47,602 nucleotides of DNA, taken from the IMG/VR virus record IMGVR_UViG_3300033475_000043, positions 1 to 47,602 of that record, one strand, 5' to 3'. This stretch comes from a virus. Taxonomy: Duplodnaviria; Caudoviricetes. Below the pieces are notes generated by a model that saw only the letters and a program-made list of their open reading frames with translations, had not been told where the DNA came from and searched no databases. Every line of letters begins with the position of its first letter. The stretch's first letter is position 1. The position numbers and the translations under genes are program-made. Below, in pieces: positions 1 through 47,602 of this stretch.

Positions 1-2
1 AC

Positions 3-887
3 GATTATTTGGATAGTGAAAAATTCAATGGTTATCGTACCGGTACTCAAAAATCTGTTAAGTTGACACTCGGCTATGCCGCGGCGGTTCTTGGAACCAT
101 TCCCAGCAAAGACATAGACCCGGCTTTCATTCAGGCGTTTCTTGACGGACTTAGTGATCGTCCCGGCATTCAGGAAAATGCCAGGAAGGGGCTTAAAATG
201 CTTGAGCGCTGGGCGCTTGTAAGGCGTCGACTCTCTCGCTCAATCACCTTTGGAACTGAAATCCCTGGCGCTCAAGGTGCGCGTGAACCTTGGACAGAAG
301 ACGAAATACAGATTGGCGTTCAATATTGCACCCCTGAATTAAGTCGGGCGATCCAGCTCGGAGCTTACACAGGTCAAAGAATGGGGGATATGGTGCGAAT
401 GCGTTGGGGGGACATTAGAACAATCCGCGGGCGGGTTGGCATCGACGTCCTGCAAGAAAAAACCAATCTTCCGATTTGGGTTCCTGTAATTGCCGAATTC
501 GAACCAATCTTTTCTGGTTGGAAACGGGATACTCTGACTATCCTTCATAAGCCATTAGGAAGCCCATGGGAAAGCGCAAAGCAATTAGGCGACGCCTACT
601 ATAGGGAGCGGCAGAAAAACCCTTCCTTAGAGCGCCTAAAGGCTCGAATGCTGTCTTTGCATGGACTTCGAGCTAGCGCCGTGATCAGACTTCGCCGAGA
701 CGGATTAAGTAATGCCTTAATTGGTCAGGTTGTCGGAATGTCGGAACGCATCGTTAATCTTTATTGCCGACGAGCGATTCAAAGTGACGATGCAATCCGA
801 GCAATGGAAATCCGTGAAGAACGTATGGAAAACGCTGGTAATCTAGTAAGACTACCTATTAAAAATAAACCGTCCGAAAATTTATAA
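3..887 (+). CDS. int: Tyrosine recombinase / phage integrase, 5'-truncated by the window edge
   Basis: Catalytic motifs GQRMGD (R), QEKT (K), LHGLR (HxxR) and VGMSERIVNLY (Y). The frame is open back to base 3, so the true start lies upstream of the window. Confidence 0.9.
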   Translation, partial: DYLDSEKFNGYRTGTQKSVKLTLGYAAAVLGTIPSKDIDPAFIQAFLDGLSDRPGIQENARKGLKMLERWALVRRRLSRSITFGTEIPGAQGAREPWTEDEIQIGVQYCTPELSRAIQLGAYTGQRMGDMVRMRWGDIRTIRGRVGIDVLQEKTNLPIWVPVIAEFEPIFSGWKRDTLTILHKPLGSPWESAKQLGDAYYRERQKNPSLERLKARMLSLHGLRASAVIRLRRDGLSNALIGQVVGMSERIVNLYCRRAIQSDDAIRAMEIREERMENAGNLVRLPIKNKPSENL

Positions 888-888
888 G

Positions 889-933
889 AATCAATGCAGC
901 GCGATTACGTCCTGGACTTATTAAGCATTGATT
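889..933. other. Inverted repeat immediately after int; candidate attP-associated region
   Basis: AATCAATGC (889-897) and GCATTGATT (925-933) are perfect reverse complements in an AT-rich intergenic gap. attP commonly lies next to int. Confidence 0.35.
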
Positions 934-993
934 TTAAAGAACAATTTCAGGGACAATCCGGGTCATTTTGACTCTGAGAGAGGAAACGAGCCT

Positions 994-1326
994 ATGAAAA
1001 ACTCAGAAATCCTGAATGCCGGCAAATGCTATTTGAACTATGCTGATCGAAATCGGCAGTTCATTATGGTAGTGCGGTCTCGGAAATGTCCTTGTCCCAA
1101 CTGTGGGACAAAGCAGTCGCTATATGAAGCCGCCAGGATCGCGGACATTGACTCAATTGACGTAGAGCTTGAACCTGGCGACGGTCCATATCGGTGCATT
1201 GGTTGCGACTGCCGTATTAAGCTCACGGCGCCAGATTTTGTGGGTGAGTGGATTTGGACGCTTGCGCCGTATATAGATCCGGCTCTCGTGGCTAAGGCTG
1301 CAATGGGACGTCGCCCATTAGGTTAG
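994..1326 (+). CDS. Zinc-ribbon hypothetical protein
   Basis: GAGAGG SD before ATG 994; CPNC and CIGC pairs. Confidence 0.6.
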   Translation: MKNSEILNAGKCYLNYADRNRQFIMVVRSRKCPCPNCGTKQSLYEAARIADIDSIDVELEPGDGPYRCIGCDCRIKLTAPDFVGEWIWTLAPYIDPALVAKAAMGRRPLG

Positions 1327-1640
1327 CTCAGGCGCTCTAACAGTTGGCCATAGGTCGCGTGGGAGCCGTTGCGGTCGCGGCTACCGCAGTTGGCGGCGCT
1401 ATTCAGCATATCCCATTCCGACAGATCGCGGCTCGTTGGGCTGTGAAGCATGACTTGGACCCAATTTCCGTACTGTCCGACGCCGCGCATGTACTCAGCC
1501 CATTCCTCGTGCCGCCCGGTAGCGTCTGCGAACCGAGCGCAGGCACAGTCACAACCATTGTCCCAATTGTAGGTTATTTTTGGATCCTGCTGTTGCAGCC
1601 AAGCAACCATCAGATCGTACAGCGGTGTTCTTGCAAGCAT
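1323..1640 (-). CDS. Hypothetical phage protein
   Basis: Start MLARTP at 1640 preceded by GGGAG SD; last gene of the leftward operon. Confidence 0.65.
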   Translation of the reverse strand: MLARTPLYDLMVAWLQQQDPKITYNWDNGCDCACARFADATGRHEEWAEYMRGVGQYGNWVQVMLHSPTSRDLSEWDMLNSAANCGSRDRNGSHATYGQLLERLS

Positions 1641-1656
1641 TGTGCTCTCCCTATTG

Positions 1657-1869
1657 CTAATCCCATTCCGCCACGAGCTTGATATGGCTCCGCGAGTTGA
1701 ACCACATGACGATGGCCTTGCCATCCGGCATATCGAGGCGAGCCCAGTAACAGTTATTGCTCATCTGCTCGACATGCAGTGAGCCGACGCCAACGACTTC
1801 GTCTGTGTCCTCGCAGCGTCCATGCTCGTCAACCTTTGCGCCGTCATTTGGCCTGATCTCGGCGTTCAC
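1657..1869 (-). CDS. Hypothetical protein
   Basis: GTG start preceded by AAGGAG; tightly packed operon. Confidence 0.65.
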   Translation of the reverse strand: MNAEIRPNDGAKVDEHGRCEDTDEVVGVGSLHVEQMSNNCYWARLDMPDGKAIVMWFNSRSHIKLVAEWD

Positions 1870-1882
1870 CGGGTGGGCTCCT

Positions 1883-2068
1883 TTAGCGTTTAGGTTTCAT
1901 TGGCCGCTTTGGTTGGCCCCTCGTAACTTTAATCTCGCGAAGTTCCCGCTGCGTCTTGTCCTGTTCAATTTCCACCATCATGTGACCCGCGAGTGCCAAC
2001 TTGCGCACCTTGCGTTCTAGCTCTGCTACTCGGATGAACAGGTAATCAATGTCCTGACCGACAGTCAC
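1883..2068 (-). CDS. Small coiled-coil hypothetical protein
   Basis: GTGA start/stop overlap with the upstream gene; heptad pattern RVAELERKVRKL. Confidence 0.6.
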   Translation of the reverse strand: MTVGQDIDYLFIRVAELERKVRKLALAGHMMVEIEQDKTQRELREIKVTRGQPKRPMKPKR

Positions 2069-2265
2069 GAAGCGTTTCCTTCAATGCGAAGATGATTCCA
2101 CTTGACGGTCTCAAAAGACCCATCATCGAAAGAAACAAATGCATCTCCGTCATGCAGAAACTCATCTGCAACGCCGTGACGACCGTCAATGGTGTACACG
2201 ATGCGATCTCCGCATTTCATTCCGTTTGCGCCAGATTGATTCCCTGGAATTGCATATGGATGCAT
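2065..2265 (-). CDS. Hypothetical protein (small beta-barrel-like)
   Basis: AGGAG SD before ATG 2265; GDRIVY...G...AFVSFDDG pattern. Confidence 0.6.
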   Translation of the reverse strand: MHPYAIPGNQSGANGMKCGDRIVYTIDGRHGVADEFLHDGDAFVSFDDGSFETVKWNHLRIEGNAS

Positions 2266-2274
2266 GGTGCGCTC

Positions 2275-2544
2275 CTATCGTTTGGGCTTCGGATCGCGGC
2301 GCTTCTTGGCCCGCAGGTCCAGCCCGTCAATAATCTCGTTCTTGTCGGCAAGTATGTCTGCCGCAGTGCGTTGGCTACGATCGCGCGCCAGTTTTTTTCG
2401 GTAGTCGCGCAACGCTGGGTTCGCGATGTCCGAGGCCGTCATGTATAGCTTCCCCGGCTCTTTGCGGGTTACCTCTTTCACCCATTGGTACAGGTCCGCA
2501 TCAATCCAGACCGTCCATGGGACCATTTTTGCTCGGCGGTCCAT
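2275..2544 (-). CDS. Ribbon-helix-helix (Arc/CopG-like) transcriptional regulator, probably leaderless
   Basis: WTVWIDADLYQWVKEV...TASDIANPALRDY fits the RHH beta-alpha-alpha pattern. ATG 2544 lies 6 nt after the -10 box. Confidence 0.55.
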   Translation of the reverse strand: MDRRAKMVPWTVWIDADLYQWVKEVTRKEPGKLYMTASDIANPALRDYRKKLARDRSQRTAADILADKNEIIDGLDLRAKKRRDPKPKR

Positions 2545-2550
2545 GATGCG

Positions 2551-2579
2551 ACAATACAGGCCTAAAATTATTTTGTCAA
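2551..2579 (-). promoter_or_regulatory. Leftward sigma70-type promoter
   Basis: TTGACA (2579-2574), 17 nt spacer, TATTGT (2556-2551) on the minus strand. Confidence 0.75.
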
Positions 2580-2595
2580 CCCTTGTATACGCCTG

Positions 2596-2624
2596 TTGAC
2601 AATATCGGTGGTTTGGGCTAGATT
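2596..2624 (+). promoter_or_regulatory. Rightward sigma70-type promoter driving the small-ORF array
   Basis: TTGACA (2596-2601), 17 nt spacer, TAGATT (2619-2624). The two -35 boxes form the inverted repeat TTGTCAAC-N14-GTTGACAA. Confidence 0.75.
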
Positions 2625-2650
2625 TCAATCATCGAACAAGGGAGACGGAC

Positions 2651-2857
2651 ATGAACACGCAGCCCACCAACGGATACACCTACGAGTTCAACGGCTACAA
2701 GCTGACGCTGGAACAAGTTGGCAAGGTGTGGCGCGCACAGGTGAATAACCTGACGATCTGCTCTTGCAGCACCCGCAAGGCCACGAAAGAGAATGCCGAG
2801 TTCCTTCTGCGCAGCCCATTCGCCGCTCGGATTACAATGCAAGTGCTAGCCGCCTAG
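2651..2857 (+). CDS. Hypothetical protein, first gene of the rightward operon
   Basis: AAGGGAG SD upstream; 68 aa ORF. Confidence 0.75.
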   Translation: MNTQPTNGYTYEFNGYKLTLEQVGKVWRAQVNNLTICSCSTRKATKENAEFLLRSPFAARITMQVLAA

Positions 2858-2959
2858 CGGCGGCTTGCATTGGCGAGCCGCTAGGTAAGGGCTCTTTGCC
2901 TATACGGAAAGAGTAAGCCTTGGGTAACCTGGCTTCATGGCGGCTCACCTATGTAGGTT
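2835..2959 (+). ncRNA. Putative structured cis-RNA / array leader
   Basis: Long stem 2862-2883 pairs with 2938-2959 (several G-U pairs) and encloses hairpins 2892-2913 and 2915-2935. A competing perfect stem forms between 2835-2843 and 2864-2872. Confidence 0.5.
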
Positions 2960-2977
2960 AAAACGCTAAAGGCCCGC

Positions 2978-3094
2978 ATGACGCTTGATCCCAAATTGGT
3001 ATTTGTTACGTTGTGGATCACATGGATGCCCGCCGTGGTTATCGTGTTGGCGGTTAGCTTTATCGTGTTCTTGTGTCAGACCCTAAAGCAATAG
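2978..3094 (+). CDS. Array ORF: 38 aa single-TM membrane peptide
   Basis: MTLDPKLVFVTLWITWMPAVVIVLAVSFIVFLCQTLKQ; starts after one motif and stops in the TAG of the next. Confidence 0.7.
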   Translation: MTLDPKLVFVTLWITWMPAVVIVLAVSFIVFLCQTLKQ

Positions 3095-3213
3095 GCCCGT
3101 TCACCGAGCCAGTGCCGGGGAGTGGTGCGGACTGGAACCAGAGGGCCCGACGACCCGGCCGACCTGAGCAAGTCGCATAAAAGGCTCAAAGGATAGAAAG
3201 GTAAAAGGCCCCG

Positions 3214-3309
3214 ATGACTCGTCACCAGCGAGGAAGTCAGGCAGGAGGCAAGGAACATGCTGCGTGCCATGGAGTGCAACAAGAGTTCTTTAGTCCACAG
3301 GATGACTAA
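3214..3309 (+). CDS. Array ORF: 31 aa peptide (possibly degenerate)
   Basis: MTRHQRGSQAGGKEHAACHGVQQEFFSPQDD follows TAAAAGGCCCCG. Confidence 0.35.
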   Translation: MTRHQRGSQAGGKEHAACHGVQQEFFSPQDD

Positions 3310-3321
3310 ATGAAGCCCACA

Positions 3322-3471
3322 ATGGACCTCGAAAAGAGAGCGCGGAAATTAACGACAGAACTCCTGGAGGCTGAGATCAGCAATGTGGACCCGGACGATA
3401 CAGCCACCATATGTGCCCGGTGGCACTTCCTGATAATGGAAGCCTTCAAAGAAATTGCTCACACGCGATAG
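3322..3471 (+). CDS. Array ORF: 49 aa helical protein
   Basis: MDLEKRARKLTTELLEAEISNVDPDDTATICARWHFLIMEAFKEIAHTR; bounded by the variants TGAAGCCC and TAGGCCA; alternative in-frame ATG at 3310. Confidence 0.65.
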   Translation: MDLEKRARKLTTELLEAEISNVDPDDTATICARWHFLIMEAFKEIAHTR

Positions 3472-3477
3472 GCCAGT

Positions 3478-3651
3478 ATGACCGAGCGCGAGGACAAGAT
3501 CAGGGAGGCAAGGCTGCGTCAGCCCCTCTCCGAGCTTGAGCGCAAGTCTGATAAGGCGGCTCGTCCGGGTTGGTGGACGCAAGAGGACTTGGACTTAGCG
3601 AAACGGAAAGCGCGAGAGCTGTACAAATATTTCAAATGGAAAATGGAATAG
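3478..3651 (+). CDS. Array ORF: 57 aa charged protein
   Basis: MTEREDKIREARLRQPLSELERKSDKAARPGWWTQEDLDLAKRKARELYKYFKWKME; stop lies within the motif. Confidence 0.7.
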   Translation: MTEREDKIREARLRQPLSELERKSDKAARPGWWTQEDLDLAKRKARELYKYFKWKME

Positions 3652-3661
3652 GCCCGTATCC

Positions 3662-3898
3662 ATGACCAAGGTGGGAGCAGACAGCGATAATGGGTTCTAC
3701 TTCATGACTGCATACGAAGGTCGCTGGAAAAATTTGGGATGGCATGAGCTTTCCGATGAGGAAATTGCAGACTACCTCCGAGTTTCAGAGGAGTTCAACG
3801 CGTGGCAAACCAAACTGGCTAAAATATCAGATGAATATATTCCGCCGACCGAACTTACGTTGGTTGATGCCGGATATGGTCCATTCACAAAGCGCTAA
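3662..3898 (+). CDS. Array ORF: 78 aa acidic protein
   Basis: In the ORF track; bounded by motifs at both ends. Confidence 0.75.
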   Translation: MTKVGADSDNGFYFMTAYEGRWKNLGWHELSDEEIADYLRVSEEFNAWQTKLAKISDEYIPPTELTLVDAGYGPFTKR

Positions 3899-3908
3899 AA
3901 GGCCCATC

Positions 3909-4100
3909 ATGAAGGTTCTAAAATACTGGAAGACAGTTCCACTTGGCTTGGCCGGGTTCACATACGAGCTAGTCCCTATGCGGGAAGTTCGGGAAGACGA
4001 GTCGGCGTTCAAGTATATCGTGGATGTCGTTAAGGCTTCCGACTGTGACTACACCATCACCGAGCATTCCCAGGAAGTGCTCGAAAGCAGAATGCAATAG
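3909..4100 (+). CDS. Array ORF: 63 aa protein
   Basis: MKVLKYWKT...ESRMQ; the motif-adjacent ATG 3909 is preferred over the track start at 3744. Confidence 0.7.
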   Translation: MKVLKYWKTVPLGLAGFTYELVPMREVREDESAFKYIVDVVKASDCDYTITEHSQEVLESRMQ

Positions 4101-4109
4101 GCCCGTATC

Positions 4110-4301
4110 ATGCCGTGTATGTCGCCTTGGGAACCGGAGCCGTGTCCCTTGTTGCAAGTCGAGATCGGGAATAGAGAGGCAGCCTTTGACAGCGCGGCAA
4201 AACTACGCGCTGAGGTCGAGCGGCAGTCAGCCGCTCTACAAAAAATAGCCGACGCCGCGACAACTCCAATCGCAATAGCTCGCGAAGCACTCAAACGCTA
4301 A
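4110..4301 (+). CDS. Array ORF: 63 aa coiled-coil protein
   Basis: Contains AKLRAEVER; bounded by motifs. Confidence 0.7.
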   Translation: MPCMSPWEPEPCPLLQVEIGNREAAFDSAAKLRAEVERQSAALQKIADAATTPIAIAREALKR

Positions 4302-4309
4302 AGGTCCCA

Positions 4310-4378
4310 ATGAGTTATGAGAACATCCAGCAGGAAGCCGCGCGAGCCATCCACGGCAAGCGTCGGCCAAAGTTATAG
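4310..4378 (+). CDS. Array ORF: 22 aa peptide
   Basis: MSYENIQQEAARAIHGKRRPKL fills the interval between two motifs exactly. Confidence 0.55.
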   Translation: MSYENIQQEAARAIHGKRRPKL

Positions 4379-4385
4379 GCCCGTT

Positions 4386-4508
4386 ATGATCACGCTACTG
4401 GTCAGGAATGAAGGCGTCTATGTGTTGAAGGATGGCAAGCCAATCCATGGGCCAGTGTCAGCTTATGAAGCTGGACGCTTACTCGTGCAAGAGAAACGAA
4501 AGCAATAG
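4386..4508 (+). CDS. Array ORF: 40 aa protein, apparent paralog of 6381-6569
   Basis: MITLLVRNEGVYVLKDGKPIHGPVSAYEAGRLLVQEKRKQ. Confidence 0.7.
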   Translation: MITLLVRNEGVYVLKDGKPIHGPVSAYEAGRLLVQEKRKQ

Positions 4509-4514
4509 GCCCCG

Positions 4515-4670
4515 ATGACCGCCGCCTTTGATAAGTACATCGAGAAATGCCAAGAGTGCGCCAAACTACGCGCCGAGGTCGAACGGCTGACTCGTGAACG
4601 CGACGAGTGGAAGTCCAAATGGATGGCACTGGCACAGGCGAGCCTGATCGCCGGTACAATGAAGTTATAG
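4515..4670 (+). CDS. Array ORF: 51 aa coiled-coil protein with CxxC
   Basis: MTAAFDKYIEKCQECAKLRAEVERLTRERDEWKSKWMALAQASLIAGTMKL. Confidence 0.7.
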   Translation: MTAAFDKYIEKCQECAKLRAEVERLTRERDEWKSKWMALAQASLIAGTMKL

Positions 4671-4677
4671 GCCCGTC

Positions 4678-4848
4678 ATGCTGTTCAAGATCGTACCAAT
4701 CTTCATCGGCTTCGTGTTCTGCGTGATCGTCGCCTTCTGGGTCGGGCTTGGTTACGTCGCCTATAATGGCTACCAAGCTGGGCCGGATGGCCTCGGTCGG
4801 GCAGTCGGGAAATTCATCGGCGGAATCGAATCTGGTCGTAAGGAATAG
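4678..4848 (+). CDS. Array ORF: 56 aa membrane protein
   Basis: MLFKIVPIFIGFVFCVIVAFWVGLGYVAYNGYQAGPDGLGRAVGKFIGGIESGRKE. Confidence 0.72.
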   Translation: MLFKIVPIFIGFVFCVIVAFWVGLGYVAYNGYQAGPDGLGRAVGKFIGGIESGRKE

Positions 4849-4855
4849 GCCCGTC

Positions 4856-5011
4856 ATGATCCGTAGCCCGCTATATCGACGCAAGGGTGCCGAAGCGTGG
4901 GCGCACGGCCTACCGATCTCTGCCAATCCGTATCGGCAGAGTTATGCTCGCGATGCTTGGCGTGCTGGCTGGATGCGAGCCAGAGACCAAGCCCATCAAA
5001 TCTGGAACTGA
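4856..5011 (+). CDS. Array ORF: Rmf/CrpP-like small protein
   Basis: G..A...G....NPY......AW..GW..A pattern resembling the ribosome modulation factor family. Confidence 0.6.
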   Translation: MIRSPLYRRKGAEAWAHGLPISANPYRQSYARDAWRAGWMRARDQAHQIWN

Positions 5012-5030
5012 AACGCTAAAGGCCCGTATC

Positions 5031-5222
5031 ATGACGCAAGAACAGTTAAAGAGTATCGCCACCTGTTGTCGTAATAGCGCCGCCATGCTTCGAATTGCGG
5101 ATGCGGAGGATTACGACAAAGAAAAGCGCGAGCGCATCCGTGAACTCAACCGAAAGCAAGCCGAGCTTTTGATGACAAGTGCCAGGATGCTAGAAGACGC
5201 GTGCGAACCCGTAGAGTTATAG
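5031..5222 (+). CDS. Array ORF: 63 aa helical protein
   Basis: MTQEQLKSIATCC...EPVEL; bounded by motifs. Confidence 0.7.
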   Translation: MTQEQLKSIATCCRNSAAMLRIADAEDYDKEKRERIRELNRKQAELLMTSARMLEDACEPVEL

Positions 5223-5228
5223 GCCCCA

Positions 5229-5414
5229 ATGATTCAGAAGCCGCCTCCCCCTACTTGCGCAGCCGGATTGCCGCTACCGCGCTCCTGGGCCGATCCGTGC
5301 GAATACTGTGGGGCGACATCCGATGACATCTGTCGGTTGGCAGATGACATGAGTCCGAATGAGATCAGGAAAAACATGGCCGCCGTGAAGCGCGGCGAGC
5401 GACCTGAGATTTAG
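5229..5414 (+). CDS. Array ORF: 61 aa putative zinc-finger protein
   Basis: C...CEYCGATSDDIC motif. Confidence 0.65.
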   Translation: MIQKPPPPTCAAGLPLPRSWADPCEYCGATSDDICRLADDMSPNEIRKNMAAVKRGERPEI

Positions 5415-5448
5415 TTATAGGCCCCGATGACCTGAAAGGTGAACAGGC

Positions 5449-5598
5449 ATGACCGCCGAACAGGCAATGCTAGTCGCGCGTCGGCTAGTTGAAGATCACA
5501 TCGAGATTTACGGGATGGTTCCGCATCCTGACAAGCTCAAAGAGGCAATCGCTCGTGAGCTTTCCAAGGTAGCATCTATTAACCCGTATCGCGTCTAA
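5449..5598 (+). CDS. Array ORF: 49 aa protein with its own SD
   Basis: MTAEQAMLVARRLVEDHIEIYGMVPHPDKLKEAIARELSKVASINPYRV; AAGGTG SD; preceded by the mini-ORF ATG ACC TGA at 5427. Confidence 0.65.
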   Translation: MTAEQAMLVARRLVEDHIEIYGMVPHPDKLKEAIARELSKVASINPYRV

Positions 5599-5631
5599 AG
5601 CGCAATACATGAAACGCTAAAGGCCCCGATC

Positions 5632-6369
5632 ATGCAATTCGCAATCAAAAACCTCCGGACCGGCAAAGTCCAATTCACCGCCGAGATTGAGTGCGACGAA
5701 GATACACCGCTTTCGATCAAAATCGGCTTGGCCGTCAAATGGGCGATCAAGGCGCGTGCCAACCTCGCGGGCGCCAACCTCGCGGGCGCCGACCTCGCGC
5801 GCGCCAACCTCGCGGACGCCTACCTCACGGGCGCCAACCTCACGCGCGCCAACCTCACGGACGCCTACCTCGCGGGCGCCGACCTCGCGGGCGCCTACCT
5901 CGCGGGCGCCGACCTCGCGGACGCCTACCTCACGGGCGCCAACCTCACGCGCGCCAACCTCACGCGCGCCAACCTCACGGACGCCTACCTCACGGGCGCC
6001 AACCTCACGCGCGCCAACCTCACGCGCGCCAACCTCGCGGGCGCCAACCAAGAACTTCTTGACGTTCCAGTCGTTCCTAAAATTGATCAGCTAATTCTTT
6101 CCGCCATCGACGCTGGCGGGACGTTGAATATGGGATCCTGGCACGGCCCAGAAGGCTGGTGCGGTACGACGCATTGTCGTGCTGGCTGGGCTGTGCACTT
6201 GGCAGGCGAAAAAGGCAAAGCGCTTGAAGACAGAATCGGGACCCAACGCGCTGGTGCAATGATCTACCGAGCCTCGCGTCCAGGCAAGCCAGCGCCATGG
6301 TTCTTTGGGCCAAATGACGAGGCGATGGAAGACATTCGTAAATGCGCGGCGGAGCAGAGTGTGGAATAG
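5632..6369 (+). CDS. Array ORF: pentapeptide-repeat protein
   Basis: 19 A(N/D/Y)Lxx repeats followed by a C-terminal domain with WH...[10 protein letters not shown]. Confidence 0.9.
5758..6048 (+). repeat. 15-bp tandem repeat (GCC(A/G/T)ACCTC(G/A)CGNNC) x19
   Basis: Directly visible; encodes the pentapeptide repeats. Confidence 0.95.
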
Positions 6370-6380
6370 GCCCGCGTTAT

Positions 6381-6569
6381 ATGAGCATTTATACTCCGCC
6401 TCCATCAACCCTCCGTATCGAGCACAAATCAGACGGATGGTACGTCATGGACAAATTCGGACCGTGCTATGGTCCGGTTACCTCCGTGATGGAAGCTACC
6501 GACATAATTCATGCGGCGCATGAAGCATGGTCAGGCGCCTCGGCGTGGTTTCCGCGAAAAGATAAATAG
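6381..6569 (+). CDS. Array ORF: 62 aa protein, apparent paralog of 4386-4508
   Basis: MSIYTPPPSTLRIEHKSDGWYVMDKFGPCYGPVTSVMEATDII...; bounded by motifs. Confidence 0.7.
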   Translation: MSIYTPPPSTLRIEHKSDGWYVMDKFGPCYGPVTSVMEATDIIHAAHEAWSGASAWFPRKDK

Positions 6570-6577
6570 GCCCCCCC

Positions 6578-6646
6578 ATGACTGAGTGCCGTATCGCACA
6601 GCAAAAGCAAAATGATCTTATCGAATCGTTGCCTCACAGCGTTTAA
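6578..6646 (+). CDS. Terminal array ORF: 22 aa, possibly a remnant
   Basis: MTECRIAQQKQNDLIESLPHSV follows the last motif and overlaps a convergent gene. Confidence 0.3.
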   Translation: MTECRIAQQKQNDLIESLPHSV

Positions 6647-6818
6647 GATCTTGAGTCATTATTGCACAATCCTGCACACGTTCGTGGCGCCGCTCCCGAT
6701 CAAGCTTGACAACAATCGCCATTATCAAAACGATTACGCCAAGCAGGCATATGGCAAGCGTGGCGTGATCACTCATCGCAGGCATCCAGAGCCAAATTTG
6801 CGTATCCTGAAATATCAA
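6618..6818 (-). CDS. Small single-TM protein
   Basis: Hydrophobic segment LAICLLGVIVLIMAIVV; start uncertain. Confidence 0.5.
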   Translation of the reverse strand: MIFQDTQIWLWMPAMSDHATLAICLLGVIVLIMAIVVKLDRERRHERVQDCAIMTQDLKRCEATIR

Positions 6819-7023
6819 GCCAATGATCTTTGAAATTGTAATGTCCAGATAAGATTCGAGACATTTTCAAAGCAATCATGTCAAGCGCTTCACGATGCAC
6901 ATCAGGCAAGTCGTCGCATTCTGCAATGATATGCTTGATCTTTTGAGAAATCCGTGCATTTGCCTCAAAATCTCCGTGAGTCTTGTTGCGTTCTTTAAGC
7001 AACATGGCAACAGGCTTAGTCAT
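6769..7023 (-). CDS. DUF6378-like phage protein
   Basis: L.ER..THGDF...MIALKMSRI.....DHWLDISGYA pattern. Confidence 0.75.
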   Translation of the reverse strand: MTKPVAMLLKERNKTHGDFEANARISQKIKHIIAECDDLPDVHREALDMIALKMSRILSGHYNFKDHWLDISGYANLALDACDE

Positions 7024-7038
7024 TCAGACCTCTCAAAG

Positions 7039-7073
7039 AAAAAGCCCGGCAATGACCGAAGTCATAGCCGGGC
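7039..7073 (-). terminator. Rho-independent terminator of the late/lysis operon
   Basis: Minus-strand hairpin GCCCGGCTATGAC-TTCG-GTCATTGCCGGGC followed by TTTTTCTTT. Confidence 0.85.
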
Positions 7074-7117
7074 AAGTTTAGGGAGGGACACGCCCCATGA
7101 GGGGGCACCGGACGACC

Positions 7118-7504
7118 TTACGGTCGAATGTCGATGCGTGCAGCTTGTAGGACAGCAATTGCCTGTTCTGCTATGCGTAAGCGTTCGTCAATATCATTGA
7201 GCCTTTTATGTATATCGGCGATATCAAGACGAAGCTCCGTCATAATTCCTATCCGAGATGAACCAACAACTTCAATCAGATCTGAGCGCAATAAATTGAT
7301 ATCAAGCTGTTGTTGTAATCTTATCCGTTCTCGCATAGCATCTTCTTCTGCCTCACGTTTGGTTTGTTCCCAAATATCTTCATCTCGTCCGCGCAGGCCC
7401 TTACGATTGCCAATTAAGTAAAGAATAAACCCTGCCAATAAAGCACCCATTGCCGCTGCGGCTTGCAGAAGCGGTGGCCACTTATCTACCTCCAAACCGC
7501 CCAT
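7118..7504 (-). CDS. Membrane-anchored coiled-coil protein (lysis region)
   Basis: N-terminal TM followed by a coiled coil. Confidence 0.65.
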   Translation of the reverse strand: MGGLEVDKWPPLLQAAAAMGALLAGFILYLIGNRKGLRGRDEDIWEQTKREAEEDAMRERIRLQQQLDINLLRSDLIEVVGSSRIGIMTELRLDIADIHKRLNDIDERLRIAEQAIAVLQAARIDIRP

Positions 7505-7916
7505 CGCTCGCCGCCCTGTAAGTCGAATACAATTCTGCCAAAAACAGAACTGTATAAACCGGGATTCCCGGACTAGGCGGAGTACCCTGCGCCGGTATTA
7601 GCAATACTAGTGCGATCGCCAACTGCAGCCAAACAACACCTGATAACAAGGCAGAGAAAGCACGAATTCGTGATCCGTAAATATGCCATTTACCGTTAGC
7701 GATAAGAGCAAAAGCACGAAACATTCCTACTGCGATGAAAAATGCGGTTAGTGCATGCACATCTCCAATAACTAGTAACAAGAGGCGAAAAGAGCTCGCA
7801 CCCATGGCGGCCGGCCAGATTAACAGATGAACTCCAATCCCTAGCATCAAGGCCGTCATTAACCATTCAGCCGCCCGGTTGCTGCAGCACCTTCCGGGAG
7901 GAATTGATGTAGTCAT
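7482..7916 (-). CDS. Multi-pass membrane protein (lysis region)
   Basis: About 4 hydrophobic helices. Confidence 0.7.
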   Translation of the reverse strand: MTTSIPPGRCCSNRAAEWLMTALMLGIGVHLLIWPAAMGASSFRLLLLVIGDVHALTAFFIAVGMFRAFALIANGKWHIYGSRIRAFSALLSGVVWLQLAIALVLLIPAQGTPPSPGIPVYTVLFLAELYSTYRAASDGRFGGR

Positions 7917-8323
7917 TACACGGTTTTGGGTAGGAGTGTGATTACCTTCGCGTCGGTCAGCTTGCCATAAATGCCGTCGACGGTAATGCCAATCTTGGCT
8001 TGCAATTTCTTTACTGCGGCGCCGGTTAATGGCCCGTACATGCCATCAACATCAAGGCCGGCGCTAACCAGCACATTACAGACTCGTTGCACGTAGCGAA
8101 CGAAATCAGAATTGAGAGTCAGAACAGAGCCGGCTATCACTTGCGCTTGTGGCGCCGCACCAGGAAAAAACTGCGTTGCGATATCAACCGCATATTTAAC
8201 GACTTGTGGAAGCGCCGCTTCAATCTTGGTTAGGTAATCTTCATTCGATGTGGCGAGATTCCAAAGGGCGCCGACAACCGGCCCATATTTTTCAGCCAAA
8301 GCGATAAGAGCAAGCCAATTCAT
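7916..8323 (-). CDS. Peptidoglycan-binding domain (PG_binding_1) protein
   Basis: VRYVQ...LDVDGMYGPLTGAAVKKLQAKIGITVDGIYGKLT. Confidence 0.8.
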   Translation of the reverse strand: MNWLALIALAEKYGPVVGALWNLATSNEDYLTKIEAALPQVVKYAVDIATQFFPGAAPQAQVIAGSVLTLNSDFVRYVQRVCNVLVSAGLDVDGMYGPLTGAAVKKLQAKIGITVDGIYGKLTDAKVITLLPKTV

Positions 8324-8335
8324 AGCTAAGTTCTC

Positions 8336-8635
8336 CTAGGATGATGGATGCCACGCTGGCCAACCGTTGCAGTGGGCGCGTTCGTGGCGGTAGAGGCTAG
8401 AATTGTAGGCGTAACGCCAGATCTGTATTACGCAGACGGGCGGGTTGCTCGGCCATACGAAGGAATACCCGTAGACCGGCCAAAAAGCCCCAACGGCGAA
8501 CGGAGTCAGGTTCTTGAGTACAAGGACGCGGCCGGCAAATGGATGCACGTAGCGGGCTGGTGGCGTTGCCCAGCGTGGGTCTGCATTAGCACTAAACGAG
8601 AAGCAGACCGCTAAGGCGACGAGAACCCTTCTCAA
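8336..8635 (-). CDS. Secreted small protein with HExxH motif
   Basis: Signal peptide MRRVLVALAVCFSFSANA; HERAHC near the C-terminus. Confidence 0.65.
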   Translation of the reverse strand: MRRVLVALAVCFSFSANADPRWATPPARYVHPFAGRVLVLKNLTPFAVGAFWPVYGYSFVWPSNPPVCVIQIWRYAYNSSLYRHERAHCNGWPAWHPSS

Positions 8636-8958
8636 GGCGGAGAATTGCCCGCTGGTGCGTTTTCAAGGTGCACCGGTAGCGACCCCACGAGCTGCGATGA
8701 TTTTCCAACGGGCGGCCCGTTTTGGGCGATCAGCGCGCCAACCGCCTGATCCTTTGCAGCAGAGCCGCGGCTCGAGCCGAAATACCATTGCACGACGGCG
8801 CCGGCATGACCGGCCAATACACCTGCAAGGCCAACCAATAAGGTTTTGATGTCGGCCTCGACTCGCGGCGGGTAAAACGTCCATAACACCAGAAGTCCCA
8901 TAAAGCCGCAGGTGATAATGAGCCCAAGAAACTTTTGAAACCAGTCGTTCATGTTCAT
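8632..8958 (-). CDS. Holin-like two-TM protein
   Basis: Two TMs followed by the WYFGSSRGS motif seen in phage holins. Confidence 0.7.
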   Translation of the reverse strand: MNMNDWFQKFLGLIITCGFMGLLVLWTFYPPRVEADIKTLLVGLAGVLAGHAGAVVQWYFGSSRGSAAKDQAVGALIAQNGPPVGKSSQLVGSLPVHLENAPAGNSPP

Positions 8959-9212
8959 GACTGCGCGTCCTTAACCTCTGCCTCTAGAATTGGAAGCAAA
9001 TCGTTTATGGCCGGCCCTACGGCTGGCCAGTGCTTTTGAATTATGGGAATGACTTCGGCGAGAAAGTCGGCGATCGGCGATTCGTCCTTGATGACGCGAT
9101 CCCAACTCGCGGCGAGCCTTCCCGCCATTTTTCCAAGCCGTGCGCCCCACGGCGCGCTTATCATTAACGGCAGCGTATTCGCGGCCAGACCAAGAGCGGT
9201 CTTCGGATCCAT
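8955..9212 (-). CDS. Hypothetical protein
   Basis: ATGA overlap with the holin; GAAGGG upstream. Confidence 0.55.
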   Translation of the reverse strand: MDPKTALGLAANTLPLMISAPWGARLGKMAGRLAASWDRVIKDESPIADFLAEVIPIIQKHWPAVGPAINDLLPILEAEVKDAQS

Positions 9213-9708
9213 AGATTTTCCCTTCAGGATTGCCGGCGATTGTGAAAATCACTCGCCCAAATTGAGCCAAGACACGACGAAGGTTTGCCATGAACTCCGC
9301 ATACACCGCGGCGCCGCCCACGATCCCAATGCAGCCCAAAGTGTAAGGACCGCGCAGTGCGTGAATCTCAAGCTCGGTTCGTGGCGCGTTCGGGTATCGC
9401 GGATCCGCGGCCATCCCCTCTTCAGGCTGGCCGAGCTGTGTCAGAAGCCAGCGCGGTCCAATGCGTAGAGGATCGAAATCAGTTCCCTGGAAGGGACCGA
9501 TTTCATAAGTTCCGAAAGGCACCGCTCCACGGCCGAGTCCTCCGGTGACGAACAAGTATTGTCCGAGGACAATGTTGCGCTCGATGTCGCGGAGAATGAT
9601 GCGGCCGGAATTGAAATGTCCTTGTGCGCGCTCATTCAGATGTATCTCTAAGCCCTGCCCCGCCGCTGGTACTGTCCAAAAGAGCAGTACCATCCCTAGC
9701 CACCTCAC
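8971..9708 (-). CDS. Secreted Tlde1/DUF2778-like (L,D-transpeptidase fold) protein
   Basis: Signal peptide; GAVPFGTYEIG and LEIH......TLGCIG motifs. The C-terminal ~80 aa overlap the next gene. Confidence 0.5.
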   Translation of the reverse strand: MRWLGMVLLFWTVPAAGQGLEIHLNERAQGHFNSGRIILRDIERNIVLGQYLFVTGGLGRGAVPFGTYEIGPFQGTDFDPLRIGPRWLLTQLGQPEEGMAADPRYPNAPRTELEIHALRGPYTLGCIGIVGGAAVYAEFMANLRRVLAQFGRVIFTIAGNPEGKIYGSEDRSWSGREYAAVNDKRAVGRTAWKNGGKARRELGSRHQGRIADRRLSRRSHSHNSKALASRRAGHKRFASNSRGRG

Positions 9709-10277
9709 GATTCCTCGTGGGCTTTGCCCTGCGCGGCTGCAACCGGCGACTGTGCCGCTACCGGTGCGTTCGCCATGCGCAGAGATATTGCCTTAACCTC
9801 CGCGACGCGTCTGCCCCAACCCACACCGAAATGCGGCCAAGTGCGAAGCGCTTTCAGAAAAGCTAAGCGCTCATCATTGACGCAAATAACTATCTTATGC
9901 GGATCAGCGGCCTTCGCTGCGGCAATCGTTACCGGTCCAATCACGCCATCAACTGCAACACCAAGGCAGCGTTGCAGAACCTTGGGCGCGCGTCCAATCC
10001 CGCTGTTCACGCCGTAGTCAAAGACGGAATAGTCGACACCGGCTGGGAGGTCGTCGCAGTGCATCGCGTCCCAATATTTGGACTTGTAAATGTCCTTGGC
10101 CACAGAGAGCGGCATCGCCCTTACGTCCGCGGCCGTCGCATCGTGCTTCCAATACTTACGCGCATCGTAAATTGTAATGCCGTAATTTGTCGGGCCGCCA
10201 GGATCATGTGGATCGTTCGTATAGCCGCCCTCGTGGACTAGGACATGCTTCAAGGCTTCGTCATAGGACGATTGCAT
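9705..10277 (-). CDS. Endolysin, glycoside hydrolase family 108 with PG-binding_3 domain
   Basis: HEGGYTNDPHDPGGPTNYGIT, FDYGVNSG and FGVGWGRRV. Confidence 0.92.
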   Translation of the reverse strand: MQSSYDEALKHVLVHEGGYTNDPHDPGGPTNYGITIYDARKYWKHDATAADVRAMPLSVAKDIYKSKYWDAMHCDDLPAGVDYSVFDYGVNSGIGRAPKVLQRCLGVAVDGVIGPVTIAAAKAADPHKIVICVNDERLAFLKALRTWPHFGVGWGRRVAEVKAISLRMANAPVAAQSPVAAAQGKAHEES

Positions 10278-10287
10278 AAGTCACCTT

Positions 10288-10623
10288 TCAAGAGTTTGGA
10301 GGTGGAGCAAAGAAACACTTACGAGTTCCGCCCCATTCGCAGCGCCAGAATTTACCGTCTGGCGACGGTTGTGCTTCCGAATACGGAACTACTTCATTTA
10401 TCCAACGTGCTACAGCCCATTGTGTTTTTGGAATCAATAAATGGACTTGGTAGCCTTGGCTTGTTGCCTTTACTGACTCGTCTGGCAGTTCTTTGCAGTC
10501 ATGCTCCCCACAGCATAGGTCTCCGACCGCGTTTCTGTAGCGTCCATCTTGGATCCACTGCGCCGGTCCGTGTGCGTAGGCAGGGACGCAAAGCAATAGC
10601 ATCGCGAGAATAAAGACCCTCAT
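10288..10623 (-). CDS. Secreted Cys-rich hypothetical protein
   Basis: Signal peptide; CCGEHDC...SPDGKFWRC...CFF. Confidence 0.75.
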   Translation of the reverse strand: MRVFILAMLLLCVPAYAHGPAQWIQDGRYRNAVGDLCCGEHDCKELPDESVKATSQGYQVHLLIPKTQWAVARWINEVVPYSEAQPSPDGKFWRCEWGGTRKCFFAPPPNS

Positions 10624-10643
10624 TACAGCCCTTTGTTTTGGAA

Positions 10644-10811
10644 CTACTTTGGAATATTCGGACGGACGTTTTGCGACGGATTTTGTGCCGTAGCTATCTT
10701 TTGCCTGAAATAAGCAACAGCGTCGAAAGCTTCCATTCCAGATTGACGCAATGCCCTATCAAATATCTGGAACAATGCCGATACTTCTTTATCATCAAGA
10801 TTCAATTGCAT
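10644..10811 (-). CDS. 55 aa hypothetical protein (not in ORF track)
   Basis: GAGGTG SD; MQLNLDDKEVSALFQIFDRALRQSGMEAFDAVAYFRQKI... Confidence 0.65.
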   Translation of the reverse strand: MQLNLDDKEVSALFQIFDRALRQSGMEAFDAVAYFRQKIATAQNPSQNVRPNIPK

Positions 10812-10823
10812 GTGTTCACCTCT

Positions 10824-11099
10824 TTATAGAAGAGCGTATAAATAAGAAATTTGCGTAGGTGCGCCTGAATTTAGCGTGAATGTAATCTGCGTGATGGCAC
10901 CGCCTGCATTGGTAAAGTTTTGAGCGGTTAGATTTGGCCGACCTGCTGCGCTCATTGCCGCTGCGGCTGCGGCTGCCAATTCTGGATCCTTTGCCATACG
11001 ATCATTGAACTGATTCAATGCCTGCGCATTGGCAAGAAACGTATTTATTGTTGAGATAAAAGTGCGAGCGAATGTAATAGCGTCTTGTGAAGAAGACAT
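10824..11099 (-). CDS. Hypothetical protein, possible fibre chaperone
   Basis: GAGGA SD; directly follows the fibre gene. Confidence 0.65.
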   Translation of the reverse strand: MSSSQDAITFARTFISTINTFLANAQALNQFNDRMAKDPELAAAAAAAMSAAGRPNLTAQNFTNAGGAITQITFTLNSGAPTQISYLYALL

Positions 11100-11122
11100 T
11101 GATATTTCCTCTTTTTAGATTG

Positions 11123-13408
11123 TCACCACGCTGTTGTGCTTGCTGCGAGATAGTAGGTCGTACCTGCGATTGATATCTGTAGTCGATGATCAGCAGTGAA
11201 GTTAGCCGCCACAGTTGCCGCAGCTATTGACGTATCAGTCGATACATTCCCGCTGGCGTCGTTAACCAGAATGCCATCTGTGGTTAGTGGAGCGATATTG
11301 ATATTGTTGGCAAACGTCCATTTGCTGGAATTTGTTAGATTATAATCTAATCGATTAACGCTATTCACACCCAGCATGATGACGTTTGACGTATCAGATC
11401 CAGGATCAATGCTATCGCCAAGGATTAGATTACTGCTGCCGTGAACAACACTTGATCCGGTATCAACCCCCAGAAAATTATTAAAGCCTCCGTTAGTTAC
11501 GTTCTTGCCTGATCTCGCGCCAATGTAAACGCCGGCGTTGTTATCCAATATCGTGCGCCGTTGCCCAGTGGCAGCATCAGAAAGAATAATTGCATTGGAT
11601 TTTCCTGTTAATCCCGGGTCAGCACCAAGAACAATGTTATTGCTTTCGGTCACATAAGCATTTCCAGCACCGAACCCGATACAGATATTCTGTACGCCAA
11701 CAGTAATGTTGGAACCTGCGCCATATCCAAGGGCGACGTTCCCCTGTCCTCCGTTTAAACTTTGTAATGTTGCCGTCCCAACAGCGACGTTGAAATTATC
11801 ATGCTGGCTAGCAACCATAGACAGCTCGCCAATTGCTACATTGAATGATCCATCAATCATTGCGGCCATAGCACCTTGGCCAAGAGCCATGTTATTTTGG
11901 CCGGTAGTTAGGTTTTGAAGTGCAGCATAACCGATGGCGACATTAAATTGGCCGGTGGTGCATTGATTCAGGGAAAAGTATCCCTGCGACATATTTCCGA
12001 CACCGGTCGTCAAACTGACCTGAGAACCGACTCCCTCTCCGAAATTCCTATTTCCTGTTTGTGTGAAATTACCTGCACCCCCGATGAATGCGTTAGCCCC
12101 ACTCGGATCGTCCTTCATGAAGGCGATGTTGAAAGTTACACCTGATGAAGCCATGTATTCGTAAGCGGCATCTGTACCGGCAATAACGGTCGGGTTACCC
12201 GTTAATGTATCAATAAAGAAATTTGCAGCACCTCCAAACGAGCCGCCGTTGTTGTATTGAACAGAATTGTTTGGAGTGCTTGGAGGTCCACCAAAAGGAA
12301 CCCAATCTGTAATGCCTGAACCGTCTGTCTGTAGGACATAGCCACTTGTTCCAGCATTATCCGGAAGCTTCATAGTCCAGCTACCGGCCGCATCCTGCGT
12401 CGTCAGATTAACAACGCCACTTGTCTTTCCGACGAGATTAATGTTTCCAGTGTTCGACCCCAACAGTCCAATATTGAGCTTGCCCTCAAACGTATTTTGA
12501 GAACCGCCACCAAAACTATACATGTTCCAACTATTCGTTGCACATACCGAAGTCTGGTCTTCGATATATGCACCGTAAACGTCAGTAGCTTGTACGGCAG
12601 GACTACCAAGGTATACAGGCTGCGCAACCCTGACACCAATCGCCAGCGGAGTAAAGCACGAAGGACCGTCGAGCGTTGGCTGCGCGTACAGCGCAACCAA
12701 TTGCGAGGCCGAAGAGTCTGGAGCTGACAAATGTGCGTCAGCCCATACCCCGTAAACGCTAGTATTTGGATTGACGTTCTGGGATTCGCCTATGCTATAG
12801 GAGCCAATCACACCAGTTGCGTTCGAACTACCAGCGACTGGACTAAACCCGCCAGCGAAAAAACCGCCATAGATCCAATCGACTGGGCCTGTCCCTCCAT
12901 ATAAGGCAGTTCCAAATATGCCTTCTATGTTGAAGAACGGCCCGGTGGAATCCGTATTGATGAAACATTCAAAGTCCGCGCCTACTGCAATCGCTGCGTT
13001 CGTCCCCGTATGCTTGAAGGCCCCATAACCAGCGACAACATCTATAAAATCATAGCCACTTAGATCGCCATCGAAATATGCTTGCTCGAACAATGGTACC
13101 GGCACATTAAATGTCTGCCCATATGTTGGATCGTTCTGGAATGTGACAAGCTGACCAAACGTAGCGCCGTTTCCAAACGCTGCGCCTAGCTTCGCCTCAA
13201 TTCCAGTTCCCGGTGTCCAAGTTAAATTAGCATCTCCATCAAATGCACCTGAATTATTAAACTGAATATGAGTATTCGATCCACCAGGTATCCCACTCCC
13301 ACCGCCGCCTGTCGGCTTGGGGAATCTTCTGACATGGCCGTCAGAGGTTAGGCCGAGATATGTTTCGTTCCCGTCTCCTGTTACGACGGGATAGTCAACA
13401 ACTTGCAT
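11123..13408 (-). CDS. Tail/head fibre protein 2 with beta-strand (N.A.G..A) repeats
   Basis: Gly/Ser/Thr/Asn-rich; PGGS....QFNN.G.F modules; 14-residue NVAIG..AL repeats. Confidence 0.8.
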   Translation of the reverse strand: MQVVDYPVVTGDGNETYLGLTSDGHVRRFPKPTGGGGSGIPGGSNTHIQFNNSGAFDGDANLTWTPGTGIEAKLGAAFGNGATFGQLVTFQNDPTYGQTFNVPVPLFEQAYFDGDLSGYDFIDVVAGYGAFKHTGTNAAIAVGADFECFINTDSTGPFFNIEGIFGTALYGGTGPVDWIYGGFFAGGFSPVAGSSNATGVIGSYSIGESQNVNPNTSVYGVWADAHLSAPDSSASQLVALYAQPTLDGPSCFTPLAIGVRVAQPVYLGSPAVQATDVYGAYIEDQTSVCATNSWNMYSFGGGSQNTFEGKLNIGLLGSNTGNINLVGKTSGVVNLTTQDAAGSWTMKLPDNAGTSGYVLQTDGSGITDWVPFGGPPSTPNNSVQYNNGGSFGGAANFFIDTLTGNPTVIAGTDAAYEYMASSGVTFNIAFMKDDPSGANAFIGGAGNFTQTGNRNFGEGVGSQVSLTTGVGNMSQGYFSLNQCTTGQFNVAIGYAALQNLTTGQNNMALGQGAMAAMIDGSFNVAIGELSMVASQHDNFNVAVGTATLQSLNGGQGNVALGYGAGSNITVGVQNICIGFGAGNAYVTESNNIVLGADPGLTGKSNAIILSDAATGQRRTILDNNAGVYIGARSGKNVTNGGFNNFLGVDTGSSVVHGSSNLILGDSIDPGSDTSNVIMLGVNSVNRLDYNLTNSSKWTFANNINIAPLTTDGILVNDASGNVSTDTSIAAATVAANFTADHRLQISIAGTTYYLAASTTAW

Positions 13409-13410
13409 TC

Positions 13411-13686
13411 TTACTTATCCCTGACTTTTACTGTTACTGACTGATCGATCACCCGGCCAATAAGCGTCGTAATCCGGTTCGTCAGATGATAATTTTGGCC
13501 GGACGTCCCTCCGGTCAGCCAAATGATCGTTTTTAAATCTGTGAAATCGTCTGACGTTTTTGTAATACCGCTAGGAACAACCCACGTCGATGCAACAATC
13601 GTATCGGCCGGACTATCGGTCGCGAGCTCGTTATCCCATTTGATCTCATAGTCGAGCGTTTCATCTGGATCTTTAAGGAAGCTCAT
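13411..13686 (-). CDS. Fibre adaptor / small structural protein
   Basis: FLKDPDETLDY..W...I..STW...IWLTGG..G..Y...N.ITT pattern seen in phage adaptor proteins. Confidence 0.7.
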   Translation of the reverse strand: MSFLKDPDETLDYEIKWDNELATDSPADTIVASTWVVPSGITKTSDDFTDLKTIIWLTGGTSGQNYHLTNRITTLIGRVIDQSVTVKVRDK

Positions 13687-14105
13687 TAGACCGCCCCGCC
13701 TTTACGACCCAACGGGTCGACTGTGAATATACGAGAATCTTCTGGCTCGCTATCACGCGAGCTAGCGGCAACATCCTTAACCCTACTATCGCCAACCGAT
13801 GCCGCCGACCGCTGAGATAAAGCAACCCGCAAGTCACGAGGCCTTGTCGGCGTTATTGACCGTCCATTTGGATCAACACGAACCGCCCGAACGGTAGACG
13901 GCGCAACTTGCCTCGCGACGGCTGCAATTCTTAAACAACGATCATGAGACGGGAACGCCGTAATAGTTCTTATATCGCGGGGGACGTCAAAGATCTGTCG
14001 TGGCGTAATCGTAACCGCGACGAGTTCGTAAATGATGTCGTCCGTTTCATCCCGTAGCGGATCATTGAATTCATCTCGGATCGGAACGTGGCGAAATTGA
14101 ACCAT
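13686..14105 (-). CDS. Structural protein with N-terminal acidic PIxDE tag
   Basis: Position in the tail module; shares an N-terminal motif with three other genes. Confidence 0.6.
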   Translation of the reverse strand: MVQFRHVPIRDEFNDPLRDETDDIIYELVAVTITPRQIFDVPRDIRTITAFPSHDRCLRIAAVARQVAPSTVRAVRVDPNGRSITPTRPRDLRVALSQRSAASVGDSRVKDVAASSRDSEPEDSRIFTVDPLGRKGGAV

Positions 14106-17100
14106 TAATTTTCACTTGCAATCGTGTCCGCTGACCACTGGATACATAATTCTTCGCCAGCTAGCGCGGTACCTGTCCCGTTTGTGGCCCTGATTTGCAC
14201 GCCTGTAGCTGATTTTGTTGTTGCCGGATCGATCGTGGCTGTTGGGACGGTCGCCGTCGTTGTCACGTCGCGCCAGCTAGCAGCGGCTGCCGCAGGATTA
14301 TATGTCGTAACTGTCGGGCTTGCTATCATGGTCGGATTGAACTGAATGTTGACGGAGGCCTGTGCGGTAGCGAGAGCGACCTGTGGCTGGAAACAATAAG
14401 AACCGGCCAAACCGGCATTCTGCGCCGGCGCAGTCCCAGGCGGGAACGACTTCTGATAGAACCTTTGCGCAAGATTCAATTCATTCGCCTGATCACGCGC
14501 TTGGTAATCCGCGAATTGCTTTGTCCCTGCGCGCAAATGCACACCAGTCCAGGCCATCACAGCCGCTATGGTGTTCGTAATGTTGACAGATGACGTTAAA
14601 TGAATGCGCGTTCCACTTGTCGGCGCAGTCCAACCAAGTGTTGCATTATTGAAATTCGACCCATTGCCAAGATCGAATCCGACATAAATAAAGAATGCAT
14701 TGTTAGCAGGCGGAGAAGTAAATCCTGATGCTCCGAGCGGAGCGGGAATATTCTGACTAAAGCATGTCCACGTGTTTGCGGCAGAGATCACATATTGAAA
14801 CTGATAGTAGAAAGTTCCACCAGTGTTTCTTAGCCAGCCGCCATATGTTCCGGTGACGCTTGATTTCGCGCAGAAATCCAAAACGACAGGTGTGCCAGAA
14901 TTGCTGCTCCAATTGAGCGTTTGAAATTGATTCCCCTCTAATGCGGTTTCGAGAAGAACTACGTTGGCGGCATTTGTCGCAACAGCAGTGCCACCGACCG
15001 TTAACTGTAAGGCGTAAGGGTATATGCTTGTACCCGTCGCAACCCGCTGCCATGTACCTACATTGGTGGCACCGCTATTTGTATTATTACACTTCCAACG
15101 ATCGACTAATCGAACTGCACCACCGCTTGCGCAGGTCGTAAAGGATGCCGCTTCATGCGGCTGGTCAATGGTCATATCGCCATTAATTACAAAGCTACCA
15201 ATAGTCTGAGGCGTGAGCGGATAAAATGTTCCCATGCCTGTGGCAAATGCGTTAGCCGTCGCGAAGTTTGTCCCGCTTCCAGTGACCTTTTGGAGATCAC
15301 TATACGATTGATAAAATGGAGCTACGGCTGTTGTGAAATCATTTGACCCGAGATTCATGATCCCAGCAGAATCGGCCAGAAACGCATAGGAATTTCCTGG
15401 CGAGACATTGCCATCTAGGATAAGCGGCGCGGAACCTGAATTTTCAAATACAGTTCCGTATCCGCCTACAGCGATTTGCATGTTAGTGTCATAGACACCA
15501 TTACCACCGCCATTGCTCCCCGTAGAAGTATTAACGATACCACGACCAATCGCGGTCATATAGCCTTGCCAATGGCCATAATGCGAATCTGAGTCGTACC
15601 AAACACCAATCAATGTCGGATCAATTGTGCTATTGCCGTCAACCGCGCACATCGTACAACTTGGCCACGCACAACCGCTGCCAAAGTAAAATGCCGTATC
15701 CGGTCCTTCAGCAGCCACATTGGTATAGTGAATGCCCTCCGAACTGGTACAGCTATAGGCCTTGCCACCGGCCCGGATCTGCGAACTCAATGTCGCGATC
15801 GGCGTTCCACCTGACAGCGCCGGGTCAGTGAATGTCACAGTTACGCTACCATTGGCCGACGCAGGCACACTGAGCCAAACGAGATTCTGTGAAGGCCATA
15901 CGGCAGAAACCGTAGTGCCGCCCTGAATTCCGGTACCGCTAACGGTCTGGCCAATTGCAATATTAGCGGCACTGGTGACGGGAACGACTCGAAGTCCGTA
16001 GGTTGTTGTTCCTGTGGTGCTAACGACACCAGTGGCACCACCGCCGAATGATGAACCCGTTAAATCGAAAGTCCCGGATGCATTATTAACTGCCGCAACA
16101 ACCCACCGTTTGTTTAGAACATTGATATTGGCACCAGAGATGACAATATTGTCCCCAACGGCTGGGCATGCGCTCTGCACCCAAGCCGCCCCGCTCCATG
16201 TCTCACAAAAACTTAGAGATGTATTGTAACCCGACTGACCTGTCGTGGGGGACCCTGGCCTTCCAGCCGTAGTCCATGTTGGGGTAGTTATCCGATACAG
16301 GCCAGTTGCGTTTGCAACGGCGGAGATTGAGAACACGGCGCTCGTTGCACCGTTAACGGTTGCGTAATACGCAATTTGAGAATTTCGGATCCAACTGGTA
16401 TCGTGAGATCCGTCTATCATGATGCCGTTGAGGCAATCACCCAAAAATCCGTCGACTGTTAGCCGCCCGCTAAGACTTACATCGACACACTTGTTAAAGC
16501 CCCATGCCGCTATCTTTTGAATGCGCGACTCTCCGGCAACGCTGATGGCTGTGCCATTGTTGGCAAAACCGTTCGCCATATCGACGTAATCGCGCAACGT
16601 CGATGGTGACCTGTTCATAGTCGCAGGCATTATTGCAATGCCTTCGATGGCGACTCCACGATTTGTGTTGCCAGTATTGAGGGTAATGGTTGCGCTATTG
16701 CCTGTCTTACCGTTACCGCTCACTGCGCCAGATGCAGAATTCAAAAGGATCAGATATTTGATATTGGAGAAGCTAGAAGCAGGGCGCGTGGCGCCGACTT
16801 GATTGTTGCCGATCAACATGCAATTCGGCGGAACGGTGATAGTGCTATTAATAAAATACTGTTTTGCAGAAATTTGAACTTTGCCACCCCCGGCATTACT
16901 GCAAGCCGTCAAGGCGTTTGCAAATGCCGTCGTATCATCAGTCGATGCGTCACCGACCGCGCCATATGAGTCAACCCAAAAGATCGCGGGCGGCTGCGTC
17001 TGTTGCCAGTTCGTGCCGTCATACCATTCCCAAGCCTTCAAAGTTGAATTATAGCCAACATATCCCGCGCCGACTGAAGGACGAGCCGACGTCGTCCAAC

Positions 17101-17197
17101 ATGGCGTTCCCGCGCAAAAATCGGCCTCCGCCTTCTGGGACATGGTCCCAGCGAAGCCAGCAATAACCGCAAGAGCGATTAGAAAGCGCTTGAGCAT
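14105..17197 (-). CDS. Pectate-lyase-like beta-helix tailspike/depolymerase with apparent signal peptide
   Basis: VDSYGAVGDASTDDTTAFANAL (Pectate_lyase_3 start); C-terminal INGDM.I.Q...DRW...EL..AQRFYQK fibre-type domain. Confidence 0.8.
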   Translation of the reverse strand: MLKRFLIALAVIAGFAGTMSQKAEADFCAGTPCWTTSARPSVGAGYVGYNSTLKAWEWYDGTNWQQTQPPAIFWVDSYGAVGDASTDDTTAFANALTACSNAGGGKVQISAKQYFINSTITVPPNCMLIGNNQVGATRPASSFSNIKYLILLNSASGAVSGNGKTGNSATITLNTGNTNRGVAIEGIAIMPATMNRSPSTLRDYVDMANGFANNGTAISVAGESRIQKIAAWGFNKCVDVSLSGRLTVDGFLGDCLNGIMIDGSHDTSWIRNSQIAYYATVNGATSAVFSISAVANATGLYRITTPTWTTAGRPGSPTTGQSGYNTSLSFCETWSGAAWVQSACPAVGDNIVISGANINVLNKRWVVAAVNNASGTFDLTGSSFGGGATGVVSTTGTTTYGLRVVPVTSAANIAIGQTVSGTGIQGGTTVSAVWPSQNLVWLSVPASANGSVTVTFTDPALSGGTPIATLSSQIRAGGKAYSCTSSEGIHYTNVAAEGPDTAFYFGSGCAWPSCTMCAVDGNSTIDPTLIGVWYDSDSHYGHWQGYMTAIGRGIVNTSTGSNGGGNGVYDTNMQIAVGGYGTVFENSGSAPLILDGNVSPGNSYAFLADSAGIMNLGSNDFTTAVAPFYQSYSDLQKVTGSGTNFATANAFATGMGTFYPLTPQTIGSFVINGDMTIDQPHEAASFTTCASGGAVRLVDRWKCNNTNSGATNVGTWQRVATGTSIYPYALQLTVGGTAVATNAANVVLLETALEGNQFQTLNWSSNSGTPVVLDFCAKSSVTGTYGGWLRNTGGTFYYQFQYVISAANTWTCFSQNIPAPLGASGFTSPPANNAFFIYVGFDLGNGSNFNNATLGWTAPTSGTRIHLTSSVNITNTIAAVMAWTGVHLRAGTKQFADYQARDQANELNLAQRFYQKSFPPGTAPAQNAGLAGSYCFQPQVALATAQASVNIQFNPTMIASPTVTTYNPAAAAASWRDVTTTATVPTATIDPATTKSATGVQIRATNGTGTALAGEELCIQWSADTIASEN

Positions 17198-17198
17198 A

Positions 17199-19199
17199 TT
17201 AAATCACCTGTCTTGTGGAGATGTAGCTTCCGGCCTTTAAGGCCGTGGCGTGTGAGCCGTCAGTGACAGCCTGCGCGCACTGAACGGAAAGATTGGCCCC
17301 CGTAGAGCCGACCGTTACGATCCCTCGGACGCGTATCAGTTCAGTCGTCGTGTTAAGTCTGTTGACAATGTCACCAGTGTTACGGGCAATGCTGTCGTCG
17401 CCGACCGTCCAGACAACCGACGCAGTCAGCGGCGAGACCAAAGGCGAAGTCGCTATTTGCATCCCGAATTGAAAGCCGGCCGTCGTAACTGTATTCGTCC
17501 AATACAGAAGCCCCTCGACCACATGCGTTGTGTTGGGGGCCAATGAGATAGACAGCGATGAATCCGTTCCAAGCGTTGAATTCGTCAGACTTGAATCTGT
17601 GCTGCGAACAGCCGTCGAAAATACGCTGCCTCCGACAGTAGGTGCCGCCCATGTGCCATCGGCACGTAAGAAGTTAGACGTGCCCCCGCCAGACGCAGGA
17701 GCTGCACCGGATAGGGACGAGCTGAAAGCGTTTACGAGAGTAGTGAGCTGAGTAGCGGTTAGGTCGGTTGGGACTGCCGTACCGCCCGAGACGTTGCCCT
17801 TGACCGTATTGTTAGCCATCGTCGCCATTTTGGCGTTGGTGACGGCATTGTTAGCGATGGTCGTAGCTACAGCACCGGCAGAAGTGGTCACGTCTCCAGT
17901 CAGCGCAGGCATCTGAGTCGCGACTACGGAACCAGATAGATTCGTAAAGGCTGGTTGAGCCTTAGAGATGACTCCCGCTGCACTAATTGCGGTCAGAAAG
18001 TTATTACTAGCACCTGTGTCGGGAACAACAGTATTTGAAACGGTGCCCGAAGAATTCTTCGACGATAAAACGTTGTTGGTACTATCGGCCCAAATGGCCA
18101 CATGAGAGGCAGATGGACTAGAAGGTGCCGCAATGGTAGCGGCGACGATCTGTCCCGCCATAGAGACGCCGGTCGGAATATTAGCGAGGACAGTCGCGGT
18201 CTGTCCAGCCGTCATCGTGACGTCGCCGGTCAGGGCTGGCATCTGCGTTGCAGATACAGAGCCAGAAAGATTACTGAAAGCCGGTTGTGCCTTTGAGATC
18301 ACACCGGCTGCGCTAATAGCCGTTAGGAAGTTATTGCTGGCACCTGTATCCGGAACGACTGTATTAGAAACGGTACCTGCGTCGTTCTTTGAAGACAGCA
18401 CTTTGTTAGTACTATCCACATAGATTCTGGTTTTAGTGGATGCGGGAGTGGACGGAGCTATGCTGTTAGTAACAAGGATGTCCCCTGCCATTGGAACATC
18501 GTTTGGGATGTTGGCTAGAGTTGTGGTCGTAGAGCCAGAAGGCTTAGTTACGTCACCGGTATATGCTGGTGTTCTCGCGCCGCCCAAAGTTCCAGAAGAG
18601 ATATTAGAAGCGTTTGTTGTGTCTGTCGTAGCCGACGCAGCAAAAGCAACTCCACCGGTCTTTGTAACAGCAACGGCGCCCGTCGCCGTATTGATCGTTG
18701 CGTCTCCTGATGCCGTAAACCCGTCGAAGCTTCCGCTATTGTTCCATTGAATTTGGCCAGAAGCCCCGCCAGGCGTTCCACCTCCTGACCCGGATGGAGT
18801 TACCCATGTTCCGTCGCCGCGAAGGAACGTACTTGTTGACGCGCCCGTGCCACTATTGAAGCGGTTAACTGAAAGAGTGCCAGAAGATATATTGCTTGCA
18901 TTTGTCGTGTCCGTCGTAGCTGATGCAGCAAGCCCAGAAATATCGCTCGCGGCCAATTGCCCAACCGTAACGTTGGCGCCAACCGAGGTTTGTTTCAGAA
19001 CCTGAGATGCACCACCAGTCCCCGAGAGATCCGCGTGCGTACCACCACGGGCTAAGGCAACAAGGCCGGTGGTTAAATCTCCTGCGTCGCTCGACCCGCC
19101 TGCCGGCTTAGGGAATCGTTTAACATGGCCGGACGAATTTAGACCAAGGTAGGTTTCTGCCCCGTCGCTTGTATCGAGGGGATAATCATTGACCCGCAT
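17199..19199 (-). CDS. Tail/head fibre protein 1
   Basis: Ser/Thr/Gly-rich; FLRGDGTW twice; TGDVT repeats. Confidence 0.8.
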   Translation of the reverse strand: MRVNDYPLDTSDGAETYLGLNSSGHVKRFPKPAGGSSDAGDLTTGLVALARGGTHADLSGTGGASQVLKQTSVGANVTVGQLAASDISGLAASATTDTTNASNISSGTLSVNRFNSGTGASTSTFLRGDGTWVTPSGSGGGTPGGASGQIQWNNSGSFDGFTASGDATINTATGAVAVTKTGGVAFAASATTDTTNASNISSGTLGGARTPAYTGDVTKPSGSTTTTLANIPNDVPMAGDILVTNSIAPSTPASTKTRIYVDSTNKVLSSKNDAGTVSNTVVPDTGASNNFLTAISAAGVISKAQPAFSNLSGSVSATQMPALTGDVTMTAGQTATVLANIPTGVSMAGQIVAATIAAPSSPSASHVAIWADSTNNVLSSKNSSGTVSNTVVPDTGASNNFLTAISAAGVISKAQPAFTNLSGSVVATQMPALTGDVTTSAGAVATTIANNAVTNAKMATMANNTVKGNVSGGTAVPTDLTATQLTTLVNAFSSSLSGAAPASGGGTSNFLRADGTWAAPTVGGSVFSTAVRSTDSSLTNSTLGTDSSLSISLAPNTTHVVEGLLYWTNTVTTAGFQFGMQIATSPLVSPLTASVVWTVGDDSIARNTGDIVNRLNTTTELIRVRGIVTVGSTGANLSVQCAQAVTDGSHATALKAGSYISTRQVI
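17886..18560 (-). repeat. 330-nt (110 aa) tandem duplication within fibre 1
   Basis: NTVVPDTGASNNFLTAISAAGVISKAQPAF.NLSGSV.ATQMPALTGDVT occurs twice, 330 nt apart. Confidence 0.85.
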
Positions 19200-19206
19200 T
19201 TTTTGA

Positions 19207-20103
19207 TTACCCCACGTATTCGGTTAGGTCGAGCGCCGTCGCTACACTACCGATTGCCAAGATCTTAAGTGTTGGCATTTTGCTGAGCGTCGCCATGAAG
19301 GATTGTTTATTCAAACGGGCGCTATCATCAGGGAACATCGCCACAAATACGGGGACATCAATCCCAGATAGTTCGCACATTCGGTCTATTTTGTCCCATG
19401 CAACGCTCCAGCTCTCTAGCGGATAACTGACAGAAATTTGTCGGATGTTCTTGCGCCGCGTGAAATAGGGCGTCCCGCTAGACGCCTTTTGAACCTTCGT
19501 ATTTGCATCGCGTGTAAACGTAGAACCATCTTCTATATTGAATGTAGTCTGAAGAACTTCGCCGATCAGGATCTTCCCAATTTGAATATATCCATCAGTA
19601 TTTGCTGTATTTGAAATACTGACGACAATTGATTTTGCCTGAATGTCTTGACCAAACAAAACAGGGAAATTCAATCCCTTTCCGTCTGGATCTTCAATTG
19701 CATCCGTTGACGTCCAAACGTCCGTTAATCCAGAATCATAAATAGAAACTGCCGGCGAACTTGCATCAAAGGCTTGCACCCGAACTAATCCGTTCTCATC
19801 AAGATTAGTGCCAACCAATGCCACACCCTGGATAAGCCTAGTTGACGGGAATGTTGCGGTTAGGGTTGTCGATCCAGTCGTTGCGTCAGTCGACCGCGCA
19901 ACCTTTGAAGGCCTGCGATCCTGAAGGTTGCTTAACGGCAATGTCCAACTGCCACCAGAAAGCGTCGCATTTGCTATCTGGTCGTTATAGATAATTTGAA
20001 GGTTTGCAGTCACTTGATTGATATCCTCATAAATCGGATCGAAACTCTCATCCGTTACGAAGTCGAATATTTCATCTGAGATCGGGACATGAATGATTGC
20101 CAT
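19207..20103 (-). CDS. Minor tail / distal-tail-like protein with N-terminal acidic tag
   Basis: PLSNLQ..RPSKVARS, LVGTNL and GYIQIGKI patterns; position after the tail-tip gene. Confidence 0.7.
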   Translation of the reverse strand: MAIIHVPISDEIFDFVTDESFDPIYEDINQVTANLQIIYNDQIANATLSGGSWTLPLSNLQDRRPSKVARSTDATTGSTTLTATFPSTRLIQGVALVGTNLDENGLVRVQAFDASSPAVSIYDSGLTDVWTSTDAIEDPDGKGLNFPVLFGQDIQAKSIVVSISNTANTDGYIQIGKILIGEVLQTTFNIEDGSTFTRDANTKVQKASSGTPYFTRRKNIRQISVSYPLESWSVAWDKIDRMCELSGIDVPVFVAMFPDDSARLNKQSFMATLSKMPTLKILAIGSVATALDLTEYVG

Positions 20104-20199
20104 TTCGGCCCCGACTTTACCGCCGTGTGGCGCAAGTCAGAATGGCCACGGCTAGGAATGTTGCAGCTAGCGTTACAAGGAACGCTAACTCGTCGCTCA

Positions 20200-22809
20200 T
20201 TAACCCCACAAATCTAACTGCAAAGTATTGTCGAGGTAGTTGTCGACGCGACCTATTACTACGAAATCTTTCCCGGCTGATAAGCCAAACCGTGGAGATT
20301 GCAGCGTGACTACTGTTCCAAGCTCCGCGTCGGATGTATAATCAAGCCAGGTCGTAACTCTGTATGCTTCTCGCTTCGTTGAATAGATAGCAAATAGCCG
20401 TGCCGCCTCATTTGTCGCGTCATCAAAATCAACTAGGCATGAATCCAATGTAGTTTGTAGCGCTAGAATTGATTTATCTTTAATCGTCTGATCTTGAACA
20501 ATGACTGAATAGCCATCTTGCGACAACACCGCGCGTTGTACCGCCCCAACTGTACCAGCGAGTTGTGAGGCATCCTGTATTGTCCAGTTCTTGGCATATT
20601 TGAAAGTAAGAAGCCACGTCGTAAGACCTCTGCCCCCCTCACCAATACCAATACGTTGAATGTCACTTCCCACAATAATAGACTCGTCAATTGTTAGAAT
20701 AGATGTGCTAGGAGAGGCCGGTGCCTCAAATCGCCCAACACCAAAAAGACCAATTTGATTTGGAACAAGATACCCGCCAATTGAATCTAGAACCTGTTGT
20801 GCAGCCTGAATAGTAGTTATGTCGCCCGAAACCAAAATACCACAACTCGCGCTGTTCTTAACATCGAGCGCCGTAAAGGTGTCTTCATCAATAGGCGCGA
20901 TTATTTTCATACTTGCATTCTTGTAGAAAAACCCACTCGCACCATCTCCGGTGTAATCGGTATTTAACGGACTAATAACAAGGCTAAACAATTCAAGAGA
21001 AAACACCGGCTCGGTATCAGACGCAAAGTCTACCGTCACATTGAAATAGCCGCTGCCTGCACTAGTTATCGCAAAAGAATTAATTTGCATAGCGCCCCAA
21101 TTATCTTCAGTAATGGCAAGCGCACCGGCAGTGAGATCAATAGGCAGCCGAAACCCACTCGAACCAGAAAAGTTGATGAATTGAATTACAACAAATCTGC
21201 CGTTAGCTAAGAAATCAGCAGAGAACCGATAAACAACTCGCCGGTTTGCTTTAATAAAAGTCTGAGAAATCCAATGTTGACCACTGCTTGTGTCTTCTTT
21301 GAACTGAAAAACCGTACCAGTAATTAGCGTAGAATTTGTTTTAACCCACTGATCCGGAGAACTCAAAATCAATTCGTCGCCGGTGACGCCATAGAAATCC
21401 TCAAGCATATCCTGGACGATCGACGCGGCGGTGAATGTAGCCAATTCAGACAATTGCCAATCGGAAACTTGAATCGCGCTGCCGCCGTCGCCAAGATAGC
21501 TTGAGGCATCTGGCGAATTCCCGGCATGGTTTAGAATGTTGGCTTGCACCCAAAGATTGTTGGCAACCGACGTTGTAAATTCGAGCTCGACGGAAAAGAT
21601 CGGGTTGAATCCATCATCGCTGATGTTGCCAGTATCTGTCATCGACAACGGGTAGGAGGTTATTGCAAATCCACCGACCCCCGCCGTTACCGAAATCAAA
21701 TCGCCGGTCAGCAAATTATAATAAATCGCTGCAAAATTGCTGCCCGTCGAAAAATCACCGAACACGATTTCAACATGGCGGTTTAGCCCGGTGTTGGTGA
21801 AATAAATCGCGAACTTGCCGGAGAAACGATAGGTCTTTTGCACGGTGGATTTGCTTAAGACATATCCGGCTGTATGGGTTCCGGTTGAGTTAGCCTCTAG
21901 CACAAATGTTTTTGTGTCTACCGACGACGAAGTTGCTAGTGTTGCAAATCCGCCATGTGGCGCATCGTTCTCAAATCCCAGAATTGCCGGCAAAAGGTTG
22001 GTGCCAAAATTAACGTCGCCAGTGATCTGAAACACCGGGCTCGAACCGAGCCTCACATAGCCACCTGCGAGGTAGGTCGCATAATGGCCGGCAACCTGCG
22101 TCCACGAGAATAGGCCGCTTAAGCTACCCTGATCACCATCATAAACCAGCTGCGCGCCGCCATCATAAACAACCACGCCATTGATCGCGCCGTCGCTGAA
22201 TTGATAGACCAAATCGAACGGGTTTGCGGCCTGCGCCGGAGCGTTGAACACCTGGCCATAGACTTTTTGTTTTTTGACTCCGGTCAATTCGCTGTTGCCA
22301 GCCACATCGCCGCCACCGCCGCCCGTCGTGGTCCCGCTATAGGTGTTCTGCAACAGCGGCTGCTCTAAATCTGTCAAGGCATCATGCAGCTTGATCGATA
22401 GCTTACTATAGGCATCGGTCGAGATCAGCTGCTCGATCGTGCCGGTAAACATGGTTTCCGCGTCGCTGATGTCGGTTTGCTGATCAGCGAGGGATTGAAT
22501 GATAATTTGCCGGCCGTCGAAAAACCACGGCAGCATATAATCGAGCGTGTCATCAGGGCTGGTTGTGCCGTTGACGTTGGCACTGGCTAGCACTACGTCA
22601 CCGCTACCTACCTGACTTTGTCCCCTGATCTGCCCCTCGGAAAATAAGTGCCGCTCGAAGTTTCCAGCGTCGACCACCCGCGGCTCAAAATAGGTATTTG
22701 GCAAATGGCTTGCCGCGGTAGTCATCACTCCATCGGTACTAAACCGCAGTGTCTGCACGTTGGTGCCGTCGTTGGCCTGCACGGTGATTAAATAAACTCG
22801 GGACGCCAT
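20200..22809 (-). CDS. Tail tip / hub-like protein
   Basis: Follows the tape measure; K.KVYG.VFN motif; C-terminal ELG.VV.L..PRFGL..GK.F.VIG...LWG. Confidence 0.75.
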   Translation of the reverse strand: MASRVYLITVQANDGTNVQTLRFSTDGVMTTAASHLPNTYFEPRVVDAGNFERHLFSEGQIRGQSQVGSGDVVLASANVNGTTSPDDTLDYMLPWFFDGRQIIIQSLADQQTDISDAETMFTGTIEQLISTDAYSKLSIKLHDALTDLEQPLLQNTYSGTTTGGGGGDVAGNSELTGVKKQKVYGQVFNAPAQAANPFDLVYQFSDGAINGVVVYDGGAQLVYDGDQGSLSGLFSWTQVAGHYATYLAGGYVRLGSSPVFQITGDVNFGTNLLPAILGFENDAPHGGFATLATSSSVDTKTFVLEANSTGTHTAGYVLSKSTVQKTYRFSGKFAIYFTNTGLNRHVEIVFGDFSTGSNFAAIYYNLLTGDLISVTAGVGGFAITSYPLSMTDTGNISDDGFNPIFSVELEFTTSVANNLWVQANILNHAGNSPDASSYLGDGGSAIQVSDWQLSELATFTAASIVQDMLEDFYGVTGDELILSSPDQWVKTNSTLITGTVFQFKEDTSSGQHWISQTFIKANRRVVYRFSADFLANGRFVVIQFINFSGSSGFRLPIDLTAGALAITEDNWGAMQINSFAITSAGSGYFNVTVDFASDTEPVFSLELFSLVISPLNTDYTGDGASGFFYKNASMKIIAPIDEDTFTALDVKNSASCGILVSGDITTIQAAQQVLDSIGGYLVPNQIGLFGVGRFEAPASPSTSILTIDESIIVGSDIQRIGIGEGGRGLTTWLLTFKYAKNWTIQDASQLAGTVGAVQRAVLSQDGYSVIVQDQTIKDKSILALQTTLDSCLVDFDDATNEAARLFAIYSTKREAYRVTTWLDYTSDAELGTVVTLQSPRFGLSAGKDFVVIGRVDNYLDNTLQLDLWG

Positions 22810-22813
22810 GGGC

Positions 22814-25800
22814 TTAAGGTACCCGACGCGCCGCTCGCGCTTGGTCGGCCGTATCTGCCTCAATCTGTGTAAGCTGTGCGATTACGCTGTTGCCGATAAA
22901 GCCTTCAAGCTCAGCCAAGCGATTAGACATTAAATCAATATGCAAGATAATTAAGCCGGTATTGTTGTTAACTGAATCGAGATAGCCGGCAATCACCGCA
23001 AGGTCCTGATGGATTTGCGGCTGCATTTGTTGGGTAATGTCTGTTAGGTTAGTCAATTGCGCATTGTTGTCATTCATTGCGACCAACTGATCGTTAAGCG
23101 GTTGCACCAGTTGGGTAGTCTGATCCGTTATTGAATTGACAATCAACGTCGACGGATCGACCTGGCTTGGCAATTGCTGCAACTGCGACAAGACTTGGTT
23201 AATGATATTCGAGCCTTGAGCACTAGAACCATAATAGCGCTTTGCAGCATCAATCACGTCTTGAGCGTTGCTCGTGATTCCTGATAGCGCGTTTTGATTA
23301 CCACCCTGAGCAAGAGCGAGCTGTGTTGCAAATGTGCCCTGCGCAGAACCAAGCTGTTGCTGCGGTGAAAGATTAGATGCTGAGCTTGCGTTGAAATGCG
23401 CAATGAACGCATTGATCTGATCGGCTGCATTCTGCCAAGCCTGTTGAGCAGCCTCTGCGGCCCGCCGTGCTTCCTCTGCGGCTTGCTGTTGAGCCTGTAG
23501 CGCGGCCTGTGCGGCTTGCTGCTGTTGCTGAATTATCTGAGCGTTGTAATCTGCAATGATATTGTAGCGCTGTTGAGCCTGTAGTGCTTCGAGCGCGACA
23601 AGAGCTTGACCCCCTTTAGCGACCTCAGCTTGGCGATCGCGTTGCGCCTGTAAGTCAAAGACTGCAAGCTTGCCGGCCAGTGAACTTTGATCTTGCTGCG
23701 CGACGAATAACTGGTCCTGATAGCCTTGAATTGTGCTGGCGATCTCTTGTGTGCTGCGCTGAATTGCGCTTGCATCTTGCTGAACCGTTTGCGTGAACTC
23801 GTGAACGACGCCCTGCAATTGCGGAAACTGCGCCACAAGATCTTTAAAGGCTTGTCCGGTCAACTGCGCATCGTCGATAATTTTTTGAGCACTGGCACCG
23901 AAGAATGTATCGACCAGGGATTGCCCTACGCCTAGCGTCTGCGCATCTTTGCTAAAGGATGTAAACTGCTTAATGAGATCGCCAATGTCATTCAAAAAGC
24001 CCTTGCCTTGCGCAGTGTTCGTCAGGCTCGTAAGCTGGTCGACGAAGTTTCCCTTGATCTGGTCAAGTGCGGTTGCAAGCTTACCCTGAACCGTCACCGC
24101 AGCATCCGCAGCCGAAGCACCCAACTGTATCAGCGCATTCTGTAAGTCGGATGCTGCGGCATTTGCATCAGTGATATTCTTAGCCGTCTGATCAGTAGTT
24201 GTGTTGAGGTCAATCAGACTCTTGTTAAGCACCGTGTTAACTTGCGCAACATAGGACGCTTGTAATTGCTGGACTGTGAGTGCTTGGCCGGCCGAGACAG
24301 CCGCGCTAGCTAGCTTGATGAAATTGTTTTGAATATCCGTAATTGTCGATGTGAAACTACCTTGCGGACCATTAGCTGCGGCAATGAATTGCTTAATTGC
24401 ATCGCTCATCTGAGCGAACGCAGCCGCGTTGGCCTGAGCGGCGGTGTTTTGTTTATTACCGCTATTGCCGAACAACGAGGCGCCGATCGCAGCCGCACCC
24501 TCAATGCCGGCTAAGATAAATTGGCCGTTGAGCGCATTATTGACTGCTGATGTGGCCAACGTCTGCGAAAGATTTTGCGCTGATGCGCGCAGCGAATCCA
24601 TGACCGACTTGCCCTGCAACAGACCTTGCACAAAGGTCGTTACGAACTGACCGGTTATGTCCTTAGTTTCGCGGATTGTATCGTTGAACTTTTTGGCAGC
24701 GACCAACGAGTCAGCCAGCGATTCATTGAGAGCCGGATTAGCTTCGACACCGGCTGACTTGGCAGCACGGTTGAGTTGGTCGACCGTCCTAAGCTTTAAG
24801 ACTGCGTCCGTAGAGAGACCTAGCGTTGCGTTCTCAAGCTCTAGCGCTGCCGTCTGATCCTTGACACGCTGGATCGCGGAGTCATAGGCGTTTGCGGAAT
24901 CCGCCACCGCCTGAGTGTGTTTTTGCGTGGTAACCGTTAAGCCAAGCCGCTGACGATCTTCGTCCTGAGCAGCACCGGTTAACAATCTTTCAGATGCAGT
25001 GAGATCTTTTATTTTATTAGATGCATCTAATAATTGCCCTTTTCCCTGGATTTGTGTAATTGCCTCGTTGGCTTTCTGGGCAATATCAGCCTGAGCAAGG
25101 CCTAACTTACCGAGAGAATCCACGAATCTATCTACGGCTGCCGGGCCTTCCGTCTTTAATGTAGCAACCAATTGATCCATGATTGCTTGTATTTTTTGCA
25201 CTTCTGGCGTTGCCTGAGATGCAGACTGAGCCAACACGCCAAATTCGCCACCGCCAGAAATTTGCTGAGCCAGATCTTGATTAGCCTGAGATCCTGTTTT
25301 GAAACTTGTCGGAACCAGGGACGGAAGAGATTGCGTCAACTGTTGTTGTGCAAGCCTGTTCTGTAGCAGCAATGCATCTTTGCTAATCTGGAAAAACTTT
25401 CCAGCGCTATCGCTGGCATCACGATAGGCGTCCTTAACTAAACCAATGACTCGCGCGGCCTCTTCTAATTGCGCGTTTACATTTGGACCTTGGCTAGTAA
25501 TAACCGTAAATAGTGCAGTAGCAGCCGCGGCCGCTGCGCCCAACCCAATGGCAATAAGATTACCTGTCCCACCGACAAGTCCGCTCAGGGTTCTGAATAT
25601 ACCAGCAACGCCGCCTGTTTCGCCTCCGAGCGCATATTGCAAACGACCGAACTCTTGTGCAACTGCCTGAAGTGGATTTTGCCCCGCTGCGATGGAATCA
25701 AATGCAGACTTGGCCGCATGACTAAGAGCCTGCAATTGCTGACTTGAAAGCGCCGCTGCATCGTTGAGCTTTTTGCTACCAGCCGCGCCTTGCTCGAAAT

Positions 25801-26128
25801 ATTGCGCGGCATTCTGCAAAACGTCGTTGGCTCGTTGCTGCAAGGCAGGATTCTGCGCAACCACCTTGTTAAGCTGGTCCGCTACTTTCTGGTAATCCTG
25901 TTGCGCTCGTAAGCCCGTATTAAACCGACGCTCAAGGCGCTCAAGAGACTGCTCAAGCGTAAGCGTATTACGCGACTGAATATCAATGACCTGCGCAGTC
26001 CCCTGCGAGGTCTGCGTCGTCTGATCAACAGCCTTATTCAATGCCTCAACCGACTGCGTCGTTTGATCGACGCCTTCGGCCGAAGCCTGAATGACTATCT
26101 GTTTTACGAATTGTTCAGTCGACGCCAT
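22814..26128 (-). CDS. Tail tape measure protein
   Basis: ~1100 aa Ala/Gln-rich helical protein; GQNPLQAVAQE TMP motif; follows the chaperones. Confidence 0.9.
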   Translation of the reverse strand: MASTEQFVKQIVIQASAEGVDQTTQSVEALNKAVDQTTQTSQGTAQVIDIQSRNTLTLEQSLERLERRFNTGLRAQQDYQKVADQLNKVVAQNPALQQRANDVLQNAAQYFEQGAAGSKKLNDAAALSSQQLQALSHAAKSAFDSIAAGQNPLQAVAQEFGRLQYALGGETGGVAGIFRTLSGLVGGTGNLIAIGLGAAAAAATALFTVITSQGPNVNAQLEEAARVIGLVKDAYRDASDSAGKFFQISKDALLLQNRLAQQQLTQSLPSLVPTSFKTGSQANQDLAQQISGGGEFGVLAQSASQATPEVQKIQAIMDQLVATLKTEGPAAVDRFVDSLGKLGLAQADIAQKANEAITQIQGKGQLLDASNKIKDLTASERLLTGAAQDEDRQRLGLTVTTQKHTQAVADSANAYDSAIQRVKDQTAALELENATLGLSTDAVLKLRTVDQLNRAAKSAGVEANPALNESLADSLVAAKKFNDTIRETKDITGQFVTTFVQGLLQGKSVMDSLRASAQNLSQTLATSAVNNALNGQFILAGIEGAAAIGASLFGNSGNKQNTAAQANAAAFAQMSDAIKQFIAAANGPQGSFTSTITDIQNNFIKLASAAVSAGQALTVQQLQASYVAQVNTVLNKSLIDLNTTTDQTAKNITDANAAASDLQNALIQLGASAADAAVTVQGKLATALDQIKGNFVDQLTSLTNTAQGKGFLNDIGDLIKQFTSFSKDAQTLGVGQSLVDTFFGASAQKIIDDAQLTGQAFKDLVAQFPQLQGVVHEFTQTVQQDASAIQRSTQEIASTIQGYQDQLFVAQQDQSSLAGKLAVFDLQAQRDRQAEVAKGGQALVALEALQAQQRYNIIADYNAQIIQQQQQAAQAALQAQQQAAEEARRAAEAAQQAWQNAADQINAFIAHFNASSASNLSPQQQLGSAQGTFATQLALAQGGNQNALSGITSNAQDVIDAAKRYYGSSAQGSNIINQVLSQLQQLPSQVDPSTLIVNSITDQTTQLVQPLNDQLVAMNDNNAQLTNLTDITQQMQPQIHQDLAVIAGYLDSVNNNTGLIILHIDLMSNRLAELEGFIGNSVIAQLTQIEADTADQARAARRVP

Positions 26129-26564
26129 CTGTTTTCTTTGGCTTTCCCTTGCGTTTAGGTTTGGCCGGCGCACCACTCTCGGCCAACCGGTTAAACATGT
26201 CCTTTACGCCCTGCGCATCTTTTGGGTTCACCCGAATGCCAGGACGCTTTTCGTCATCAACCTTGTTCATTAGGCTGACGTATTCGATGTCTACGGCCCG
26301 GATTAGATCTAGCGCATAGTCGAGCTCGTCGCCGTCTAGCCCGAGCCTTTCGACTAAGTATTGCTCGCACAAGAGCATCGGAATCGGCCCGACGCCCATG
26401 CCGATTTGGCGGTGCGTTCCCAGCCAATTGAATGCCCGCCAGTAGGCTTGCAGATGTGCGAATATTTCCGGTTGCTGAAAGAACGGTTCCGGTGGTGGTC
26501 GGCCCGCGTCAAAAAGCTTCTGCCAGCCTTCTAGCTCTTTGCCGTATTTATTAGACCATCTCAC
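26115..26564 (-). CDS. Tail assembly chaperone, C-terminal (T) part of the G-T frameshift product
   Basis: YWRAFNWL...RQIGMGVGPIP pattern; lies in the -1 frame relative to the upstream chaperone. Confidence 0.8.
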   Translation of the reverse strand: MRWSNKYGKELEGWQKLFDAGRPPPEPFFQQPEIFAHLQAYWRAFNWLGTHRQIGMGVGPIPMLLCEQYLVERLGLDGDELDYALDLIRAVDIEYVSLMNKVDDEKRPGIRVNPKDAQGVKDMFNRLAESGAPAKPKRKGKPKKTDGVD

Positions 26565-26572
26565 CGCCGCAA

Positions 26573-26980
26573 TCAGTTTTTTGCGTCGGCTTCGCCATCC
26601 TCCCGAACCTGTTCAGCGACATTGTTTGCTGCATACAGCACGATCTCTTTTAAATTCAATGTTGGGTCCGTAAGCAGTTCAAGCGCTTTTTCTTGACTAT
26701 AAGGAATTGGGTTGCCGTCGTCGTCCTCGAGGTTTTCCCAATCTAGCAAAATCGTTTTGACAAGGAGGATTGGGTAAATCCGATCGCGCTCTTCGGGATC
26801 AAGCCCGTTCATTTTCTTTGCGCGGGGAACCGCTGCAAGCAGTTTGTTTTGCAAGCGGTCCCAATCACGGTTACCAACGCCGCGGACCTTGACGCGAAGA
26901 TCTCCAGCATCTGGAAGATTATCCATCCACGCACCATGGTCACGCTTCTGAATATCGATCTTGCGCTCACTGATTTTCAT
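26573..26980 (-). CDS. Tail assembly chaperone (G)
   Basis: LLDWENLED..G.PIPYS.E.A..LL motif; ends in AKN at the slippery site. Confidence 0.85.
   Translation of the reverse strand: MKISERKIDIQKRDHGAWMDNLPDAGDLRVKVRGVGNRDWDRLQNKLLAAVPRAKKMNGLDPEERDRIYPILLVKTILLDWENLEDDDGNPIPYSQEKALELLTDPTLNLKEIVLYAANNVAEQVREDGEADAKN
26576..26582 (-). other. -1 programmed frameshift site A AAA AAC
   Basis: GCA AAA AAC TGA; the -1 frame continues KLIAAVRWSNKY into 26115-26564. Confidence 0.8.
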
Positions 26981-27026
26981 AATTTCACCCTAGATGATTA
27001 TGTGTTTTTTGAACTACATTCCAAGC

Positions 27027-27509
27027 TTAGGCGTTCGACGCCGGGTCGCTGATGATTGCTGACACGAGATCGAAGGTCACGTTCCGGCGCACGACATGGT
27101 CAACCGTCCCGATATCGAGAATGGTTGTCACAAGTGCGCGGAAGTAGAAAATAGAGTCTTTGTATCCGAGCGGGCCGTCGTTAACGACCACCTTCACGGC
27201 CCATGCGCCCTGTGACGGATCGCCGGCCGTGACAGCGAGAAGCTGACCAGCATCAGTCGGATCATGACCGCAGATGACTTGCATCTGGCCAGCATCCGCC
27301 GCGCCCTTTGCTTTCCGAATTCGGCTGTCGCCAACCGCAGCAAAGGTAACGATTGAGGTTTTGTCCCCGAACTGACCCATGTCTTCAACAAGGCCCAATT
27401 CCGTCCAGACCGACATAGCCTGGAATTCCGCGAGAGTGTCCGTATTAGCATCGACGGCGCGATCGCTAATATAGATATGTCCGCCTGAGGCGGTGACGAC
27501 GTCAGCCAT
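27027..27509 (-). CDS. Major tail (tube) protein
   Basis: WTELGLVEDMGQFGD, RIRKAKGAADAG and D.TDAGQ motifs. Confidence 0.85.
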   Translation of the reverse strand: MADVVTASGGHIYISDRAVDANTDTLAEFQAMSVWTELGLVEDMGQFGDKTSIVTFAAVGDSRIRKAKGAADAGQMQVICGHDPTDAGQLLAVTAGDPSQGAWAVKVVVNDGPLGYKDSIFYFRALVTTILDIGTVDHVVRRNVTFDLVSAIISDPASNA

Positions 27510-27598
27510 AGTCGTGGTCCTTTCGCGCCTTCAAGCGCCTTTGTGACCACGTCGCTGGTCTAAGATTTGCTGATAACTAGCTTCGCCTGTTGCGGCTG

Positions 27599-27994
27599 CT
27601 AACCATCAAACTGATATCGGTAAGGAACGATCACACTTAGTTCGAACCAGTTACCGTTGTCGTTACTGTTGTCGACGATCGGCCCGGATGGCGCGAACGT
27701 CTCAAGTCCATTTGCAAGTTTCTGTGTACGGAATAGCGCCGCCAATTCATCGGCAAGCGCCAAACCGTCAGCAAGTTCTGTTCCTGTTTTGATATTCAGA
27801 ACGAAGCGCGCGGCGCCATCTTCGAAGTAACGCCGCTGGAAAGCCTGCGACCCGTTGCCGATAGGAAATTGAAGTTCCAACCACGCATTAGCGTCTGGCG
27901 TTTCGTTGTCGCCGTTCGCCTTAAGCACAGGCGTAGCTGTCCAGTCCGTCGCGAGCTTTGCCCGGAAGGTTGATTCCACGAAGGCGGCCGGCAT
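27599..27994 (-). CDS. Tail terminator-like protein
   Basis: Position; G..G...ADELAALFR...W....V.VPY pattern. Confidence 0.7.
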   Translation of the reverse strand: MPAAFVESTFRAKLATDWTATPVLKANGDNETPDANAWLELQFPIGNGSQAFQRRYFEDGAARFVLNIKTGTELADGLALADELAALFRTQKLANGLETFAPSGPIVDNSNDNGNWFELSVIVPYRYQFDG

Positions 27995-28617
27995 TAGCGC
28001 GAGGTCACCACGATTGCGGGTTGTCGGCCATCGGAGCGGTTCCCTTTATGGCCGCCGACAATCTGGCCGCCGATAGGTGTGCGATAAGTGAAACTCACCT
28101 TGGCTGAATTCCCGAACTTGCGAGCGGCGAGAACCGCGACGACCTGATAGACGCCATCCGGCGCCTGACTTGAACTGCCGCGCTCAATCTTACGTGCATA
28201 GGGCTGTGCATTGAGGAAGACATATTCCTGTGCTTCAGGGACTTCCTGGCCTGCATCCACTTCCTGGCCATCCGCAAACAAGATGTGAGACTTTGAATAG
28301 CGGGCTGTTTTCTTTGGCGAAAACGTCACCAATTGATCGGCAATCCAGGTCAAGGCATCGAGCAAAAGCGACCATTCGGCAACAACCGTTCGCTGAACGC
28401 TTTTGATCGGAGCATTTATCCGGCCGTCGACGCTAATGGTGTATTTGGCAGGGTGACCGAGGATCTGGCTATTCTTGGCTTGCGTTTCGTCGATCTGTTC
28501 TTTTGCGAAGTCGGCAAGGATCTTCTGGCGCGCCGCAACGCCTAGAGCGTCATTTAGAAAAACATTGATGTCACGGCTTACCGTTTTCACCCGAATTGGG
28601 ACGAAGGCTAGCGCCAT
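27994..28617 (-). CDS. HK97 gp10-like neck/tail completion protein
   Basis: SP.KT.RY..SH and N.QPYARKIE.G.S.QAP.GVY. Confidence 0.75.
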   Translation of the reverse strand: MALAFVPIRVKTVSRDINVFLNDALGVAARQKILADFAKEQIDETQAKNSQILGHPAKYTISVDGRINAPIKSVQRTVVAEWSLLLDALTWIADQLVTFSPKKTARYSKSHILFADGQEVDAGQEVPEAQEYVFLNAQPYARKIERGSSSQAPDGVYQVVAVLAARKFGNSAKVSFTYRTPIGGQIVGGHKGNRSDGRQPAIVVTSR

Positions 28618-29219
28618 AGTTTTTCCAACTCCACCTTCGAGTATGCCTTAAGGGCCGAGCTCGGCGAAGCATTCAAAACCTCAATCCCGAGCCGTTCAAA
28701 TTGCGGCGCACAGGCATCCATTGCCACGCGCCAGGAATCCATCCGCCCCTTATCTGGCGGACTTACACCTTTGTCGTCGGCCCAATGCGCGCCTTCGGTC
28801 ATGTGCATATCCCAGCCAACTAGGATTAGGCGCGTGGCGCCAAACTGGATGGCGAGATTTGCGGCTTGGAAGCCGGAATAGCCGCCCCCCTGATCAAGTC
28901 CACATCCGACGTACCCGGTTTCGCCGGTAAGAAGCTCGGCCCGACTTTTCAGCCGGATCAATGTCACATCCTGATAAACCCGGCAGATCGTCGGGCTGGG
29001 CGAAAACTTCCGACCCCTAAACTTCTTTCCGCCCTGAGATGCCAGCCACCAGTGCCTGTCGATGCCGTACAGCGCGTCCGCCCACGGTGCCGCGCGCCAG
29101 GCGCCCTTGATGACGAAAACACGCGCACGGCCTTGTATGGCCCATAGCGGCGCCAATCTCAGGCTAGGCCCGGTTCCGACAATGACCGCGGTCGATCCAG
29201 ACCAATCCGGCCAATGCAT
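28608..29219 (-). CDS. MptE/Maf (DUF115)-like, sialyltransferase-fold protein
   Basis: IVGTGPSL...GGYSGFQAANLA...GA.R.ILVGWDM...LNAS..SAL; paralog of 38939-39574. Confidence 0.65.
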   Translation of the reverse strand: MHWPDWSGSTAVIVGTGPSLRLAPLWAIQGRARVFVIKGAWRAAPWADALYGIDRHWWLASQGGKKFRGRKFSPSPTICRVYQDVTLIRLKSRAELLTGETGYVGCGLDQGGGYSGFQAANLAIQFGATRLILVGWDMHMTEGAHWADDKGVSPPDKGRMDSWRVAMDACAPQFERLGIEVLNASPSSALKAYSKVELEKLWR

Positions 29220-29554
29220 CAGCCCCGAACTTGCAATTCGAGTGCGATCAGCGTTTCGCCGACCCGGCGCGTATTACCGTCAATCGCCAAGATAGCCAGT
29301 TCTTTACCGCGAACGACAAGCTTGTCGTTTTTCGTGATCGGTAGGAGCTCAAGCGCATCATCGGCATATACGATCACGCGCTGGTCACCTTGCGTCACAG
29401 CGCCGACCAGTTCTTGCGGCTGATAGGCCACAATCCGAGCCCTTACTTCCGTATCGCTTGAATTGCGCGTTAGACCAGACCCGCTAAACCTTCGTATAGA
29501 GACCCTATCCTGAAGTGCGCTCCGATAGGACGCCTTGACCTCGTCTGCGTTCAT
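29219..29554 (-). CDS. Head closure / head-tail adaptor
   Basis: Y.P.EL.G...QGD..VI...ND.LV..G.E..I...ELQVRG pattern. Confidence 0.75.
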   Translation of the reverse strand: MNADEVKASYRSALQDRVSIRRFSGSGLTRNSSDTEVRARIVAYQPQELVGAVTQGDQRVIVYADDALELLPITKNDKLVVRGKELAILAIDGNTRRVGETLIALELQVRG

Positions 29555-30219
29555 GCATACGCCGGATTTTTATAGGGTCGAACAAGTGCGTCGACCTCTG
29601 GCGGTAATGCTGTATCGCCGACCGCGCCGACCCAATAAGTGTATTCAGCCACGCCGGGGATATTTTCAGCTCGAAGGGTTCGGTCGCGTCCTTTACTCGA
29701 GTAGGCGTTTGCCACGAGCAGCGTTGCGGCACGCTGCAAGTCTGCCGGGATAGCGCCACCGGCATAACCAGCGTCATAAGTCACAATGGTCTGCTGACTT
29801 CCCCACGCGCAGCGTCCAGACCCTGACACTCTCCAAACTTGGCCAGTGCCGCTATCGAATTCATAGGCAGATGAGTCTAGCGGGCTTCCGCCTTCCGTAA
29901 TAGAGCTGATCGCGACAACTGGTGTGGTCGAAAGGATTAGCGGGGGATACTGACCAAAACCTCTCCACGAACCGTAATTCGTCCAGGACACGGGATCCCG
30001 GAAATAGTCAGTAATGCTGTCCAATGTGAACTTGCGGTTAGCCGCTGAGCTAATTGACTTCGACGCCGCGGCAATGACCGTCTCTAGCCAATCGTCGCGA
30101 TCAGGGTCAACGGTGTCAGTCAGACCCAATTCAAGCTTGACCATATCGAGGTCAGTCAGCAGCCCGCTTGATGTGGGCGAGCTGCCGCTGTCCGCGACGA
30201 CCGTTCGATATGGCTGCAT
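29551..30219 (-). CDS. Head-tail connector (gp6-like)
   Basis: LT.L..VK.ELG, VTY.AGY...IPADL..A and LPPEV.AL..PY. Confidence 0.85.
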   Translation of the reverse strand: MQPYRTVVADSGSSPTSSGLLTDLDMVKLELGLTDTVDPDRDDWLETVIAAASKSISSAANRKFTLDSITDYFRDPVSWTNYGSWRGFGQYPPLILSTTPVVAISSITEGGSPLDSSAYEFDSGTGQVWRVSGSGRCAWGSQQTIVTYDAGYAGGAIPADLQRAATLLVANAYSSKGRDRTLRAENIPGVAEYTYWVGAVGDTALPPEVDALVRPYKNPAYA

Positions 30220-30792
30220 CTATTCCGCTCCTGCCAACCAAGCTGCAGTTGGAAAGCCAAGTGCTTCGCGCGTCCGTCCGCTCATTGAACGAACCCTACC
30301 GGCAAAGTGCAGCTGATAGTCTTTGAAACCATGCATATATACGTCTGCCTCACGCCACGGTTCGCTACGCTTGAAGTGCTTACTTCCATCAAGCGGCACA
30401 CCGGCAAGAACGATACGATCAAAGCCATCTTCAAGCGCGACCTTCACAGCATAGACGCCAGACGATGGCGAGCGCGTCTTATTGTCGTATCTGTAGGATA
30501 CTTGCCGCATTGATCGCACTGCGTAGGCATATGCCGGTGCTTCATCCTTGAGCGGGGCAACAATATCGTATCCGTTCGGATAGCCGAGCTTATGCCGTTC
30601 CTCTTCCATATGGCCCATACGTTCCGGATGCAGGGTAACCCACACCTGAAACTTCGCAGGCCAATACACACCAGCAAGCTTGACGCAGTAGGTCGCATCA
30701 AACTCACCTATCTTGCGCGCCTGCTCCACATCTTTCCAAAGGTTGTTGGCGCAACCGACGATCAAGCAACTCTTCACTGGATCAGCCGCCAC
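30220..30792 (-). CDS. MptE/Maf-like sialyltransferase-fold protein
   Basis: LIVG.A...W.TLHPE, SSGVYAVKVAL..GFDRIVLAGVPL and RVRSMSG.T. Confidence 0.55.
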   Translation of the reverse strand: MAADPVKSCLIVGCANNLWKDVEQARKIGEFDATYCVKLAGVYWPAKFQVWVTLHPERMGHMEEERHKLGYPNGYDIVAPLKDEAPAYAYAVRSMRQVSYRYDNKTRSPSSGVYAVKVALEDGFDRIVLAGVPLDGSKHFKRSEPWREADVYMHGFKDYQLHFAGRVRSMSGRTREALGFPTAAWLAGAE

Positions 30793-31589
30793 AAAGTTCC
30801 GTCGAGCAGTTCGGCTTCATTAAACTGCGAGTATGCGAGCGAATAAAGCCATGGTTCGCGATCCGGATAGGCAGGCTTCTCGATGGATCGCAGGTCAGTC
30901 ATACCGACTAAAGCCGCTGCACTATCCGGATGCACAAACACAGGACAGCCAAGAATAACACTCTCGACCGCTGCGATTGACCCATGCGTGACAAGCGCAT
31001 GCGCGCCAGCCAAGTCTTGCTGTAATGGCCGCTTGCTTTCCTTGTCCCGAATAATGAGTTGACGATCTGTTACTCGCGCAAGCGCGTCGATCGTGTCGGC
31101 TATCCAAGATTCGCAGCGGTGGAACCGCGCATAAGTCCTTGTTGGTGCCGCGATGACAATATGGCGACCATTTCTGGACCAAGGCTGAACATCGGTTTTA
31201 AGTGCCTTCCAACGATCGGCAGGAAGGTTTCTAACCGCCCGTAACTGGAACGACCCGACGTGCCAACGATAATACCCGCCAGCATCCCCACGAGGCAGCC
31301 ACGTCGCGAATACTCGTCTTGCATAGCCGCGATCCCAATAAATCCATTGCCGTCCGCGTGCACGCCAACCGACGATCGGAATAGTCGATTCCGGCTGACA
31401 CCCGACAACCGGAATAATCTCGTCTGGCAATTGCTCAAGCAACTGCGCGTCGTTCTTAACAACGCGCCCCCCGCCTGCCTCAATGTGCCGGCCTATTCGA
31501 TTGAACAGGTCCAATTTAAATTTTTTCAAGCCTGGCGGGATGTAGAGACAGACTTTACTTCGATCTATCGCCAATGCTTCCGAACCCAA
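30774..31589 (-). CDS. Capsule_synth/KpsS-like (GT-B) glycosyltransferase
   Basis: YWDRGY, IIRDK and L..AHALVTHGS.AAVE..ILG.PVFV. Confidence 0.6.
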   Translation of the reverse strand: MGSEALAIDRSKVCLYIPPGLKKFKLDLFNRIGRHIEAGGGRVVKNDAQLLEQLPDEIIPVVGCQPESTIPIVGWRARGRQWIYWDRGYARRVFATWLPRGDAGGYYRWHVGSFQLRAVRNLPADRWKALKTDVQPWSRNGRHIVIAAPTRTYARFHRCESWIADTIDALARVTDRQLIIRDKESKRPLQQDLAGAHALVTHGSIAAVESVILGCPVFVHPDSAAALVGMTDLRSIEKPAYPDREPWLYSLAYSQFNEAELLDGTLWRLIQ

Positions 31590-32182
31590 TCAAGATTTAA
31601 AAGCTGATGCGGCTTAGGCACGCCATGAAAATAAACGATCTTGGCCGAACCGACGCCAACATCCCGCACCTTAGCCGCCTTACAACTGATAACCTGGCCC
31701 GGCCATAAATCGTCCATCGCATCCCATTTAAACCGACGCAACCATTCCATGTCATTCTCGTCGCGCCAAAGCTCAAACACACTGGCATGACCGCGAGGAA
31801 CCAGAACAATCGGATTGATCAACTGCTCTGGCTTGTAAGGATCTCGCGGCGCGCAAATTTTTGTATTCTTTTCGCAGTAGTTCGCTAAATGGTTGACATT
31901 GTCCAGAACGATTGTGTCAAGCCCACAAATGATGCTCGGTTCATTCAACTTGAACGGTTCAATCAAGCACCCAAAATGCGGAACTTCAGTCTCAAGCCGT
32001 TGCTGCTCGACACCATCGCAGAACTGATATTCACGATCCGTGAATACAACGAACCTGAAATCCTTTGTCAGGTTTCTCTTGAATCCTCGGTAAAGCTTGT
32101 CAACCCATGACGGGTCAAAACAGGTTGAATTCGGAGCGGTATATTTATTCTTAGACCAGTAACAGCATGCAACTGTTACCAC
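31565..32182 (-). CDS. GT-A-fold glycosyltransferase-like protein
   Basis: V.KLYRG.KRNL...FRFVVFTD, GLDT and IVYFHG.PKP. Confidence 0.7.
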   Translation of the reverse strand: MVTVACCYWSKNKYTAPNSTCFDPSWVDKLYRGFKRNLTKDFRFVVFTDREYQFCDGVEQQRLETEVPHFGCLIEPFKLNEPSIICGLDTIVLDNVNHLANYCEKNTKICAPRDPYKPEQLINPIVLVPRGHASVFELWRDENDMEWLRRFKWDAMDDLWPGQVISCKAAKVRDVGVGSAKIVYFHGVPKPHQLLNLDWVRKHWR

Positions 32183-32739
32183 TTAGCCACGCGCATCCGA
32201 TCGACTTGACGACGGTCGATCTCGACAATCGTTCCGTTGTGCTTAAACAAATGCCACGGCGGAACATTGCGAGTTACCACAGCGCCAGCCGCGATCATAG
32301 CGCTGCGTCCAATCATGACGCCGGCTAGAAGTACTGCATTCGCCCCGATGCTCGCGCCATCCTCAATCCGCGTTGTAATCAGTTCACCGCTTAGCAGGAG
32401 GTCCATTCGGAAACCTTCCTTGCTAGCGCGTGGCCAACCGTCATTACACATTGACACATGCGGCCCGACAAACACGTCGCTGCCGATCAGAATACCCGGA
32501 TCAATAAATGCGCCGTGCGAAACAATAACCCGATCGCCAAGTCGGCTTCCGTCGACAATCGCACAACTCGCAATCGAGCAGTCCTCGCCAACGCGCGCCC
32601 CGCGGATGACGGAGGCGAATTGCCAAACTCGCGTACCTGCTCCGATGTGTGTGTCGTGATCACATTCGGCCTGCGCGTGAATTTCCGCAGTTTCTGCCCA
32701 GCCTTCAGGCGGTGCAGGTGCCATTACACTCATTGCCAA
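32176..32739 (-). CDS. Hexapeptide-repeat (left-handed beta-helix) sugar N/O-acetyltransferase
   Basis: IGAGTRVWQF, VFVGPHV and GASIGANA....GV.IG..AMIAAGAVVT.NVP. Confidence 0.85.
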   Translation of the reverse strand: MAMSVMAPAPPEGWAETAEIHAQAECDHDTHIGAGTRVWQFASVIRGARVGEDCSIASCAIVDGSRLGDRVIVSHGAFIDPGILIGSDVFVGPHVSMCNDGWPRASKEGFRMDLLLSGELITTRIEDGASIGANAVLLAGVMIGRSAMIAAGAVVTRNVPPWHLFKHNGTIVEIDRRQVDRMRVAKW

Positions 32740-33305
32740 ATGATCCCGATACCGTAGTAATTACTGCGCTTGTACAACTTGATCTCTTTATTCCGATAGT
32801 CTGACTTTATTTCGTTCCAAAGTTTGGAAACGCCCATCGGTTTAGTTGCCCGACCTGGAATTTTACTTTTCCAGGTTTCATTCCAAGCGATATCATGAAA
32901 CGCAACCATACGGCCCATAGAACCATAATTTTTCCAATCCGCTGCAACGCCTTCGTAACTATGATCACCATCGATAAAAACACAATCAAACGGCCCTAAT
33001 TTGTTAACTTCATCAATTATAAACTCGTGTTTGCTATCGCCTAAAATCAGATGCGCATCACGCCCAGATTCATTTAGGCGGCCTATGCACTCTTCAAAAT
33101 TCCTATGCGCCTTTGTATCTGGCGTCCGGTCAACTGCGACAATCCGAGAACCAACCGGAAGATAATTTCCTGTGCGCCAGAGAGAGCCGCCGTAACCAAG
33201 CCCTATTTCAAGATAGGTTGAAACGGCTTCTGCTCTTAAGATCTTCAAAAATGCGTCGTGCTCGGCTTTATCCTGAAGCAACCTAGCCTCATAGTCCGGC
33301 TTCAT
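32730..33305 (-). CDS. SAM-dependent methyltransferase (Methyltransf_24-like)
   Basis: YLEIG.GYGGS, FIDGDHSY and VAFHDI. Confidence 0.85.
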   Translation of the reverse strand: MKPDYEARLLQDKAEHDAFLKILRAEAVSTYLEIGLGYGGSLWRTGNYLPVGSRIVAVDRTPDTKAHRNFEECIGRLNESGRDAHLILGDSKHEFIIDEVNKLGPFDCVFIDGDHSYEGVAADWKNYGSMGRMVAFHDIAWNETWKSKIPGRATKPMGVSKLWNEIKSDYRNKEIKLYKRSNYYGIGIIWQ

Positions 33306-33991
33306 TGCCAGTGCTCTTTCACCCACGGCAAGGAAACGAACTGCGACGGGTCTCGGTTACCGGGGAAGCAAACAATTCGCGCGTTCGACGGGAGCGCGTC
33401 ACCCTTCGGCCAAGCAGGCTTACGGAACGCATAGATCCCGCTTTCACCCACCTTCCAACCGGGGGCGCCGGGGAGCTTGTGCGCGAACCATCCTTGATCG
33501 TCGGGAAACTCATAGAATGGAACACGCGATGCAGCCTCAATAGAAAAATCTTCCCAAACATCGTGCCGCCAACCTGCCCTGACCATCCAGACTGAACCAT
33601 TGTACGGACACGGATTCGCTGCATTGGCGCCTTGCAAGATCAGAAAGTCAGCGGATGTATTGAATAAGTAATCAATTGACCCTGTGATCACGCTGTCTAG
33701 ATCAAGGCAAACGATGCGGTCGCCGATGTTAAAATGCCATTCTTGAAATTCTCGATCGAAGATACGCAGACGAGCAAAGCACCCTTTGATCTTTGTAAGT
33801 TCAAGATCACGAATGAGCGGAACGATCTCGACCTCATTTCCCATTTTGTCCAGGCCGTCCCGGTAAAGGTCGTCCGTGATTAACATCAGCCGGTGATTGC
33901 AAACGCTGTGTCGGCGAATTGATCCGAAAAGGCGTTTGACGTATTCCAGATCGTACTTTTCGCCCCACAGGAACGTTACGTACGTCAGCAT
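33302..33991 (-). CDS. GT-A-fold glycosyltransferase-like protein
   Basis: WGEKY...YV.RL, LDLDSVI.G.ID, NGSV, DQ.W and RIVCF.G..DP. Confidence 0.75.
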   Translation of the reverse strand: MLTYVTFLWGEKYDLEYVKRLFGSIRRHSVCNHRLMLITDDLYRDGLDKMGNEVEIVPLIRDLELTKIKGCFARLRIFDREFQEWHFNIGDRIVCLDLDSVITGSIDYLFNTSADFLILQGANAANPCPYNGSVWMVRAGWRHDVWEDFSIEAASRVPFYEFPDDQGWFAHKLPGAPGWKVGESGIYAFRKPAWPKGDALPSNARIVCFPGNRDPSQFVSLPWVKEHWQ

Positions 33992-34196
33992 GTATTGCCT
34001 GTGCTTCCTCGATCACTAACGTTGCCTGATCAAAAAGATCAGAATGCAATTGCGGATCTTTGTCGATTGCTTCGCTCGCAGCCTTCATGGCCGCAGAAAA
34101 ACCTTCAATTTTCAGCTCAGACCACAAAGGCGCACCCGGCTGCGCGGTGCGTTCGTAATAGAGACGCGCCAAGATTGGGAACGGAACTGAAGTCAT
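33834..34196 (-). CDS. Hypothetical protein
   Basis: ATGA overlap with the upstream gene; 3' part overlaps the next gene. Confidence 0.4.
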   Translation of the reverse strand: MTSVPFPILARLYYERTAQPGAPLWSELKIEGFSAAMKAASEAIDKDPQLHSDLFDQATLVIEEAQAIHADVRNVPVGRKVRSGIRQTPFRINSPTQRLQSPADVNHGRPLPGRPGQNGK

Positions 34197-34861
34197 TTGC
34201 GCAACATCACCGCGGTATAGTCGATCTTCTCTAGCCGACTAATCATATCGCCGCCGAAGTATTCATCGACCGCCTTCCGAGCCCCTTGCCAGTGCCCATA
34301 GTCATCAACGATCAGAACGCCACCGGTTGGCACAAGCGGCCAGAGAACTTCAAGTTCAATCTTGGTCGAGGCATACCAGTCAGTATCAAGGCGGAGCAAC
34401 GCAATTTGTTCAGGCAACGGTCCACTCTTAAGCGTTTGGCAAACGTCACCCTCGACATACCTAAGCTTCAATTCGTCATTAACGCCAAGCTTTTCCATTG
34501 TCTCGATGACTTCAGACGCCGGAGACTTGTTCCACTTCAGCCCCTTAGCGCGCATTTCGCCGAACTTCTTTGAAGCCGGCTGTCCGTTCCTGTGAAGATC
34601 TTGCTGACCAGGCTTCGTCATTCCATCGAACGTATCGTATAGCCAGCAAACACGGTTTGGCGAAACCATACGAGCTAGAGCAATGGATCCGCCTTTCCAC
34701 ACGCCACATTCAACTACATCTCCGACTACTTCGTATTTGTCCAGATCGACAAGCGCGTCGATTAAAGCAACCCTTCGCTCTATGCTCGTCTTTGTATACG
34801 GCGCAACCGCATAGCAAAGAGACTCTTTCCATTTATCCATTAACGAATCGCGCTCGGTCAT
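34193..34861 (-). CDS. TylF/MycF-family sugar O-methyltransferase
   Basis: GDVVECGVWKGGS, YDTFDGM, IALLRLDTDWYAST and IVDDYG.W.G.RKAVDEY; start uncertain (34861 or 34840). Confidence 0.88.
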   Translation of the reverse strand: MTERDSLMDKWKESLCYAVAPYTKTSIERRVALIDALVDLDKYEVVGDVVECGVWKGGSIALARMVSPNRVCWLYDTFDGMTKPGQQDLHRNGQPASKKFGEMRAKGLKWNKSPASEVIETMEKLGVNDELKLRYVEGDVCQTLKSGPLPEQIALLRLDTDWYASTKIELEVLWPLVPTGGVLIVDDYGHWQGARKAVDEYFGGDMISRLEKIDYTAVMLRK

Positions 34862-35402
34862 TCCACAACACACCGATTCCATTATGACGTTGCTGAAAGC
34901 GAATCTCGACAAACGGCTCCTGCCTCACACTGAGCCAAAACGCCTTGGTTTCGATCGCTGTCTTTCCATCCTTTGGTTCATGTGAAATGTCGTGCATAGC
35001 TACCATCTTCGCGAGCGGAGAATAATTTTGCCAATCTGCCGTTACGCCGGCAGTTGAATGATCTCCATCAATAAACACACAATCAAATTGGCCAAACTTT
35101 TTTACGAACTCAACAGTCTTCGACATTTGTGAATTGCCAGACACAAGCTTACCGCGATGACCCATGGCGACAATCGTTTTTAACGCGTCGTCAAGTTCGT
35201 CGCGCGGTTCACTGTCAACCATTACAATCAAACTCGGAACTATAAGGGCATGTGCAACTTGTAGCGCAGATCCTCCTTGATATGAACCAATCTCAAGATA
35301 TGAACGAACGTTCTCGCGTCGCAAGATATCAAGAAACCAAGAAAATTCAGAAGGATTCTGCTTTGTCTTCATGGCGAGAGAAGCAGGTTTTGGTCCTGGC
35401 AT
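34833..35402 (-). CDS. SAM-dependent methyltransferase (Methyltransf_24-like)
   Basis: YLEIGSYQGGS, FIDGDH and HDI. Confidence 0.85.
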   Translation of the reverse strand: MPGPKPASLAMKTKQNPSEFSWFLDILRRENVRSYLEIGSYQGGSALQVAHALIVPSLIVMVDSEPRDELDDALKTIVAMGHRGKLVSGNSQMSKTVEFVKKFGQFDCVFIDGDHSTAGVTADWQNYSPLAKMVAMHDISHEPKDGKTAIETKAFWLSVRQEPFVEIRFQQRHNGIGVLWNDRARFVNG

Positions 35403-35405
35403 GAT

Positions 35406-35477
35406 TTATCCATAAGCCTCAATTAGAATATACATCATCAACACAAAGCCAATGATTACCAGTATTCCCTCGACCAT
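35406..35477 (-). CDS. 23 aa single-TM peptide (not in ORF track)
   Basis: MVEGILVIIGFVLMMYILIEAYG fills an intergenic gap. Confidence 0.35.
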   Translation of the reverse strand: MVEGILVIIGFVLMMYILIEAYG

Positions 35478-35523
35478 CCTTCACCGTAAATCAAAACTAG
35501 TAGCACAGCTAATGCCGCGCCTA

Positions 35524-36141
35524 TCAAAGGCCATGCAAGCCAATACATGTGTCCGCAGCAGTGTGTATACCGATCACATTAGCCCCCTCGACAATGGCAA
35601 CAACACCTGGAATGTCAGTCGCCCCATTCCACGCAATCGGTGCATCGTAAAGATTTCCGTTGTGTGCATATTCGACTAACAAATGAATATCCGAGAACTT
35701 CACGCCTTGCGGTAGAGTATCAACTTGCGCAAGAGCGGTTTCGGCTGCAACAATGGCATGAACCATTGGAGCTGGCATGTGAACCGTAAGACCTTCGGTC
35801 AATCCAGGAAATATTGCAGTATATGTCCCTGGTGAAATTTCCGAGATCTGCATTGTCAGCGTTTCGCCTGGATGAACCGTAACCGCGTGATCCGCAGTCG
35901 TCCCATTCGTCCCAGGAATCAGCGGGTAGACATTATCCTGTACCTGCCAAACATGCTGACCCGAATTCCATATCAGCAGGTTTTGCACAACCATAGAATT
36001 GTTCTGATCCTGGAATCCGATCCAGTAAAAAAACAAATTCGATGGATTATTAGTTGGCGCATCTGGAACAGTCAGGACAGCATCAAATTGAGCAAGATGG
36101 CCAGCCGCAAGATGTGCTAGTTGATAAGCGAATTCGTTCAC
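35524..36141 (-). CDS. Hypothetical beta-rich protein
   Basis: GTGA overlap with an upstream micro-ORF; VP..P...FYWIG.Q....VVQ..L.W pattern. Confidence 0.6.
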   Translation of the reverse strand: MNEFAYQLAHLAAGHLAQFDAVLTVPDAPTNNPSNLFFYWIGFQDQNNSMVVQNLLIWNSGQHVWQVQDNVYPLIPGTNGTTADHAVTVHPGETLTMQISEISPGTYTAIFPGLTEGLTVHMPAPMVHAIVAAETALAQVDTLPQGVKFSDIHLLVEYAHNGNLYDAPIAWNGATDIPGVVAIVEGANVIGIHTAADTCIGLHGL

Positions 36142-36245
36142 CTAAGGCCCATAGCCCGCAACGCGCCGCTCCAGGCCCAAGCAAAAAACCAAAGAGATAA
36201 TCCAACACTGCCCATAACAATTAAAAATAGGCAAAATGCAAACAT
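36138..36245 (-). CDS. 35 aa single-TM peptide (not in ORF track)
   Basis: MFAFCLFLIVMGSVGLSLWFFAWAWSGALRAMGLR; its stop overlaps the next start. Confidence 0.45.
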   Translation of the reverse strand: MFAFCLFLIVMGSVGLSLWFFAWAWSGALRAMGLR

Positions 36246-36283
36246 TAAATCAGCCCAGCAAACATATGGTTTTTTAATTCTCG

Positions 36284-36862
36284 TTAATGCCACAAGACAC
36301 CTATGCCCATGTTGCCGCCCGCCGACCTATCAATAAACGTCTGGCTTCTATAAGCGACGCGGAGCTGTTCCCAGAGTTGTGGAACCTCGACAAACTTGCT
36401 ATTTTGATAACCTTCAGGAACCTTCCAGCCGACGTCATGAAAGGCGACTATGCGCGCCATCGGACCGTAATTCTTCCAATCAGCAGTTACGCCAGCTAAT
36501 TCGTGGTCGCCATCTATAAACACGGCATCATATGGGCCAAGCTTTTGCACCTGTCTGACAACGTGATCGTATTGCGACTCACCTTTGATCAAATGCGTGT
36601 CATAGCCGCGCACCTTCAGAACCCGCACGCATTCCTCTAGCGACTCAACAGCGCCAGCCTGTCGGCCGCCCATACCCTTGCCGCTATCACAAGAGACAAG
36701 GCGCGACCCTTTGGGCAGCACCTTGGCAATACGCCATAGCGATCCGCCAAAGCGAGAACCAATCTCAAGAAAGCGTGTGACGTTTTCGGCCTTAAGAATA
36801 TCAAGGAATTGCGAGAACTCGGTTTCAACCTGCGAGATCCTGGTTTCATATAAACGATTCAT
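36284..36862 (-). CDS. SAM-dependent methyltransferase (Methyltransf_24-like)
   Basis: FLEIGSRFGGS, FIDGDH and VAFHDV; third paralog. Confidence 0.85.
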   Translation of the reverse strand: MNRLYETRISQVETEFSQFLDILKAENVTRFLEIGSRFGGSLWRIAKVLPKGSRLVSCDSGKGMGGRQAGAVESLEECVRVLKVRGYDTHLIKGESQYDHVVRQVQKLGPYDAVFIDGDHELAGVTADWKNYGPMARIVAFHDVGWKVPEGYQNSKFVEVPQLWEQLRVAYRSQTFIDRSAGGNMGIGVLWH

Positions 36863-37425
36863 TGACGCTTCCAAATTGCCGCAATACCAAGCTCGTCAGA
36901 CATATGGCTTGTATGAATTCGCTTAAGCCCCACGTCACCCAAATCTCCGTCCAGTTTCTTCATCTCTTTGAAATTGGCCGAATGATCGTGGCTGGTGCCG
37001 CGCCATGCAAACCACCGGATCGTGCGCCTACCAAGATGCCGCATAAGCTCCGATAGAAGCGCAGGATCCATCTGGCGTTTAAGTTTGTGATAAGTGGCAA
37101 GTAATGTAACGATATCGTATCCACCATCCCCGAAAGGCTTTAGTGCTGCCGGACCACAACGAAGGTCGACGACCTCGAATTGCGACTTGACTGCGCGCAA
37201 ATCGACAAACCAGTTCCGCGCAGTCTTGATGCTGTCGCTATCGATATCGCATCCATGAACAATGCGCGCGCCATTATTGAAGAAATCGAAGCAGACTTTG
37301 CCACGATTGCAGCCGACATCCAGAACGGACATTCCGCCAGCACGAACTAGCAAATCTATGATCCCGTCAAGCCGTTGGTCAGTGAAGCCGGCCACACGGG
37401 CTTGAGGTCTAACTTCCTTGCTCAC
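36859..37425 (-). CDS. Class I SAM-dependent methyltransferase
   Basis: SVLDVGCNRG...HGCDID...YDIV..LATYH. Confidence 0.85.
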   Translation of the reverse strand: MSKEVRPQARVAGFTDQRLDGIIDLLVRAGGMSVLDVGCNRGKVCFDFFNNGARIVHGCDIDSDSIKTARNWFVDLRAVKSQFEVVDLRCGPAALKPFGDGGYDIVTLLATYHKLKRQMDPALLSELMRHLGRRTIRWFAWRGTSHDHSANFKEMKKLDGDLGDVGLKRIHTSHMSDELGIAAIWKRQ

Positions 37426-38195
37426 TTCAAATATGCCCTTGCAGCAGATTCCACTTCGTCAACACTAATCGCCATCATTGCTTGCAAACAGTGATCGCAT
37501 TTGAAGAGCGATCCGCACGCTTCCGCGCCGCCCGTCAAATTGGTGTGCATGTCGTAACCAGTGACTTGCGGCGGAATGAACCCCCCAAACATCACAACGG
37601 CGGGAACCCCGAGCGCAGCCGCCGCATGATGCAGTCCGCCCTCAGGCCCGATATAGAGAGCAGCGCTTTTGAGTATGGACGCGGCCTCGCGAAACGTTGC
37701 TGACTTGATATAGCCAGCGCTTGGAACACGATGCCCAGCCCCATAAACAAATTGGACAACTTTAAAGCCAGATATGCGAAGATTAAGAGCAACCTGATCA
37801 TAACGCTCCGTTGGCCATTGCTTGTTGGGAGCCACACTCTTGAAACGAGGAACTTGTGGCTCAATAACAACAAAACCCTTGCCGTGAAGCTCTGCGCGTT
37901 TCAGCTCCGGTTGTCGCCAAACGAACTCGCCAGGTTTAGCTTTGAAATCGTAATTCCAAACCCAACGATTGCCATCTTGCTTGTTATAGATTCTATGGCC
38001 GCGATAGAAGCTGACCCACTCAAGCTGTTTTGAAAGTTCTTCTCCTGGACGCGCGACATTTTCGTTGTAGCGAAAGATTGGTTCAGAGAAGTGATCCCAG
38101 ATTATCTTCCGGCCGTCGCCGAATGCGACTCGCCGACCGCGCTTGGATGCGCCTCTTGCCATACCAGAGGCCATGATGTTGTCGCCAACGCCCAC
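37422..38195 (-). CDS. GT9 (heptosyltransferase-like) glycosyltransferase
   Basis: GVGDNIM, NKQWP.ERY and ALYIGPEGGLHHAAAALGVPAVVMFG. Confidence 0.85.
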   Translation of the reverse strand: MGVGDNIMASGMARGASKRGRRVAFGDGRKIIWDHFSEPIFRYNENVARPGEELSKQLEWVSFYRGHRIYNKQDGNRWVWNYDFKAKPGEFVWRQPELKRAELHGKGFVVIEPQVPRFKSVAPNKQWPTERYDQVALNLRISGFKVVQFVYGAGHRVPSAGYIKSATFREAASILKSAALYIGPEGGLHHAAAALGVPAVVMFGGFIPPQVTGYDMHTNLTGGAEACGSLFKCDHCLQAMMAISVDEVESAARAYLK

Positions 38196-38954
38196 TCACG
38201 CACCAAACGACAGCATCGCCGCAGCGTATTGTCCCCTTGCTTGAAACCACTCTTCCGCATACTCGCATGTCTCGTATCCAGGCATGTCAGGAACGCCGGC
38301 CGTAAAGTGGACGACCTTCGGCTCAACCGTCTTTTTGGTGTGCCCGACAAGATAATTATATTCAGGCCCGAGCTCGCCAATCTCGCAATCGTCTAACCAG
38401 GAAAAAGCGTGCAGGTCGCGTCCAGGAACAGAGTTGACGAAGTCGAGCGTGTAGGTCGGCGGTTGATTTGCCGGATGGCTGCAATTGATCAGCATAAAGC
38501 TTGACCAATTCTTGCGGTCATATTTTGTCTGAACCTGTCCATCCATCTTGCGCTTGTTGCGTGGCGAATAATCGTGCTTGACGCAATAGAGCGCGATGGT
38601 TGGATCGAGATTTTCGAACAACTCCGATATATCGCTGCGAACCAGAATGTCGCCGTCCATAAACAGCGCCCAGCCTTCCTTGGCTAGGAACGGAACCAAG
38701 AACCGTGCGTTGGCATGTTCAGTACTGATCGAACCGTCGTAATCAGACCGTGCCGAAAGTGTATCAATCAAACGTCCATTCCGACGCTCGGTCGGCCGCC
38801 TATAAAGTCCAGTCTCCTGCAACACGCCAAGGTGTAGCTTATGCACTGGCACATGCGAGCGCAGATGATGGATTAATGAACCGCGCGCGACTTGAAAAGC
38901 GACTTCCTCGCGCGGATCATACCCGATGTAAATTGAATTCAAAGAAGTTCCCAT
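38196..38954 (-). CDS. GT8-like glycosyltransferase
   Basis: IYIGYDPRE, RFLVPFL..GWALFMDGD, RKNWSSFML and HFT.G.P. Confidence 0.85.
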   Translation of the reverse strand: MGTSLNSIYIGYDPREEVAFQVARGSLIHHLRSHVPVHKLHLGVLQETGLYRRPTERRNGRLIDTLSARSDYDGSISTEHANARFLVPFLAKEGWALFMDGDILVRSDISELFENLDPTIALYCVKHDYSPRNKRKMDGQVQTKYDRKNWSSFMLINCSHPANQPPTYTLDFVNSVPGRDLHAFSWLDDCEIGELGPEYNYLVGHTKKTVEPKVVHFTAGVPDMPGYETCEYAEEWFQARGQYAAAMLSFGA

Positions 38955-39574
38955 GCGTTTAAGGCGCGTTCGATCGTCAATTTCGTGAAACACGAGAGTG
39001 CGGATTCTTTCGAACCGTTGACCACTTCCACGCCAAGCTGTCGCAGTTGGACAGCCGCAACGTTGAACGCGGCGATCCATCGTTTGAAATTATCCTCGCC
39101 AGGATTGTTTCGCCCCATCCCATTGTTGCGTCCGTACCAATGCAATCCCCTATTAGAATGCATGTCGAACCCAACAAGTAAGATGCGCTTAACGCCACAC
39201 TGAACCGCTAGATTAACCGCCTGAAATCCCGAGTTTCCACCAGAACCAACCAAACCCGGCTTGCCAGTCAATATTCGGTCTTCGTGCTTATTGATCTCGA
39301 TCAACTTGATGTCATGATATTGTTGACGCAAACCCGCGTCCCAACTGACCTTGATTCCTTTGTATTTGGGCAACCCGAGTCGGTTTTTCCAGAACCAACC
39401 ATCGCAACCGTAAACCATTGCCGCGTTCGGAAGCAGATCGACGTTCTCTTTTATGGCGAGCACCGGCAACCGATCGAGAAACGCTAGCTTTTCGCCCTTG
39501 GTTGACGGCCCCGATGCAACGATTGCGATCGACGCGCCTTCCCAATTTGGGAACCAATCTAATCGTCCGGCCAC
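38939..39574 (-). CDS. MptE/Maf (DUF115)-like, sialyltransferase-fold protein
   Basis: IVASGPS and GGNSGFQAVNLA...G.KRILLVGFDM. Confidence 0.65.
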   Translation of the reverse strand: MAGRLDWFPNWEGASIAIVASGPSTKGEKLAFLDRLPVLAIKENVDLLPNAAMVYGCDGWFWKNRLGLPKYKGIKVSWDAGLRQQYHDIKLIEINKHEDRILTGKPGLVGSGGNSGFQAVNLAVQCGVKRILLVGFDMHSNRGLHWYGRNNGMGRNNPGEDNFKRWIAAFNVAAVQLRQLGVEVVNGSKESALSCFTKLTIERALNAWELL

Positions 39575-40062
39575 AAAGCTGGATCCAGCTCGTCACCAAA
39601 ATATCTCGGCGTTTCTTCAGGTTCGCCGCCGCTTAAGTTCTTAACAATTATCTCCTGACCAATCGTCCCAACGGCGCCGAGCATCACTTGAGAACTCCGC
39701 GCACGCCCAAGCATGGCGAGCGAAGCTTTCATGAATGATCGCTGCGCTTGCAATCCGACAGAGCGCCCGACGATATCAAGTTGGCTGTCAAAATCTGCCG
39801 ATAGCGATGAACTCTCAGAAAACTCAATACCATCTAGCTCAATATCAAGTTTCCCATTAACCGATTGGTCGCCCTGACCAGTCGTAGCAAAGAACGCAAC
39901 AGGAGGCGGAGGTTCAATCGGCCTCCGATAAGGAAGCCCGCTTGATCGCCCGCCGCTCGTCTGATCTTCGATAAAGACGTCTTCAAAAATAAGATCGCTG
40001 TTTTCGTCAAGTAAGTCGTCAAACCCTTCGTCCTCGATCGGACTCTGGATTAACGTGCTCAC
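39559..40062 (-). CDS. Hypothetical structural protein with N-terminal acidic PIxDE tag
   Basis: Located in the head module; shared N-terminal motif. Confidence 0.6.
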   Translation of the reverse strand: MSTLIQSPIEDEGFDDLLDENSDLIFEDVFIEDQTSGGRSSGLPYRRPIEPPPPVAFFATTGQGDQSVNGKLDIELDGIEFSESSSLSADFDSQLDIVGRSVGLQAQRSFMKASLAMLGRARSSQVMLGAVGTIGQEIIVKNLSGGEPEETPRYFGDELDPALWPDD

Positions 40063-40065
40063 CGG

Positions 40066-40488
40066 CTACGCGCCTAGCGTAGCTTTCGCCACCGTATGCA
40101 CGAACCCGGAACAGCTCACAGTGACACCGGCAACAATATGTGTCGTCGGCAGGATCAGATTAGCGTCGCGCGTGCCCACTGAAATATCCATCACCGCGGT
40201 TTTGTGATCTGGCCGGTAACACCGCGCCCACGTCGCATTTTGAACGGTGCGGGTCGCGACGGCCGAACTAATGGGATTGGCCGCGACTTGCCCGTTTTCC
40301 GCTTTGAGAAAAGCCGGCGATCCAAAACGAAGGGAGACGCATCGGTTGTTGTTAGTGGCGGGATTCGCATCTGCGGTTTCCGGCTGCTCACCATCAAAAA
40401 TGTCGATGTACCCACCATCGAGCAGCATAGCGAGAACATCAGCCTGCGCATCGACCGCGATTGACGAAAGGCGCGAACGCTTGGCCAT
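40066..40488 (-). CDS. Putative head decoration/structural protein
   Basis: L.GG.I.IFDG.QP..AD...ATWAR...VMD.SVG...A.L pattern seen in alphaproteobacterial phages. Confidence 0.65.
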   Translation of the reverse strand: MAKRSRLSSIAVDAQADVLAMLLDGGYIDIFDGEQPETADANPATNNNRCVSLRFGSPAFLKAENGQVAANPISSAVATRTVQNATWARCYRPDHKTAVMDISVGTRDANLILPTTHIVAGVTVSCSGFVHTVAKATLGA

Positions 40489-40491
40489 TAT

Positions 40492-41646
40492 TTACCTAGA
40501 CCGAGCATCACGGCCACGCTTGACACACAATTTCCAGTCCTGGCCGTCTTCCGGCTTGGCTGTTGTGTCGGTCTGCGCGATAAACATCGAACCTGCAAAG
40601 GTTACACAGTCACCTTCGTCATAGAATTCGCCATCTTTCCAGACGCCAACATAAACCGGCATGACGTGTTTGAATTCACGATTAAACCGACGTCCTCCAG
40701 TGTAAACGGTCGTCCGAACAATCATGCGGCCATCGATCGTCTCGAATTCGTCGGCAATACCCTCGAGGATCACCGACCAGCCGGCCGCAATGATATCGCC
40801 GTCGACAACCGGGGATGTCTCGCGCTCGGCCCGAATTAACCCACCGCGCCACCGTGCCACGACGCCTGATGTGTAGCTGCGGCTTTCATCAATACCGGGG
40901 AGGATCTGAAGCTCGTGAGCATCGCGTCCCGCGCGCCCGGTTGCTCCCGGTTCACCATCCTTGCCAGGCTCACCGCGGCCAACGCCGCAATTGACAATCC
41001 GGCCGTCCGACAGACGCAAGAGCAAAGCGCCATCGCCATCGAACTTGCCATCCATCACAGACGCACCACGCTCGCCGTCCCGGCCCTTTACGATGCCGAT
41101 TTCTCGCGTTGTGCCATCTGCAAACATGGCGACGAGCTCGCCGTCACCATTGACTGTCCATTGCAAAGGCTGAAGCGGTAATTCACCGACAGCCTTTTCG
41201 ACCGCGCCGTCGACAAACTCTTGCACTAAATCCATATCGGCCGGCTCGCCGTCAACGCCGTCCTTGCCGTCTGCACCATCCTTACCATCGACACCATCGC
41301 GACCGTCTTTTCCTGGTTCCCCGTCGAGACCCGGCGCGCCGTCCGCGCCATTTATGCCGTCAGCACCATCCTTACCGTCGATGCCGTCCCGGCCATCTTT
41401 TCCTGGCCCTCCGTCGCGTCCGGGAGCACCGTCTTTACCATCTGTGCCATCCGAACCAGGCGCGCCAGGCTCGCCCGGAAAGCCTTGTAGACCCCTCTCA
41501 CCAGGCTCGCCCTTTTCAGGGAATGGCCGCGCCTCAAGCTCGGCAATCTTCGCCTGCAAAGGCTCGATCGCGTCTGCGATCATGTCATGCATAACCCGCG
41601 CCGTAGCCTTCAGTATGGCGCTTCGCTCGACGTCAGCCATATGCAT
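40492..41646 (-). CDS. Collagen-like (Gly-X-Y) head-associated protein
   Basis: Long G-x-x run (GKDGRDGIDGKDG); C-terminal Y.GVW....Y..GD.VT.AGS...W.LCVKRGRD. Confidence 0.85.
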   Translation of the reverse strand: MHMADVERSAILKATARVMHDMIADAIEPLQAKIAELEARPFPEKGEPGERGLQGFPGEPGAPGSDGTDGKDGAPGRDGGPGKDGRDGIDGKDGADGINGADGAPGLDGEPGKDGRDGVDGKDGADGKDGVDGEPADMDLVQEFVDGAVEKAVGELPLQPLQWTVNGDGELVAMFADGTTREIGIVKGRDGERGASVMDGKFDGDGALLLRLSDGRIVNCGVGRGEPGKDGEPGATGRAGRDAHELQILPGIDESRSYTSGVVARWRGGLIRAERETSPVVDGDIIAAGWSVILEGIADEFETIDGRMIVRTTVYTGGRRFNREFKHVMPVYVGVWKDGEFYDEGDCVTFAGSMFIAQTDTTAKPEDGQDWKLCVKRGRDARSR

Positions 41647-43021
41647 ACATCCGCAATTCTATTTCGGCTTCGCGTGCCGTTTGTGCTTCATCAGCGGGAG
41701 GTGGATTGTCAGCCGGTGCAGGTGCGCTAGCCGGCGCAGCTCCCGACCCCGTCGCAAATGGATCTGCCTTCGCGTCACGCTTAGCAAGCGCCGCAAGGGA
41801 ATAATTCTGTTGCTGCAAATACACCTCGTCACCACCGGTGACCGGTGGCAGATCGAACTTCGCTCGCCCTTCATTCGGCTTCATCAAGCCGCCCTTGATC
41901 GCATTAGTAACCGCCTCAACTTTAGTTGCGGTGTCCATACGCAAGAGATCATCAAGATCGAAACGAACGCGCATGGCTTGCGGGCCATCCGCGACTAACC
42001 CAAGCCCAACATCAAGCGCGACCTCGATCGACTTGATATGAATTTGTAAACACTGATCGAGATAGAGTTGCGCCAGCGATTCAACGTTTGTGATACCGCG
42101 AGGCAACTCCGCCGCAGTAACCATGTAGGTCGGAACATGGAACACGCTGCAAACAGTTTCAGCGCTCCACTTAAGCTGCTCAATCAACTGCGCATCGACC
42201 GCATTGACTGAAATGCTTTGATAGGCAAGTCCGTCGCCAAGAACAGCCACACGGCCGACATTGTCGCCGCTGTAGTTTTGTTCCCAATGCGTTTTGATGC
42301 GCGTGGCAACATCTTGGCTGATTTGAGCTGGCGCGGTGATTATTCCGCTAGGCTGGGCACCATTACGGAAAAACCGATCCGAATTGCGCTGTATGTTGAG
42401 GCCTTGGGAAGCAGCCAAGGCGCAAGCAGTTATGGGGGAAACGCCGCAGAGGGGATGGAAGAGCGGCGACATGACGTCATGAATTACTTCGTCGGCGGGG
42501 ATGCCTTCGAGATCTTGAGTAACGCCAGACAGGGGATCGGCGCCAATATTGTAGTAAACCGAGCCATCTGGCCCGACAGCAGGACGAATGCGGAAAGGAT
42601 CGAGCACATATAGCCTGGTCACGATTCCGCGGTTGTCGCGTTCTTTCAAAACGTAGGCGTTGCCGTTTAGTAATTTAGACATCACCCATTGTTGGATGAA
42701 CTGCACCGCGTTTTGATAATCATTCGGCTTTCGTAGCACAGGCGAAAAAGCAGGATTGGCAATCGATGACCAAATACCGTTGCCATCTTTGCCCTCAAGA
42801 TTGATAGATAGCTTTGCAATGTCCGCCGCGATCAAGCTCACACAAGCATACACCGCATGAAAGCTCAGAATATTGACGCTTGGATCAACAATCTCTTGAT
42901 TTCGTTGCCACGCACCGCGAAAGGGCTCCCGAATAATCGGAAACCAACCTCCACCATATGGCGTCAGATTATAGTTTGCAGACTTACGCGATCGCGTAAG
43001 CTCAAACCCAAAGAGCTTCAT
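41633..43021 (-). CDS. HK97-family portal protein
   Basis: AVYACV.LIA.DIA, PN.YQ, LLNGNAY, F.NGA.PSG and PNE.R...DLPP..GGD. Confidence 0.95.
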   Translation of the reverse strand: MKLFGFELTRSRKSANYNLTPYGGGWFPIIREPFRGAWQRNQEIVDPSVNILSFHAVYACVSLIAADIAKLSINLEGKDGNGIWSSIANPAFSPVLRKPNDYQNAVQFIQQWVMSKLLNGNAYVLKERDNRGIVTRLYVLDPFRIRPAVGPDGSVYYNIGADPLSGVTQDLEGIPADEVIHDVMSPLFHPLCGVSPITACALAASQGLNIQRNSDRFFRNGAQPSGIITAPAQISQDVATRIKTHWEQNYSGDNVGRVAVLGDGLAYQSISVNAVDAQLIEQLKWSAETVCSVFHVPTYMVTAAELPRGITNVESLAQLYLDQCLQIHIKSIEVALDVGLGLVADGPQAMRVRFDLDDLLRMDTATKVEAVTNAIKGGLMKPNEGRAKFDLPPVTGGDEVYLQQQNYSLAALAKRDAKADPFATGSGAAPASAPAPADNPPPADEAQTAREAEIELRMYAYG

Positions 43022-43212
43022 TCGTCAATGACTCGCATATCACGACGCTGATATTTTCGCTTCGTGGTCTTTTCTCCAGGAGGTTCAATGGCCTGTCCGT
43101 GCGCTTTCAACAAATCGCCGTGCCATTTCTCGTCCACATGGAAGTGATCGCCTGGATGATAAACGCGAGCAGCATAGGTCAACTGCTTGATTGCGATCAG
43201 TTCCATATACAC
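43018..43212 (-). CDS. Small capsid-associated protein
   Basis: Y..GD.F.V....L...G.A...Y.RRDM pattern; directly after the capsid gene. Confidence 0.65.
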   Translation of the reverse strand: MYMELIAIKQLTYAARVYHPGDHFHVDEKWHGDLLKAHGQAIEPPGEKTTKRKYQRRDMRVIDE

Positions 43213-43217
43213 CCTCT

Positions 43218-43252
43218 AAAAAAATGCGAGGCCGGGCGTACCCGACCTCGCG
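43218..43252 (-). terminator. Rho-independent terminator after the major capsid gene
   Basis: Minus-strand hairpin CGCGAGGTCGGG-TACG-CCCGGCCTCGCA followed by T7. Confidence 0.85.
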
Positions 43253-43274
43253 CAACGCAGGTCCAACAGGAAAG

Positions 43275-45254
43275 TTACTCTGCGTACTTCGCGTACTGGA
43301 TCACGCCAACCGCATTCGAGCGGCGCATCTTCCAGGTGACGAACCTTTCCGCCTTGATGGCGATCATGTTCATCTGCCAAAGCGAAATCATGTTTGTTGA
43401 CGCAGTCGGAGGTGAGTCCGGCGACGTATCAAACTGCAACGAAGCCTCGCGGCTTGCATCGATCGTGACCTGACCGTCGTCAGCGAGCAACACCTCGCCG
43501 GCATTCAGCAGGACGATATACGAACCGTCAGTCGGCGAGCTGCCAACATACGGGACGTTCTCCGACGTGATCACGGGGATCCCGAGGAAATTACCGCCGT
43601 TGACGTTAATGCCAGGATAGACCGGCTGGCCCAAGCTGTTCAGGGTCAGACCAATCTTCAGCGCTTGCGTCTGCGTCATGATCCAAACCAGATTGGATGC
43701 CTGGACGTTGTTTTGCAAGAAGGTCGAGAACAGTGTAGCCACGTCGGCGCGCAGCGCCGCCATGGTCGTGCCAGTCGCAGTCACCGGAGTCGCAGCGTTG
43801 GTCACCGAAGCCGGGGACACATCCGTTGCAGCCGCAGTCGGATCAATGAAGGCCCGATCCATAAACTGCACAATTGCCGCTGCGAGATCATCGCGAACGG
43901 TTTGCTCCGCGCTCGGATCGCTCAATCGCACAAGTTCCTCCGACAGCGGAATGATGCCGGCGATCTTGTTGAAGTCGAGCGTTACAGTGTCGAACGCGAG
44001 GCTGGTGAGAGGCTTAACGCGCGCCTCACCAACCCAGTTGACTGCCGCAGCCGCCGTCTGACGCGGAATCTTGACCTTAAATGGAACCCGACGCATGCCG
44101 GGAATCCGACCAAGAATCGTCAACGGACGGAGGTATGATATGAACTCGTTTTGCAGGTTCTGGTAAACAACCAGAGGACCAGCCCAGGTCGAGTCAGAAG
44201 TCGTCCCGACGTTAACAGTCGTCTTGGTAAACATTTCCAAGACGTCGATAACTTCCGGAGTCTCGCGAGCAATCCGGTCATTATTCTTGGCGATCATAAA
44301 TGCGCGCCAATGATCACCGCGAGCTTCTGCCACCGCCTTGACGTAACGAACAAAGCCCTGGCCAGGAAACAGATGATCGCGTTTCGGCATTGCAGGAATG
44401 CCGGAACGAACCTGCGTCGCAGACGCCTGAGTTGCAGCAGCAACCGGCTCAACGACAACTGCCAGTTCGCGATTTGCCTTCTCGTGCGCGCGAAGACGGA
44501 CGAGATGATCGTCAATGCCCTTAACGAGGGTTGCCATCTCGTCGTATTCGTCTTGCTGCTCGGAATCGAGCGTTGTGCCCTTCTCCGCAGCGTCGTTCAT
44601 GATCTCATCCATGCGGGCCGACTTGGCCGCACGGGTCGCCTCAAACGAAGCAATCTGCTCCGCAAAAGTCTTCTTTGCCATCGTCGTGGTCCTTTTTGCG
44701 CTCTTGGCGCTTTGGGAGACCACGTCGCTGGTCTTGGTTTGTTTGGTTGGAGTTGGTTGCGGCTTGCCTGATGCGGCTTCGCCACCAACGAAAGAACGAA
44801 TTACTGAGATAGTCGCGTCTTGATTCGCCGGAATAGTTACGAGGCTTAGCTCTAGAACCTCCGACTGTTTGAAATCGATTCCGCCGTCGTCCATCCATTC
44901 GAAATCGATGGCACGAAAGCCAATCGAAACACCGCGAACCAAGCCGGCTTTGACTTCTTGCCAGGCAAGATCGATGCGATCCTTTAGTAAACCCGGCTCG
45001 GTAACCTTCGCCAATTGAGCGCGGAAGGTTATTCCGTCTTCAGTTGGCTTATTGAATCTGACAGTTCCAACGGGCTCACTAGCATTGTGCTGATGCAACA
45101 GCGGGAGTGGATTTCGATATTTGACACCTGTCGAGCGAACAATGTCGCCCATTCGGTCTGTGGAAGGGGTAGTTGCAGTGCCCTCAATGATGCGCTGCTC
45201 TTCATCAACAGTTTTCGTTTCGAGGACAGCATAAGCGCGGACCTGCTTTGACAT
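43275..45254 (-). CDS. Fused HK97 prohead protease (S78) - major capsid protein
   Basis: Protease motifs DRMGD, LHQH, GVSIGF and ELSLVTIPAN; capsid motifs WVGE...KP, KIAGII.LSEEL and SLWQ.N..A.KAER; AGGA SD before ATG 45254. Confidence 0.93.
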   Translation of the reverse strand: MSKQVRAYAVLETKTVDEEQRIIEGTATTPSTDRMGDIVRSTGVKYRNPLPLLHQHNASEPVGTVRFNKPTEDGITFRAQLAKVTEPGLLKDRIDLAWQEVKAGLVRGVSIGFRAIDFEWMDDGGIDFKQSEVLELSLVTIPANQDATISVIRSFVGGEAASGKPQPTPTKQTKTSDVVSQSAKSAKRTTTMAKKTFAEQIASFEATRAAKSARMDEIMNDAAEKGTTLDSEQQDEYDEMATLVKGIDDHLVRLRAHEKANRELAVVVEPVAAATQASATQVRSGIPAMPKRDHLFPGQGFVRYVKAVAEARGDHWRAFMIAKNNDRIARETPEVIDVLEMFTKTTVNVGTTSDSTWAGPLVVYQNLQNEFISYLRPLTILGRIPGMRRVPFKVKIPRQTAAAAVNWVGEARVKPLTSLAFDTVTLDFNKIAGIIPLSEELVRLSDPSAEQTVRDDLAAAIVQFMDRAFIDPTAAATDVSPASVTNAATPVTATGTTMAALRADVATLFSTFLQNNVQASNLVWIMTQTQALKIGLTLNSLGQPVYPGINVNGGNFLGIPVITSENVPYVGSSPTDGSYIVLLNAGEVLLADDGQVTIDASREASLQFDTSPDSPPTASTNMISLWQMNMIAIKAERFVTWKMRRSNAVGVIQYAKYAE

Positions 45255-45382
45255 CTTGCGAATTCCTGATTGTTGGAATCGCGAGACGCCGCGAAAAGTC
45301 AGTTCAGTGAGACAGCAACAGCATCCCAAGACACCAGGCGCCAATGCATGTCAAAACTAGAAAAGCAAAAGCCACACAGGGC

Positions 45383-45586
45383 TTATGCAAGTTTGTAACA
45401 AACTCCGCTGTATCGCAGCGCATATGACGAGATGAAATTCCGGCGCTCTAATGTCCGGACTGACTTTCCATTGTTAATGGAGACGCTTTCGTCGCTAAGA
45501 TCCCAAATCGGGACGTCCAGCTCATCAAGAAGCACACCGTATAACTCGTCATCAATCGGTGCTATTTTCTTAACTACCGACATCAA
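45383..45586 (-). CDS. Small protein consisting largely of the acidic PIxDE tag
   Basis: Overlaps the terL stop; PIDDELYGVLLDELDVPIWD. Confidence 0.55.
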   Translation of the reverse strand: MMSVVKKIAPIDDELYGVLLDELDVPIWDLSDESVSINNGKSVRTLERRNFISSYALRYSGVCYKLA

Positions 45587-47112
45587 ACAAACAGCATCTG
45601 AAATTCCGGCTTCCGCTCTTGCTCTTGCGGTGCCGCACCTAATGCCATCGTAAGAGCAATCATTCCATCTATTCGCCCCGAACTGCGAACCTTGGTCAGC
45701 TTACGGTTCCCGGCAGGATCGTTCTGGACGACAGCGTCAGCCGCATGCTTGGATAATACCGGATGGTTACCGTGAGCTATTCTGCCGTCCAGAATGGCGC
45801 CCTCAAGATCGCGCAAGGCCGGTGACATGCTCTGGAATCCTTGCCCGAACTCGACGAACTTTTCCGTTATGTCCTTTTCGGTGAAGCCAGCCTGCGACAG
45901 CCACGGCTTAAAGTGTCGGAAGTTCCACCGGTCAAAGGCTATCTTTCGGATATCATATATGCCGACAAGCGATCTTAACTCTGCCGCAACATAGGCATAA
46001 TCCACCGATCTCCCCGGTGTGGTTACTAGATGACCGTCACGCTTCCACATATCGTAGGGGATGTGATCAGACCGTGATTTTTCCTCTAAGCCAAAACTTG
46101 GAAGCCAGAATGTAGGATGCACCTGCCAAACGCCATCCACATCTCCAATCATAACCAACGCAGTTAGGTCGCGAACCTCCGACAAATCCAAACCTGCGTA
46201 AACAGGGACGCCAGAGATCGGCCTAACCTTCGCACCACAACTAGCCCACAGATCCTTGCTGATGAACGGAGACCGCGCCTCGACCCGCTGGTTAAGGATT
46301 AGATTCCGAAATTCGTTTTCCCGACTTGGTATCCGCTGTGCTGTTCGGGCCATATCCATGACCTCGGCAGCATTCATAAAGTCTCCAAAAGCCGGATTAG
46401 CAGCCCTTACGGATTCTTCGCTGAACGGATCTCCATCGACAGGAGCGGTATAAAGGGATGATACCACGCGAGGATCATTTCCCGCCAAAGCATCATCCAA
46501 AAGCTGGGATAACAAATCAGCATCCGTGGGCGCCTGTGTCGAGATGATAATGGAAAGCGGTTCCTCTTGCGCACCGGTAGCTGTCTCCAGTGCTTCATAG
46601 AGCTGACTCTTTGGCCCGCGCACCTGCCCCAGCTCGTCATGGACGATAAAAACCGGGGACAAGCCGTAGGCCGTCGACGCGTCCGCCGAAAGCGCCCGAT
46701 ACCGCGTCCCAAACTTTGGACACAGGAGCTGCTTAGCAGTATCCTTAACCACCACACCCTGACTGAGCGTCGGAGACATACGAACAATCTTGGCCGCCAA
46801 CTCAAACACCAGCGCCGCCTGATCCCGCGACTGCGCGGCGCTATAAAGCTGGCTATTCGGTCGATGCCGAGGACCACACAAGTGTAAGAGCAGCAGAAAC
46901 GCCGCTAGGGCGCTTTTCCCATTCTTGCGGCCAAACGAGATAATCGCGCGGCGAGTGCCAGCAGGATTGTCATAGATCTTGATAATTTCGTCTTCTTGCC
47001 AAGGCCTAAGCTTGACCTGCTTGCCGATGTATTTGCCTTCTGGGATATAGCAATGCCTGTTAATCCAGGCTATCGCCTCCCGGCCCTTCGTTCTCTTGTC
47101 CGGTGGGGGCGT
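45583..47112 (-). CDS. terL: Terminase large subunit (start non-canonical/uncertain)
   Basis: LRPWQ, Walker A GRKNGKS (46932-46912), Walker B VHDE, IISTQ, GLDLS, FDRW and RIDGMIAL. The frame is open from 47178 but has no ATG/GTG/TTG before 46881. Confidence 0.9.
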   Translation of the reverse strand, partial: TPPPDKRTKGREAIAWINRHCYIPEGKYIGKQVKLRPWQEDEIIKIYDNPAGTRRAIISFGRKNGKSALAAFLLLLHLCGPRHRPNSQLYSAAQSRDQAALVFELAAKIVRMSPTLSQGVVVKDTAKQLLCPKFGTRYRALSADASTAYGLSPVFIVHDELGQVRGPKSQLYEALETATGAQEEPLSIIISTQAPTDADLLSQLLDDALAGNDPRVVSSLYTAPVDGDPFSEESVRAANPAFGDFMNAAEVMDMARTAQRIPSRENEFRNLILNQRVEARSPFISKDLWASCGAKVRPISGVPVYAGLDLSEVRDLTALVMIGDVDGVWQVHPTFWLPSFGLEEKSRSDHIPYDMWKRDGHLVTTPGRSVDYAYVAAELRSLVGIYDIRKIAFDRWNFRHFKPWLSQAGFTEKDITEKFVEFGQGFQSMSPALRDLEGAILDGRIAHGNHPVLSKHAADAVVQNDPAGNRKLTKVRSSGRIDGMIALTMALGAAPQEQERKPEFQMLFV

Positions 47113-47518
47113 CCCAGAAGTTGGCCCCGACTCCGGGGACCTTTTTATCTTTGGAGTATTGGGAATGCTGGCTAATCCTCATACGAGTCGCCAGAGACGA
47201 AATTGCCGCGGCCAAGTCCTTTTCCATCCGGACAAGGTCCCGGTATTCTCTGGCGTCAAAACTCTTGGAGCTTTCGCAATTATTGGCGAGTTGAGCTAAC
47301 CGGCGAGCGCGAACGATCAATCGGCAATGCTGAACAAGCATCCCATGCGTTTCGCGAGGAAACCAGTCGGCCGGCATACGATTGACCACCGCATACCACT
47401 CAACAGCCTGTTCTTCGGTCAGTTCGTCCGGCGCGTCTGGCCTTCGAACCGCGGTAATCTCGCCCTCATTTCGCACGAGCGCGAGCGCTGCACCTGAAAT
47501 TCTGCCTCTAGTTCTCAT
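47060..47518 (-). CDS. terS: Terminase small subunit
   Basis: P.AP..L...Q..EW...V...P..WF...L.Q.C...LATRMRI pattern; GAGAGG SD; upstream of terL. Confidence 0.85.
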   Translation of the reverse strand: MRTRGRISGAALALVRNEGEITAVRRPDAPDELTEEQAVEWYAVVNRMPADWFPRETHGMLVQHCRLIVRARRLAQLANNCESSKSFDAREYRDLVRMEKDLAAAISSLATRMRISQHSQYSKDKKVPGVGANFWDAPTGQENEGPGGDSLD

Positions 47519-47602
47519 ATAGCCTCTCAATCGCCCATAAACGGTCGCTGGTGCGTTTTTTAGGAGAAACCGGCCTACCGAGAGCGATTAGGGGGAAACG
47601 GG

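Follow-up and report, generated by a model that had tools for sequence, protein, structure and literature searches.

A repeated junction between small phage genes, probably a stop/restart signal that doubles as a point of gene exchange

Integrons are defined by an attC hairpin after each gene, the integrase IntI and a GTTRRRY core, and the Xer/pdif module by a site of 28 bp whose inverted arms flank a spacer of constant length (6 bp). In lambdoid phages, short conserved 'linker' or 'boundary' sequences at gene boundaries have been proposed as guides of modular exchange.

In T4-type phages, PeSLs are repeated intergenic expression signals that carry an early promoter and stem-loops per gene and delimit the ORFans of variable regions. 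Recombination between two copies takes place between the SD or ATG and the -10 box and deletes or moves genes, mini-circles are excised, and no dedicated recombinase was found, as described in the portion of PMC2839356 drawn on here. SAS elements (GGGATAGGAGCCC) of cluster K mycobacteriophages are asymmetric, stand in a single orientation a few nucleotides before the ATG of non-structural genes, and consist of an SD core followed by a conserved CCC, sometimes with the upstream stop included. According to the portion of the naming paper drawn on here (PMC3203893), which left their function open, they lie mostly in gaps >50 bp in the right genome half, and about half have 17-bp inverted repeats.

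Here we describe an array of small genes in a phage contig of 47,602 nucleotides (the window), in which a junction with the core AGGCCC precedes nearly every gene. Judged by analogy, this junction works like the PeSLs and resembles the SAS, and it is neither of these, nor an integron. With PeSLs (PMC2839356, in part) it shares the repetition between ORFans of a variable region, and one low-depth fork at 3206 together with tract ends at cores may reflect crossovers of this type; however, the array has a single promoter and hairpin-free junctions with 6-16 nt of exact identity, and is known from assembled contigs alone. The SAS core is matched by the leftward AGGAGCCC junction of the window, and the SAS habit of one orientation, 3-7 bp before ATG and non-structural genes only, is seen here as well (15 of 16 copies at 2-7 nt, none at 52 minus-strand ORFs). 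In contrast to what this portion of PMC3203893 describes, the array copies are consecutive, stop-to-start gaps are 6-12 nt in 13 of 18 cases, the SD lacks its AG, the left side differs so that the 13-bp consensus GGGATAGGAGCCC is not matched within two deviations (by eye), and the host is likely an alphaproteobacterium.

The integron likeness comprises promoterless small genes in one direction behind one promoter, a divergent gene, variable cargo and a breakpoint at the repeat. However, no inverted repeats flanking the junctions were found, in agreement with an earlier note on this DNA that had reported no attC palindromes, and gaps of 6-12 nt between stop and start are too short for attC hairpins. 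The GTTRRRY core does not appear in the position profile over 78 sites (A-rich/T-AGGCC), and the integrase of the window has no match to the integron integrase model TIGR02249, for which that of G001, a phage with an array in the same slot, reaches 15.4 bits where the cut-off is 265. An integron-like age gradient was rejected, two of the three degenerate junctions being promoter-proximal. The Xer/pdif architecture also differs, as the spacer to ATG ranges from 0 to 7 nt across candidate sites and the flanks are not inverted; a dif-like site was rejected for this variable spacing. Lambdoid linkers mark the borders of modules that have a fixed place in the genome; the present family stands, repeated, at nearly every array gene. 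Termination-reinitiation coupling likewise brings a stop and the next start close together with an SD-like element, but typical pairs in the portion of PMC10666635 drawn on here overlap by 1 or 4 nt, and the array pairs lie 6-12 nt apart on a repeated, inherited sequence.

Layout of the array and its flanks

The features of the locus are as follows.

9..887, + strand: tyrosine integrase, probably truncated by the contig start (phrog_1, E 4e-12); genomic context of the array
889..933, no strand: inverted repeat of 9 nt downstream of the integrase; it differs from the junction and likely represents attP arm sites
1638..1658, - strand: leftward junction AGCAATAGGGAGAGC and ATG
1867..1891, - strand: leftward junction AAACGCTAAAGGAGCCC and GTG, equal to an array junction with AG inserted
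2263..2283, - strand: leftward junction AAACGATAGGAGCGC and ATG, stop plus full SD
2275..2544, - strand: 89-aa divergent gene, possibly a ribbon-helix-helix regulator (an Atlas lead; no match in Pfam, PHROG or NCBIfam)
2551..2579, - strand: predicted sigma-70-like promoter, divergent, toward the leftward operon (10/12 match)
2596..2624, + strand: predicted sigma-70-like promoter facing the array (10/12 consensus)
2651..2857, + strand: first ORF, 68 aa; strong ordinary SD (-8.9 kcal/mol), no junction; weak phrog_10501 match (E 0.003)
2850..2969, + strand: structured non-coding stretch ahead of the first junction (from the fold of 2850-2985)
2970..3094, + strand: junction 2970 and ORF 2978-3094, 38 aa, hydrophobic (motif and ORF list)
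3093..3205, + strand: junction 3093 without ATG and non-coding unit; fold no better than shuffles
3206..3309, + strand: junction 3206 and ORF 3214-3309, 31 aa; fork site in run X5 (records 3, 4 and 5)
3313..3471, + strand: degenerate junction AAGCCC and ORF 3322-3471, 49 aa; alternative start 3310
3470..3651, + strand: degenerate junction AGGCCA and ORF 3478-3651, 57 aa (motif and ORF list)
3650..3898, + strand: junction and ORF 3662-3898, 78 aa; relatives searched for, none found
3900..4100, + strand: junction and ORF 3909-4100, 63 aa (ORF list)
4099..4301, + strand: junction and ORF 4110-4301, 63 aa; 28 nt occur also in ORF 4515, and a G001 gene has the same 22-nt tail together with the junction
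4302..4378, + strand: degenerate junction AGGTCC and ORF 4310-4378, 22 aa (motif and ORF list)
4377..4508, + strand: junction and ORF 4386-4508, 40 aa (ORF list)
4507..4670, + strand: junction and ORF 4515-4670, 51 aa (ORF list)
4669..4848, + strand: junction and ORF 4678-4848, 56 aa, DUF7248, hydrophobic (PF23906, E 7e-8, above cut-off)
4847..5011, + strand: junction and ORF 4856-5011, 51 aa, Rmf-like (PF04957, E 3e-7, above cut-off; below NCBIfam cut-offs)
5020..5222, + strand: junction and ORF 5031-5222, 63 aa; the upstream gene's stop precedes the left half
5221..5414, + strand: junction and ORF 5229-5414, 61 aa, Cys-containing; no family match in PHROG, Pfam or NCBIfam
5419..5598, + strand: junction, 2-codon ORF 5427-5435 and ORF 5449-5598, 49 aa, the latter with its own SD
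5621..6369, + strand: junction and ORF 5632-6369, 245 aa, pentapeptide repeats (PF00805, E 1e-29)
6368..6569, + strand: junction and ORF 6381-6569, 62 aa (ORF list)
6568..6646, + strand: last junction and ORF 6578-6646, 22 aa (ORF list)
6769..7023, - strand: DUF6378 gene, convergent, at the far end of the slot; G001 has it too, 59% identical

The array is tiled by 18 ORFs of 22-245 aa, most of them unrelated to one another, as expected from the claim of one gene per unit, except that the unit at 3093 is non-coding and the one at 5419 opens with a 2-codon ORF. The proposed structured leader behind the promoter needs a similar amendment: 2850-2985 folds modestly well (z -2.6, with equal stability in 1 of 200 shuffles), but the first ORF precedes it. 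The second non-coding unit yields z -0.4, and Rfam returned nothing credible in the array or leader. A promoter and terminator scan of the array was near chance, with one 9/12 promoter-like site inside, which bears out the reported lack of per-gene promoters. Among the cargo labels, Rmf-like and pentapeptide pass Pfam cut-offs, whereas for the zinc finger and coiled coil labels no match to a family passed. PADLOC, which covers defence and not anti-defence proteins, gave one weak match below interest for 19 proteins. The anti-host or anti-defence role that the earlier note proposed for the cargo is conjectural. The full-SD junctions of the leftward minus-strand operon had been missed in the first reading. 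A repeated motif similar to the repeat at 889..933 also lies behind the G001 integrase.

Counts and anatomy of the junction

Our recount agrees with the earlier note on 16 exact AGGCCC copies, all on the + strand between 2970 and 6573, divided into 11 TAGGCCC, three TAAAGGCCC and two TAAAAGGCCC. It agrees also on the ATG, which begins 2-7 nt past the core in 15 of these 16 copies and in 0 of the nine + strand copies elsewhere in the window. Markov simulations of the array contain on average 1.4-2.7 AGGCCC, versus the 16 observed, and 0.2-0.5 occurrences of AGGCCC-N1-8-ATG, versus 15; whole-window shuffles give 2.6 +/- 1.75, and 15 was reached in 0 of 100. Three of the roughly four degenerate copies that had been proposed are clear and precede an ATG (3313, 3470 and 4302), but the fourth (3182) has no ATG behind it. 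The motif provides the stop codon of the preceding ORF in 11 of the 16 exact copies, which had been said of most units, and not in the other five.

The full junction unit, longer than the core, starts with an A-rich left half whose end is a stop; AGGCCC, a spacer of 2-7 nt and ATG follow. Comparison of 90 candidate sites from 12 regions shows no fixed pairing of left halves with spacers, and core variants include AGGCCG and TAGCCC. Symmetry is confined to a 4-base palindrome, with variable flanks and degenerate cores. Left halves are retained at two places that end no gene (2959 and 5009), and identical left halves are seen again at non-coding sites and in phages that are not related. The junction family occurs solely in the small-gene operons downstream of the divergent promoters. 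A restriction-site origin was rejected, as the variants have no single site in common (by eye). Nothing in the explanation preferred below accounts for the conservation of the CCC.

The junction as a likely translation signal

The left halves of the array are also present in the leftward operon, there combined with a complete Shine-Dalgarno (AAACGCTAAAGGAGCCC); AGGCCC therefore resembles a ribosome-binding site in weakened form, namely AGGAGCCC minus AG. Array starts pair with the 16S tail (that of Azospirillum, a stand-in from which the actual host's may differ) better than random positions (median -3.6 versus -2.2 kcal/mol, p 0.001), but more weakly than late genes (-6.2 kcal/mol, p 0.001). 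The option that the motif is simply this phage's genome-wide SD variant, raised in the earlier note, fails in its genome-wide part, as the core stands at none of the 52 minus-strand ORFs checked, and retains the resemblance to AGGAGCCC. The dedicated stop-restart role suggested there would fit both the junction anatomy and the SD-like pairing. Only five of 13 stop-start pairs are in frame; there is therefore no sign of readthrough of the stop, which we rejected. The gaps of 6-12 nt are marginal for restart, because reinitiation declines fast with distance (PMC10666635, in the portion drawn on here).

It is possible, if unlikely, that the junction is a conserved translation signal and nothing more, spread SAS-like by duplication and selection for expression, with breakpoints falling there since it bounds every gene. 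The AGGAGCCC form in the leftward operon and the SD-like position and pairing favour such a reading, as does a Hyphomicrobiales chromosomal gene pair with the same junction form (L465). This pair was one of 21 matches in 401 Hyphomicrobiales genomes, most of them not gene junctions and none an array (a reversed-pattern control, which is unfair, gave 1 match). The recurrence of identical left halves in non-coding places and across unrelated phages argues against it.

The CCC is conserved yet unable to pair with the anti-SD, and AAGGCCCG has one exact complement in 16S rRNA (position 1323, L447 gene). Both would suit a core that acts at the RNA level, either as the place where a phage or host factor binds or cleaves, or as a 16S rRNA tether outside the anti-SD that holds the ribosome for restart. 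We regard this as highly improbable, given that an 8-base match in 1481 nt arises in ~2% of cases by chance and five nested words were tried, that the AGGCCG and TAGCCC variants break the match, and that the in-frame counts show no readthrough. The complementary 16S strand is presumably paired in helix 28.

Likely exchange of genes at the junction

In soil run X5, record 3 has the window's version of the array and record 4 begins at 3206. Record 5 (220 nt, depth 2.5) is identical to 3206-3235 without a difference, and ahead of 3206 it carries 190 different letters ending in AAAGTTAT, a left-half class used at other array junctions. The fork, seen in this one contig with 30 matching bases and with gain and loss indistinguishable, coincides with the core's first base, a position that a translation signal alone would not readily explain. 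Among the matches listed for the other seven runs, which cover parts of the array only, no such join was found; in runs X1-X4 the longest pieces among the matches listed, pentapeptide repeat aside, differ from the window by at most 1. The listed matches also include no joint within the array of the kind that an excised circle would leave, and none of the listed datasets with this DNA was of RNA. Since the X5 contig joins different sequence exactly at the junction, accessory genes are likely exchanged there as well, and a dedicated recombinase is probably not involved.

A motif search revealed the junction family between unrelated small genes in seven further distinct phage arrays, and the phages that share it have unrelated heads and tails. 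G001 has an integrase 38-40% identical to that of the window and eight exact AGGCCC copies, and its cargo gave no match to the window cargo at E 1e-3. Homology between arrays often stops at the core. A gene that heads the L298 array lies further inside that of L120, the DNA match ending at TAGGCC with different genes following, and a 90-nt repeat on a G006 contig ends at the core and continues into different genes. In each of the four shared tracts of at least 90 nt, one end is no more than 10 nt away from a core in both copies, as against 10.5% of array positions; one of these ends had been selected by the search pattern itself. Three shared tracts end within the core, which again speaks against a signal only; the many tracts that are wholly intragenic (7 of 14) are in its favour. 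Tract ends near cores are also expected from random recombination with whole-gene selection, because gene ends coincide with junctions by construction. The gene capture or shuffling at the motif that the earlier note inferred stands in part: units differ between phages and one breakpoint lies exactly on the motif, but half of the tracts are intragenic.

Tandem-motif scans returned 121 loci and no true array in 43 of 64 parts of a genome collection, and 119 loci with one true array in 21 of 64 parts of a metagenome collection, with flanks examined for 80 loci in each. Protein searches for close relatives of the integrase and DUF7248 cargo found no viral loci, two cargo proteins matched only themselves among 5.8 billion (word-based search, near lengths only), ORF 3662 had no usable Atlas match, and cultured phages gave pentapeptide matches only, among the matches listed (20 of 160 records). 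No description of the junction family was found in a literature search that covered few subscription journals.

The link to a tyrosine recombinase made in the earlier note found no support: the five near-complete array phages vary (tyrosine recombinase in two, serine resolvase in three, neither in one) and have no site-specific recombinase family in common, and the motif is not palindromic and varies in spacing. The integrase of the window looks like an ordinary phage integrase. G002, G414 and G415 encode related serine recombinases with an intact catalytic motif, divergent from the array promoter. Were the units cassettes that a site-specific recombinase moves by crossing over within a minimal AGGCC site, this small enzyme, which heads three arrays and could serve the others in trans, would be the best candidate; the integron-like layout, the breakpoint in X5 and the lack of fixed pairing between halves would fit a crossover in the core. 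We nevertheless consider this quite unlikely. The enzyme is absent from the complete G001 and G005 and was not found in the window, which is ~65% complete and misses the recombination module; G005 has neither recombinase family; the junction offers no more than a 4-base palindrome, with variable flanks and degenerate cores; and the window integrase is accompanied by att-like repeats of its own and did not match integron integrases. Serine resolvases of this kind typically recombine a res site close to the promoter of their own gene. Very unlikely, in our judgement, is a gene-capture system in which the serine recombinase (at the array head in three of five near-complete phages, in trans elsewhere) recombines a minimal AGGCC site that is also the stop/restart signal, feeding a cassette pool shared across unrelated backbones.

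We think it probable instead that the repeat is a portable stop/restart junction doubling as a short-homology exchange point for whole small genes. A single transcript would arise from the promoter at 2596, and ribosomes would restart 6-12 nt past each stop, assisted by the partial SD. Same-direction copies of the junction would serve as short-homology crossover points, at which whole small genes may be added, lost or swapped by general recombination, through phage annealing proteins, host recombination or replication slippage and not a site-specific enzyme. Selection may favour swaps at junctions because an incoming gene brings a working stop and start. Annealing or exonuclease genes are present in three of the five near-complete array phages; G414 and G415 have no ERF, YqaJ, RecT or AAA_24 match. 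The 6-16 nt of identity is far shorter than the 800-bp recombination substrate in the portion of PMC3945230 drawn on here.

These results bear on the open question of how the numerous small orphan genes of phages are acquired and rearranged. The junction family is common to phages with unrelated heads and tails and offers a candidate breakpoint resolved to the single base. It can now be tested whether repeats as short as 6-16 nt suffice to channel gene exchange, and what role the conserved CCC plays behind a phage SD, and the motif provides a practical handle for candidate host-interaction gene arrays in alphaproteobacterial phages.

Junctions and genes of the array

Exact AGGCCC occurs 16 times on the + strand between positions 2970 and 6573, and in 15 of these copies ATG follows 2-7 nt downstream. 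Elsewhere in the window, ATG follows none of the nine other + strand copies and neither of the two minus-strand copies. Simulated arrays are expected to contain 0.2-0.5 such junctions and whole-window shuffles 2.6, and none of 100 shuffles reached the 15 observed. The AGGCCC array described in an earlier note on this DNA is thus real and non-random, and its approximately 18 tiny ORFs correspond to 18 ORFs that tile the region. Likewise, the motif does provide the stop codon of the preceding ORF in most units (11 of the 16 exact copies), with a stop-to-start gap of 6-12 nt at 13 of 18 array gaps. Three cargo genes exceed Pfam cut-offs (DUF7248, Rmf-like and pentapeptide), the latter two as the note had named them, and two cargo proteins queried in a large protein collection matched only themselves. 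The pentapeptide gene is built of near-identical 15-bp tandem repeats (5692-6109). Two junctions hold mini-ORFs, M-T-stop (5427-5435, +) and M-K-R-stop (5609-5620, +), which may be remnants of lost units or may relay ribosomes.

The repeat unit exceeds six bases. A few of its left halves are repeated without a single change (AAACGCTAA, AAAGCAAT, AAGTTAT and GGAAT), including at places (2959 and 5009) where no gene ends. Two divergent promoters are predicted at 2551-2624, and an ordinary strong SD precedes the first array ORF. In the leftward operon of divergent minus-strand genes, the same left halves are joined to a full SD (the AGGAGCCC form), for example AAACGCTAAAGGAGCCC at 1891-1875. Pairing energies computed with the 16S tail of an Azospirillum genome, which may not be the tail of the host, have medians of -3.6 kcal/mol for array starts (n=18), -6.2 kcal/mol for uncurated late-gene starts (n=27) and -2.2 kcal/mol for random stretches (n=500), and span -7.7 to -8.3 kcal/mol for three leftward junctions. 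The core is found at most 16 nt from a candidate start in 0 of 52 minus-strand ORFs of the window, so the motif is not the genome-wide SD variant that the earlier note had considered. Given these leftward full-SD forms, the intermediate pairing and the minus-strand result, AGGCCC reads, from sequence, as an SD in weakened form with a conserved CCC behind it, restricted to the small-gene operon. That the junction is purely a translation signal nevertheless seems to us unlikely.

Two further sequence matches were recorded. The stretch AAGGCCCG is exactly complementary to 16S position 1323 of one sequence record (L447), in what we take to be helix 28, a weak match with a chance expectation of ~2% before correction. 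A Hyphomicrobiales chromosomal gene pair (L465 1501-1517) carries the same form of junction once, as K-E-stop/GCCG/ATG.

Phage relatives, host and recombinases

Motif scans supplied 440 sequences, which were then filtered for junctions. Besides the window, eight contigs have arrays of at least four junctions, and these represent seven distinct arrays (phage contigs G002 and G003 share one); four shorter junction runs were also recovered (L120, L288, L313 and G004). Because all arrays were retrieved by motif, they are evidence of sharing and not of frequency. Variants include TTGAAGGAATAGGCCC, TGAAYRTAGAGGCC and GGAGCCCC. Among 90 candidate sites, of which a few are probably spurious, the halves occur in free combination. 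Judged by these sequences, the junction family is common to several phages beyond the window, and a literature search for it found no description. The slot in phage G001 resembles that of the window, with a related integrase on one side, the convergent DUF6378 gene on the other and similar promoter placement. No G001 cargo protein matches window cargo at E 1e-3, and its head and tail genes do not match those of the window.

The window (65% complete by CheckV) is a phage contig whose minus strand carries HK97-like head genes, tail genes and lysis genes; a tyrosine integrase is encoded at the left end. Among the matches listed, this integrase is 27-32% identical to those of cultured phages of Rhizobium, Paracoccus, Azospirillum, Komagataeibacter and Brucella. 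An mmgR/SuhB-like small RNA lies just upstream of the DUF6378 gene (7029-7113, -; E 1.8e-4, its 35.1 bits falling short of the gathering score of 41). Both point to an alphaproteobacterium as the likely host. Array-matching contigs originate from soil metagenomes, and single-base variants at 3290 and 3030 (runs X4 and X5) indicate more than one strain of the phage. Some twelve genes amid the head and neck genes (28608-39574, -) resemble glycosyltransferases, methyltransferases and acetyltransferases; they lie close to a collagen-repeat protein (40492-41646) and possibly form a virion glycosylation cluster. One 689-aa ORF (43275-45344, -) fuses a prohead protease to the major capsid protein.

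The link between the array and a tyrosine recombinase suggested in the earlier note found no support; among the five near-complete array phages, such an enzyme was found in G001 and G414. Behind the window integrase is a 9-nt inverted repeat of the GCATTGAT type (889-933), and its motif also follows the related G001 integrase (L274 12723-12791); these are likely attP arm sites. Serine resolvases are present in G002, G414 and G415. The three are mutually related, retain the catalytic motif and lie divergent beside the array promoter, a position occupied in the window by an 89-aa gene that may encode an RHH protein.

Small serine recombinases at array heads (intact and related)
L013 8542-9253, strand opposite to the array
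L298 124-778, strand opposite to the array
L415, strand opposite to the array

This arrangement keeps alive, for G002, G414 and G415, the reading that a site-specific recombination system moves junction units. However, neither a tyrosine recombinase nor a serine resolvase was found in G005, which has terminal repeats, and we regard such a system as quite improbable. ERF and YqaJ are present in G002 and G005, and G001 carries an AAA_24 ATPase and a PDDEXK-like nuclease; a search of G414 and G415 for ERF, YqaJ, RecT and AAA_24 found none. Rad52-like phage proteins recombine short or diverged homology, according to PMC3945230.

Breakpoints and the proposed mode of exchange

The strongest breakpoint item, found independently of the motif search patterns, comes from soil run X5. 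A 220-nt contig (depth 2.5) is identical to window positions 3206-3235, and its 190 differing upstream letters end in AAAGTTAT, so that the core is preceded there by a different left-half class. This left context is absent ahead of AGGCCC at every copy in the window. A second contig of that run carries the window's version and a third begins at 3206. The sequences thus fork where the core begins, at its first base, as seen in one low-depth contig and with either direction possible.

The breakpoints at the motif anticipated by the earlier note were found in part. The X5 fork falls at the core, and each of the four shared tracts of at least 90 nt ends, on one side, no more than 10 nt from a core (against 10.5% of array positions), but 7 of the 14 tracts of at least 28 nt are wholly intragenic, in recurring coding segments; two of the 14 hardly exceed the junction itself. 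One gene heads the L298 array and lies inside that of L120; the DNA match between them stops at TAGGCC. In contigs G006 and L313 the start of a gene agrees from the junction onward, and the two diverge mid-gene. An exact 90-nt repeat in G006 (L331 1-90 and 393-482) ends at the core and continues into different genes, and could be a tandem duplication, a circle or an assembly effect. In runs X1-X4, the longest pieces listed cross several junctions unchanged.

This mixture of junction and mid-gene breakpoints is compatible with a process acting on whatever short stretches two sequences have in common. We favor, with some reservation, a portable junction of stop, weak SD and start, whose repeats would steer gene exchange through general short-homology recombination, while selection would retain recombinants with complete, expressed genes. 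Against this explanation, the direct evidence is thin, identity between junctions is very short, the stop-to-start distance is marginal for reinitiation (PMC10666635), and the conserved CCC is left unaccounted for. That the core is an RNA-level site appears highly improbable, and a dedicated gene-capture system is very unlikely.

The features of attC and dif sites and lambdoid linker sequences served as comparison. The array fails the integron tests, and the window's integrase is not an integron integrase. The array would work like the PeSLs (PMC2839356), although these carry per-gene promoters and stem-loops that the window array lacks, the former as the earlier note had observed. The junction is similar to cluster K SAS (PMC3203893) in where it lies and in its SD-CCC layout, yet departs from the SAS consensus and gap lengths. 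The array is real, non-random and common to several phages.
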